From: Torpedo marmorata
Taxonomy: Eukaryota
NCBI GenBank assembly: GCA_977017645.1
Contig: OZ360226.1
Span: 59,458,001 to 59,522,000 of the forward strand
DNA length: 64,000 nucleotides
Direction: 5' to 3'
Positions 1-64,000 of this stretch are shown here, in pieces (within the stretch, counting starts at the first letter, position 1; each line of letters begins with the position of its first letter). The position numbers and the translations under genes are program-made. Under the pieces are notes generated by a model. The model was not told the origin of the DNA, searched no databases, and saw only the letters and a program-made list of their open reading frames with translations.

Positions 1-3000
1 GTGGTTGGCGTACAAGTAGGGACAGCTGTTAAGGAGTTTATATGGGGCAACAGGCAGATGGGGCAAAATTACAGTCATTGGGATGAGTTGCAATACAACA
101 GAGGTACAGAGTCAAAGGCAACAATTAAAGGGCTAAAGGTTTTGTATTTAAATGCATGCAGCTTAAAAAATAAAGTGGATGACTTTGTAGTACAGCTACA
201 CATTGGAAGGTATTATGTTGTGGGCATCACGGAGTCGTGGCTAAAGGATGGATCTCATTGGTAGCATAATGACCAAGGCTACACAGTGTATCGAAAGGAT
301 AGGCATGTAAGCAGAGGGGGTGGTCTGGCTCTGTTGGTAAGGAAAACCTTAAATCGTTAGAAAGAGGTGACATAGGATCAGAAGATATAGAATCATTGTG
401 GGTTGAGTTAAAAAATGTCAAGAGTAAAAAGACACTGTTGGCAGTTATATACAGGCCTCCAAACAGTAGCCAGGATGAGGACAACAAATTACAACAGCAA
501 ATAGGAAAGGTGTGTCAGAAGGGCAATGTTATGGTAGTCATGGGGGATTTTAACATGCAAGTAGATTGGGAAAACCAGGTTGGGACTGGATCTCAAGAGA
601 GAGAATTTGTAGAAAGCCTACAAGATGGCTTTTTCGAGCAGCTTGTTGATGAGCCCATTAGGGGATCGGATGTACAGTTACTGGATTGGGTATTGTGTTA
701 TACAGCATAGGTGATTAGAGAGCATAGAATAAAGGAACCATTAGGGAGCAGTGATCACAATATGATTGAGTTCAATTTGAGATTTAACAAGGAGAAACTA
801 GTCAGATGTGTTGATATTTCAGTGGAGTAAAGGGAATTGCACTGGCCTGAGAGAGGAACTGGCCAAAGTAGATTGGAATGGGGCACTAGTAGACATTATG
901 ACACAGTAGCAATGGATGGAGTTTCTGCAAGAAGGTGCAGGATAAATACATACCAATAAAGAGGAAATATTCAAATGGAAAAATGTCATAACTGTGGCTG
1001 ACAAAGGAAGTCAAAGCCAACGTAAAAGCAAATGAGAAGGCATACAAGGAAGTAAAAATTAGTAGGAAGATAGAGGGTTGGGAAGTTTTTAAAAACTTGC
1101 AGAAGGTAACTAAAAAAACTCATAAGGAGGGAAAAGATGAAGTAGGCTAGCAAATAATATCAAAGAGGATACAAACATTTCATCAAATATATAAAGAGTA
1201 AAAGAGAGGTGAGATTAGATATAGGACTCTAGAAATTTATGCTGGAAAAATAAGGGATACGAGGAGACGGCAGAGGAAATAAATGGGTATTTTGCATCAG
1301 TCTTCAGTGTGAAAGACATTAGAGATACGAAGGTAGTGTTATGGACCATGACTGACCATTTGGACTGCGGACGGTCAGCAGGAAGGATGAAGTCTTTTGG
1401 AGTATACACTGGGACCAGATACTGAAAGAGTTAACTTGCCCAGGACTTGGTGTACGCAGAGAGAGAGAGAGAGAGAGAGCAGAGAGAGACAGGCTGTGGA
1501 AAAGATCATTTGTTGCACTTTTTGCAAAAGCAGGTGCAGACCTCTGCAAAAAGCAGACAGTTGGGAGTGACAAAGGCTAGAGAACACAGCCAAATCCAGG
1601 CTTGTGCATCCCAGAGAAAAGGCTGGAAGAATAGCACATGGCCTCCTGTCTCAGAGAAATCCTGAGTTAAAAGCAACTTCTGTGGAGAACAGGCGTGAGA
1701 TCAGCGAGACCAGCTGTGAGATCCAAGCACACGCCTCAATCAGTGGTATACTGATCTGAATTCGCAATCCTTATGAAAACACAAGAAGGGAATGTCATCA
1801 GAGAATAAAAACAAGTATTTGTAAGCATAAACAGTCATTGTCTCTCTCCAACGTTCATTCAGAAGTACTTCTACCAGCACACAGAGCTGAATTTGAAACC
1901 TGAACGTAGAGAGTGAATTTTGTGGACTGTATTTTTTTTTTGACTGACTTGTTTTTATGACTGACCTGGGGTTTTTGGGGAAGGTTTTTCCATTTTTACA
2001 TGAGGGTTGGGCACAGACTGTAATGGTCTGGGCTTTACACACACACACACATACATTTTAGATAAGAATAGTGTTTATAGACGTTTATAGTGGGGTTAAT
2101 TGTTGTGAAATTATATGTTTAATTGTCTTTAATAAATATAAATTTCAATTTTACCCCTTTTGCATTGCGTCTTCTGTCGTTGCTGGTTTGATTTTGTAAC
2201 AGTACGTGGAGGAGCAGGTAGTGTTGAGGAAACAGTAAGGCTGCAGAAGGACTTAGATTAGGAAAATGGTCAGAGAAGTGACAAATGAAATATAATGTAA
2301 GAGAGTGTATGGGCATGCACTTTGGTAGAAAAATAAAGAGGCAGACTATTTTTTTTTTTTTTAATATAAATGGGGAGAAAATTGAAAATACCCAAATGCA
2401 AAGGGATCTTGGAGTCCTTGTGCAGGATAGCCTGAAGGTAAACTTGGTGAAGAAGGCAAATGCAAATGCTGGCATTCATTTCAAGAGGAATAGAATATAA
2501 GAGCAGGGATGTGATGTTGAGGCTTTATAAGGGACTGGTGAGACCTCAGTTGGAGTATTTGAGCAGCTTTGGGCTCCTCATTTAAGAAAGGATATGCTGA
2601 CGTTGGAGAGGGTTCAGAGGAGATTCACAAGCCTGATTCCGGGAATGAAAGGGTTTTCATATGAAGAACATTTGTCAGAATTTAGTAGAATGAGGGGAAT
2701 CTCACTGAAACATTTTGAATGTTGAAAGGCTTGGATAGAGCAGATGTACTAAGGTTGTTTCCCATGGTGAGAGAGTCTAGGACAAGAGAGCACAACTTCA
2801 AGATTGAAGGACGTCCGCTTAGAACAGAGATGGTTAGGAATTTCTTCAGCCAGAGGGTGCTAAATCTGTGGAATTTGTTGCCACAGACTGTTGTGGATGC
2901 TGGGTCATTGGGTGTATTTAAGGCAGGGATTGATAGGTTCTTGATTAATGAGGGTATCAAAGGTTATGGGGAGAAGGCCGGGCAGTGGGGCCGAGTTGGA

Positions 3001-3082
3001 AAATGGATCAGCTCATGATTAAATGGTGGGAGAGACTCGATGGGCTGAATATCCTATTTCTGCTTCTATGACTTGTGGTCTT
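1..3082 (+). mobile_element. CR1 LINE ORF2 relic (APE endonuclease plus C-terminus and 3' tail; RT core deleted; interrupted by a solo LTR)
   Basis: Endonuclease motifs YLNACSL, VGITESWL, IYRPP, VMGDFN; C-terminal RNFFSQRVLNLWNLLP; CR1 tail near 3040-3080. The sequence jumps from FASVFSVKDI to DTKVGGGAGSVEE at about 1320. Confidence 0.9.
1337..2201 (+). mobile_element. Solo LTR of the Gmr1-like family found at 54106-60083
   Basis: TGTTA...TAACA termini; 4-bp TSD gtag/gtac; highly similar to the reverse complement of 54106-54980 and 59208-60083. Confidence 0.92.
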
Positions 3083-3559
3083 ATCATGTCAGGAGATTAT
3101 TGCAACTGTAGCGTGATTTAGGCACACAGGATTGTCTGCCTGCTCCCCTAGGTTCTAGGTAGCAATGGCAAGGTTGAAACTTTGATCCTACCTCAGGATT
3201 TCTCCTGCCACCAGTTGTCAGTCACTCTCTTTACCTGTATCCCACAGCCAGCTTTCCCAGACTGCAGCCTCTCTCAGTAGAACACAACAGTCGAAAGCTA
3301 GTTCTCGAGCAAGGAGCCATTGGGGACATCCAGAACGCACACCTGCTTCTCCCAACCGGGACAGGCAGTTGTCTTTTCATCAAATTCCATCAGATAGTGT
3401 ATTTTCATTGGTACAAAATGGTCTTATGGATGCAAACGTTTAAATCATGATCCACAATTCATCATAGTGGCTTCATTCCTTGTTCAATTATTATTACCTT
3501 TGGAAAATGGCAGGAAACTCAAATGTTGATGAAGTCATTGAGATATTGACTTTACTTAC

Positions 3560-3621
3560 ATCTTGATGAGCAGAAAAATCATCCCTCTTTCCTCTGAGCA
3601 CAACTATCTCAGATGCTGCCC
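3560..3621 (-). CDS. Candidate host-gene exon (62 bp, phase 1 to 0; xG-AASEIVVLRGKRDDFSAHQD)
   Basis: Minus-strand acceptor ttttttaccattccaAG and donor GTAAGT, open frame, non-repeat sequence; phase fits the exon at 18043-18307. Confidence 0.5.
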
Positions 3622-5496
3622 CTTGGAATGGTAAAAAAGTCAAAATTTCATTCTCTTTACCTTTGAAAGTTTTCTCAAATCCATACAAAAAATAAAGAAA
3701 CTGTGGATTTGTTTAGCCAGGAGAAACACTGAAACATTTTACACCTTGAGACTAAGCTATTGGTGCAGACTGAATGTCTGTGACAGGGTTACATTGTATT
3801 AAAGCTGGCAGCTCTCATGACACCCTTGTCCAATTGGGCCACAGCATGAACACACAAAAAAGATGCTTAGAGAACAGAATGTTCTTGTGTAAAGGCACAC
3901 AACACCCGTGCTGTTGCTGAGGTTAATATTCTTGTAATTAAGGGATCAGCATTTATCCATTATGCCACAGCATGGCTTTAATTTAACTGATAATTGAGAA
4001 TGCTTACTACATCACATCTGCCACTTCACTTATGGTAGAGATCATGGCAGTAGATCTCTTAAGCAAGTTGACTGCAAGGCTTTTTATTAATTAATGGAAG
4101 GAACTGTCTGCCATAAGAGGGTTGATCTTGTCTGAGGACGAATTATACAAACAGCAGGTGCAATGCAGCCTGTTTGATAAGAATGCAGTTCTGCCATTGT
4201 AAGTAGCCATCACAAAGTGTGCTAGGAGCTTTGAGATCACATTGAAGCAAATAATTCATTCGGTACATTCTTGTCATGTTTGAACTTCATTTTGTATGCC
4301 TGACACAGAGATTAGGAGTGTGCTGAAGCCAAATCTTTCTGGGTGCTGAGCACCTTGATTTCAGCAGCTTTCAGAGGCTTGTTCTTGAATGGCCGGCTGC
4401 TAGAAAATGAAAGGATAGCATGAAATCTTTGTGTGTGTGCCCCAAGCTTCTTACAAAGATGGTAATAGTAGTAAAAGTGTGGGATGAAAACATGGGTGCT
4501 TCATATGGGCATCTGGCCTTTGATCAGTCCTGACATGATTTACAGAGTGGGACTCTCATTCTCTCAGCTCACCTGCTTGCTGACTTATGTGATAAGCAGC
4601 AGATAAGGATGAAGCAAGAGACCCTGCCTGGTCTGCCTAGTGAGAAATGAGAGCAGTACACACAACAAACTCTCAATTAGAGGAAGCAATTCACTGGAGT
4701 TTCCTGTGCCAACAGACCCTTCATTGCATCTGCCTGCATCAGCTGGAGACCACACAAGAGTTAAATAGGTACTGAGGAGGCATGGCCCATATGCCACAAA
4801 ATCCATCCATCAGGACAGGACCATCCCTTAAGGCAATAGGTAGCTGTGGCTGCCATGTAATGAAGGAGTTGTGCAAACAGCCAGGATACCTGGCACTGAC
4901 CACCAGCAAGTTTCTTTGATTATAGACCAGTTAAGTCAATGGAAGCCTCTTAATTTCTGGGTTCTAGAAGGAAGCCCAAAATGCTGAACGGTTGCACCTT
5001 ATCGTAGCTTTAATCTTAGGGAAACTGGCAAAGCTGGAGAATCCCCACCTGCTCTGCCTCATGTATTCTGCTGAAGCAAGAATACAGAATGTGTCCAGAA
5101 GGTTTCAGAGGCTATGAAGTTTAGCAGTGACTTTGAATTTGACTTTAACTTCATCTGGCAAATTATGGCAGGAATGGGCACAAGCTTCTGGAGGTTGCAG
5201 AAGTTCAATCATCACCGTGGTGACTGACGTAGTAAATATCATCTGCAGACATTACCCATCAGAGAGTTTGAGCAAGGAGATTGGGTCTCTGTGGTCACAA
5301 TGAATCGTCTCCTCTCAATATAGCCTGCTGCCTGATGTACTGGGATGCACAGCAACCTGTTTTACCCATTTCAGATATGGAGAACAGACCAAGCTGCCAC
5401 TTCATATCCAAGCATGCTACCAGTGGTGGCTGGACTTCACGCATTGGATCTTGAACTTGTCCTGAGGCAGCAAAGCCACTGAAGTAGACTTAAGGA

Positions 5497-5625
5497 GTTG
5501 TACAGCACAAAATGGGCATTTCGACCCTCAATGTCCATGTTCACCTTTTAGCCCATCTACACTCATCCTATATGTTGACGTTAGGGTCCTATCCTTGCCT
5601 CTTTAAGTGTTTGTCTAAATGCCTC
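5497..5625 (-). mobile_element. Degraded CR1 3'-tail fragment
   Basis: tacagcaca...ggcatttcgaccc...tgtctaaatgcctct resembles the reverse complement of the CR1 tail seen at 18528. Confidence 0.45.
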
Positions 5626-6589
5626 TGAACAAAGCATTACAAATAATTAAAAAGATATTAAGATAAAGTAAAATAAGAAAATTAATTATAATTTTACTCA
5701 GAACCAGCATCATTTTTCAATTGTATAACATTGCCAACCAGCTCTGTACTCAAACCGGGATCTGGATGCATTTCACATTTGGCACCTCTCCAATCTATCT
5801 GCTCTCTGCCATTAGATGCAGACAGGGAAAGCAGAGACCACCTGAATGGCTAGTTGCAAAAATGTTCAATAGGATCTTGACTGGGGAGGAAAGACATCCT
5901 TGGTTATGCCCCGTTTTATGTCTTATCTCATTGGATGTTCGCGTATGAATGTAGCCCCTCCAGTCAAGTTTGTCCAGTTTAATTTTTCCATCTGTAACTT
6001 CACAGAACACTAACCATTTCAAGTTGTTACCAGGTCCTGAAATTGCAGCATGGTTCAACAGATGCCTTATTGATGAATAGAAACACGTTTCAGAATGAGC
6101 ACACAACTCCCAAAGTGCTGGGAAGTAAACTATAGAAGTGAGAGAGTGAGTACCATTTTAAATCATACAGCAACAGAGCCATTAGTGTTACACAAGCCTG
6201 ATGGGTCTGTGAGTGGAGAACGAAGAGAAAATATTCAAGTAATATGTAAAAAATTCACCCAATAGGACTGGACAAGGGTGTTTCCGAAGCATTGATTTCA
6301 CTGGTCCACATAAGTAGGAGTCACACAGGCAAGTAATGGTCAAATACTAAAGCAATGTGTACCAACTTGCATGCTTCCATCCAGAAAGATCTGATTTTCT
6401 GTATACAATACTGGGAAAAATTTAAGACAACTTAATGTCCATTCCAATTATTCTGTTTATCAAAGAACCTCAGCCATGACACAGTTGGGAGGATTGTTGG
6501 AGACAAATCCATTTTTGGTCAATGATGATAAAGATTATTTTTCAAATTTTGATTCCTCCAGACAGAATTTGAAAGTGGAATTTAATGTT

Positions 6590-6980
6590 TAGCTGCTTTT
6601 GCATTGCAAGTTTAGCCTTACCACACTTCCATCTAAAACAAAGGATTGCATTGCACTGCCGTAGATAGGGAGAGCTGAGCTATCAGAGAACTAGCCTTTG
6701 CATTAAATGTTAAACAAAGGTTTTGTCCATTTTGTCAAACGGACATAATATTTCTCAGAGCATGAATGTAAAGAATGAGCATGGGATGTACTGTATTCTC
6801 TGTCCTGGTGATGTTTATGCTTCATCAACATTTCTAAAAATATGGTTCAATTGTGCGTTATGAGAGTTTGCATTGCACTAATTGGTTGCTGCAGTTCCAA
6901 CTCTACAACAAACATTGCCACTCCAAGAGTTCTTATGAACTGTAAAGCACTTTGTGGCTTCTCAAGGCCATAAAAAGACA
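6590..6980 (+). mobile_element. Old DeuSINE (SacSINE1-like) copy
   Basis: Degenerate match by eye to the Deu domain and L2-like tail (gttaaac..., tgtcctgg, aattggttgctgc, ctgtaaagcactttg...aatgcaaacttcttc). Confidence 0.5.
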
Positions 6981-8271
6981 GTGTCAATGCAAACTTCTTC
7001 ACTGTTGTTTCCAGCCTTTGTAATGTTGCAGCAAGCAGAACAATGCTGAATAGAAGTTTTGTTCACCAGAAGTACTGTGCAAAAAAAAAGTAACATTCAC
7101 TGCAACATAAACAAATGTAGTTAGCAAAATAAAACAGAATATAAATGATGTTTTCAAAATGTCACCAATATTTAGCAGAAGTGTTTGGAACCAAAATTTA
7201 CCTTTGATAATGCACCTTCAGTAGGAAATGCTGTTGATTGGTCATGTGAAAGTTTAGCATGTGAGTGATGAGGAATGAAAGTGGATTTGTTAAAAGAATG
7301 ATGGAGATTCAAGTTAGATAATGTTAGAGGCCACAATAATGTTTATTCTAACCAGCAGCAGACTTCAAAGTAATGTGTGTAAAAGCCCGCCGCTTCAGCT
7401 TCCTGAACCTCACTTGCCTCTGGCAAAGTACTATGGTGCTGGCAGTGCATGCACATGAGGGTCTACTTTGAGAAATCTGTTCTTTCATGTAATACAGCTA
7501 TGGAATGGTCTTCAGCAGAGAAATAAAAGCTGGTTATAAAATTAAAAACCATATTCCCCATTTATTTGTTAAACATAGACCAGAAAAAAAATGGCAGCAC
7601 TACCAGAGCTGTTGTAATGGCAGCGCTGCCTCTGGTGTGGATCTGAGAAGAGCGAGGAGCAGAGACACAGCACTCCCCCGCGGGATCCTACCGCCCAGTC
7701 TGACTAACGACGGCTCTGTACACGCTTTAAATGGCCTGTTAAAGGAGCCGACAGTGTTTTATTTTTAATCCTGCGATCGCAGGATCTGGGCCCAAGATAG
7801 AGGTACCTGTGTGCGATGTTTCTTTTATTATAATAAAGAAACTTGGGTTATTTTAAAACAACTATACTTTAGCTAAAGTACACACACTGTGTGGAGGCAT
7901 CCATCTTGAATCCAATGAGCGGACACAAACTAGTCTCCGACCCTCTAGTGCTCAGGAGGATCATTAGCACTCTATCATTACATCCCCTTTCCTTGAGATG
8001 TTTAATCTAACAACATGACACACTAATACAGTATTCATTTCAATTTAAAGTTCAACACAAACGTAAACACAAACATCAGCAGGTTCAGTACCTTTTCCTT
8101 TAGAGATTCAGTCTGTCAGGTGCTTTGATAACACGTGTGGAACTTCTTAACACAGGTGATTGTGTCGGCTCTGCTGGTCCACTACTGTCTAGCACTTGTG
8201 GTGTTTCCTCTGTTGCTGTGCAGGCTGGATATTCTGCATTTGTCTGTACCTGCAGTGTCCCTTGCGTTTTC

Positions 8272-10043
8272 TTTCTTTTTCAGTATTTTTATTAACATTG
8301 AAATTTCACATCCAAAAATACAGAGTACATATGATATATGTTAAAATTCAAAAAGATACATTACACTTAAATCATATCATTTCATCCAAGGTACTCCACA
8401 TTTTAATCAAACAGATTATTATATTATTTTATTATTAAAAAAAGGAAAATCTAAACCCACTACCAAGAAAGAAGCTGTTTGGCCACAAAAAATAAAAGAA
8501 AGACAGAATTCTTATCAGTGATAAATTACCTCATTACTCAACATTTCTACCTTCATAACAAATCAAAGATTACAAAAGTAATTCAAAAGGGTCCCCACAG
8601 TGTTTGAAAATTTAAATTCAAATCGGAAATTGAGGATCTAATCCTCTCTAAATTTAAACATGACATGACGTCACGTAGCCATTGAGCATGATTAGGCAGG
8701 TTAACGTCCCTCCATCTGAGAAACACCGTCCACCTAGCCATAAGAGAAATAAAAGCTAATACATGTAGCTCAGGTGTCGTTAAAGTTATGTCACTCTCTC
8801 CAACAATATCAAGTAAAGCAGTTAAGGGATTTGGTTTAAAATTAGCTTTAAAAAATGCAGAGAATGTTTGAAATACTTCGATCCAATATTTCTCAAGACT
8901 CTGGAATGTCCAGAACATATGAATTAATGAAGCATCTCCACTGTTGCATTTATCACAACGAGGAGATACATCCACATAAAAATGATAGTTTGACTTTGGA
9001 CATGTGAGCCCTATGGACTTCTTTAAATTGTAGGAGAGAGTGGCAGGCACATAAAGAAGAGGTATTAACCAATTTGAAAATTACATTCCAAGTTTCTTCT
9101 GGAATTAAAAGCTGTAGGTCCTGTTCCCAGGCTTTTTTAATTTTATCTGAGGGAACCTCTCTTATTCCCAACAACATATCATAAATGTTAGATATTGAAC
9201 CATTATAGAAAGGTTGTAAATTACAAATTACATAAATTAAATTCTTATCAGTCCTCTTAGGAAATGTATGTAATTGAGATTGTAAAAAATCTCTAATCTG
9301 TAGATAACAAAAAAAATGAGTATTTGGTAGTCCATATTTAACTGAAAGTTGTTCAAAGGAAGCCAGACTCCCCTCGACAAATAAATCTTTAAAACATTTA
9401 ATGCCAAATATATATCATTCTTTAAAAGTTACATCAATCATGGAAGGTTTAAAAAAAAATAATTAGAAAAAATAGGACAAGAGAGGGAAAATCTCATTCA
9501 ACCAAAATGTTTTCTAAATTGTATCCATATCCTCAAAGTATGTTTAACCACCGGATTATTAGTTAATTTATTTAGAGATATAGGAAGTGAGGATCCAAGA
9601 AGAGAGATGCGAGAAAATTTTGTAACAGAATTAGATTCCAGAGATATCCAAATTGGACAGACTTCACAGTTATTATAATATAACCAAAAAGGAAGCTTTC
9701 GTATATTGACTGCCCAATAATAAAACCTAAAGTTTGGTAAAGCTAAACCTCCATTCTTTTTAAGTTTTTGTGAATGGACTTTACTTAGGCGAGGATGTTT
9801 ATTCTTCCATATATAAGATAAGATTGAGTCAAGGGAATCAAAAAAAGACAGGAATAAAAACAGGCAAAGCCTGAAAAAGGTATAAAAATTTAGGTAATAT
9901 ATTCATTTGAATAGAGTTGATTCAACCAAGCAATGATAAAGAAAGGGGCGACCAATTTGATAGTGCCCCTTTCACATGTTTGTTTAAGGTGAGAAAATTT
10001 TCTCTGAATAAGTTTTTATGATATTTAGTAATTGTTACACCAA
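8272..10043 (-). mobile_element. 5'-truncated L1/Tx1-clade LINE inside the Gypsy integrase region
   Basis: ORF2 C-terminus (CDKC...HMFW zinc knuckle, GGLALPN); 11-bp TSD cttgcgttttc at 8261-8271 and 10044-10054. Confidence 0.9.
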
Positions 10044-10390
10044 CTTGCGTTTTCAGTAGGCTCTTTCGATTCCTCCTCAGTATTAGACCATCCTCTGTTG
10101 TGACAGTGTAGGATCTTGGACTTACTTGCTCCAGTACAGTAGCCTTTTTGTCCCAAGTGTTGGAATCTGAGTCTCACTGTGTCATGTTGTGCCAGTGGCC
10201 CTAAGCTTCTTCCTGACTTGTCATAGTTTGCTTTTTGTCTCCATTGCAGACGCTTTTGTTTCCGTTCGACATCTCTGTTCTTGTTTGGGTCTGCAGACTA
10301 GGGAAGTGTGGTGCATAAGTCTACGTCCCATCACAAGCTCAACGGGTGACATGCCATGTTCAAGTGGCAAAGGTCTATAACTCAATAGAG

Positions 10391-10831
10391 CTAGATATGA
10401 TCTGAGCCACTGTCTAAAGCTTTTTTGAGCAACTGTTTAACTATGTGAACTCCTTTCTCTGCTTTACCGTTTGACTGTGGATGCAGAGGACTTGAAGTCA
10501 CATGTCTGAAATCATACTCTTCTGCAAAGTTTTGGAATTCTCTACAGCTGTAGCATGGTCCATTGTCACTGTAGACGATTTGAGGAATTCCATGTCTTGC
10601 AAAGATCGATTTCATATATTTGATCACACAGGCAACAGACATGTTATGAAGCAGCGCAATCTCTGGATAGCTTGATAGATAGTCAATAACCAGCAAGTAA
10701 TTATTTCCATCCATGTGGAACAGATCAGTCCAAACTTTCTGCCATGGTTCTGCTGGTACGTCAGTTAGTATCATGGGTTCCTTTGCCTGCTTTGCGTGAT
10801 GTTTCAAACAGGTCTCACAGCTGGAAACCAT
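10391..10831 (-). pseudogene. Gypsy integrase core fragment
   Basis: CETC, TDLF, VIDYLS, SDNGP, SSPLHPQSNGKAE (DDE motifs). Confidence 0.9.
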
Positions 10832-11611
10832 CCTGTCAATGTCAGTGTTTATCCCTGGCCAATAAACATCAGTTCTGGCCCTCGTCTTGCATTTTCCATT
10901 CCAAGGTGCTCCTCATGCACCCTTTTCAGCATCTCTTGTCGCAGTGATTGAGGAATGACAATTCTGCTCTGTCGTTGTAGAAGCCCATTGACAACACTCA
11001 GCTCAGTTCTGATGTTGTAGTATGGCTGACATTCACCTCGAGGCCATCCTCCATTCTGATTTTTGATTACCTTCTGTAGAACTGTGTAATTTTTCTGTTT
11101 CAGCTGAAATCTGCTTGGATTTCATGTCAGATATGAGAAGAGATTCAGTGATCAGGTTAACGTGGAGAATCACATCTTCTCTGTGGAACTCTCATTGTGT
11201 GCTTCACTCTGCGTTGTTGCCCTGGATAACGCATCAGCTAACACAATATGTTTCCCTGGTGTGTATACCCTCTTGACTAGGCTTAAGTTTTCACATGCTT
11301 TGTCACCCAGCAGTGATTCATGTCCATCTGGGACTACTGCGAACCTGAGGTGGTTCTCTTTGTCTTTAACTTTCACCTTGAGTTTACATGTACCTTTCAT
11401 GTCGATGCTCTGTCCATTGTAGGCTTTGAGCTGTACAGGATTTGCATGGATGTATGGCTTTATCTTCATTGCCCTGAAGTCGCGCTCACAGATCAAATTG
11501 ACCATTGCCCCTGTGTCCAGTTTGAAAGGAATATTTAAAAAACACGAATGCTGGAGAAACTCAGCAGGTCAAACAGTGTCTTTTATGTAGCAAAGGTAGA
11601 AATACATAACC

Positions 11612-11639
11612 GACGTTTCGGGCTTGAGCCCTTCATCAA
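11612..11639 (-). ncRNA. Minimal hammerhead-ribozyme-like motif in Penelope pLTR
   Basis: UUGAUGA-A-GGG-CUCAAG-CCC-GAAACGUC: hammerhead core variant with stem II and palindromic ACGU stem III, as described for Penelope-associated hammerheads. Confidence 0.65.
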
Positions 11640-12109
11640 AGTATGAGAAAATGCAGGCAGGCATCTGAACAAAAGAGTGAGGGAGGGAAGGGGTGGGGGG
11701 GTGGCAAAGGCAGGAGATGATAGGTGGAGAAAGGAGGGAGGGGACAGCAGCAAAGAGGGGGAGGAGGAGGGATGGCTGGGTGGGTGGAAAAAAACAGGAA
11801 GGACAGGGGAGGGGGAGGGGAAGGAAAAGACAAGCAGGTTTAGTGGAAAGCAGAAAAGTCAATGTTAATACCATCTGGCTGGAGAGTGCCCAGACAGAAA
11901 ATGAGATGTTGTTCCTCCAATTTGCAGGTAGTCTGGGTGGGATAGTACATAAGTCCATGGACAGACATGTGAGTGTGGGAGTGTGACTCGGAATTGAAAT
12001 GGTTGGTTACTGGGAGATCGCTGTTGTTGCGGACGGAGAGGAGGTGCTCAGCAAAGTGATCTCCCAATCTACGACCGATCTCTCCGATGTAGAGAAAGCC
12101 ACAAAAGGA

Positions 12110-12943
12110 TTCAAGATTCAAGATTCAATTTATTGTCATAGAAATAAGACAGTGTCGTATTCCACGAAATTTATTTTTGCCTGCTACAAGGCAGACAGAT
12201 TCGCCACCGGCAGAAATTGCCTAAGCGCTTCTTACATTCCTTACAGTCAGAGAAAGAGAAGCAAAAGAGAGTCCCCTCAGAGTCACCGAGTGTCCATAGA
12301 TTCGCTTCCAGTGCTTCTGCAGCCACACAGAGTCCAGTCTAATCCATCGGCAACCCGAACTCCAGATCCGAACCTCCAACACGATCAGGGCGCCCTTGGC
12401 ACCCCCTCGCATCCCAGTTCCGATACCTGGTACTCCTCCAGCCAGTTCGAGCCAGCCTCTAGCAGTCCGCAGCCCAGCGTGAGTCAGCAGTCTCCTTCCT
12501 AACCTTGAGTCGCTAGCAGCCCGCCGCATGCACTGGTCCTTCAGCCTTAGAGCCCCTCACCAGTCCGTCGCCGTGGTCACTGTCCCGTGGGTCATCTCCT
12601 CCGCTTCTCCTTCTCAGACGGGGGGTGATCTTCCCATCCTCTGGTGCACTGCTCCAGTCCTCCGCTTCCCCGGAGTCCACAGCCCCTCGTGGCTGCTGCC
12701 GGTTAAAGGCGCTGCCACCTTGGGCACAGACCCCACGGTCGTGGGATCTTAAATAAAACCACCGTTGGCTACTTTAACAGGCCGTTCAAAGCCCGTGCGG
12801 AGCCGACGGCAGTCAACTGGGCGGCTGGACCCTGCGGGACCACTGTATCTCCGCTCCCCGCGGTTCCGCACCAGCAGCAGCGCTGCCCCTACAGCGGCTC
12901 CGGCAGCACCGCCATTGCAGATAGCGCGCCGCAATGATGCAGC
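12110..12943 (-). mobile_element. GC-rich SINE-like retroposon inserted in the Penelope GIY-YIG domain
   Basis: Interrupts YCIRC/CGFLYIGE; tail atgacaataaattgaatcttgaatcttgaa; homologous to 7590-17524; no clear TSD. Confidence 0.8.
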
Positions 12944-14277
12944 GCACCGGATGCAGTAAATAAGTCCTCTGAATGTACAAGTGAAGTGTAGTTTCACTTG
13001 AAAGGCCTGTTTGGGGCCCCGGACCATGGTGAGGGGGGAGGTGTGGGCGCAGGTGTTGAACCTCCTGCGGGCACAGGGAAAGGTGCTAGGGGTGCGATGG
13101 GTGGGGAAGGATGAGTGCACGAGGGAATCGCGGAGGGAGCGGTCCCTGCGGAAGGCCGAGAGGGGAGGAGAAGGAAAAATGTGTCTGGTGGTGGGATCCT
13201 GTAGTAAGTGCCGGAAATTCCGGTGGATAATATGTTGGATGCGGAGGCTGGTGGGGTGGTAGGTGAGGATGAGGGGGATTCTGTGTTTGTTGCGTCTGGG
13301 GGCAGAGGGGGCCAGGGCAGATGAGCGGGAAATGGAGGAGATGCGGGTGAGGGCTGAGTTGATGGTGGTGGAGGGGAAGCCACGTTTGTGGAAGAAGGCA
13401 GACATTTCAGAAGATCTGGACTGGAACACCTCATCTTGGGAACAGATGCGGCGGAGATGGAGAAATTGAGAGAAGGAGATGGAATCCTTGCAGGGGACAG
13501 GGTGTGAGGAAGTATAGTCCAGATAGTTGTGGGAGTTGGAGGGTTTGTAGTAAATGTCGGTGGAAAGCTTGTCTCCTGGGATGGAGACAGAGAGATCCAG
13601 GAAGGGGAGAGTGTTATCGGAGATGGACCAGGTGAGTTTGAGATCGGGGTGGAATTTGGATGCGAAGTGGATGAAGTTGACAAGCTCATCGTGGGTGCAT
13701 GAGGCAGCCCCGATGTAGTCGTCGATATAACGGAGGAAGATATGAGGAGTCTTCCCTGTGTAGGCTTGCAGCACTTGTACATCCAGAGAACTTATTTACT
13801 GCATCTGGTGCTCCCTTTGTGGCTTTCTCTACATTGGAGAGACCAGTCGTAGATTGGGAGATCGCTTTGCTGAGCACCTCATCTCCGTCCGCAACAACAG
13901 CGACCTCCCAGTAGCCAGCCATTTCAATTCCAAGTCACACTCCTACACTCACATGTCTGTCCATGGCCTCATGTACTATCCCACCCAGACTACCCGCAAA
14001 TTGGAGGAACAACATCTCATTTTCCGTCTGGGCACTCTCCAGCCAGATGGCATTAACATTGACTTTTCTGCTTTCCACTAAACCTGCTTGTCTTTTCCTT
14101 CCCCTCCCCCCTCCCCTGTCCTTCCTGTTTTTTTCCACCCACCCAGCCATCCCTCCTCCTCCCCCTCTTTGCTGCTGTCCCCTCCCTCCTTTCTCCACCT
14201 ATCATCTCCTGCCTTTGCCACCCCCCCTTCCCCCCCTCACTCTTTTGTTCGGACACCTGCCGGCATTTTCTCATACT

Positions 14278-14305
14278 TTGTTGAAAGGCTCAAGCCCGAA
14301 ACGTC
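14278..14305 (+). ncRNA. Mutated hammerhead-like motif in the second Penelope pLTR
   Basis: ttgttgaaaggctcaagcccgaaacgtc, two substitutions relative to the 11612-11639 copy. Confidence 0.5.
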
Positions 14306-14528
14306 GGTTATGTATTTCTACCTTTGCTACATAAAAGACACTATTTGACCTGCTGAGTTTCTCCAGCATTTGTGTTTTTTACTTCAACCACGGTGTCTAC
14401 AGATTTTCATGTTTTACTTTTGAAAGGAATATTTGTTCCATTTGTATGTAATGACACAGTCCACTTGCGCTGCTCGACTCTGTTCACGCTTGGCTGTTCA
14501 GTGTCTGTTGTTTTATAATCTTCCTGCA

Positions 14529-15292
14529 CTACCATGCCAATAAAATTGTATCACTAAGGGCAGTGTCTTCTATAGTGTGTATAGTGTGCACGCTTTCACT
14601 TCTGTTTTGTTTCCCTTTGGAAAAACATTGCTTTGCGTAATGATTCTGCCCTTTGCACTTATTACAGACTTTTCCATAGGCTGGGCTTTGTTTTGGTGCA
14701 TGTTGAGTGCCACATCGTTTACAATTGAATGTTTCTCCATCTTTTTGTTGTTTCTTATGTCTCGTTCTCTGTTTATGTGTGTGTTCGCACACTGTGGCTA
14801 CGGCTATGCCTTCATTTTCACTGGCTTTCGCACTCTCACTGAACTTTTTCACGTGCTGCAGAGCTATTTCACTGGCGTGGCATATCTTCACAGCTCCAGC
14901 AGCAACCTCTCTCTCACTTTCTTATCAATAATCCCTAACACAATTTGATCACGGATGATTGAATCTTGCAGAGATCAAAAATTGCCTGTTCTTGCTTTTA
15001 ATTTCAAGTCCGTTAAAAAAGTATCAAATCTCTCTCCCTGCAGCTGCGTGCGCGAGGGAAACACTTACCTCTCGAACGTTTCATTTTTCTTTGGTGAACA
15101 TTGTTCATCAAACATTTCGATAACCTTGTCGAACTTGCCCTGGTCTTCTGCCTCGGCAAAAACGAATGTATTGAAAACCTCTAGTGCTTGAGGTCCCGCC
15201 ACGGTAAGTAGCAGTGCAATCTTCTGTGCATCAGGTTTGCTATCGAGTCCAATGGCTTGCAGGTACAGCATGAATCTTTGTTTGTACAACAT
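14529..15292 (-). pseudogene. Gypsy gag (frameshifted)
   Basis: KIALLLTVAGPQALEVFNTF, KNETFER, zinc knuckles CKRCGTQH and CNKCKGQNHYAKQC. Confidence 0.85.
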
Positions 15293-15820
15293 TCACTCGT
15301 GGTCGACATTTCCAGTACAATTTACTGATACACACTCGGCACACTCCTAGTACCATGTGATGTTTCTTTTATTGTAATAAACAAACTTGGGTTCTTTTAA
15401 AACAACTATACTTTATTAGCTAAAGTACACACACCGTGTGGAGGCATCCATCTTGAATCCAACGAGCTGCCACAAACTGGTCTACGACTCCCTCTAGTTG
15501 TCAGGAGGATCACTAGCACTCTATCATTACATTGTGCTGGCAGCGGCTCGAGGTGTTGCAGACTCCAGGAAGCAGACGTCTGGCACAGGGCACCAGAAAA
15601 TGGGGAGAACACGCTGCATTTGAGATGGAGCAGAATAGGAGATGACCTTACAGGACGGTGATGATGGTGGCGGACCAGTGAGGGGCTCTGCGGCTGATGA
15701 ACACACAGGCGGCGAGCTGTCAATGACTTGAGGTGAGAAATCCACACAGGCTGCGGGCTGCTGGTGACTTCCAGTCAAAGGACTCACACCAGGCTGCAGA
15801 CTGCTGGAGACAGGCTCGAG

Positions 15821-17139
15821 TAAAAACACAATGCTGGAGAAATTCAGCAGGTTAAAAGTGTACTTTATCTAGCAAAGATAAAGATACATACCCAACATGT
15901 CGGGCTTGAGCCCTTCATCAAGGTATGAGCAAAGTTTAGACAGGCGCCCGAACAAAATGGTGGGGGGAAGGGGCAGGGGGAGGATCACAGTCCCACAGGC
16001 AGGAAGTAGTAGGTTGATAAGGGAGGGAGGGTACACCAGCAAACAAGGGGATAGCTCTGTGAATGGGGAGGAGAGCTGGAGGAAAGAAGACAGAGGGTTG
16101 GGGAAGAGAGGGAGAATGGGGAGTAGGCTGGTAGAAACCAGAGAAGTCAATGTTATTGCCATCCAGTTGGAGAGTGCCCAGACGGAAAATTAGGTGTTGC
16201 CCCTCCAATTTATGAGTGGTCTTGGTTTGACCGTATGAGGCCATGGACAGACATGTCAGCGTAGGAATGGGGCACAGAATTGAAATGGTTGGCCGCTGGG
16301 AGATCACTGTCACTGATGCGGACAGAGCGAAGGTGCTCAGTGAAGTGATATCCCTGTCTGCGTCCAGACTCTCCGATGTAGGGAAGGCCGCAATGGGATC
16401 ACCGGATGCAGTAGATGACTCCCGCGGATACACAAGTGAAGTGTTGCTTCTCTTGGAAAGACTGTTTGGGGCCCCAAATGGTGATGAGAGAGGAGGTGTG
16501 GGCACAAGTGTGGGACTTCCTGCAACAGCAGGGGAAGGTGCCAAGGGGGTGATTAATGGGAAGGGATGAGTGGACGAGGGAGTCACGGAGGGAGTGGCCC
16601 CTACGGAAGACAGAGTGAGGAGGAAAGGGGAAGATGTGTCTGGTGGTGGGATCATGTTGTAGGTGTTAGAATTTATGGAGGATAATGTGTTGGATGCGGA
16701 GGCTGGTGGGGTGGTAGGTGCTGCCCTTGCCTCTTCTGGGACCAGAAGGGGCCAGGGCAGATGAGCGGGAAATGGAGGAGATGCAGGTAAGGGCTGAGTT
16801 GATGGTGGTGGAGGGGAAGCCATGTTTTTGGAACAAGGGAGACGTTTCAGATGATCTGAACTGGAAGACCTCATCTTCAGAACAGATACGATGGAGACGG
16901 AGGGATTGAGAGAAAGGAATAGAATCCTTGCTGGGGACTGGGTGTGAAGAAGTGTAGTCGAGGTAGTTGTGGGAATTTGTAGGTTTGTAAAAAATGTATG
17001 TAGAAAACTTGTCTCCCGAGATGGAGACAGAGAGATCAAGAAAGGGGAGAGTTATGCATCTTTATCTTTGCTACATAAAGTACACTGACCTGCTGAGTTT
17101 CTCCAGCATTGTGTTTTTACTTCACTCATGTTTTACTCC
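15821..17139 (-). mobile_element. Second Penelope-like insertion with a short inverted pLTR end (17055-17139)
   Basis: About 80% similar by eye to 11537-13640; TSD ggagacaggctc/ggagactggctc (15806-15817, 17140-17151); degenerate hammerhead near 15895-15922. Confidence 0.88.
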
Positions 17140-18042
17140 GGAGACTGGCTCAAGACTAGCTGAAGGGGTACAGGTGTTGGAACCAGGATGCGGCAGCGTG
17201 ACGAGAGCAAGAGGGGTTCCCGAACCTCAGGCGCTGAAGGCCTACTGATCGCATCGGAGGTTGGGATCTGAAGCTCAGGTTGCTGATGATTTGGACTGAA
17301 GTCTGTATGGGTACAGATGCTACAGGAGCGCTGGAGGTGAATTCACGGATACTCAGTGACTCTGAAGGGACTCTCTTTTGCTTCTCTTTCTCTGACTGTC
17401 AGGGGCACCGGGCAATTTCTGCTGATGGTGAATCTTTGTCTGCCTTACGGCAGACTAAATGCAATTTCATCAAATATGACATCTGTTTTATTACATGACA
17501 ATAAAAAAATCTTGAATCTTGAAGATAATTATCTCATGAGAGTAGTTTGTTGAAGGGAAGGAATATAATTTCCGAGAGTATGACAAGATACATCAGAGGA
17601 AATGAGGAAGGCAAATGTTCAGAAAACTATATGCAAATTTACAAGTGAAATAAGGGATAAAGAATTAGCTTTTAGCAAATCCATCAGATATTTTTTAATA
17701 CTGATGTGAAAAACCATTGCATCCTTTCCAAGTTATTATTATGGTATGAAAGATTAGATCACATCAGGTCAGGTCTTCAGATAATTCTGCAACCATTTGT
17801 CAAATGTTTTTCATGGCTACTTGACATGGACTTCTTTTGCTTTTTCAATCATGACAATGCTTGCAAGATGTAGCAGAAGTTCAAAGGCCTTAAGTGATCA
17901 CAAAAGTCAATATTTCATTTGAAAAAAATGAAGGAAAATTTAAGGGTTTTTTAATTTGATTACTGTGCATGAAATACAGGACTGGGATCGTCTTACTAGT
18001 TGAGTACCTTGTAATCAAAGATCAAGGAATAATGATATTCAC

Positions 18043-18307
18043 CTGGCTGAAGTAATGGTGATTTGCAATTTTCTCTTAATTTCTTAAATTGGAATTGCTG
18101 TTCATTGTCTGAATGTGGGTTTGCAAAAAGAATCTGAGAATTTAATTGATGACTCAATATATGAATGTCCATGCCATTAAAATGACCACTTGATTTGTTT
18201 GATATAGATATCCCTGCATTACAATGAAAAGGGTGGGGTTGCATTCCAATAAAAAGGTCTGTCATGACTTTTGAACAAATAAATCTTTGGGCAGTTATTT
18301 GTGACTT
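18043..18307 (-). CDS. Candidate host-gene exon (265 bp, phase 0 to 1; KSQITAQRFICSKVMTDLFIGMQPHPFHC...SPLLQP)
   Basis: Acceptor tttcccttacAG, donor CAG|GTGAAT, 88 open codons in AT-rich non-repeat DNA; phases fit the neighbouring candidate exons. Confidence 0.6.
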
Positions 18308-18527
18308 CTGTAAGGGAAAATTTATGATAAACTGACGTCTGCAATGCAGCAAACAACTGTCTTATTGACACTGTATATTTAGTTCTATTCTTTGGTCCTG
18401 ATTTTAATTCAGGCCAGTTTTGGCCTGTACGTTTACAAATAATTTAACTTTCTTTTGTCATTCAACAGGCAAAGCAAGAATGAGAAAATATTTTTGGATA
18501 GTACTGTTAAATTAATATTTACTTAAA

Positions 18528-19065
18528 CATAGAACATTACAGCACAGTACAGGCCTTTCGACCCATGATATTGTTTCGACCTAAGTCAACAATAAACCTT
18601 CCCGACCTTACACCATAACCCTCGATTTTTCCTGCATCCATGTGCCTGTCTAAGAGTCTCTTGGATGTCCCTATTGTACCAGACTCCATCACCACCCCTG
18701 GCAATTCATTCCAGGTACCCAGTACTCTGTGTAAAAAACCTACCCCTGATGTCTCCCCTAAACTTTCCTCCCCTCACCTTATACAGATGCCGTCTGGTAT
18801 ATGCTACTGTTGCACCTGGAAAAGGGTGCCTGCTGCCCACCCTTTCTATGCCTCTCATAATCTTGTAGACCTCTATTAAGTCACCTCTTATCCTTCTTTG
18901 CTCCAAAGAGAACAGCTCTAGCTCTGTTCACCTTGACACATTCTCCAATCCAGGCAACATCCTGGTAAATCTCCCCTGCACCCTCTCCAAAGCTTCCACA
19001 TATTCCTGTAATGAGGTGACCAGAAGTGAGCACAAGTGTGGTCTAACCAGAATTTTATAGAATTG
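18528..19065 (-). mobile_element. CR1 LINE 3' fragment
   Basis: LERVQGRFTRMLPGL, RGDLIEVYKIMRG and a CR1 tail (ctgtgctgtaatgttctatg). Confidence 0.88.
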
Positions 19066-19821
19066 GGATATTGTGGATTGTATTGCATAAGTGAGGGGAT
19101 GTTGACCAATGGTTGTACGGTGATGACTGAAATTGATCCAATAGGCTGAAAGACGTCTTTCTTTGTTGTGAGGAAATGTTGTCAGCTGAGGCACAAATCT
19201 GTGACTCAAGAACTGTGAGGAGTTCAGCAGCTAATGGTTTCAGCAGCTAATGGTTTCTCCAGTTATCAAATGACAGGTGCCAACAATACTGCTAGTGAGA
19301 TCAGCTCCACTGATTGCCCTCAGTGGCATGAGGAGAAGATAATCTGTTTGAGGATGACATTCCAGATCCTGTTAACTACTCACATAGGTTATAAAGCATT
19401 TAATTATATCTGGCATTGTGAAAACAGTGTGTGCCAAGCCAATTTGCAAAACAAATGGGATGCATGGGACTTCTAAAGTGTCTGGCCTATGTCATGACCA
19501 CATCAGCAACACTAGTACCCATCTGCCATTGCAATATTGCAACTATCAATAAAGCTACTACCATCTAAACAAAAGGTGAGGACAGAAATGCAGGAGATGA
19601 ACTGGCACATTGAAGGACACTGACAACCACAGTGAAAACCACAGTCTGGTTGAAAGGAAGACATTACAGGAGCATTGGTGTGAATGTTTGCTTCATCAAT
19701 AGACCTGAAGCAGACATACTGATTCCAGAAGAATAGAACAGAATCCTTATAGGGGCTGAGTAGTGTGAAGTATAATCAAGTTAACTGTGAGTTAATGGGT
19801 TTACAGTAAAACAAAGAAAAA

Positions 19822-19946
19822 TACTGCAGATGCAGGAAATCTTAAATAAAAATGGAACATACTGGAAACACTCATCTCGGAAAGCCACGACTGAGAAGAG
19901 GCAAACAGTGTTATTGTTTCAGGCTAATAACCTTCAATCAGAACTG
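19822..19946 (-). mobile_element. Old Penelope pLTR remnant
   Basis: Reverse complement reads ctgattgaaggttattagcctgaaac (degenerate hammerhead) followed by tgagtgtttccag. Confidence 0.45.
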
Positions 19947-20059
19947 TTTAAGAAAGATTAACTTACAGTCTGGATCCTGAAATGGAGATGGAAAAGATGA
20001 GGAAAGGAAGAGTCATAGATGGCCTTTGCGAAGCTGAGGGAAGCATGGAAATTGAAACA

Positions 20060-20950
20060 ACTTGCAGCATTGGTTGAAGTGAACCAAAAGTATGGACTGA
20101 TGCATTTTAGTAGGAAGTAGTAGAAAAAATATATAAACCAAATGGTGGCAGGTGAGGTTAATGCAGTCTCTGAAGATGTAAAACTCTTTGAAAGTTGTTA
20201 AAGCACATGGGATCCTTGCTTTATTGACTTCAATTGAATTGATTTTCAGAATCGGAGTACGAGGAGGTGGTGTTTCAATACTGGGTATTTATCATTAAAG
20301 ACCAGGACAAATTTCAACCACATGCAGTACACATCAGGGAAATAAATCCAATTCTTTACAAGTTACTGGCTAAAAGTTTTTCAGTATTGGGCATTTATCA
20401 TTAAAGACCAGGACAAATTTCAACCACATGCAGTACACATCAGGGAAATAAAGCCAATTCTTTACAAGTTGCTGGCTAAGCCAAGAATAAAGTATAGTTT
20501 TCAATTCTGGGTACTAACGTGGATATCAAGGTCGTATAGAGGGTGTGGAGAGGAACAACAGCAGGGAATGTGAAACTTTAGTCACATAGAGAGGGCAGAA
20601 AGACTCCAATTATTTTCCTTAGCAGAAAGGTTCAGTATTGAAAGATTTTGATAGAGTAACAAACAAGAAACTATTTTCAGTGCAGAAAGGTCAAAAATCG
20701 AAGGACACCGATTCAGGGTAAAAGGGAGAAAAGTGAGTTTTTATAGTGCAAGTTGTTTTGATCAAAGTATATTGACTGAAAGAATACCAGAAACAGATTC
20801 AATGCTTCTAAACGGAATTAGATGAATACTTGATAAGGCTAAAGGTAAAATATAAAAGACCATGAATAAAGAGCAGGAGACTGGAACATTGAATACAATT
20901 TTAAAGTGCTTGTTTAGATATCATGGGCCCAATGATATCTCTATATTGCT
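20060..20950 (+). mobile_element. Ancient CR1 3' relic
   Basis: Degenerate similarity to the CR1 3' region (ggatccttgctttatt, tagagggtgtggagagg, atgggcccaatg...tctatgatt). Confidence 0.5.
20273..20479. repeat. 106-bp tandem duplication (2 copies)
   Basis: tttatcattaaagaccaggac...acaagtt(a/g)ctggctaa starts at 20288 and at 20394. Confidence 0.9.
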
Positions 20951-21174
20951 GAATTTTTCTATGATTTGAATATAATTTTCAAATACTGTTTTCTTCTTCC
21001 TGACTGTAATTTGTTTGCTGATTTCTTTATCCTTCTCCTCTGCCTCTTATTGATCTATTGTATAATTTCTTCTTTCAATTTCAAAGTTATAACTTGGAGC
21101 AAGTGGGAATAACTTTCAAGACCTATGCAAAGGTGCTAAATGTTAAATCCAGACAACAGAAACTATGGTGAAAC

Positions 21175-23035
21175 CAGTGGCGTACCTAGGTAAAATAGCG
21201 TCTATGGCAAGCACTGAAATTGCGCCCCCCCACCCCGTTAAAAAATCACACATAAAGTTGACAGTTGGGCGATTTTCACGCACAATTGGGCTGGCGCTAA
21301 CCGCAACACCAACCGTGCCACCGACATATCCTTGTAAATTTCATACGTTGCGTTGTAATTTATTAGAAGTGAACCAATGGGTTAACTCCCACCAGGGCCC
21401 CTAGGCTGAGCTTTAGTAATGGAAAGGCCCCCCCCCCCCCATTTCTCTCGCTCCCTCCCGGCTCTCACCCTCACTTACAGAACCCTCGATTGCTAACCAT
21501 GCCACACTACGTTGAGGTTTATTATTCCCAGTCGCCAAGACGTGGGACGCTCCAGGCTCTAACCCGCGTTGAAGTGACCCAAGCCTTGTGTTTATTACCT
21601 GCCGTTCCCTGCTGGATGCTGTAGCCTCCACAAGAGGACCCACGGCTTCTGTGCTCCTGATAACTTTGGGTCGGTCAACTCGGAATGTCCCGGGTCACAC
21701 GTCACTCCAGTCCCCCATTCCCTCGCCTGTTCTTACTGCATCAGGTGATGAGCCGAACTCTGACTACAGAAGGCACAGACTCGCGCGCACATTTTACCAA
21801 TGCGCGGCATGAACATTGATTGACAGGTAGCATGCCATTGAGACCAGCGGAGCCTGAGACCCCGCTGCTGATTGGGTGAACGCGGTTTCCGTGACCGCGA
21901 GCCTTGATTGAGCGACTAGAGAAGTACAACTACACTACAATGTATAATGTTGTACAAGTAGTGGTACTACATACATAATAAAATATCATGAAGACAAGTT
22001 ATAAGAATCAATTACAGATCTTTTATTCCATATGATAGAACCAGTAAACCATAGAACACTACAGCACAGAAAGGCCATGATAAACGCTCTCAACCCTTTA
22101 ACAGTACGGTGTACATCTTAGTATCAACAACAACTTACCAACAATTTCTCCAGCGGCGAGCGCCGTTCCTCGGTTCTAGGCCTGGAGTGAAGCAGGGTGG
22201 TCCCAATGGCAAAGAGGGTAATTTGAGCACACGTGGTGCCCTTTATAGTGCTGGGGGGGTCAAGCCCAGGTCATTTACAGGAGGCCAATGGCTCAGTGCC
22301 AGCAAGGTTAAACCAATTACAACAGCCAATGGCCAAACGCCAAGTACAGGTGGGCTGGGGAGCCCAGCCCAGGTAATTTACAGGGGGCCAATGGCCCAGT
22401 GCCATCAAGGTTAAGCCAATTACAAAGGCCAATGGCCCAAGGCCAAGTACAAAGGAATTTAAATTGGCCAATGCAAGGTGTGCACTTAATGGGGCGGGCC
22501 CAGGCTCAAACCTTGATTGGCAGTGCTGGGTAGTGCTGTCATGACCCTTCACTGCTTCACAATACAATACAGAGTGGTGAAATGGTAATTCAATTCTTCA
22601 GGTTATATTACCCTTTTCAGTCACACACCACACCAACACGCTTTTAATTCACGTTTTAAAGATGATACACAGAACTCTGTCAGTGTCACAAAGATGATAC
22701 TCTGCGTTTCCCTGGCACTGGCAGAGCGGTTCCAGCTGCGTGGGGGATTATGGGTAAGGAAGACGGCCATTTTTCCCATTGATCCCGCATTGAGCCGCTG
22801 CCGCGAGGTGCCGGAACGGCCCCGAAGCAGCTGCGGCCCCGAAGCGGCCCGATGAGATGGCGGCCCGGAGTGGCCCGGTGAGGGTCCGGGGCGCTCAAGT
22901 GGGATGGAGAATCTGTGTTGGGCTAGGGACTCGGATATTGGGTGGGCGGGCTCGGATATTGAGCGGGCAAGGCGAGGACAGTGGCGCTCCCCCTGCAAGT
23001 GGTGCCCAAGCTGCCATACCCTGGATACGCCTATG
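21175..23035. mobile_element. Non-autonomous hAT DNA transposon
   Basis: Imperfect TIRs CAGTGGCGTACCTAGG / CATAGGCGTATCCAGG; perfect 8-bp TSD ggtgaaac at 21167-21174 and 23036-23043; no transposase ORF. Confidence 0.85.
21987..22561 (-). mobile_element. Putative solo LTR inside the hAT element, containing a tiny CR1-tail insert
   Basis: Minus strand starts TGTGAAG, then many CCAAT boxes, TATAAA near 22245 and AATAAA near 22025; flanks atat/atac; CR1 tail piece at about 22039-22077 between atgata repeats. Confidence 0.45.
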
Positions 23036-23452
23036 GGTGAAACTTAACAGTTGATTGTTAGTTCAATATGAGACACCACATACAGTCCATGTCTCCTTTA
23101 CTTGGGTGTTTATTTGAAGGATAATTATCCAGGATTGAAAAAGAATAACCTTGTTCTCTGCTATTTCCCTATTTTTGCAAAATATCAAGGTGTAATAGAC
23201 AACCACACAGTAAAAGCATGTTTTTGAGGGTGATCTTGCATGCTGCTTCATTAAACGTCTTTTTTCTCATGTAGGTCATGGGTTTGAGGAGAGGAGACTG
23301 GTTAGCAAGATAAATAGGTATCACCAATTGCATTAGGCACTGCTGTGGACTTTGCCACTTGATAACACATCAATTAACTGTCACATTGATCCTCTTTACA
23401 CAGGCATGTTAATTCTTCCATATGCATCCTATTGTTTGTTGAAACCAAAAAC

Positions 23453-23622
23453 AATCTGCTGGAGGAACTCAGTGGGTCAAGCAGCATCAGTGGGAGAAAA
23501 AGAATGTTTGACGTTTCAAGCTGAAACTCTCCATCACAGCTGATGAAATTTCAGCTCAACACGTTAACCATTGTTTTTCTCCCACTGATGTGGCTTGAGC
23601 TGCTGAGTTCCTCCAGCAGATT
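23453..23622. repeat. About 170-bp imperfect palindrome made of two inverted Penelope pLTR ends
   Basis: aatctgctggaggaactcag...tcagtgggagaaaaa pairs with tttttctcccactga...ctgagttcctccagcagatt; ctgatga lies at the centre. Confidence 0.8.
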
Positions 23623-23866
23623 ACGTTTAACTTCAAATTTGAATATCTGCAGTCCCTGTGTACCTCCAGTTGTTTGTTGATATACTTTTGGACAACAGAC
23701 TGGTAAATTTAGCACATGGTGATGTCGAGGAAGGATATGCCCTTTAATTTTGACTTTCATACCGATAAAAAACATTGCAGTGAATAGTTTAGGTGTATTA
23801 TTCTGGTGTAGGGAGAAAAAAAAATCTTTAACAGTTTTCTTAAGAAGCCATTGTAACAAAGTTTAC

Positions 23867-26800
23867 CTCTCTGAACCACTCAGGTCCAGGACCATGAGCA
23901 CAGCTACCGCCATACAAACAGGAACAGACACTTGGCTTCTCTACATTCTCACGAAGCTCATTGTGGTAAACCACTATAGTATGTATATATGTATTGTGGG
24001 CTGGGGCAAGTCTGACCATGACCTGTCTGTCTGTCCCGGTGACTCCTCCCCCCTTTCCCCTGGAATAAAGGCCTTGAGCCATTGACTCCACCCACAGTTC
24101 CGGGACAGTCCAGCAGGGATCACCAGGTCAAGTGTAGCTTAGCCCTGGCCTGATTTCTGGTATTAAAAGCCTATTGATTTCCTGCACTTCCAGACTCGCG
24201 TCTGTCATTGATAGGTACATCAATTTTAATACCAGATCTAAAATCCGATGGAGAATTTTCTGAGGCCGGACAAGCTGGACATCGACCCCCTGGCCCAAGA
24301 CGCCGCAAGTGACTTTGAACTCTGGCTACGCTGCCTCGTAGCCTTCCTGAGGTCGACCAGAGCGGTTACCAACGAGAATAAACTCGACATCCTCATGTCC
24401 AGGGTAAGCAAACGAGTGTATGGCACTGTCAGAGACTGTGATACCTATGAGGATGCCTTGGAAGCCCTCCGAAGGCTGTACCTGACGCCAGTGAACGAGG
24501 TTTTCGTGAGGCACCGGTTATCGCAACGGCACCAGCGACACGGAGAGTCGATCTCTGAATATATCCAGGACGTGCAGCTCCTGGTGCGGGCGTGCGATTG
24601 CCGAGCCCAGACGGCCGAGCAACACGCCGAAATATTGGCAAGGGACACTATTATTATGGGGCTCAGGTCGGTTTACATTCGCCAGCGATTGCTGGAACAC
24701 GCCGACCTGACCCTGAGATCTACCGTCCAGACGGCCCTCACGCTGGAGTCGGCGCTCAGGAACGCTGACGCTATGCAGACGCAGCCTGCCCAATGGATCG
24801 CCCCAACCGCCAGCCCTGCAAGCAACGCGACGGCCGCTGCCGTCTACCGGGACCCGATCGCAGCTGCCGACGCTATCCGTGAGTTGGCCGCTGCCGCCGC
24901 TACCCGGGAGCCCGCCGCCAACCGTGAGTTAACCGCTGCCGCTGTTACCCGGGAGCCCGAGAAGTGTTACTTCTGCGGGCTCGACAAACACCCACGTAAG
25001 CGCTGCCCGGCCCGAGACGCGACTTGTTCTAGTTGCGGCAAGAAAGGCCACTACGCAAAGGCCTGCCGCTCCAAGTCGCGTACGGGTCCGAGCAGCGCCG
25101 CATGCGAAGTAAGGGAGCGGCCATCTTACCTGTCGTCACTTCCGGCGGTTACCTCGTGCGAGGAATGGAGGCGGCCATCTTGGCCTTCGGCATTTCCGGT
25201 TTCGACATTTCCAGCGCGGCCATTTTATAGCCTCACCGCGGCGGCACTTCCAGCACTTCCGGCGCCGCCATCTTGTAGCGACACGTGTGAGCTGCGGGAG
25301 CTGCCATCAGCGTTGGATCAAGACGGCTCGTCGGATCAAGACTACGTCCCGACCCTGGCATCCGTGACGCTGGATCAAAGCGCGCCCCATCAGCTGTCCA
25401 GATCGATGATGGACATATTGGTTGAGGGGCATAAGACTACCTGCCTGTTCGACACAGGCAGTACTGAAAGCTTTGTTCACCCAGACACTGCCCAGCGCTG
25501 TGGCCTCACAATTGTACCGGTAAGCCAGAAGGTGGCCATGGCGTCTGGAACTCACACAACAGACATCCGGGGGGGTTGTGTGGCGAACATAGTAGTGCAG
25601 GGCACGGAATATCGGGGATTTTCATTGATGGTCATGCCCCGTTTGTGTGCTCCTGTATTGCTGGGACTAGACTTCCAAAGCCACCTGCGAAGCGTCACCA
25701 TGCACTATGATGGGCCCCACCCTCCGATCGTAGTGACCAACCCCCAGTACTTGCATAATACGCCCCAGACTACCTGTGGTCTCTCCACGCTGAAGACCCA
25801 ACCCCCGTCACTTTTCGCCAACCTGACCCCTGACTGTAAGCCTGTAGCGACTAAAAGTAGGCGATACAGTGCAGGGGACAGGGCATTCATTAAGGCGGAG
25901 GTGCATCGTCTACTGGGGGAAGGGATCATTGCACACAGTAACAGCCCCTGGAGAGCACAGGTAGTCGTGGTGAAGAACGGGGCTAAGAGCCGGATGGTGG
26001 TGGACTATAGCCAGACCATTAACCGGTTCACGCAACTGGATGCCTATCCGCTGCCAAGAATCGCGGATATGGTCAACCAGATTGCGCAGTATAAAATATT
26101 TTCAACCATTGATCTAAAATCGGCTTACCACCAGCTTCCGATTCGCCGGGAGGACCGAGCGTACACCGCTTTCGAGGCGGACGGCAGATTATTCAATTTT
26201 CTGCGCGTCCCCTTCGGGGTAACTAACGGGGTATCTGTGTTTCAACGGGAGATGGACAGGATCATTGACCAGTTCAAACTCACTGCCACCTTCCCGTACC
26301 TGGACGACATCACCATTTGTGGTCATGATCGCCAGGATCACGATAAGAACCTTCGGAAGTTACTACAGGCGGCTAAGACGCTGAACCTCACTTATAACGA
26401 GGAGAAATGCGTGTTCGGGACTACCCGACTCGCTATCCTGGGGTGCGTCGTGGAGAACGGGGTGATTGGACCCGACCCCGACCGCATGCGCCCCCTGTTG
26501 GAACTTCCGATTCCCCTTACCCCCAAAGCCCTTAAACGATGCCTCGGGTTCTTCTCGTATTATGCGCAGTGGGTCCCAAACTACGCAGACAAAGCCCGAC
26601 CCCTCGTCAAATCCACCAAGTTTCCCCTAGCAGCGGAGGCACGTGAGGCCTTCGACCTCATAAAAGGGGACATCGCCCGAGCAGCGATGCACACGGTGGA
26701 CGAGTCGGAACCTTTTCAGGTGGAGAGTGACGCATCGGACTTCGCACTGGCTGCTATCCTCAACCAGGCGGGAAGAGCGGTAGCGTTTTTCTCCCGCACC

Positions 26801-28772
26801 CTTCAAGGCCCCGAAATTCGGCACTCCGCGGTAGAGAAAGAGGCCCAGGCCATAGTTGAGGCTGTTCGGCACTGGAGGCACTATCTCGCCGGAAAACATT
26901 TTACCCTGCTGACGGACCAGCGCTCCGTCGCATTCATGTTTAACAGCCAGCAGCGGGGTAAAATCAAGAATGACAAAATCATGAGGTGGAGAATAGAACT
27001 CTCCACCTACAATTACGACATCATGTACCGGCCCGGGAAGCTCAACGAGCCCTCCGACGCTCTATCCCGGGGATCGTGCGCCAGCGCGCAGAACGACCGA
27101 GTATACTCCCTACACAACGACCTCTGCCACCCAGGAGTCACCAGGCTGTTCCACTTCATCAAAGCACGGAACCTGCCTTTCTCCCTGGATGAGGTCAGAA
27201 CCATGACCAGCAGCTGCCGAGTCTGTGCGGAATGCAAACCGCAGTACTACCGCCCCGACAGAGCACAGCTGGTCAAGGCCACCCGCCTGTTCGAACGTCT
27301 CAGTATAGACTTCAAGGGCCCCCTTCCCTCCACGAACTGCAATGTGTACTTCCTTAACATCATCGATGAGTACTCGCGGTTCCCCTTTGCCATCCCCTGC
27401 ACTGATACCTCGGCGGCTTCGGCTATTAAAGCCCTGCGCCAGGTATTCACCTTGTTCGGCTTCCCCAGCTATGTCCATAGCGATCGGGGATCCGCGTTCA
27501 TGAGCGAGGAGCTGCGACAGTATTTGCAGACCCGAGGCATCGCCACCAGTAGGACCACGGGGTACAACCCGCGGGGGAACGGACAGGTGGAGAGGGAGAA
27601 CGCCACTGTATGGACAGCTACACTACTGGCCCTGAAATCAAAAGGGTGGCCAGTGGCCCGCTGGCAGGAGGTTCTCCCGGACGCCCTCCACTCTATACGA
27701 TCCCTCTTATGTACCGCCACTAACGCTACCCCTCACGAACGTCTCTTTTCCTTCCCCAGAAAATCGACCACCGGAACTACCCTCCCTGCCTGGCTGACGT
27801 CCCCGGGACCGGTGCTACTCCGCAAACATCTTCGGAGTAGCAAGTACGAGCCCTTGGTCGAGAGGGTGCAGCTGATCCACGCGAACCCGCAGTACGCATT
27901 CGTGGTTTTCCCCGACGGGCGGGAAGACACGGTGTCAATACGGGACCTGGCGCCTGCAGGAGCGTCAGAAGAGGTCCCCGACAGCGGGAACGCCGGGTCA
28001 CAGCTGCCCCCTCCGCCCCATTCGCCTCCCAGCACGGCGGGTACAACGCCCCAGCCGGAGCTGGAAGAGCCACAAGCCAGGCAGGAGGCAAACCAGACCC
28101 AGACCCACCCTACTCTCGTTCCACAACCACAACCATCAACTCTCGTTCCACAACCACAACCATCACCGCAGGTATCACGTACCCTCATTCCACAACCACT
28201 ACCATCACCGCTGGTATTACGCAGGTCACAGCGGCGAATCCGGCCGCCGGTTAGACTCAATCTATAGACGTGATAATTACTATGTAAATAATCTGTGTAT
28301 ATTTGTGTTTTCTTTAATTACGGTATCCACTTCATCCCCCCCCCGTCGGACTTGTTCTAAAAGAAGGGGTGAATGTGGTAAACCACTATAGTATGTATAT
28401 ATGTATTGTGGGCTGGGGCAAGTCTGACCATGACCTGTCTGTCTGTCCCGGTGACTCCTCCCCCCTTTCCCCTGGAATAAAGGCCTTGAGCCATTGACTC
28501 CACCCACAGTTCCGGGACAGTCCAGCAGGGATCACCAGGTCAAGTGTAGCTTAGCCCTGGCCTGATTTCTGGTATTAAAAGCCTATTGATTTCCTGCACT
28601 TCCAGACTCGCGTCTGTCATTGATAGGTACATCACTCATCATCGTCATAGAGATTCTGATTCATATCAAAAACCACAACAGAAGTCACATTATTTTTAAA
28701 ACTCTTGCCTACAGGATTAAAACCCCACTTCTGTTCTGAAGTTGTTCCTTTTTTCAAAGATGCCAAGTTGCG
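23867..28772 (-). CDS. Candidate host exon (228 bp after removing the Gypsy and one TSD), interrupted by the Gypsy element
   Basis: 28772-28640 plus 23961-23867 read RNLASLKKGTTSEQKWGF...NLYDDDELRENVEKPSVCSCLYGGSCAHGPGPEWFRE with no stop; acceptor ttcttacAG, donor GAG|GTAAAC, phase 0-0. Confidence 0.65.
23962..28634 (+). mobile_element. Intact, very young Gypsy LTR retrotransposon
   Basis: 261-bp LTRs 23962-24222 and 28374-28634 appear identical; TG..CA termini; perfect 5-bp TSD ctcat; PPT aaaagaaggggtgaa; CpG-rich interior. Confidence 0.98.
24248..28267 (+). CDS. Gag-Pol polyprotein (Gag, 2 zinc knuckles, PR, RT, RNaseH, IN), 1339 aa
   Basis: CYFCGLDKH..C, CSSCGKKGHYAKAC, LFDTGS, PFG, YLDD, SDAS, H..HPG..CRVC, IDFKGP, SDRG, NGQVERE. 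Confidence 0.97.
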   Translation: MENFLRPDKLDIDPLAQDAASDFELWLRCLVAFLRSTRAVTNENKLDILMSRVSKRVYGTVRDCDTYEDALEALRRLYLTPVNEVFVRHRLSQRHQRHGESISEYIQDVQLLVRACDCRAQTAEQHAEILARDTIIMGLRSVYIRQRLLEHADLTLRSTVQTALTLESALRNADAMQTQPAQWIAPTASPASNATAAAVYRDPIAAADAIRELAAAAATREPAANRELTAAAVTREPEKCYFCGLDKHPRKRCPARDATCSSCGKKGHYAKACRSKSRTGPSSAACEVRERPSYLSSLPAVTSCEEWRRPSWPSAFPVSTFPARPFYSLTAAALPALPAPPSCSDTCELRELPSALDQDGSSDQDYVPTLASVTLDQSAPHQLSRSMMDILVEGHKTTCLFDTGSTESFVHPDTAQRCGLTIVPVSQKVAMASGTHTTDIRGGCVANIVVQGTEYRGFSLMVMPRLCAPVLLGLDFQSHLRSVTMHYDGPHPPIVVTNPQYLHNTPQTTCGLSTLKTQPPSLFANLTPDCKPVATKSRRYSAGDRAFIKAEVHRLLGEGIIAHSNSPWRAQVVVVKNGAKSRMVVDYSQTINRFTQLDAYPLPRIADMVNQIAQYKIFSTIDLKSAYHQLPIRREDRAYTAFEADGRLFNFLRVPFGVTNGVSVFQREMDRIIDQFKLTATFPYLDDITICGHDRQDHDKNLRKLLQAAKTLNLTYNEEKCVFGTTRLAILGCVVENGVIGPDPDRMRPLLELPIPLTPKALKRCLGFFSYYAQWVPNYADKARPLVKSTKFPLAAEAREAFDLIKGDIARAAMHTVDESEPFQVESDASDFALAAILNQAGRAVAFFSRTLQGPEIRHSAVEKEAQAIVEAVRHWRHYLAGKHFTLLTDQRSVAFMFNSQQRGKIKNDKIMRWRIELSTYNYDIMYRPGKLNEPSDALSRGSCASAQNDRVYSLHNDLCHPGVTRLFHFIKARNLPFSLDEVRTMTSSCRVCAECKPQYYRPDRAQLVKATRLFERLSIDFKGPLPSTNCNVYFLNIIDEYSRFPFAIPCTDTSAASAIKALRQVFTLFGFPSYVHSDRGSAFMSEELRQYLQTRGIATSRTTGYNPRGNGQVERENATVWTATLLALKSKGWPVARWQEVLPDALHSIRSLLCTATNATPHERLFSFPRKSTTGTTLPAWLTSPGPVLLRKHLRSSKYEPLVERVQLIHANPQYAFVVFPDGREDTVSIRDLAPAGASEEVPDSGNAGSQLPPPPHSPPSTAGTTPQPELEEPQARQEANQTQTHPTLVPQPQPSTLVPQPQPSPQVSRTLIPQPLPSPLVLRRSQRRIRPPVRLNL

Positions 28773-30971
28773 CTGTAAGAACATTAAGCTTTTTATCAAA
28801 ATGTTACAATGGATGTTAAAAATGTAGTATTACGTGACAATACTGGAACCTTTACCTTTACCTTTAAATACAAGACTAACTTCCTTCAGTAAATTTAATT
28901 CAGAATCAATGTGCTTCTAACAATTTCCTGAAAATCAGGAGTGCAGGTAGTAAGCTATTTTTTGTGTAACTTGTCCAACAACTTGTAGCCTTTATCAAAT
29001 CAAAGGACATCACTGTATTTTAATGGATTTTTAGATGATTCACACAATAATAATACATGCACATTGAATTTACTCTTATGGTATCAGCATATTTAGGCCT
29101 TCTATTAATATATAGTTTTACATTCTCCTGAATAAATTAAAGACCTCATTATTGATAGCTGCCAGAGAATACTACATAATAGAAATATGCAAGATTGAGA
29201 TTAAACACACAATGAAGTTCTAAAATCCAAAGTTAACTTCATCAGCTGCTAAAGTAAAAGGAATTTAACATTCATGTCCAAAACCATCTGCCTTAATATG
29301 GTAACTTGACCTGCTTAGTGATTTGATTCTGGTAATTATGTTATAATTAAACCAGCCTTATCAGTCCAGCTCCTTCTAATTAATTCGACTTGGCCTGATG
29401 AGATATCTTTATCACCAATTGACATAAAACATAGCTGAACAGTTGATTACACTCGGATTTGGGAGTCAATTCACAGTCTCCTGTGTTTGGTCAGATTCAC
29501 CAAATATCTATCAAAAACTGGTGATGTAACTTTTTATTCCAAAGAAACATTAAGACCATTACTGTTTGCAGGAGACCATTTGCCTGATCAAGAAATGAAC
29601 TCTGCCAGAGAATTCAAAGGCTAACCCCATCTCACCACTTTTCCCTTTCCCTTTTATCTTTCTTTGGTTCAAATACTTGTCCACTTTCCCTTGAAGGATG
29701 TGATGCTTTCTGCTCTAATCATTCTCAGAGGCAAAGCATTCTCTGCTCCAACAATCCAGCACATCACAAAATTTCTTTCAACATCACTCTCCACATTGTG
29801 ACAATTTTAAATTAATGACCCTTCATCATTGATTAACTAACAAAGGAAATAGTCCCTCTAATTGACCATATCACATTTCTTTTTAAAATAGTTTGAAAAA
29901 CCTCTTTCAAGCTTCTACTTGGACTCTCTTTCAATGGGATCAGTCCTAATATGCTATCTTTTCTCAGAATATCATGTTCCCATTTTTGGCATCATCTTCA
30001 GGAATGAAGATTGTGTATTCCCTTCATCTTCAAACCTTTTTTTGACAAAACTGCATTATTACAAAATACATTTTGGCATTTAGATGCTTTTTTAACTATA
30101 AGTTTTATGCTGGAAAATTTTATCTGGGATTCAATAATTTAAACCCAGAACTACAGGAATAGATTGTGGAATCCTTTCTCCATTGATTTTCAACCAGTAT
30201 ATCCCTCATAGTACTTATGAAGCCCAGAAGAAATTCTTGCCACATTTTCGTGTACAAACTTCCAAATATTGTCAATTTATTTAACTACAGTTGTAATTTA
30301 TGTAGTTGAATCCCACAGACTCTATTCCAGGATCAAATCAATATCTTTCTTGGAAGCATCTGCAAATTTCTTGAATGGGAAAATCTCTTCCCCTTTATGT
30401 ATTTTGACAGCTTATTCCACTTTAGAGCTCTAACATTTTTGGGAATTTTGGTGATTAATTATTAATTTTGATTATATATTGCCTTTTGGCCAAATTTAGA
30501 TTACAAAAGGGATGCAAGGGATTTTTTAAAAAATATATTTTATTTGAGAAAATTTTCATCCATACATGTATAATTTATAAAATACATAATAGAATATTAA
30601 ATTATTACTTTATTTATACATGATGGTATAAATCCCCACCACCCCCCCACCCCCTCCCCCCAAACCAAAACCCCAGAAAGGAAGAAAAAAAAGAAAAGAA
30701 GAGAAATAAATGGAAAAGTATGAAGAAAGATAAAGTAGCCTGGATGTTAAGAAGTCGCTACCTACCACACGGTTCTAATTAGTTACGTTTTTTTTTTTCT
30801 AATTCTCTCAAGTAGGTTAACAAGGTACTCGAGGTGGAGAAACATTTATAAATTTATTCCTACAGTTTGTAAATATGGGCACCAAATTTTCAAAAATACA
30901 TCGTATTTGTTTCTTAAATTATAAATAATCTTCTCAAGTGGAATACAGCTACGCATTTCTGTATTCCACCG

Positions 30972-31576
30972 TATAGTGACTTCAATCCAACAAATAGTCA
31001 CTTGGAGGCTAGGTGAGATACTTGTTCTTGACGCGTTTCAATTAATTTACTAACAAAGTCCAATATGTTCAAAACTTTATTTACACATGAGGACTTGTAT
31101 CAATCTTCAATGACTTAAATATCTTCTTTAATGAAATATAAACAATTCTTGATAACGATGCTTAATAACGATTCTTCAAAATGTCTATAAACTTCCTTTA
31201 AACGATTCCTTTAACACTCATTTAAACGTCCTTTAAACGTGGCTTTAAACGTTACTTTAAACATCCTTTAAATGGTCAATGAAAGATATGACGATCTCAC
31301 TCACCCTCCTTGGTCGCCATATTTTATACTACAACTACTCCGATTCGCGCATGCTCCAAATGCGCATACTCCACTGCACATACTCCACCGCGCATACTCC
31401 ACTGCGCATACTCCCGTCACTTCCCCACTGCGCATGCGCCCGTCGGCACTCTTGCACATGCGCAGAGTACTCAATAGGCCTAGCACGGCCTACTAATCTC
31501 TGTAAGTCCTCCGAAACCCACTGGTCCCATTGGAACGCCGCGATTAAGGTAAGACACCAAGCCTATTGCTCTTACA
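30972..31576 (-). mobile_element. Solo LTR of a related BEL subfamily
   Basis: Starts TGTAAGAGC, ends CACTATA; shares U5 blocks (gaacatattggactttgttagtaaattaatt) with 32061-32733; TSD caccg/cacca. Confidence 0.88.
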
Positions 31577-32100
31577 CACCATTCCATACCCAAATGGGAG
31601 TCTGATTTCCAGGTTACTGCTATACATTTTTTGCTACTGCTAGTGCGATTTTAACAAATTCTTTTTGATACATATTTAATTTCAATTTTGGTCTTATCGC
31701 CTTAACATTACCTAATAAAAACAACGTTGGATCTTGTGGAAATTTAGTTCCTATAATCTGCTCTAAAAAGGTTCTTAAGTCTATCCAAAAAGGTTTTACT
31801 TTAGGGCAAGACCAAGTTGAATGCAAAAAAGTACCTATTTCCTGATTACATCTAAAACATTGATCTGATAAATCTGATTTTAACCTTTTCAATTTCTGTG
31901 GTGTAATATATAATTGGTGTAAAAAATTATAATGAACCAATCTATACCTAACCTTTATTGTATTTGTCATACTATCTCGACATAACTCTGACCAATTTCG
32001 TTCATCAATATTAATATTCAAATCCATCTCCCATCTTTGTCTAGACCTATGAATCCCTTGTGTAAGAGCCGTAGGCTCGTTAACTTACCGTTGTTGCGGC

Positions 32101-32290
32101 GCTCCGATGTCTCGTCGGGCCTTGGAGCGCTCGCGTTGTTATGTAGGCCGTCCTCGGAGCGCTCCGAGGCCACGTCGGGCCATGGAGCGCTCGCGTTGTT
32201 CTGTAGGCCGCCGTCGGCCCGTTTCTTTGATCTGCGCATGCGCGGGAGTGCCGACGGACGCATGCGCAGTATGGAGTGACGTCATTGTGC
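32101..32290 (+). promoter_or_regulatory. LTR U3: 60-bp tandem repeat, NRF1-type GCGCATGCGC motifs and a CRE
   Basis: Repeat units 32101-32160 and 32161-32220; tgcgcatgcgc at 32233; TGACGTCA at 32277-32284; CpG rich. Confidence 0.55.
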
Positions 32291-33179
32291 GCGTGGGAGG
32301 CTGGGAATTGTAGTATGCGCGGTGGAGGGTGCGCAGAGCCATTAGGAGTGACGGAGGATGCGCAAATCAAGTATAGAGAGAGAATAAAGGAAAGGAAAAG
32401 ATGTATGGAGGGTTAGTCTGGTCTCCACATCTTTATTGACCGTTTTTATATCGTTTTATATCGTTTTATAATGTTTTTATAACTTCAACATCATCTACAG
32501 TGTTTCATATCGTTTTGGAATTGTTTAAGGAATAATTTAAAGGAACTCATCATACATCGTTTACAAGAACTGTTTGTATTAAAGTCATTGAAGATTACTG
32601 CAAGTCATGTGTGAAAATAAAGGTTTTTGAACATATTGGACTTTGTTAGTAAATTAATTAAAACGCGTCAAAAGCAAGGACCACACTTAGCCTCCAGGTG
32701 ACTATTGGTGGAGCGAAGTCACCGTTACTTATAGTCAATAAAGTGCTGGCTGTTTGGAACAGAAGTTTGAAGGAAAGAAGATAAAAAAACCTCTCTGTGC
32801 TTTGGACTGATATAAATTGGTGGCCATTTTGGAGATGCCTCGAGTTGGGGGCAGTTTGTAATCTACATCCATCTGCCATGAATAACAGACAGAGAGGGAT
32901 TTAAAGCTTCAAATCTTATAATAAAGTGTCCTATAAATACGTTGGAGAAACTATTTTTGGAAAATCAGTGATATTAGTGACGGATGTTGTGGTTGAAACT
33001 CGTTTAAGGATTGCAGCACATTACAGTCATTAGAAGTGGTAGGCATAAGTCTGTGGACTCCTTCTGTGTATCTTTAGCAAGTAAGAACACAGATTGGAAT
33101 TGCTGCCGCTGGTCCATTGGGGACTGTTGTTTGACTAGTGTTGTGTATGCTTGAAGGAAAGAGGAACAAGACGAGTAAA

Positions 33180-36100
33180 ATGGCCGCAGCAGCCACTGAT
33201 ACAGCAGCTACTGATATATCAGCAGCTGACGCAGCAACCGCTGATGTTGCTGTTGAGGACCAACGTATTGAAGACATGAAGGTTGCGGATATTAAAGAAG
33301 AATTGAAGCGACTGAAAAGGGACATAAGTGGAAATAAAAAGGTTCTTATCGAAAGATTGAAGCAGGCAAAGGATGAAGAGGCAGCTTCATTAAATGAACA
33401 AGAGGATAACTTGAAAATGGCTGAAATTGTGTCACCAAATGTTGAAGAAATTGAAGTGGTTGAAAATGCAAAGGATATACAATTTGAATTGGATAAAGAG
33501 GTAAGTATGAAGACAACATATGAACTGCAGGACGAAATACAAGCAAGTGACAGTGTCTCAAATGCTGAAAGCAGGAGAAGCAAAAGAAGTTCTGGTTCGA
33601 GCTCCAGAGTTTCTCGTACTTCAAGTTCTGCGTCATCACGTACAAAGATTAATGTTAAATTGGCCGCTCTTCTTGCACAACAAAAAACGCTTAAGGATAA
33701 ATATATTTTGGAAGAAGAGGAGGAGCAGCTAAGACAAAAGGAGGAGCAGCTAAAGGAGCAGCTAAAGGAGCAGCTAAGACAAAATGAGAAGCAGCTAATG
33801 GAGCAGCTAAGACAAGAGAAGGAGCAGCTAAGGAAGAGAAAAGAACAGCAGGAGCTGGAAGCAAACATTGCTATTGCCAAGGCAGAAAAGAAAGCAATAG
33901 AAGGCTCAATGGTATCTGGTGTTAGCAGTAAATCATCTAAATTGTCTGATAATAAAAGGTCATATTTAAAAAAGGAGTCACAGGAAAAGAAACCAACCAA
34001 AAGGATAGATATTTTAGAACCAAGGATACAAAACTTACATATACAAGGACAAACCTTTCAAGAGCATATTGGTATCGAGTCACATGTACCAATAATAACA
34101 TCTGAAAGCAAAGCTGCGGCTTGGGTTCGGTCGAACGAAGTAGCTTCTTTGTTATATGAGTCGAGCATCAGAAATGTGGAAGAAACTACACCATTGAGGT
34201 TTCCAGATACATTGCATGCAACAAGAGACGGTGAACAGAGCAATGTATTGTCGTCCAAGGAAAGACAAAATGAAATTGCTGCATCATTGTTTCAGTTACA
34301 GTCTCTCTCTTCTTTACCCAAGAAAGAGATACAAACTTTTGATGGTGATCCACTTCAATATCAATCATTTATGAGATCTTTCAAACGCAATATTGAAGAT
34401 AAATGCCAAGATCGAGATGAATGTCTTTATTATTTGGAAATGTTCACAAAGGGACATCCAAAAGAACTGGTAAAAAGTTGTAACCAAATGTCTTCAGGAA
34501 GAGGATTAGATAAAGCTAAGGATTTATTGGAACAATATTTTGGCAACAAACATCGAATTGCTTTAGCTTATATGGATAAAGCTCTTAAATGGACATCAAT
34601 AAAACAAAATGATGTAAAGGCTTTGCAAGAATATACTTTGTTTTTAAGAGGATGTTGTAATGCTATGGAAGAAATCGATGGTATTCGTGAGCTTGATGTG
34701 CATAGTAATATGCGAATCATTTTAGAAAAATTACCTTACAAGGTATGGGATAGATGGAGAAATTTGGCTTGTGATTTACAAGTAAATTATGGTCGAAGAA
34801 TTACTTTAAAGGATTTGGTAAATTTTCTTGAACGACAAGTGTATGTTGAAACAGATCCACTATATGGAAATACCAGAGATAATTCAATGAGCAAAGATGT
34901 AAGGAAGTCTAATTCACAGTCTAGTCCGAAAGTGAAAAGGAGTACTTTTGCTACTAATGTGCAAGTTATAAGTAAAGAAAAGGACAAAATAAATAAGGAA
35001 AAGGAAAGTTTGCCTAATGAAAAGAGTTGTTTGTTCTGTAAAGGTGGACATGCTTTGGAAATGTGTTTACAATTGGAAAGGAAGGAACATAAAGAAAGGA
35101 TCGCTTTCTTAAAGGAAAATGGAATATGTTTTAGCTGTCTGTGTAAAGGGCACATCAGTAAAAACTGCGAGAAGCAAATTAATTGTGACATATGCAATTT
35201 TAAACATCCTAGAATTTTGCATATCCATAACAGAAACAAGGAATTGGAAAAGGAGCAAACAGAAACAAAGGAAACAACAGAAAATAATGTTATAACCTCG
35301 GTTCAGACAAGTAGTGGTCTTACTGGGGCCGGGGTGAATAACTGCAAACTATCAATAGTGCCTGTACAAGTTAAGGCCAAGAAAGGGGATGCAATAGTAA
35401 AAACATATGCATTTCTAGACCCAGGTAGCACTGCATCTTTTTGCACGGAAGGACTAATGAATAAACTTAATATTCAAGGAAGAAAATCAAGAATTATGTT
35501 AAAAACCATGGGACAAGAAAAGGTTGTTGAAACTAACATTGTTTCAGGCTTAGAGGTTGCTGGATTGGATGACAAAAAATTTTGTGATCTTCCAAGTGTA
35601 TATACTCAAAAGACTATGCCTGTGAACGAAGGAAATATTCCTCATCAAAGTGATATCCATCATTTAGCTTATCTGTGGAAGGTTTATTTACCTGAAATTA
35701 ATTCTGAGGTAGAAATGCTGATTGGTTCAGATGTGCCAAAGGTTTTGGTACCAAAAGAAGTAATAGAAAGTAAAAGGAATGGACCTTACGCTATTAGAAC
35801 CATACTTGGTTGGGCAATCAATGGACCAATGGAAAGAAATAATGATATTGCTCAGGCACAGGTAGCGATAAATGTTAATAAAATTTCAATTGAGAAAGTT
35901 GAAGAGTTAAGAGAAGAGCAAAAAACCGTGAATAAGAAAATCACTTATGAAGAAAAGAAAACAGATCAATGTAACAATAAATCAGTGGTATTTAAAACAA
36001 CATTGAAGAAATTAATTTCGTCAGAAATGGATGAAAGTGAAGTATTAGAAGATATTGCAAATAATACTATTGATCATTCATGTGTAATTGAATCAGATAC

Positions 36101-36944
36101 AGGAATAAAACAAGTGACTGAAAACAAATCTGAATGTAGATTTTATAGTTCAGAGATTACAACAGACAAAGCTAATGAAGAAATATTACAATGTGATGTA
36201 AAACTGGAAAACACAGAAAATTGTGCTGATGGAATAAAGAATAATGTGAATGATAATTCAATGCAATTGAATCCAGAGAACAAAATGTTGAAAGGGGAAT
36301 TGGAAATATTAGATAATCAAGAAAACAGTAAACAGAAAGATTTAATTGTAAGTAAAACTCGCAAAGTCAGAAAGCGGAAGAAAAGAATAACGGCTGAAGA
36401 AATGAATACAGTTATCGAAGAAAGAGATTCAGCATTATCAAAATGTAAAAGGTTGGAGGAAGAGATTAATGTTTTAAAAGAGAACAAGTTATTGGTTAAT
36501 AACACAAAACAATTAACAATACAGAAAGAATGTGATATTGCATTGCAGAAATGTAACAAACAAGATGAAGAAATTAAAAAATTTCAAGTTTGTCGCAACA
36601 GGATTGACAATGGAAATATCAATGTATCAAATGATATTTTGACTTCAGATCAAATTATTAATTTCTCGGAAAGAACTGAGACTGAATTGAAAGTTGCAAA
36701 ATTGGATTTAGAATTGCAGGAAAGAGCAATAGAAACCAGAGTGGTTAAACAGACCTGTTTGAAGTCGAAAGAATCAGATAAATATTCAAATTCTAATTCT
36801 AAGAGTTTAAATTCTTCACATGAGAAGTGGAATACTGAAGAAAGGAATAAAGTGAAACGACGTGCTGAAGAAGTGCCTTGTGTTAAATTCAAAAGAAAAA
36901 CTGTATCTATTTTGTCTGAGGAGGATTTGGGGTTTACTGGTTAA
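33180..36944 (+). CDS. SAP domain - coiled coil - BEL Gag - 3 zinc knuckles - aspartic protease - MIPOL1-like C-terminal extension
   Basis: ATG in aaaATGG context; SAP MKVADIKEELKRLKRDISGNKKVLIERL; FDGDP (DUF1759-like); CLFC/CFSC/CDIC knuckles; AFLDPGS protease; GPYAIRTILGW; no RT (YxDD), RNaseH or IN core. Confidence 0.9.
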   Translation: MAAAATDTAATDISAADAATADVAVEDQRIEDMKVADIKEELKRLKRDISGNKKVLIERLKQAKDEEAASLNEQEDNLKMAEIVSPNVEEIEVVENAKDIQFELDKEVSMKTTYELQDEIQASDSVSNAESRRSKRSSGSSSRVSRTSSSASSRTKINVKLAALLAQQKTLKDKYILEEEEEQLRQKEEQLKEQLKEQLRQNEKQLMEQLRQEKEQLRKRKEQQELEANIAIAKAEKKAIEGSMVSGVSSKSSKLSDNKRSYLKKESQEKKPTKRIDILEPRIQNLHIQGQTFQEHIGIESHVPIITSESKAAAWVRSNEVASLLYESSIRNVEETTPLRFPDTLHATRDGEQSNVLSSKERQNEIAASLFQLQSLSSLPKKEIQTFDGDPLQYQSFMRSFKRNIEDKCQDRDECLYYLEMFTKGHPKELVKSCNQMSSGRGLDKAKDLLEQYFGNKHRIALAYMDKALKWTSIKQNDVKALQEYTLFLRGCCNAMEEIDGIRELDVHSNMRIILEKLPYKVWDRWRNLACDLQVNYGRRITLKDLVNFLERQVYVETDPLYGNTRDNSMSKDVRKSNSQSSPKVKRSTFATNVQVISKEKDKINKEKESLPNEKSCLFCKGGHALEMCLQLERKEHKERIAFLKENGICFSCLCKGHISKNCEKQINCDICNFKHPRILHIHNRNKELEKEQTETKETTENNVITSVQTSSGLTGAGVNNCKLSIVPVQVKAKKGDAIVKTYAFLDPGSTASFCTEGLMNKLNIQGRKSRIMLKTMGQEKVVETNIVSGLEVAGLDDKKFCDLPSVYTQKTMPVNEGNIPHQSDIHHLAYLWKVYLPEINSEVEMLIGSDVPKVLVPKEVIESKRNGPYAIRTILGWAINGPMERNNDIAQAQVAINVNKISIEKVEELREEQKTVNKKITYEEKKTDQCNNKSVVFKTTLKKLISSEMDESEVLEDIANNTIDHSCVIESDTGIKQVTENKSECRFYSSEITTDKANEEILQCDVKLENTENCADGIKNNVNDNSMQLNPENKMLKGELEILDNQENSKQKDLIVSKTRKVRKRKKRITAEEMNTVIEERDSALSKCKRLEEEINVLKENKLLVNNTKQLTIQKECDIALQKCNKQDEEIKKFQVCRNRIDNGNINVSNDILTSDQIINFSERTETELKVAKLDLELQERAIETRVVKQTCLKSKESDKYSNSNSKSLNSSHEKWNTEERNKVKRRAEEVPCVKFKRKTVSILSEEDLGFTG
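36260..36760 (+). other. MIPOL1: Captured host-gene-like segment (MIPOL1 coiled coil)
   Basis: RITAEEMNTVIEERDSALSKCKRLEEEI and KLDLELQERAIETRVVKQT resemble vertebrate MIPOL1 segments as recalled from memory; not database-checked. Confidence 0.7.
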
Positions 36945-36979
36945 CGTTTTGACTCGGATTGTGAAGATGGAAGAACTTT

Positions 36980-37165
36980 AAAGAGACATTGTGATTGTTA
37001 TGGATGGTTCAACTTCAAGAAATTCCTGGTTACTTGGAAAAGATTATTGAGACTTTTCAAGACAAAGAGGACTTGTGCGTCAAGTGCGAATTAAAACTAA
37101 GACTGGTTTTTCTAAACAGACCTATTAACAAGGTCTGCCTTTTGTTGGAGACAGAGGAACTTTGA
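36980..37165 (+). pseudogene. Frameshifted BEL integrase C-terminal (DUF5641-like) remnant
   Basis: DIVIVMDGSTSRNSWLLGKIIETF / GLVRQVRIKTKTG / RPINKVCLLLE in shifting frames. Confidence 0.8.
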
Positions 37166-38913
37166 TAAATATAAACTGACTTTATTTGTTGTATATTTCA
37201 CAGGTTACAGACTTTTGTTGAATCAGAGTTATGGTAAACTCTAGATTTATGAAGAAGGAAGAAAGAAGATTTGTATTGTTTTGAATGTTATGGTTATTAT
37301 TATTTATAGTGTAATTATTATTCAAGACATTACGTCTAATTATAATAATTAGGGGCCGGTGTAAGAGCCGTAGGCTCGTTAACTTACCGTTGTTGCGGCG
37401 CTCCGATGTCTCGTCGGGCCTTGGAGCGCTCGCGTTGTTATGTAGGCCGTCCTCGGAGCGCTCCGATGCCACGTCGGGCCATGGAGCGCTCGCGTTGTTC
37501 TGTAGGCCGCCGTCGGCCCGTTTCTTTGATCTGCGCATGCGCGGGAGTGCCGACGGACGCATGCGCAGTATGGAGTGACGTCATTGTGCGCGTGGGAGGC
37601 TGGGAATTGTAGTATGCGCGGTGGAGGGTGCGCAGAGCCATTAGGAGTGACGGAGGATGCGCAAATCAAGTATAGAGAGAGAATAAAGGAAAGGAAAAGA
37701 TGTATGGAGGGTTAGTCTGGTCTCCACATCTTTATTGACCGTTTTTATATCGTTTTATATCGTTTTATAATGTTTTTATAACTTCAACATCATCTACAGT
37801 GTTTCATATCGTTTTGGAATTGTTTAAGGAATAATTTAAAGGAACTCATCATACATCGTTTACAAGAACTGTTTGTATTAAAGTCATTGAAGATTACTGC
37901 AAGTCATGTGTGAAAATAAAGGTTTTTGAACATATTGGACTTTGTTAGTAAATTAATTAAAACGCGTCAAAAGCAAGGACCACACTTAGCCTCCAGGTGA
38001 CTATTGGTGGAGCGAAGTCACCGTTACTTATACCTTGTTTAGAAGTTCCTTTTTGTAGTAAGGTATACATGGCTGAAGTAAATTTCTTTGTATGTCTATT
38101 CCGAATCAAAATTTCGATATCACTAGGTTTTGTTAATAACATTGTTGGGCCTAATTTATCTCTTAAATATGCTCTTAACTGAAAATAACAAAAAAAATGT
38201 ATTATTTTGTATTCCATATTTATTTCTTAATTGTTCAAATGACATTAATTTAGCATGCAAGGGATTTGAACAATTACTTGGCTTTGAAACAGACTTCAGA
38301 TTCCCAGGCATCCATCAGGAAAAGTTCAAGTAAAATAAATTTTCTCTGACTATGAGATCATTTTGAATCAATTGGATAAAATGTAAAATCTTTTCTTGTC
38401 TCTATTTTACCCAAATAGATAGTTGAGAAATCTTCAATGGGTGAGCAGACCTGGATTATTCAGAGCTGTTGAGATATCACTCTTTATTCAGCCACTGCTA
38501 GTTAGGTAATTCCTACTTCTGATTTGTAAGTGAGTTTAGCCCAGAATAAATATGAATGGCATATGTTGCTTTATGGCATAGAAGTTGCTTTTGGATCACT
38601 GGTAAAATATTATAATGCAAACAACTTGTATTTATAGAGAGTGTTCAATTGTATCAAATTTTCCGAAGTATTTCTTGGCTGCAGTTAACAGATTTTCCCT
38701 CAGCAATATTAGGACAGGGTAGGTTATAAAGAGAGTTATAAAGGAGATGGAGAGGTTTAGAGAAAGATTTTCAAAGGTTAGGCCAAGCCAATTGAAAACA
38801 CAGCTGTAATTATGGCAGTGAGGGATATTAGGGGTGCACCAGGGGCCAGGACTGGCATAGCATGGAGTTCTCAGTGGATTTTAGGTTGAAGGAGGTACCA
38901 GAATGGTGTAAGA

Positions 38914-38988
38914 CAGTGGTGCTCTGTGGTTAGTAAGGGATTACTTAAGGGTGGTATGTGAGTGGAAAAAAAAGATTAAGAACCACTG
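38914..38988. mobile_element. Internally deleted hAT-Charlie-like MITE
   Basis: cagtggt...accactg termini; flanks gtgtaaga/tggtaaga; same family as 42385 and 46940. Confidence 0.7.
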
Positions 38989-39252
38989 TGGTAAGACGAT
39001 GGAGAGATTTGAAAGCAAAGAGTTTTAAAATCTAGGTACTGCCAGATCAGAGGAGAATAAGATCAAATAATGAAGAAGACTTAGAGAGTTAACACATGGA
39101 CAGGTTGGAGTATACAAGTAGAGCTACAAGTCAGGAAGACATTGGAATCATTGGAAGCAACAGGCCGGCTAAGTGTTTCAGCAGGAAGGGAACCAAGGCA
39201 GGAGGTGGAACAATAGTAATGTTTCATTGTAGAAGTAAATGATCTTAATGTT

Positions 39253-41839
39253 TTTTTTTGTTTTTTTTTTAATTTTTATTATTTTATTTAAATTTTTGAA
39301 TCACAAAATACATAGATTAAAATGTATAGCTTTCAAAATACATGTGATATATATTTTCTCCCCCCGTACCCACCCTCCCTTCCCAAACCCCCCCCCATCC
39401 CCACTATTCTAATAAAATAAAATAAAAATATATAATAAAAAAATATAAAGTATAGTAAAAAAGAAAGAAGAAAAAGATAGAATAATAGTGAGGGGAGAAC
39501 CATCTACAAACTAATTCTATCATGGAGGTTAAACTCGCCAGTAGACCTGATATCTAGAGATTTTCAAATCGTTAAACCCAGAACTCTCATATATGGGCTC
39601 CAAATTTTCAAAAAAGAATGATACTTATTGCGTAAATTATAAGTAATCTTTTCTAATGAACGAAGTTCAGCATGCCACCTTTCTAAACTTAAATCTAAAT
39701 CTGATTTCCAAGTAATAGCAATGCATTTTTTTGAAACGGCTAAAGCAATTCGTAAAAATTCTACCTGATACATATTCAATCTATTCCTAATAATAAATTT
39801 TCTAATATCTCCAAATAAAAATAACATAGGATCCATTGGAAACATAACATTGAAAACGCTATCTAAAAAATTCTTAACTTTCAACCAAAAATCTTGAATT
39901 TTTGGACATAACCATGTAGAGTGAACAAAAGAACCTACTTCACTCTTACATCTAAAACACAAATCTGATAATGTCGGATTAAATTTCTTTAACTTTTTTG
40001 GTGTTAAATATAATTGATGGAAAAAATTATATTGTACTAATCTATATCTAACATTAATAACTTTAGTCATACTTAATTTACATAAATCTTTCCAATGATT
40101 TTCAGCTATATTAACATTTAAATCTAATTCCCATTTTAATCTTGATTTATGTAATCCTACTTTAGGCATTTTTCTCTGAAATAATTTATACATTTGAGAA
40201 ATAAACTTATTGACATTTGGTTTAGTTATTAATAATTCTAACTCATTTTGTCTTGGTGCAATCAAATCATCCCCTAATTTCTCAATCAAAAAAGCTTTAA
40301 CTTGATAATAAGATAACCATGTATTATCTAATACATTAAATTTTTCCTTCAATCTTTGAAACGTAACAAATCTTCCAGCTTCAAAACAATCCTTAAAATT
40401 CTTAATTCCTTTTTGAAACCATAATTTCAATAACTGATTATTAATAGTAAATGGTAAAAGTGGATTTTGATATAATGGCATATTTAAAGAAATTGACCCT
40501 TTTCCACCTATTTCTTTATCTACTTGTGTCCATATTTCCAACAAATGTTTAATAATCGGTGAATTTTTCTTTTTTACTGATAATAATTTAGAGTTCCACT
40601 TATAAATAATATCCTCTTTATAATTTTCTCCTATATTATTTAATTCTATATTAATACAAGCTGAAGATTTAGCTAAATCAAAAAATTCATTAACAAATTT
40701 TAATTGAGCTGCTTTATAATAATATTGAAAATTAGGAAGTTGCAATCCTCCCATCTCATAATTCCATGTTAATTTATCCATACTTACTCTTGCTAACTTC
40801 CCTTTCCATAAAAATTTCCTAATAATAAACTTTAAATCTTTAAAAAAAATTTTTGGAATTCCAAAAGGAATTGATTGAAAAAGATATTGAATTCTTGGAA
40901 AAATATTCATCTTAATACAATTTACTCTTCCCATTAAAGTTATAGGCAAATCGTTCCAATTTTCCAAGTCTTTCTTTATTTTCATAAATAAAGGTACATA
41001 ATTTAATTTATACAAATTTTCTAATTTTGTATCCACTTTAACTCACAAATATTTGATTCCTTCTTTTGCCCACTTAAATTCCGTGACCTCTCTACATCTA
41101 GTATAATCACCTTGAGATAAAGCCATTATCTCACTTTTATCTGAATTAATTTTATAACCAGATATTTCACCATATTCTGTTAATATAATAGCTAGTTGTT
41201 GAAGTGATGCAATAGATTTTGTCATATATATTAATACATCATCTGCAAACAGACTAATCTTATGTTCTTCCATACCTACTTTAATCCCTACTATGTTAGG
41301 ATCTTTTCTAATCAATTCAGCCAAAGGTTCTATTGCCAAAACAAATAGGGCTGGTGACAGGGGACATCCCTGCCTCGTAGGACGCGTTAAAGGAAATTTT
41401 GGTGATATTTGTCCATTTGTAATTACTTTAGCTGTAGGTTCTCTATATATAGTTTTAATCCAATTTATAAAAGTATTCCCAAAACCAAATTTCTCTAACA
41501 CCTTAAATAAAAAATTCCATTCTAATCTGTCAAAAGCCTTTTCTGCATCCAGCGTTACAACCAATGGTAAGTCCTGTTTCTTTTATATAAATTAATTAAA
41601 CTTATTAATCTAGCTATATTGTCTTTTGAATATCTATTTTTAATAAAGCCAGCTTGATCTGGATGTATCAAATTTGGTAAATATTTAGCTATTCTGTTTG
41701 CCAAAATTTTTGCCATTATTTTATAGTCTACATTTAACAAAGAAATAGGTCTGTATGTCTCAGTTTTTAATACATCTCTATCTTTCTTTGGTATAACTGT
41801 GATAATAGCATTCAAAAATGTTTTCGGTAATAAATGGGT
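39253..41839 (-). mobile_element. 5'-truncated L1-clade LINE (RT to 3' poly-A)
   Basis: YRPISLLNVDYK, DAEKAFD, RQGCPLSP, LFADD; 17-bp TSD taaatgatcttaatgtt at 39236-39252 and 41840-41856. Confidence 0.95.
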
Positions 41840-42384
41840 TAAATGATCTTAATGTTAATGTAAATCCATTCTGAAGCTCTATTCAGGATCAAATCAGACT
41901 GTGAACAGTTTGACCAGTGAATGAGAGAAGAATGGAGATAGTGGCTGTGAAATTGAAATTGTAGTAGTTCTGAAATCAAAGGCTTAGATCTTCTAAATAT
42001 ATATTTAGAGGAAATGTCTGCTCAGCTATGACTGGAATTTGGAAGGAATGTGACAAATTAAAGGTGGTGGAGTGGCTGAGAGGGACGGAGATGAATTTTC
42101 CCTCGTGAAAATTATTTTTCCTCTCTTTAACCCTTGGGTCTTTAATGATTATTTCAATTATTTCAGTATTTTACTAAGAAGATGCATTTGAATTATTGGC
42201 TTATTCCCCATTATTATTTCCACAGAATGGTTATCAAAGGTACAGATGTTTACCTAAGCTACTCACTGTTTAAGTTCTAAATCTGTTTTTATATTGCTTG
42301 CAAGCTTGCCTTCATAATGTATTTATTGCATTTACTTTTCGGTCATTTTTTTCTGGTATGTAAAATGTTTCCAATCTTCCAGCT

Positions 42385-45300
42385 CAGTGGTTCTCATCCT
42401 TTTTTTCCCCACTCACATACCACCTTAAGTAATCCCTTTAATTGTTGTTTAGATCCAATAATGGGTAAAGCATCAAGATCAGTTGTTAAAACTAAAATTG
42501 CTAAAAGAGTTCTCACTTTGATGAAAGATTTAAATTTAATAGATATTTGGAGAAAAATGAATCCTAGAGAAAAAGATTATTCTTTTTATTCTTTTAGACA
42601 TGATTCATATTCTAGGATAGATTTATTTTTATTGTCTTCACAGGTTCAAGACAGAATAACACAAGCATCTTATAAAGCGAGAATAATTTCTGATCATTCA
42701 CCTTTATTAATATCTTGTATAATTCCAGAAAAATGGAAAACTGTATATAGCTGGAGATTTAATTCTTCTTTATTAAAAAGAAGGGATTTTTGTGATTATA
42801 TGAGAAGGGAAATTCAGGAATTTTTACAAATAAATTCTAATTCCACTGATAATAAATTTATTATTTGGGAAGCTTTAAAGGCTTATTTAAGAGGTCAAAT
42901 AATAAGTTATTCAGCTAAAATTAAGAAGGATTATCTTCGGGAGGTAGACAATTTAGAGAAGGAGATTGAATATTTGGAAAAAGATTTGCAAAAAAATAGA
43001 TCAGATCAAAAAAGGAATAATCTAGTTGGAAAAAAGTGCATTATAATTTATTACAAACATAAAAAATGGAAAAATTAATTGAAAGAACTAAACAAAGATA
43101 TTATGAATTAGGGGAAAGAGCACATAATGTTTTGGCATGGCAATTAAAAAAGATCAAACTTCTAGAACTATAAATGCTATAAAAAAAAGAATTCTAGGGA
43201 AATAACGTATAAACCTCGAGAAATAAATGATTCTTTTAAAGATTATTATTTGAATTTATATAAATCTCAGATTGATCAAGATTATTCTAAAATTAATAGA
43301 TTCTTATCTAAAATTACATTACCTAAATTAAATATTCAAAGCAGAGATTTTTTGGATTTGCCTTTCTCAATGAGGGAAGTTAATGAGGTTCTTACTTCTT
43401 TAACGAGTGGTAAATATCCAGGGGAAGATGGTTTTCCATCTGAATTTTATAAAGAGTTTAAAGATCTAATGATACCTCCGTATATGGATGTATTGAAACA
43501 AATTACGGAAACTCATTCGTTACAGGATACATTTTTGAATGCAATAATTACAGTTATATCTAAAAAAGATAGAGACGTGTTGAAAACAGAATCATATAGA
43601 CCTATTTCATTGTTAAATGTAGACTATAAGATAATGGCAAAAATTTTAGCAAATAGAATGGCTAATTATTTACCAGACTTAATTCATGTAGATCAAGCTG
43701 GTTTTATTAAAAATAGATATTCAAAAGATAATACAGCTAGATTAATTAGTTTAATTAATGTGCATAAAAAGAAGGAAGATTTACCATTAGTATTAACGCT
43801 AGATGCTGAAAAGGCTTTTGATAGATTAGAGTGGAATTTTTTATTTAAGGTATTGGAGAAATTTGGTTTTGGAACTACATTTATTAATTGGATTAAAACT
43901 ATATATAAAGAACCATCTGCTAAAGTAGTTACAAATGGACAAATTTCTTCAAGATTTCCCCTGACTAGATCTACTAGACAAGGATGTCCTTTGTCACCAG
44001 CGTTATTTATTTTGGCGATAGAACCTTTGGCAGAATTAGTTAGAAAAGATGTTAAAATTGTAGGTATTAAAGTTGGAACGGAAGAACATAAAATTAGTTT
44101 ATTTGCAGATGATGTATTGATATATATGACAAAACCTATTACATCTTTAGTACAATTGTCTGCTTTATTGAGAGAATATGGGGAAATATCTGGATATAAG
44201 ATTAATTCTGATAAAAGTGAAATTATGGCATTAACGCAAGGGGATTATAGTAAATGTAAAGAAATTACACAATTTAAATGGTCAAAAGAAGGAATTAAAT
44301 ATTTGGGAATAAAGATTGATACAAAATTGGCTAATTTATATAAATTAAATTATTTACCATTGTTTATAAAAATTAAAAAAGATTTAGAAAATTGGAAAGA
44401 TTTACCTATAACTTTAATGGGAAGGGTAAGTTGTATTAAAATGAATGTTTTTCCAAGAATTCAATATCTTTTTCAATAATTCCTTAAAATTTTTTTAAAG
44501 ATTTAAATTCAATTATTAGGAAGTTTTTATGGAAAGGAAAGTTGGCAAGGGTAGGTAGAGAAAAATTAACTTGGAATTATGAAATGGGTGGTTTACAACT
44601 TCCTAATTTTCAAAATTATTATAAAGCAGCTCAATTAAAATTTGTTAATGAATTTTTTTATTTAACTAAATCTTCTGCTTGGATTAGAATAGAATTAAAT
44701 AATATAGGAGAAGATTCTAAAGAAGAAGTTATTTATAAATGGGTTTCTAAATTAATCTCAACAAGAAGAAAACATTCTCCTATTCTTAAACATTTGTTAG
44801 AAATATGGAATAAGACGTATAAGGAAATAGGAGGAAAAGGATCGATTTCTCCAAAGATGCATTTATATCAAAATGAACTTATTCGATTTACTATTAATAA
44901 TCAATTATTTAAAATTAGGTTTCAAAAAGGAATTAAGAAAATAAATAACTGTTTTCAAGCTGGGAAATTTATTACTTTTCAAAGAATGAAAGATAAATTT
45001 AATATATTGGATAATACACTTTTTGCTTATTATCAAATTAGAGCATTTTTGTTTGGGAAATTAGGTTATAGTTTGATCTTACCAAGACAGAATGAATTAG
45101 AATTATTAGTTACTAAAGGAGATGTAAATAAATTTATTTCTCAAATGTATAGATTGTTTCAGAGAAAAACTCCTAAAATAGGAATTCATAAATCAAGATT
45201 AAAGTGGGAATTAGTTTTAATGTAACAATAGAAGAAAATCATTGGAAAGAATTATGTAAATTAAGTATGACGAAGATTATTAATGTTAGATATAGATTAG

Positions 45301-46148
45301 TACAATACAATTTTTTTCATCAATTATATTTAACACCTAAAAAATTAAAGAAATTTAATCCGACATTATCAGGTTTATGTTTTAGATGTAATAAAGAGGA
45401 AGGTTCCTTTGTACATTCTACATGGTTTTGTCCAAAAGTTTATGATTTTTGGTTGAAAGTTAAAAAAAATTTAGATAAAGTATTAAAGATCACATTCCCA
45501 ATGGATCCTATGATATTTTTGTTTGGAGATATTAAAAAAGTTAGTATTAAGATGAAATTAAATATGTATCAAATAGAATTTTTACGAATTGCTTTAGCTG
45601 TTTCTAAGAAATGCATTGCTATTACATGGAAATCTAATGTAGATTTAGGGTTAGAAAGATGGCATGCAGAACTTCGATCATGCATAAAAAATTACTTATA
45701 ATATACGTAATAAGTATCATTTCTTTTTAAAAATTTGGAGCCCATATATGAAAGCTGTCGGTTTAAGGATTTGAAGATCTCTGGACATCAGATCTACTGG
45801 CGAACCTAACCTCCATAATAGAATTAGTTTATAGATTTATTTTTTAGATTGACATTCTCCTTACTCTATATTTTTCTTTCTTTTTATTTTATTTTTATTT
45901 TTATATTTTTTATTTTATTAGATTAGTTGGGATGGGAGGATTAAGGAGGAGAGGGTGGGAGGGGGGGTGAAAATGTATCACAAGTATTTTGATAATTTTA
46001 TATTTTACCTTATGTATTTTGTGATTTATAATTTTAAGTAAAATATTTTTTTTTTAAAGTAATCCCTTACTAAGCACAGAGCACCTTTGGCATCCTATGG
46101 GATTACTTAAGGTGGTATGTAAGTCGAAAAAAAGGTTGAGAACCACCG
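42385..46148. mobile_element. hAT-Charlie-like palindromic MITE split by an L1
   Basis: cagtggttctca...cataccaccttaagtaatccc / gggattacttaaggtggtatg...tgagaaccaccg. Confidence 0.8.
42439..46056 (+). mobile_element. L1-clade LINE, truncated within the endonuclease, ORF2 frameshifted
   Basis: SRIDLFL, ISDHSP, RT motifs to LFADD, C-terminal CCHC; 12-bp TSD aagtaatccctt at 42427-42438 and 46057-46068. Confidence 0.95.
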
Positions 46149-46548
46149 GTTTCATTTTTTGAGTAGGTTTATATAGGTCAACACAACATCATGGGCTGAA
46201 GGGCCTGTGCCGCGCTGTAATGTCCTATATTCTACGTAACAGGTCTGTAAACTGGTCTTGACTCAAATATAACACTCGTTAGTGTGCCTCTTGTCACTGA
46301 GTACACTGGTTTCAACTTAACTTCTGAATCTTTAACAGTTGAACTCCTAAATTATGGATCTCTGCTTGCCGTCCTGTCTCCTCTGTGGTCAAGGCCCATG
46401 CTTGGAATAGACAGAGATTTCACCTCAATTATCTCAACCATAGTAGAACATCACCGCCAGAGATCCCCAGGGTAGTGTCCGAGGCTTATTCATCAATGAC
46501 CTTCCTTCAGTCATAAGTTCAGAAGTAGCGATTTTTGCTGATGACTGC

Positions 46549-47300
46549 GGACAACTGTGTGGTGTTGCACTTTGGGAAGACGGACCAGGGTTGAACTTAC
46601 ATAGTAATTGGTAGGGAACTGTGGAATGTGGCAGAACAGAGGGATTTGGGACTACAGATACATAATTCCTTGAAAATGGCATCACTAGTAAATAGGGTCG
46701 TAAAGAAAACTTTTGGCACATTGGCCTTCACAATTCAAAATATTGAGTACAGGAGTTGGGATGTTATATTGAAGTTGTATAAGACATAGGTGAGGCCAAA
46801 TTTGGAGTATTTTGTGCAGTTTTGGTTATCTGCCTACAGGAAAGATATCAGTAAGATTGAAAGAGTACAAAGAAAATTTATAAGGATATTGCCATGAATC
46901 GAGGCACTCAGTTATAGGGAAACATTGAATAGGTTAGGACAGTGGTTCTCAACCTTTTTTTCCACTCACATACAATCTTAAGTAATCCCTTACTAACCAC
47001 AGAGCACCTATGGCTTAAGGTGGTATGTGAGTGGAAAGGAAAAGGTTGAGAGCCACTGGTTTAAGGGAACACCAGGGGGAACTCTTCACTCAGAGGAAGG
47101 TGAGAGTATGGTGAGCTGCCAGTGGAGGTGGTTGATGCGAGTTTGATATCGACATTTAAGAGAAGATTGGATATGTACATGGATAGGTGGGATATGGTCC
47201 AGGTGCACGCCGATGGGACCAAGCGGAATAAATAATTTGCCACAGGCTAGATGAGCTGAAGGGCCTATTTATGTGCTGCAGTGTGGTTCTATGGTTCTAT
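46549..47300 (+). mobile_element. Younger CR1 3' fragment with a MITE at 46940-47058
   Basis: RP.LEY.VQFW-like coding remnant, tail gggcctatttatgtgctg...ttctatggttctatg; flanked by atga(c/t)tgc. Confidence 0.8.
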
Positions 47301-47665
47301 GATTGCACAATGCTCAGCACCTTTCATTCCCCATCAGATAATGAACCTGATCTACATCCAAATTGACGGAGACCTGGACAATATCCAAACATGGGTTGAC
47401 ATGTAGCAAGTAACATTCATGCAGCACAACTGCCAGATAATGATGATATCCAACAAGAGGTTGGTTGGAAAGGTTGAGAGTGATATGTGCCAAGCACAGA
47501 CAAATAGGACTAGCTTGGTCAGAGCGGACAAATGGAGCGAAGGGCCTGTTTCTGTGCTGTGGAATTCGATGACTCTATAAGTCTCAGAGAAAATCCATCT
47601 ATACTCCCTGACATTCAATGGCATTGCCATCAATGAATTCCCCACCATCAATAATCTGGAGGTTG

Positions 47666-48477
47666 CACTGGATAATGAAGGTTTTGCTTCCTGAACACTT
47701 TTGGGTGTATTTTATGGATTTTGGGCTGCTAATCACAAAGATCGCCTAAAACTTTCCCATCACATACCGTTTTTTAGATATAACCTATTTTTGTGATTTT
47801 TTGTCATATTTTAAGTCTACTAGTATATTGCCCACAAAGCAAGCTGTTTTGGTCAGTCCAATCAAGCCTGGGCATGAAATCAGTGCAGGTGCTATGCAAA
47901 TGTTGTCTTAGGCCTGGGCATGCTTAGTCAGGATAGATGCAGACAGGCTATAAAAGAAGCTCACATATACAGATGTTGTGCATTACATTGATATAGATTG
48001 AACGCATGTTGATGCACATGTTCTTCAGCCAATAACTTAGTGAGTGTACTTAACAATAGCATTTATTGTCTTCAGGAAGATTCAATACAGCAGAAATGTC
48101 TCATCAATGTCATAACCACTGTGATGCATTCTGTTACATTTGTGATGAGTATACGTTTAAGGCTCAAAGATGCAGTATGACTGCACTTATTAAGAAAGCC
48201 TATGAGCTCTACTTTGTTTGTAAAATTGGTGACGAAGACAAACCCTGGGCTCCTGACATTTGTTGTGCAACATTTACAGTCAACCTGAGAGCTTGGCTCA
48301 GAGATACTCGGAAGTCAATGCCATGCTAAATTCAATAAAAGTTAATTTAATGTTTCTCCAACTTCCTACATGATACAGCAAATCTGAAATTATCTTTGTG
48401 TTCAGCTTGAAGTTGCCTATGATAATCCCCAAATTTCTTTCAGGAAGCAAACATTTTGAAAAAAATGTTGTCCAGTG
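47666..48477 (+). mobile_element. Chapaev3 (CMC) DNA transposon deletion derivative
   Basis: TIR CACTGGAYAA; 3-bp flanks ttg/tta; N-terminal transposase fragment QCHNHCDAFCYICDEY...DKPWAPDICCAT (48096-48329). Confidence 0.75.
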
Positions 48478-49364
48478 TTATCATTGACCGGAAACAAAAA
48501 TTGAGTAGCCATCTACACAACGTAGCTAAGGAATAGACCAGAAGCTCAAAATCCTGCAGTGAGTAACTCATCTCCTAAGTTCCTGAAGCCTGTCCACCAT
48601 CTACAAGGTGCATCAGCAGTGTGATGGAATACTGTCTGCTTGCCTGCATGTGTGCAGCTTTAATAACACTCAAGAACCATGCATGACATGCAACTGGATG
48701 GTTAAGTACTCCATCCACAACCATTCACTCATTTTACCACTGATGCATAAGAGCAGTAATTAGAACCAACAGCAGGACACATTGCAGGACACATCAAGAT
48801 TCCTTAGACAATATCTTCCAGACCCATAACCTCAAGGACAAGGTGGCAAAAACATAGGAACACCACAACCTGGAGGTTGCCCTCCAAGACACAAACCTGA
48901 CTTGCAATGATTGTTGTTGGGTTAAAATCCCTGAAGTCTTTCCCACACAACATTGTGGGTATGCCCACACCTCATAAACTGCAACAGATAAGGAAAGCAG
49001 CTCACCACCAACTCTTCAAGGACAATTGAAAATGCTGGCTCATCCTTTAAAACTCACATCCCTTGAACTGGAGCCCAGAAGCAATCACCAAGAGTTGCCA
49101 GATTTGGGTCCCTCCTTATTTCTTAAATTTCCTGCTGCATTTGGGGAATTTCAGGGCCTTGACCCATCATTTATTGTTGAGTTGTTTTCCTCTTTCCATG
49201 GGCCTTAATAGCTACTCGCATTTCAAGGAAGATTGTACAATCATCTTTTTGTAGTCGAGTGTGTCTGGGTAGAAACCTCAAACTAACAACACATGGCAAG
49301 TTAAGGCAATGATGAGTGAATATTATATAACAATATTCTATATTCATAATATTAAGGCTTTGAA

Positions 49365-49840
49365 AGCCTTCCTTGATGTCTACTACACCTCCAATTGTTG
49401 TGTCCTTTGCAGACTTAATTTACCACATTACCATCCAGATCGTTGATATTGATGACAAACAACAATGGACCCAGCACTGATCCCTGAGGCACACTACTCA
49501 TCACAGGCCTCCAGTTAGAGAGGCAATCAACTACTACCACTCTCTGGCTTCTCCTGCGAAGCCAATGTCAAATCTAATTTACTACCATCCTGAATACCGA
49601 ACGTCTGAAACATGACCAACCTCCCATGTGGTACCTTGTCAAAGACCTACTAAAGTCCATGTAGACTACATCCACGGCCTTTCCTTCATTAACTTTCCTG
49701 GTTACCTCCTTGAAAAGCTTTGTAAGATTGGTTAAACATGACCTACTATGCACAGAGCCATGATGACTGTGCCCAATCAGTCCTTCTCTCTCCAAATACT
49801 TGTATATCTGATCTCTTAGAATACCTTCCAATAACTTACC
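49365..49840 (-). mobile_element. CR1 RT fragment
   Basis: [39 protein letters not shown]. Confidence 0.85.
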
Positions 49841-50014
49841 CAAGACATGGGTGTATTTGGGTAGTGTGGGCTCATGGGCTGGAAGAGCCTGTTACCGTGC
49901 TGTATCTCTAAAATTTAAAAAAATACTGAAGTATATCACAAATACTTGTTGATATTTTTGTACGATATGGACGAAACAAGGACAAGGTGCTTACTAAGTA
50001 TAACGTAATGTACT

Positions 50015-50490
50015 GTTGTAGCAATCTCGGCTCTGAGCCAGGAACTTGAGATGTCAAGGATTACTTTGGCAAATCTATGACGACAGTCCAGTGCAGGAGC
50101 GAGGAAGAAAGCTGTCAGAAGTTGCATTTTTTCAGAAGAGATGTGAAATTGAGGTCATCAAAGTTGCATGCAAATTGCTACTTGCAGTGGAAGTAAATTC
50201 TCCCAATTTTCTGATACAAACCTATTTCTGAATCAATAATGAAAAGAAATTGCTTCAGAAATGTCTCCAATTGTGCCACACTTTTGAGGGTCATCTAAAT
50301 ATCTGAAGGCTAAATGCACACAAGGCAATTTCTACCCTACTTCCTTGTCATTAACTCCTTGCATCTTACAGAAGCATAAGATGACTGTTGTTTCTTATAT
50401 CATGACAGATCATATTAATTAGTACTTAACTGCTTTGCAAGTACTTTGGGACATCATAAAATCATGAATGTCACCATATAAGTTATTTTC
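50015..50490 (+). mobile_element. Old DeuSINE (SacSINE1-like) copy
   Basis: tagcaatctcggctctgagccag, ccagtgcag..gag, ttttcagaagagatgtgaaattgagg, tactttgggacatc. Confidence 0.5.
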
Positions 50491-50669
50491 ATGTTAACAT
50501 TTGAGCTAACACACTAAAATAGTACCAGCAGCACTCCTTTAAATGCTGCAGAAATACCAATCGGAGATGAGTAATGATTTCCAGTCAACACAGTTTTTAT
50601 TCAAGTTCACTGAATTTGGAGGCATGGTAGTTTCAATTAGGTTAAAATCAGAAGATAAAATTTGGAAAA

Positions 50670-50762
50670 AAAAACAATCTGTTTGAGGAACTCAATGGGT
50701 TGAGTAGCATCAGTGGAAGGAAAAGAATTGTCAACATTTCAGATTGAACCTTTCATCAAGAT
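50670..50762 (-). mobile_element. Penelope pLTR remnant
   Basis: Similar to the left arm of 23453-23622; reverse complement ttgatgaaaggttcaatctgaaatg. Confidence 0.55.
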
Positions 50763-51179
50763 TAAAATGAGATTCAAGGTTCAAATCAGATACTTGCAAA
50801 TCACAGACTAATCAATTTATGTTAGGGAGGGAGGGTTTGGGTGAATTAATTATTTTCATGATTTTCTGCAGAAGGTCTCAGAATCTTCTACTTTGATTCT
50901 GGCAAGTGAGTAATGGAAACCCACGTGAAATTATGTAAATTATTATGTGGACTCTTTGGATGTTCCAACAGCCTCTTTGTTGCTATTATGACAAGAAATC
51001 TGGAGAATGTCCTTGGCCACCAATAAGGTCAATAATATGATTTCAACGCTGAATGAAGTCAAATTTATTTCCAGCAACTCTGGAAGTTTTTATCTAAACC
51101 ATGCATTTCGTGTCAATATTTTAACAGAATCTGGAATACAAGATAACATGTTTATTTTACTGGATACACTTAATTAAAA

Positions 51180-52330
51180 ACACTGGCATATATCTCATAG
51201 TGTGGAAAATTACCAAGGTCATGGCCTGTTCACAAAAAGCAGCACTAATCCAATCTAGCTATCATTCAATCGGTCTACTCTCAATCATCAGCAAAGTGAT
51301 GGAAAGTGTTCTCAATAATGCTATCAATTAGCACTTGCTCACTAATAACCGACTCATCAATACCAAGTTTGCATTTCAACAAGACCATCCTACTCTGGCC
51401 TCCTCACAAATTGAAATCAATGGCCATCAAAGGGAAAATGGCCACTGGGTGAGCCTGACATCGCACAGAGGAATGTAGTTGTGATGGGCAGAGGTCAATC
51501 ATTCCAGCCTCAAGTCCACACTATTGGAACTCCTCAGGGCTGCATCCTATTCCTGACCATCTTCAGCTGCTTCACCAATGACCTTTCTTCTATCATAAAG
51601 ACAGCAGGAGCGATAATTGCACAATGTTCAATTCCTTTTGCAAGCAATCCATGGTGGTTACAATGGCTAATATTCAGGAATAGGGTGATAAATGGCAAGT
51701 AACATTTACACCACAGAAGTGTCAGAAAATATAATTCAGGGACAAGAAAGCATTCCCATCTATACTTGACATTCAATGGTATTACCCTTGTTCATTCTCC
51801 TACCATCAATAATCTGAGGTCACCATTGACCAGAAATTCACATGTACCAGCCATATTAATACCACAACAATAACAGCAGGTCAGAGGCTGTGTACACTGC
51901 CGTAAGTGACTCATCCCTGACAACCAAGACCTTTCCACCATCCACAACCAAAAGCAAAGGATGTGATGAAATACTCCCCACTTGTCTGGTTGAATACAGC
52001 ACCAACAACTCTCAAGTAGTTTAACATTGTCCAGGACAAAGTAGCCTATTTGCTAGGCACACTGTCGACCATTCTAAATATTAATTCCCTCACCACCAAC
52101 CCACATTGATTGCAATGTATACCATCTACAAAATACACTCTCCCAGGCTAATCGGGTAGACCTATGAAGTCTAAAACCAAGAACAATAAAGGCAGCAGAT
52201 GTATCGTAACATCATCATTCCATGTTCCCAGACAAGTCCTGATGGGAAATATATCACTGGTCCTTCATTATCACTGGGTGTAAATCCTGGTACACTCGAC
52301 ACAATTGCATGGAACACCACGCAATTTAAA
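51180..52330 (+). mobile_element. Old CR1-group LINE RT/3' relic
   Basis: GTPQGCIL..TIFSCFTNDL; parallels 46440-49040. Confidence 0.65.
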
Positions 52331-53659
52331 AAAAAAACTCTGATGGTGTTTTTCATCGTGTGTTACATTATGCAACAGGTGCATCGTGGCCAAGGCTTAG
52401 AGAATGAAGTGATGGTATATAAGCTTCAGGTGACTATAAGTCATGTGTTTAACAGGATACACTGCAACATGAGTGATCCAATGTTTTCCTAACAGGTGGA
52501 ACATTTTGTAAATTTTCTGACTCCTAATGTCTGTAGAATTTCTCATCTTTTTTTGCAAAATTACCAAATTTCTGAAATAAAACTTACAACTTGCACAAGT
52601 GGGCAGAATTTTGTACTGCCACATTAAAACTAAAATCTTATAGTCATAATAACAAAAATACATTGGTCAATTTTCTAATATGCAGCAGCGCAGCCAAGTA
52701 AGAATATACTTGTTAAGTGCAGGATATTGCAAACCATGTTAAGACTGCAGACATGTCACAAATGTGTGACCTTAAAAAAAATACACTTGTAAAGAAAGAA
52801 ATGCATGTTGCTGACAAATGGAGCACAAATTTCAATCACTCTTGACAACCAGAGAGATATTGCTCAGCAGGTTTGAACAAAAAGACACAAGAATGTTGAA
52901 CAGAGTAAATGTCCAACTGCAAGTATTACACATTTTTGTAATGCAAAATACTAAAGGTGATCATATACTTGCGAGCGAGAGACTATCTAAAATTCAAATT
53001 TAACAATGATATATTACAGTTGATTAGAAGACTTTACCAGCCCAAATTATTGTCCACATGGACAAAATCCAAGGCAATTGTTTGAAATATTTGAAGAAAT
53101 TGTGAATGGAAGGGAACTGGGTCATTTAAGGGAGCAATCATTTATCTTACTCAGCTTGAATGTATCAAATAAAAGAAGCACATGTTATTCCTAATTCTGT
53201 AGTGTTATTTTCTTTCACTAACTGGAGTGTAAACAAGAATCACAGAGACTCAAAGGTACTCTGCAGAGTTGGGTTGAGGATAGGAAAATTCATTAAGGAG
53301 AATTGTCATGCAGTTGAGACTTTTTTCTCAACAACATTGGATTTGTGAAGCAGCCTTTGTCGGCACAGAACAGATTGAATGGACCTTGTTGAGCAACATG
53401 TCAGAGTAGAATGACAGACAAAGTAGCCTTGCCAGTGGCTGAACAAACACAGACCCACTTTAATCAATGAAAATTCCCTTATAGGTTGAATGGACAAATA
53501 TAAAACATATAATCTCGTAAATGATGGCTGACTCAAATGCATTAAAATTATTCGTTTCTGCAGTGTTTTTCAGGAGATGGACTAAAGGGCAGAATACGCA
53601 TATCTGCTGGCAAAGGCAATAGTTTGTGCTGATTCCATGCCTCATTGAACGGGTGATTT

Positions 53660-54010
53660 CAATATTGAACACTAATCCTCCCCCACCTGGCTCCATTTGC
53701 TTTGTTCTCTATCTACTTTCATCTATCACCCCACTTGGAAATCTTCCAACTCCACCCCTTGCACTCCCCAACCTGGATCCATCTGTCTGTCATACTTCAT
53801 TCCTCCTCAGTCCACCTATCACCTCCTGACCCCTGTCTTACCCCTCCCCCTCTCTCCTTAACACTGGCTAAGTTCTCTCTCTATTCTCTGCACTGATGCA
53901 GGGTCTTGACCCAAAACATTGACAATTCTTATCCCCTCACAGATCTTGAAATGCAGAGTTCCTCTCACAGTTTGTTTATTTGGTCCAGATTCCAACATTT
54001 GCGGTATCTT
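53660..54010 (+). mobile_element. Old Penelope pLTR with a degenerate hammerhead
   Basis: C-rich tract then ctgatgcagggtcttgacccaaaacattgac. Confidence 0.55.
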
Positions 54011-57000
54011 ATGTCTCAATGAACACAGTCTGATTATTGTGGGGAGTCTCATTGTCTTGACAATGAAAGCCATATTGTTTGTTTGGGGAAATTTTGATTT
54101 TGACCTGTTACAAATTCAAACCAGCAACGACAGAAGACACAATGCAAAAGGGATAAAATTGAAATTTATATTTATTAAAGACAATTAAACATATAATTTC
54201 ACAACAATTAACCCCACTATAAATGTCTATAAACACTATTCTTATCTAAAAGGTGTGTGTGTGTGTGTGTGTGTAAAGCCCAGACCATTACAGTCTGTGC
54301 CCAACCCTCATGTAAAAATGGAAAAACTTTCCCCAAAAACCCCAGGTCAGTCATAAAAACAAGTCAGTCAAAAAAAATGTAATACAGTCCACAAAAATTC
54401 ACTCTCTAAGTTCAGGTTCCAAATTCAGCTCTGTGTGCTGGTAGAAGGACTTTTCAATGAACGTTGGAAAGAGACAATGACCGTTTCTGCTTACGAATAC
54501 TTGGCTTGTTTTTTCTTCTCTGATGACTTTCCCTTTTGGTAGAGATTCACTAGGATTGCGACTTCAAATCAGTATACCACTGATTGAGGCGTGTACTTGG
54601 ATCTCACAGCTGGTCTCGCTGATCTCACGCCTGTTCTCTACAAAAGTTGCTTTTAACTCAGGATTTTGCTGAGACAGGAGGCCATGTGCTATTCTTCCAG
54701 CCTTTTTCTCTGGGATGCACAAGCCTGGATTTGGCTGTGTTGTCCAGCCTTTGCAACTCCAAACTGCCTGCTTTTTGCAGAGGTCTGCACCTGCTTTTGC
54801 AAAAGTGCAACAAAGTATCTTTTCCACAGCCTGTCTCTCTCTGGTCTCTCTCTCTCTCTGGGTACACCAAGTCCTGGGAAAGTTAACTCCTTCAGTACCT
54901 GGTCCCAGAGTGTACTCCAAAAGACTTCATCCTTCCTGCTGACCGTCCGTGGTCCAAATGGTCAGTCATGGTCCATAACACCTGCCACCCACAAAGAAAA
55001 TTTTGGTCTGCAAGAACAAAATTTTGGGAATTAATTGAGGTGTCACAATATAAATAAAACCCACAATGTTCATCCACAAATACAAAATATGAACTATTTT
55101 CATTGATAAAGTATGACATCTAGAAAGACAATCAGCAATTACATTATCTTTCCCTTTTATATATGTTATTATTAAATCATATTCTTGCAAAATTAGACAC
55201 CAATTCAACAACCCTCGATTCTTATTTTTCATTTTACAAAGAAAAACCAATGGATTATGGTCAGTATACACTATGAGTGGTTTTTGAGCTGTACAGATAT
55301 AAACATCAAAGTGTTGTAGAGCCAACACAAGAGCCAACAACTGTTTATCTATGGTTGAATAATTCCTTTGATGATCATTGAACTTCTTCGAGAAGTAGGA
55401 TACCGGATGGTCAATGTCCTCTTCGTTCTTCTTCTGTAACAGCACCGTGCCCAAAGCTTCATCGCTGGCATCCACGGCTAAAGTAAACGGCTGTTCTAAA
55501 TTAGGTGACTTAAGCACAGGTTGGTGGCATAACATGGCTTTCAATTTGACAAATGCTTCCTGACAACCTGTCGACCATACACATTTTTCTTTCTTTCTAA
55601 GCAAATTTGTGAGAGGGAGCGTAAGATCAGCAAAGTTTTTACAGAACTTGCGGTAGTAGCCAATCATTCCCAGGAACCTCCTCAGAGTTTTCTTACCAGT
55701 TGAAACAGGGAACTCGGAAATAGTCACAACCTTTGCCTCTACTGGCGCCAACTGCCCCTGTCCTACTACATAACTCAGAGAATTAACAGTCCCATGACCC
55801 TCTCTGAAACTGGTTTTATCTGTCTCCTCCTTACCCCTGTCAATAACCAGCACCTCTGGTAAATGTTCAGTCTCTTTGTGCGGCACCTGTTCAAAATATG
55901 GCTTAATCATATTCACATGACAGACCTGTGTGTCTCGTCTGCGATTAGGTGTTTCTATGACATAGGTGACATCATTAATTTTTGACTTAACTCTATAGGG
56001 TCCTGAAAATCTAGCCCTAAGAGGATTTGAATGGATGGGAAACAGATCTAATACGTTCTCACCAGGTTTAAAAGTTCTCATCTTAGCCTTTCAATCATAC
56101 CAAACATTCATTCTTTGTTGAGTGGACTTTAAATTCAACTTTGCCATCTCACAAGCCCTATCCAACCGATCCTTAAATTTGGAAATATAATCTAACAGAT
56201 TTAAATGCACATCACTATTAATCCACTGTTCTTTTAATAATCTTAAAGGACCTCTCACCTCATGTCCGAAAACTAACTCGAATGGACTAAAATCAAATGA
56301 TTCTTGGACAGACTACACACTTCAAATAACAACAAATGAACCCCCTCATCCCAATCCTTTTCCTTCTCACAACAATAGGTTCTAATCATGTTTTTCAAAG
56401 TCAAATGGACCTCTCCAAGGCCCCTTGACTTTCTGGATGGTACGCAGAGGATACAATCTGTTTAACTCCCAGTCCATCAACCACTTGTTGGAAAACACCA
56501 AACATGAAATTACTGCCCTGATCTGATTGAATTTCCCTTGGCAAACCTACCAAGGTGAAAAACTTTACCATAGCCTTTACAATTGACTTTGCTTTAATGT
56601 TTCTCAGAGGAATGTCCTCTGTAAATCTGGTGGCTGTACACATAATTGTTAACAAATACTCATTCCCCGCTTTGGTTTTGGGCAATGGGCCAACACAGTC
56701 CACGATCACTCTCGAAAAAGGCTCACTGAAAGCAGGGATAGGTTGCAAGGGGGCCACCGGGGGACCCTGATTAGATTTACCCACCACCTGACAAGTGTGA
56801 CAGGCCCGGCAAAAGCTTACAACCTCCCTTCTCAAACTGGGCCAATAAAATTGTTTCATTATCTTCCTTATAGTTTTCTTCACCTAAGTGTGTACGTTGA
56901 GCCAGTTATTATTGCATCCCTATATACTTTAGGGATCACAACCTGCTGCACTACTGCCCATTATTCATTGGCAGGAACATCACATGGTCTCCACTTTCTC

Positions 57001-57818
57001 ATCAACACCCCATCTTTTTCATAATAACCTACTGGCACCTTTTTAATCTCCTCTTTTGAGAGAACCTTATCCCTCACCTCAGCAAGATCAGGATCGTCCT
57101 TTTGCCTTGCTATTAGCTCCTGTCGGGATAGTGAAAAATCCGTGCCTTTTGGTGTCTTATCAGTGGATGGGTGTCACACAGGAGATTGCTCAACCTTTTC
57201 CAGGTTTACTTGATTATCACTGTCTTTATCTTTCACCAAGTTATTTTCCTCTGCCTTTTCTACAGTGACATTTTTCTTAGACATGGCCCTGGTTATGGCA
57301 CATGCCGGAAAAATATCAGAGTCTTTCTCTGACTTATCAATGACTGGCTTAGTGGTCATTCGCACTGCAGGAACTACATTGCCCTTGGCCAAGTCATTGC
57401 CTAGCAACAGTGAGACTCCTTCTACTGGCAACTCTGATCTCACTCCTATTATAACAGATCCTTCCACCAAGTCTGAGTCCAACACTATTTTGTGCAAAGG
57501 AATGGACTCAACATCACCCCCAATTCCTTTAATTAAATTTATGTCACCGGTGTCAGTAGCTTCACAAAATTCCAAGACACTATCTAACACAAGTGACTGA
57601 GCAGCTCCAGTATCTTGCAAGATTTTCACTGGAACTTGTTTTGATCCTGCCTTAACGGAAACAAAACCATCAGTCACAAAAGGTTTAAATACATCTCTAA
57701 CTTTGTCAGTAAATTTATCTCCTTCCTGGGTGTTATGCCTCTTCTCACTCTGAATACAAGCATTAGGTGTTGCATCCTTTTCTCTCTTCTTTTTCAACAC
57801 TGGACAACTTGCTAACAT

Positions 57819-57859
57819 TTGACCTGCTGAGTTTCTCCAGCATTTTTTTTTTTACTTTT
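57819..57859 (+). mobile_element. 41-bp Penelope terminal fragment with TSD
   Basis: ttgacctgctgagtttctccagcatt matches 14345-14370; TSD ttgctaacat at 57809-57818 and 57860-57869. Confidence 0.85.
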
Positions 57860-58892
57860 TTGCTAACATATGACCATCCTTTCTACAGTAGTGGCAAATG
57901 GGACCCGAATGGTTTTCCCTTTTCCACTTTCCTTCATCCCTTTCCTTAACACCACTTCCAAATTTACTTTCCACTTGCTTGGGATTATCCACAGTGACCT
58001 TTTGGAAAATTCTGCCTGACGTCCACTTAGGCTTGTGGGTTAAAGCATATTCATCTGCTAACTTAGCTGAATTTTGCCAAGTTTTCACCTCTTTTTCATC
58101 TAAGTATACCTTAATTTCCTCAGGAACACACATTTTTATCTCCTCAATTATTATCAATTCTCTCAATTGATTGTAATCATTGCTTACCGCCTTAGATGTG
58201 CACCACCGGTCAAAACACACAACCTTTTCATAGGCAAACTCTGTATAACATTGGGTTGCTGATCTTTTTAAATTTCTAAACTTCTGTCTATAAGCCTCTG
58301 GAACTAACTCATAAGCCTGGAGTATAGCCTTTTTCACCGTTTCATAATCAGCTGCTTGCTCCATGGTAAGAGTAGAATAAGCTTGCTGAGCTTTTCCTTT
58401 TATTACACTTTGTAACATAAGAGACCATTGGTCTTGTGGCCATTTTAATTTCACAGCCACCTTCTCAAAATGTTGGAAGTACTTATCTATTTCTGCATCC
58501 TCAAATGGAGGAACCAACCTAACTTCTCTACTAGCTAAAAACCCCTCAACTGGATGACGAATTTGATCTTGGTGCTCTTCTTGTCTCCCGTCATTTTCCA
58601 ACTTTATCTTTTTCAGCACATATATCCTATTTTTATCCTTGTTCTCTAATTCTAATCTCTTTTGTTCCAATTCCGTGTTTAATTTCTTTTGTTCCAACTC
58701 CGTGTTTAATTTCTTTTGTTCCAATTTCGTGTTTAATTTCTTTTGTTCCAATTCTGTGTTTAATTTCTTTTGTTCCAGTTTCAATTCCAATTTCTTTTGT
58801 TCCAATTCCCTGTTCTTTTGTTCAAATTCCAATTTCTTTATTTCTAACTGTATGTTTTCAGAAGGTTTACCCTTGGGAAGCTGCTCTAACAC
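57852..58892 (-). pseudogene. Gmr1 gag with SCAN-like capsid region and a 27-bp repeat expansion
   Basis: AYELVPEAYRQKFR, LRELIIIEE, CHYCRKDGH; (LEQKKLNTE)n at about 58660-58830. Confidence 0.85.
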
Positions 58893-60160
58893 GCTCTCCT
58901 CAAACTTTTTTACTTTTATATAGTATTTGACATTTTTTATCCCTGCTCTGCCTTTTTCATAAATGGTTTTACTGAAGCAATGCCCAACTCTGTTGCTATA
59001 TCCACTAACTGTTCCTTTTTCGCCTATTTTAAAGTATCAGGTTCGGGTCATTCCAAAAAATGTTCTACATCCATTGTTGCTGGTTTTTCATTACACACAC
59101 ACTAGCTTTTAATTAGCTTTACAAAAGGAATGTCTTAAACCAGAATGGGATTCCTTCAATTACCAAGATGGATTTTTAATTCAAATCCAAGGACGAGCCC
59201 CCAATTTTGTTACAAAATCAAAACCAGCAACGACAGAAGACGCAATGCAAAAGGGGTAAAATTGAAATTTATATTTATTAAAGACAATTAAACATATAAT
59301 TTCACAACAATTAACCCCACTATAAACGTCTATAAACACTATTCTTATCTAAAAGGTGTGTGTGTGTGTATGTGTAAAGCCAAGACCATTACAGTCTGTG
59401 TCCAACCCTCAGGTAAAAATGGAAAAACTTTCCCCAAAAACCCCAGGTCAGTCATAAAAACAAGTCAGTCAAAAAAAATATAATACAGTCCACAAAAATT
59501 CACTCTCTAAGTTCAGGTTCCAAATTCAGCTCTGTGTGCTGGTAGAAGGTATTTTCAATGAACGTTGGAGAGAGACAATGACTGTTTATGCTTATGAATA
59601 CTTGGCTTGTTTTTTCTTCTCTGATGACTTTCCCTTTTGGTAGAGATTCACGAGGATTGCAACTCCAAATCACTATACCACTGATTGAGGCGTGTACTTG
59701 GATCTCACAGCTGGTCTCGCTGATCTCACGCCTGTTCTCCACAAAAGTTGCTTTTAACTCAGGATTTTGCTGAGACAGGAGGCCATGTGCTATTCTTCCA
59801 GCCTTTTTCTCTGGGATGCACAAGCCTGAATTTTGCTGTGTTCTCCAGCCTTTGCAACTCCAAACTGCCTGCTTTTTGCAGAGGTCTGCACCTGCTTTTG
59901 CAAAAGTGCAACAAAGTATCTTTTCCACAGCCTGTCTCTCTCTCTGCTCTCTCTCTCTCTCTGGGTACACCAAATCCTGGGCAAGTTAACTCTTTCAGTA
60001 CCTCGTCCCAGTGTGTACTCCAAAAGACTTCATCCTTCCTGCTGACCGTCCACAGTCCAAATGGTCAGTCATGGTCCATAACAGATCACATAGTCTTCTA
60101 TTATAAAATGCTGAAAGGCAAACAAACTTTACAAAATATTGCTACACGGCACGCCAACCA

Positions 60161-60410
60161 CAGCACGGTTGGTGTAGCGGTTAGAGCAACGCCTTTACAG
60201 CACTAGAGGTTTGTATCCCGCGCTGTCTGTAAGGAGTTTGTACGTTCTCCCCGTGTCTGCGTGGGTTTTCCCCGGGGGGTTTCAGTTTCCTCCCACCATT
60301 CGGAATGTATCGGGGGTTGTAGGTTAATTGGGTGTAAATTGGGCGGCATGAACTCGTGGGCCAAAATGGCCTGTTACCATGCTGTATGTCTAAATTTAAT
60401 TTAATTTAAA
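60161..60410 (+). mobile_element. tRNA-derived V-SINE (HE1-like)
   Basis: A box tggtgtagcgg, degenerate B box ggtttgtatcc, V domain ggagtttgtacgttctccccgtgtctgcgtgggttt, CR1-like tail; a tail-only copy sits at about 49848-49920. Confidence 0.85.
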
Positions 60411-61049
60411 AGAAAAATGCAATCTGCAAGAAGCATCTTCTGGCAGATGTGGATGAAAGAGTCAGTCCTTCTATTGATTGATGACTACTTGATTATAAGT
60501 ATTGTATTTTTATTCAGTTTGTTCTAGTTCTATGATATGTTGTAATAATCAGCAAAGCTATTTTTCACTGTTTTGATGTTGAATGGAAGGTTTGTGTTTA
60601 ATTTCTCTGTTTTGAAATAATTTCACTTAATGGTCATTGGGGAGTTGAGCAGGATTGGGTGTTTGGTCAGGGTACTCCCTCTTAGTCTTTGGAAGTCAGT
60701 GACTCATATTCGGGCAATGGGAAATTAGTTACCCTTCATCAGGAATGCTTATATTTCAATGACTGTAGAAGATTGAAGTGGTTATAACATTAAACCAATA
60801 TGATGGATGATTTATGGAGAAACTATTTCCACTTTTGAGGGAAACAAAAAGCAAATGTACCAACTCTAGATTCATCACCTGTGCTAAAAATTAAATATAC
60901 TGACAGCTGCCAGTTGTACTCTGTTTCAAAACTTAGTTCCATTGAAATAAATAGAATTGAATTTAACAAAAATAGAATAATGCAGAGCTGCTACTAGATT
61001 GGGTATGACAACAGCATATGTTTAACTAACAGGGTTGGTGTCCAGTGGT

Positions 61050-61370
61050 CTGGACAACTGGTCTGAAGACATGAGTTAAAAATCTACAGTAGCTGTGATA
61101 TTTACCAGAAAATAAATTAATTGTGAATTTAAGAAAAGTAATATTAATAAAGCTTAATACACAAAAGTGCAGTGTTTTTTAGTAAAGCTATTGCATTGTT
61201 GTAAAATCCCATCCAGCTAATTGATATCCTTGAGAGAAATAAATCCACAAAATAAATGGTAGAGACAACATGACTCCCAGGTTTATCAGTGATTGTGTTC
61301 TAACAGTCCTCTGAAATGACCCAATATACCATTCACTCGGGGCAATGAATTCTAGCCTTTCCATGACATT
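61050..61370 (+). mobile_element. Very old SINE relic
   Basis: Degenerate gacatgagttaaaaatc, ttgttgtaaaatcccatc, cctctgaaatgacc...gggcaat blocks typical of chondrichthyan SINEs. Confidence 0.35.
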
Positions 61371-64000
61371 GATTAGAAATATATTCTGGATCTTTTTATC
61401 TCATATTTTACTTTGATCTGGCCATGCAAGAATAAAATGAGGAAGTAGTTTACACCAAAAGAGGAGAAAAAAACTGAAATGCACTTTGACTGTAATTTGT
61501 GGATGTTAGAATAATAATTGTTCTCCTGACTAGAATTGTGGAGAGTTTAGGGACAAAGGTGAGAATAGAGTTGAAGTGCAAAAGAGCAATGACCTGTTTG
61601 ATGATTGAGGAGTCCTTGGAAACTGAGGGACCTTCTTCCATTATTAATATTCTTTTCACCCTCACTTCACATTTATTTTAGCATTATTCTCAGCACGCAC
61701 TTTGAAAGGTTTTACAAATGCATCATTTTCACACAGCAACTAATATGGCTCAAGAAATGTCACGTTAGACTCCAGATGAATGTACTAATGATAGTTAAAC
61801 CTCCAAGTTAAATGTGCCCCAAATATGACTCAGATTCAAATCATCAAATGAAATGCAACTGACAAACTGTCAATGAGGTATGCAATAAGATAAAGGTGAC
61901 ACATGAAGAATGACAATAAAAGTGAATTTTCAGTTTACATGAAAGACAAATCAATCAATATCAGTGTAGTTAACTTTATATTGACTTTGTGAATTCTTCT
62001 GAACAAAAATAAAAAAATGTGTGCAACGTCTGCAACATTATGCGTCTTTTTCCTAATTGCAATGCACTTACCTCAAATTAATCACAATTTGAGCAGCATT
62101 TCATGTTGTCCAAGTTCTGTTACTGAAAATATGTTGCTTTGTACTTTTCATGGATTCAAAGAGCCTCTGCTATTGAAATGCAGGCATGTCTCTTTCTTGA
62201 AGGGTTGTCTGGTGAAGGGTGACATAGATGAGAGGCCATTTCAGCCACTGATTGATGCTGATCCGAGTATGTTCACCAAAATATCGTCAAAGACCAAGAG
62301 AGGTTTCTGAGCTACAATTTCCTGAAGCAACATGAAGGTGGGTTTCATGCATAGGAACAAGAGGAGATCATTTAACATCTCAGATCTGGTCTATCACTCA
62401 ATCAGTTTATTGCTAATACCATAAGTCAATTTTTTCCAATGTTTGTGAATATCTTTGCTATCAATCCAGCTTTCAAGTTTATTTTTGACCTGGTAGTAAT
62501 TGTTTTTTTTAAAGAGGAGCATTACAAATATAACTATGCTTTTTGCATAGAATGTTTTCTAACTTCATCCTGAAAAGTATGGATCTGACGATTAGTCTAT
62601 GTAATCTCTCCATGGGTTCCCAACAAGTTCTCTATGAAAGGAATCACAGAGGCCATCTAATCAGATGAAAGGTGAGAGGAGTTATGTATAATTGAGTTTT
62701 AGTGGACATACACTGATGTGAACACTTTATTAACTTGATTTACCTTTAACATGATCTTTTTTCACAGACCTGAGTTACTGCTGGTACAGAAGAGGGCCAT
62801 TTGCCTCTGAGGGTGATAAGCTCCATGAATGTTCTGTAAATGTACCCCGTAGAAAGACAACGATAGACTTATTAATTTTCTCATGTTGTTTGGTTTCAAA
62901 GCATGTAGTCTGCTTCCTGGAGCATTATTTGTTTCCTTTCTTCCAAAGGGTTTCATGGAAGTGGTATTGGTTAGTGATTCGTTGGGAACACACAGCTGTT
63001 TGACACAGTGCAGAAGGCATATGAAATTCAGACCACAACTCATGACCATGTTTGTTGCTTCTAGTCTACCTGTGCACTTTATTGTCTTATTGTCCATGGG
63101 ATGGAATGTATTAAGTACCCAACACTAGCTGAAGGTAGCTACTACTGATTGTAGTTATACCTACAGCTCTTAAATACAATAGGTTAATTGTTCTGCAGCC
63201 ACTGGTTTGTGAATGTTGGGTCATCAGTGGAATGGATCAGATTCACCAAAGTTACAAATGTTATTTGATGAATGTGGTACCGAAGAGGACTATCCTGTTT
63301 GCACAAACACCCAGGGATCCATTCATGTCTTATTGAAATCGCTGTGACCAGATACTATTATGCCCATATCTCAACAAGCTCATGTACTGCTTGATGTGAT
63401 GCAGGGCCATCACATACTTAGCAGCAACTTCCAGCCCAGCATTCAACATTCACCAATAACCAGCACTCACAACAACATCACGCAGCTTGCACACAGCCAG
63501 CAACACACCCAGATACTTCCCTCGCTTTTTCAAAAGAAGGTGTTAGGTAGTTGGTGTCAACAACAAAAAACCAGCAGGGAACCAACTCCTAATTGTTGGC
63601 TCAGCAGTCTAGAGAGATGACTGCCGTCCATTCATCGTACAACCATCAACATCTGTGATCAGAAGCATTCTGCACAACAAAAATCAGCAGTGAACAAAGC
63701 AGTGATTGTCAGAAAAATTGTGTCCAAACATAATCCTCATGACATTCTATTTCATCATCAGCATACAATCTTTTCTGACTTTGGAGGCTATGCCTCTTTC
63801 TTGCCTCCTTCTCCTTATCATGATCTCACCCTATGCCTTTTAAGTTTAATTGTCACAAAATACCGAGTACATAATTCTTCTAGCATTATGTACAGCCTTT
63901 TAAAGAGCACAATTACAAAGTATAGGATTACACTGAAAAGAAAGTTCAATCAGCTCCAGGCAAGGGCAGCATGAGAGAACTGTTATGGAGTTCATTCAGG

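Follow-up and report, generated by a model that had tools for sequence, protein, structure and literature searches.

Precedents for the kind of event described here are known from mouse circRFWD2 pseudogenes, animal LTR-mediated retrocopies, and the maize element Bs1. The circRFWD2 pseudogenes number 33 copies with LTR-rich flanks, with MMERVK10C-int named in a figure legend and the mechanism left open (Dong et al. 2016, PMC4897178). Like the locus analysed here, they are genomic copies carrying a back-splice junction and a reversed exon order (PMC4897178), however in Torpedo marmorata the junction lies within complete, target-duplicated BEL elements, at the position of pol and with a helper identified, in an in-frame fusion to Gag-protease together with two other genes, and at a far higher copy number. 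In LTR-mediated retrocopies, as here, partial intronless host sequence replaces the internal ORFs whilst both LTRs are kept, with template switching, multi-gene chimeras, further non-autonomous copying, and one BEL case in mosquito all documented by Tan et al. 2016 (PMC5131818). Those cases are young and few-copy, however, with the word "circular" absent from the main text, and the relevant passages describe no lineage that, as here, persists for long, maintains its frame, and exchanges backbones. Maize Bs1 is likewise an LTR element in which portions of three host genes form a chimeric frame, but it is a plant element with one of its three pieces out of frame, and the passages on Bs1 in the papers cited mention no circular donor (PMC13317346, PMC5131818).

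No published description of a BRCA1-MIPOL1-Elongin A element family was found, with subscription journals, Repbase, and Dfam lying outside the search. Acutely transforming retroviruses also join Gag in frame to captured, spliced host sequence and depend on a helper. In these viruses the captured sequence encodes an active protein under selection, whereas here the residues appear to drift almost neutrally, env is absent, and the lineage is long-lived and carried in the germline.

The element and its helper family

The window, the whole stretch of 64,000 nucleotides that was analysed, contains at 32061–38032 a young non-autonomous BEL/Pao element of T. marmorata with the following features.

32056–32060, no strand: 5' target-site duplication CCTTG, read directly from the sequence
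32061–32733, + strand: 5' LTR of 673 nt with TG...TA ends, of the LTR family common to the helper elements
33180–36944, + strand: uninterrupted open frame Gag-protease-BRCA1-MIPOL1-Elongin A, 1254 aa and a stop
33267–33368, + strand: SAP domain of Gag (aa 30–63; PF02037, E=5.3e-9), also present in the helper
34338–34760, + strand: BEL Gag capsid-like region DUF1759 (aa 387–527; PF03564, E=1.1e-5)
35028–35222, + strand: three BEL Gag Cys/His knuckles, read off the translation and alignable to the helper
35340–35915, + strand: aspartic protease (D747) and linker, from Pfam search and helper alignment
35916–36337, + strand: piece of BRCA1 origin, spliced together from portions of two host exons
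36338–36749, + strand: piece of MIPOL1 origin, in the exon order f-g-h followed by b-c and with internal deletions that keep the frame
36598–36599, + strand: back-splice junction between the final base of host exon h and the first base of upstream exon b
36750–36973, + strand: Elongin A-derived piece, containing the stop of the frame (36942–36944) ahead of the BC-box region
36983–37167, + strand: 3' remnant of integrase (DUF5641 region), frameshifted and untranslated, matched to the helper DUF5641 region
37351–37359, + strand: polypurine-tract position 5' of the 3' LTR, the same in helpers, its function presumed from position
37360–38032, + strand: 3' LTR, pair of the 5' LTR
38033–38037, no strand: 3' target-site duplication CCTTG, read directly from the sequence

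The LTR pair and 5-bp target duplication are those of a BEL/Pao element, as are a Gag of BEL type, with DUF1759 and three Cys/His knuckles, and a protease within the same frame, with SAP and DUF1759 above the Pfam cut-off in the window frame and the protease a weak match. The LTR termini are TG...TA instead of TG...CA, likewise in the helpers. A first-pass annotation had inferred recent transposition from near-identical LTRs and a perfect target-site duplication, and had described an uninterrupted ORF of about 1255 aa with only a frameshifted integrase tail past its stop; all of this holds, with one mismatch per 673 nt between the LTRs, CCTTG on both sides, a frame of 1254 aa, and a remnant that matches the helper. 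Contigs of runs X1 and X2 join 32055 to 38033 in the empty-site form, however the flank is itself a LINE repeat, and these contigs are thus no sign of polymorphism. Contigs of run X4, which is only guessed to be RNA, span the whole element and were not counted as evidence. The organism codes of runs X2, X4, and X6 differ from that of X1, and X6 has little depth.

The window element lacks RT and integrase, and the autonomous BEL with the same LTR that the first pass had suggested looking for is present as a BEL/Pao (Belpaoviridae) helper family (L146–L151). Its LTRs, primer-site and purine-tract sequence, Gag, and protease are the same as those of the window element, as is the sequence 3' of the 5' LTR, and its frames of 2018–2134 aa carry RT, an RNase H-type Peptidase_A17, and integrase in the place of the cassette. 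All six long-frame BEL elements examined, picked for frames >2000 aa, share the LTR of the window element and 92–94% of gag-protease. An automated table of target duplications resolved 8 of 18 with crude end-finding, and the flanks were also inspected directly. The 1061-nt cassette stands where the helper has ~3.2 kb of RT-RNase H-integrase; decayed BEL pol was considered as its origin and rejected, with no helper match across window 35922–36982.

The cassette has passed onto newer helper backbones by exchange of its flanks. The window protease and linker region is 96–100% identical to the helpers up to ~35730 and 71–89% identical thereafter, marking a crossover, with the linker ahead of the cassette only 71% identical to the helper. 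Furthermore, the cassette is ~20% diverged from the host, with the protease core 0–4% diverged from the helpers.

Three host donors and the MIPOL1 back-splice junction

Three intronless host pieces from three contigs make up the cassette, namely BRCA1 (78% identity to host exons, contig G000:C61), MIPOL1 (71–87%, G000:C40), and Elongin A (80–85%, G000:C41), each read in the frame native to its gene, which is also that of Gag-protease. Older copies are 91–98% identical to host exons, with four spliced exons of BRCA1, collinear and ending mid-exon, and the Elongin A donor sequence comprises five spliced exons, again collinear and ending mid-exon. At the protein level the last 354 aa match only three of 2918 candidates, all of them MIPOL1 (best E=4.8e-18), as expected from the first-pass annotation, and the DNA-level matches of 71–98% to host exons rule out a coiled-coil artefact. 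MIPOL1 is therefore upheld as a donor, but not as the sole cargo proposed, with only ~137 of ~340 foreign residues derived from it and most of the cassette derived from BRCA1 and Elongin A.

Six nucleotides are shared at the protease-BRCA1 join and a few at the BRCA1-MIPOL1 join, the joins being old, and a source sought for the 19-nt linker between MIPOL1 and Elongin A was not found. Fusion proteins were seen neither among 7247 public candidates of 689–2195 aa nor among the best 120 of 868 protein matches, which is no evidence of absence because repeats are usually masked in protein sets.

The two MIPOL1 blocks are permuted and intronless relative to the host gene, as previously suggested, the host exons having been mapped with canonical splice sites. 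The donor of exon h is joined base-exact to the acceptor of exon b in 29 of 29 older copies, and gapless in the window at 36598/36599, with only AG shared at the join and both outer ends of the piece lying mid-exon. No more than 18 nt of exons d and e is found in the element. Exon a (last 200 nt) and exon i have no matches in 92 element loci. The locus thus displays two marks of a high-confidence circRNA retrocopy, a non-colinear junction at exact splice sites and no sequence of exons lying outside the circle (Dong et al., PMC4897178). The chance of an exact h-b join is estimated at ~1 in 4000, given seven boundaries in the 780 nt of exons b–h and 2 shared nt. Together, the exact back-splice and the mid-exon outer ends make a circular RNA the most likely MIPOL1 donor, and it is very probable, judging from the DNA, that this circle existed as RNA. 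The earlier proposal of mRNA capture by a non-autonomous LTR family is consequently retained for the capture of RNA, but in the case of MIPOL1 probably not of a linear mRNA. Two publications list circles of human and mouse MIPOL1 (PMC8783515, PMC9888537), a match at gene level.

A linear source of the permuted order, whether a lost genomic duplication of b–h, trans-splicing, or two chance template switches, appears improbable. Whilst non-colinear junctions may have other causes (Dong et al., PMC4897178), and permuted joins by internal duplication do arise in copies, such as the triplication of a 405-nt unit in L100, the joins in L100 and all other cassette joins are mid-exon, with h-b exact at both splice sites. 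Additionally, the host holds one copy each of exons b, c, f, g, and h between a and i, and no present-day tandem duplication was found in this interval. The introns flanking exons b–h measure 49.6 and 61.8 kb; inverted repeats between them were dropped as support for back-splicing, being in no excess (68 inverted vs 68 direct). No rolling-circle copies beyond one round were seen among the examined copies.

Selection on the frame and on the cargo

Over the 332 codons of the cassette frame, 10.3 stops would be expected at ~20% divergence and none occurs (P ~1.4e-5), in agreement with the first-pass view that selection keeps the fusion frame open, and seven deletions of 24, 120, 45, 81, 198, 3, and 111 nt (modal values) are all multiples of three. 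The cargo amino acids, by comparison of copies, appear to drift almost freely. Between the window and 16 older copies, dN/dS is 0.34 for the protease, 0.71 for BRCA1, 0.66 for MIPOL1, and 0.76 for Elongin A, with the cargo values near the 0.76–0.82 of private mutations in dead copies. For several older copies the Elongin A alignment is faulty (dN >0.5), with all 16 kept in the pooled values; the better-aligned copies give dS ~0.4 and dN ~0.22, and L081, an RT-bearing element without the cassette, was disregarded. An open frame with nearly freely drifting residues points to selection on translating through the cassette, and not clearly on the cargo protein.

Elongin BC-box sequences could recruit an Elongin BC-cullin ligase, as does HIV Vif, and the cargo might be a working protein module, with the MIPOL1 coiled coil and, in older subfamilies, the Elongin A BC-box aiding particle assembly or countering host defence. 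The three native frames, in frame with Gag-protease, would suit such a module, and older copies hold the start of the Elongin_A domain (E=6.7e-16), with the BC-box-type pattern S/T/P-L-x3-C-x3-L kept in 13 of the 27 loci with the motif. Across 30 young copies, pN/pS in the cassette is 0.36 for shared and 0.78 for private variants (Fisher p=0.045), and the 22 shared MIPOL1 variants (pN/pS 0.24) are distributed 8:1:13 over the three codon positions, only one of them at the second, a pattern that hints at some recent protein constraint, with the third-position excess not significant once CpG sites are removed (p=0.15). However, the long-branch dN/dS of 0.66–0.76 and the 41% protein identity of MIPOL1 at 71–87% DNA identity speak against a module, large deletions run through every piece of the cassette, the linker at the protease end is diverged, and the BC-box region is cut off by a shared stop in 30 of 30 young copies. 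A working module is thus unlikely, and the conserved, protease-released cargo of the first-pass annotation finds no support in the dN/dS values, the loss of the BC-box region from the young frame, or the 71% identity of the linker.

Also doubtful is a broader proposal, in which a circular RNA has come to be inherited and translated within the polyprotein of a retrotransposon. The advantage conferred by the three-gene BRCA1-circMIPOL1-Elongin A chimera would have lain, initially perhaps, in the Elongin BC-box and would now lie in a trimmed MIPOL1 coiled coil that is again constrained; the chimera would for this reason have passed between successive helper backbones, and would by now make up a few percent of a 6-Gb genome.

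BRCA1 is involved in heterochromatin and in the control of retroelements, and the cassette could confer an advantage against silencing at the RNA level, the host silencing itself through the host-like sequence or small RNAs of the element knocking down BRCA1 or Elongin A. This has been proposed for Drosophila telomeric elements with nxf2, piwi, or aub pieces, and the 91–98% host identity of the older copies lies in the range in which cross-targeting was observed there (PMC13534243). However, the young active cassette is ~80% host-identical, a level at which the same study reports almost no host-mapping piRNAs (PMC13534243), and neither in-frame joins nor in-frame deletions are predicted, leaving this advantage a remote prospect.

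Proposed origin and spread

The best explanation overall, to which we assign a probability of roughly 0.72, is template switching among three donors including a MIPOL1 circle, followed by helper-borne spread and selection on read-through. BEL/Pao RT would have switched templates onto host RNAs packaged in the particle, with segments of three RNAs, namely BRCA1 mRNA, a circular RNA of MIPOL1 (exons b–h), and Elongin A mRNA, taking the place of most of pol, and with RT reading on around the circle across the back-splice to give the order f-g-h-b-c-d. The product, retaining LTRs, Gag, and protease, would be copied by the RT and integrase of the autonomous helper family and so amplify, its flanks refreshed repeatedly by recombination with current helpers and its cassette shrinking by deletion. 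Selection would favour translation that traverses the whole cassette and terminates close to the 3' end, with the cargo residues mattering little. The most likely reason would be that, with less untranslated sequence 3' of the stop, the RNA escapes nonsense-mediated decay or its translation-coupled packaging continues to function; we put even odds on this reason, and RNA decay leaves unexplained why a cassette, and not a plain deletion, became abundant.

The first description of circRNA pseudogenes did not settle how such RNAs re-enter genomes, and this family would show one route, a retrotransposon having copied a circular RNA and spread it, with the event fossilised unusually clearly. A single assembly contains the back-splice in a complete LTR element together with the helper, the host gene, and a gradation of older copies, and the MIPOL1 circle would be dated to a cartilaginous fish from DNA alone. 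The family can also serve as a natural experiment on the retention of long open junk frames by defective retroelements, with many copies with and without early stops available for comparison of RNA level and success. By rough estimate the family is abundant, with tens of thousands of copies, and its fragments of BRCA1, MIPOL1, and Elongin A, which run into the thousands, will confuse gene annotation in these fishes, whilst the copies, as a genomic source of back-splice reads, will likewise confuse circRNA calling.

Structure of the element and its helpers

The BEL/Pao retrotransposon at 32061–38032 is helper-dependent, with most of pol replaced by an intronless, in-frame cassette of three host genes that contains a back-splice junction. 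Its two LTRs differ at 1 of 673 sites, CCTTG lies on both sides, and a single 1254-residue frame (33180 to 36944) encodes, in order, a SAP domain, the BEL Gag (DUF1759), three Cys/His knuckles, the protease, and ~340 foreign residues, with an out-of-frame integrase tail downstream of its stop. The first-pass annotation was accurate in describing this ORF, the LTRs, the duplication, and MIPOL1 matches in permuted blocks. LTRs of the cassette family and helpers end in TG...TA instead of the usual TG...CA (window, loci L132–L151), nonetheless with clean 5-bp target duplications. The insertion target was a LINE 3' fragment, and two more LINE copies lie tail-out at 39564–45701.

Features of the window; the three host-derived pieces range from 71–87% identity to host exons
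24242–28267, +, Gypsy-type element, unbroken 1341-codon Gag-protease-RT-RNase H-integrase frame
30976–31466 and 31620–32084, −, older related LTR pieces (opposite orientation) and LINE 3' fragment
32061–38032, +, BEL element
32061–32733, +, 5' LTR (673 sites)
~35916–36337, BRCA1 piece
~36338–36749, MIPOL1 piece
~36750–36973, Elongin A piece
37360–38032, +, 3' LTR (673 sites)
54966–59036, −, broken Gypsy-type element, Gag with SCAN domain

A helper with the same LTR, an early suggestion, was found in the form of six BEL elements selected for frames over 2000 aa. All six have LTR, primer-site, and purine-tract sequence in common with the window and share 92–94% in gag-protease, with RT, Peptidase_A17, and integrase found in the one helper scanned. 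The helper-matching parts of the window are 32061–35921 and 36983–38032, with the 1061-nt cassette occupying the position of ~3.2 kb in the helpers. Host RNA may have been captured by template switching inside the particle, and the element would be copied in trans, as known retroelement biology suggests (PMC5131818, in excerpt).

Host donors and the permutation of MIPOL1

MIPOL1 had been predicted as the best match for the last ~350 residues, and the 3 of 2918 candidate proteins that matched the last 354 are all MIPOL1 (top match a sawfish protein, E = 4.8e-18), with the match of the window frame falling into two blocks of permuted order. MIPOL1 therefore stands as an intronless donor, but not as the sole one, with BRCA1 and Elongin A also captured. 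BRCA1 was identified from 2 matches among 1.84 billion proteins, both named BRCA1 homologs (skate and bamboo shark, E = 3.9e-34 and 3.5e-16), and Elongin A by Pfam (E = 6.7e-16) and homology; rays give the best host-protein matches. In the 6.2-Gb genome assembly, copies match four spliced exons of host BRCA1 (contig C61) at 90–98% and five of host Elongin A (contig C41) at ~88–98%, both pieces being collinear with the host and ending mid-exon. The state of the cassette prior to shrinkage is visible in older copies, which comprise a pol stub, ~670 nt of BRCA1, ~590 nt of MIPOL1, ~740 nt of Elongin A, and an integrase stub. All three pieces are on the sense strand, in their native frames and in frame with Gag-protease, with 594 open codons spanning them in one older copy.

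Host MIPOL1 exons, lettered a–i, were mapped with canonical splice sites across the region bounded by the exons that border the captured part. In the copies, the final 124 nt of f are followed by g, h, b, c, and ~18 nt of d, with ordinary splices at the f–g, g–h, b–c, and c–d joins. At the h–b join, the base preceding the GT of h adjoins the first base following the AG of b, an exon 206 kb upstream of h in the host gene. This join is exact in 29/29 older copies (loci from the MIPOL1 search of the assembly) and gapless in the window (36598/36599). The ends of exons a and h have nothing in common beyond AG, which is too short to direct a template switch. In 92 element loci there is no trace of exon i or of the terminal 200 nt of exon a, and no second host copy of the MIPOL1 exons was found, each tested exon being single-copy. 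As a control within the family, an internal triplication in the copy L100 also permutes MIPOL1, but its joins run from mid-exon to mid-exon. Its 405-nt cargo unit (L100:8713–9999) is in tandem and in frame at 99.8–100% identity, reflecting either recent duplication or an assembly artefact.

The MIPOL1 donor was thus very probably a circular RNA (probability roughly 0.88), as judged from DNA. The proposed capture of permuted, intronless MIPOL1 RNA holds, whereas a linear mRNA donor is improbable, since the h–b join is an exact back-splice. Exons b–h total 780 nt, so the capture would represent three quarters of one round of the circle. In the host (G000:C40:64591881-64385712, L088–L068) these exons are stop-free and close in phase, such that the putative circle would form an endless reading frame. 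The flanking introns measure 49.6 kb and 61.8 kb, with no enrichment of inverted repeats between the two. MIPOL1 circles are listed for human and mouse (PMC8783515, PMC9888537, both in excerpt).

Capture of multiple genes by LTR elements is already described, in excerpts, for Bs1 (PMC13317346) and by Tan et al. (PMC5131818), and circRNA-derived pseudogenes are known from 33 mouse circRFWD2 copies, whose flanks are LTR-rich (the figure legend indicates an ERV) and whose mechanism of origin the main text leaves open (PMC4897178). No account of this cassette family was found in the literature searched, repeat databases and closed journals lying outside its scope. What appears new is the combination of a probable circular donor inside complete elements, a known helper, in-frame fusion with Gag-protease and two more genes, translatability kept through long divergence, and massive amplification.

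Abundance and history of the cassette

The cassette lineage is long-lived and abundant; its flanks have been renewed and its reading frame preserved. All 40 scored cassette matches in the assembly (window included) are full-length at 96–100% identity. An LTR pair is present in 12/14 copies fetched whole (11 at 96.9–100%, one at 93.4% with gaps), and 9/14 have a frame of 1256–1341 codons with an identical stop position. The MIPOL1 search returned the host gene and a large class of older copies. Four cassette copies and two RT-bearing pieces lie within 365 kb of host-gene tiles selected on other grounds, extrapolating to ~68,000 copies (95% range 19,000–175,000) if this density is typical, a rough estimate as all four cassette copies sit in introns of one gene. 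That gene is the donor MIPOL1 itself (contig C40 tiles L063, L070, L078, and L079).

Deletions in the older cassette gave rise to the young one, and intermediate-age copies have all of them except the 45-nt deletion and one of 3 nt. The young cassette differs from the host at 197/1004 aligned bases, while the protease core (to ~35730) is 96–100% identical to five of six helpers and 93–100% to the sixth, identity falling to 71% in the 90 nt directly preceding the cassette. Compared with 16 older copies, the window has a synonymous distance of 0.61 in the protease versus 0.31–0.35 in BRCA1 and MIPOL1. Together these values indicate that the cassette predates its present flanks and was passed on through recombination with newer helpers. 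Its G+C content (35916–36941) drifted from 38% to 30%, with C>T, C>A, and G>A as the main changes, approaching the element's A-rich composition.

Protection of the reading frame

The 332 host-derived codons contain no stops versus 10.3 expected from the observed substitution spectrum (P ~1.4e-5). Net deletions relative to older copies have modal sizes of 24, 120, 45, 81, 198, 3, and 111 nt (the last scored in the 2 copies retaining that exon), 7/7 being multiples of three (chance ~1 in 2200). Among 30 young copies picked by likeness to the window, the cassette is undisturbed in 21 and the stop falls at an identical codon in all 30.

Selection, as first claimed, is borne out in this open frame and in-frame deletions, but the case for cargo protein function is weaker, with dN/dS (window versus 16 older copies) of 0.34 in the protease and 0.71, 0.66, and 0.76 in BRCA1, MIPOL1, and Elongin A, against 0.76–0.82 among changes private to older copies. 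In the young copies, shared variants show a pN/pS of 0.36 across the cassette (versus private, Fisher p = 0.045) and 0.24 for MIPOL1, whose variants by codon position are 8:1:13 (p = 0.012; 0.15 without CpG sites), no more than a hint of constraint on cargo residues, several regions having been tested. The Elongin A BC-box region is present in older copies, and past the stop or deleted in young ones. A working cargo protein is unlikely. The element is real, with an origin richer than first described (a probable circular RNA, three genes) and a weaker claim to protein function.

Transcripts with long 3' tails can be subject to decay, and packaging can be coupled to translation. The stop lies ~750 nt from the first AATAAA of the 3' LTR, versus ~1800 nt had translation ended after the protease, a shortening that offers a lead to frame protection. 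There is perhaps an even chance that the frame is protected via escape from such decay or via translation-coupled packaging, the least certain part of our account. Small-RNA interference with host genes (compare PMC13534243, in excerpt) is more doubtful still than a cargo protein, and none of the three fully explains the success of the cassette over plain deletions. In some older subfamilies (L098:4319-6100, L099:4471-5934) the Elongin A middle is deleted in frame and the BC-box region retained, the reverse of the young subfamily.
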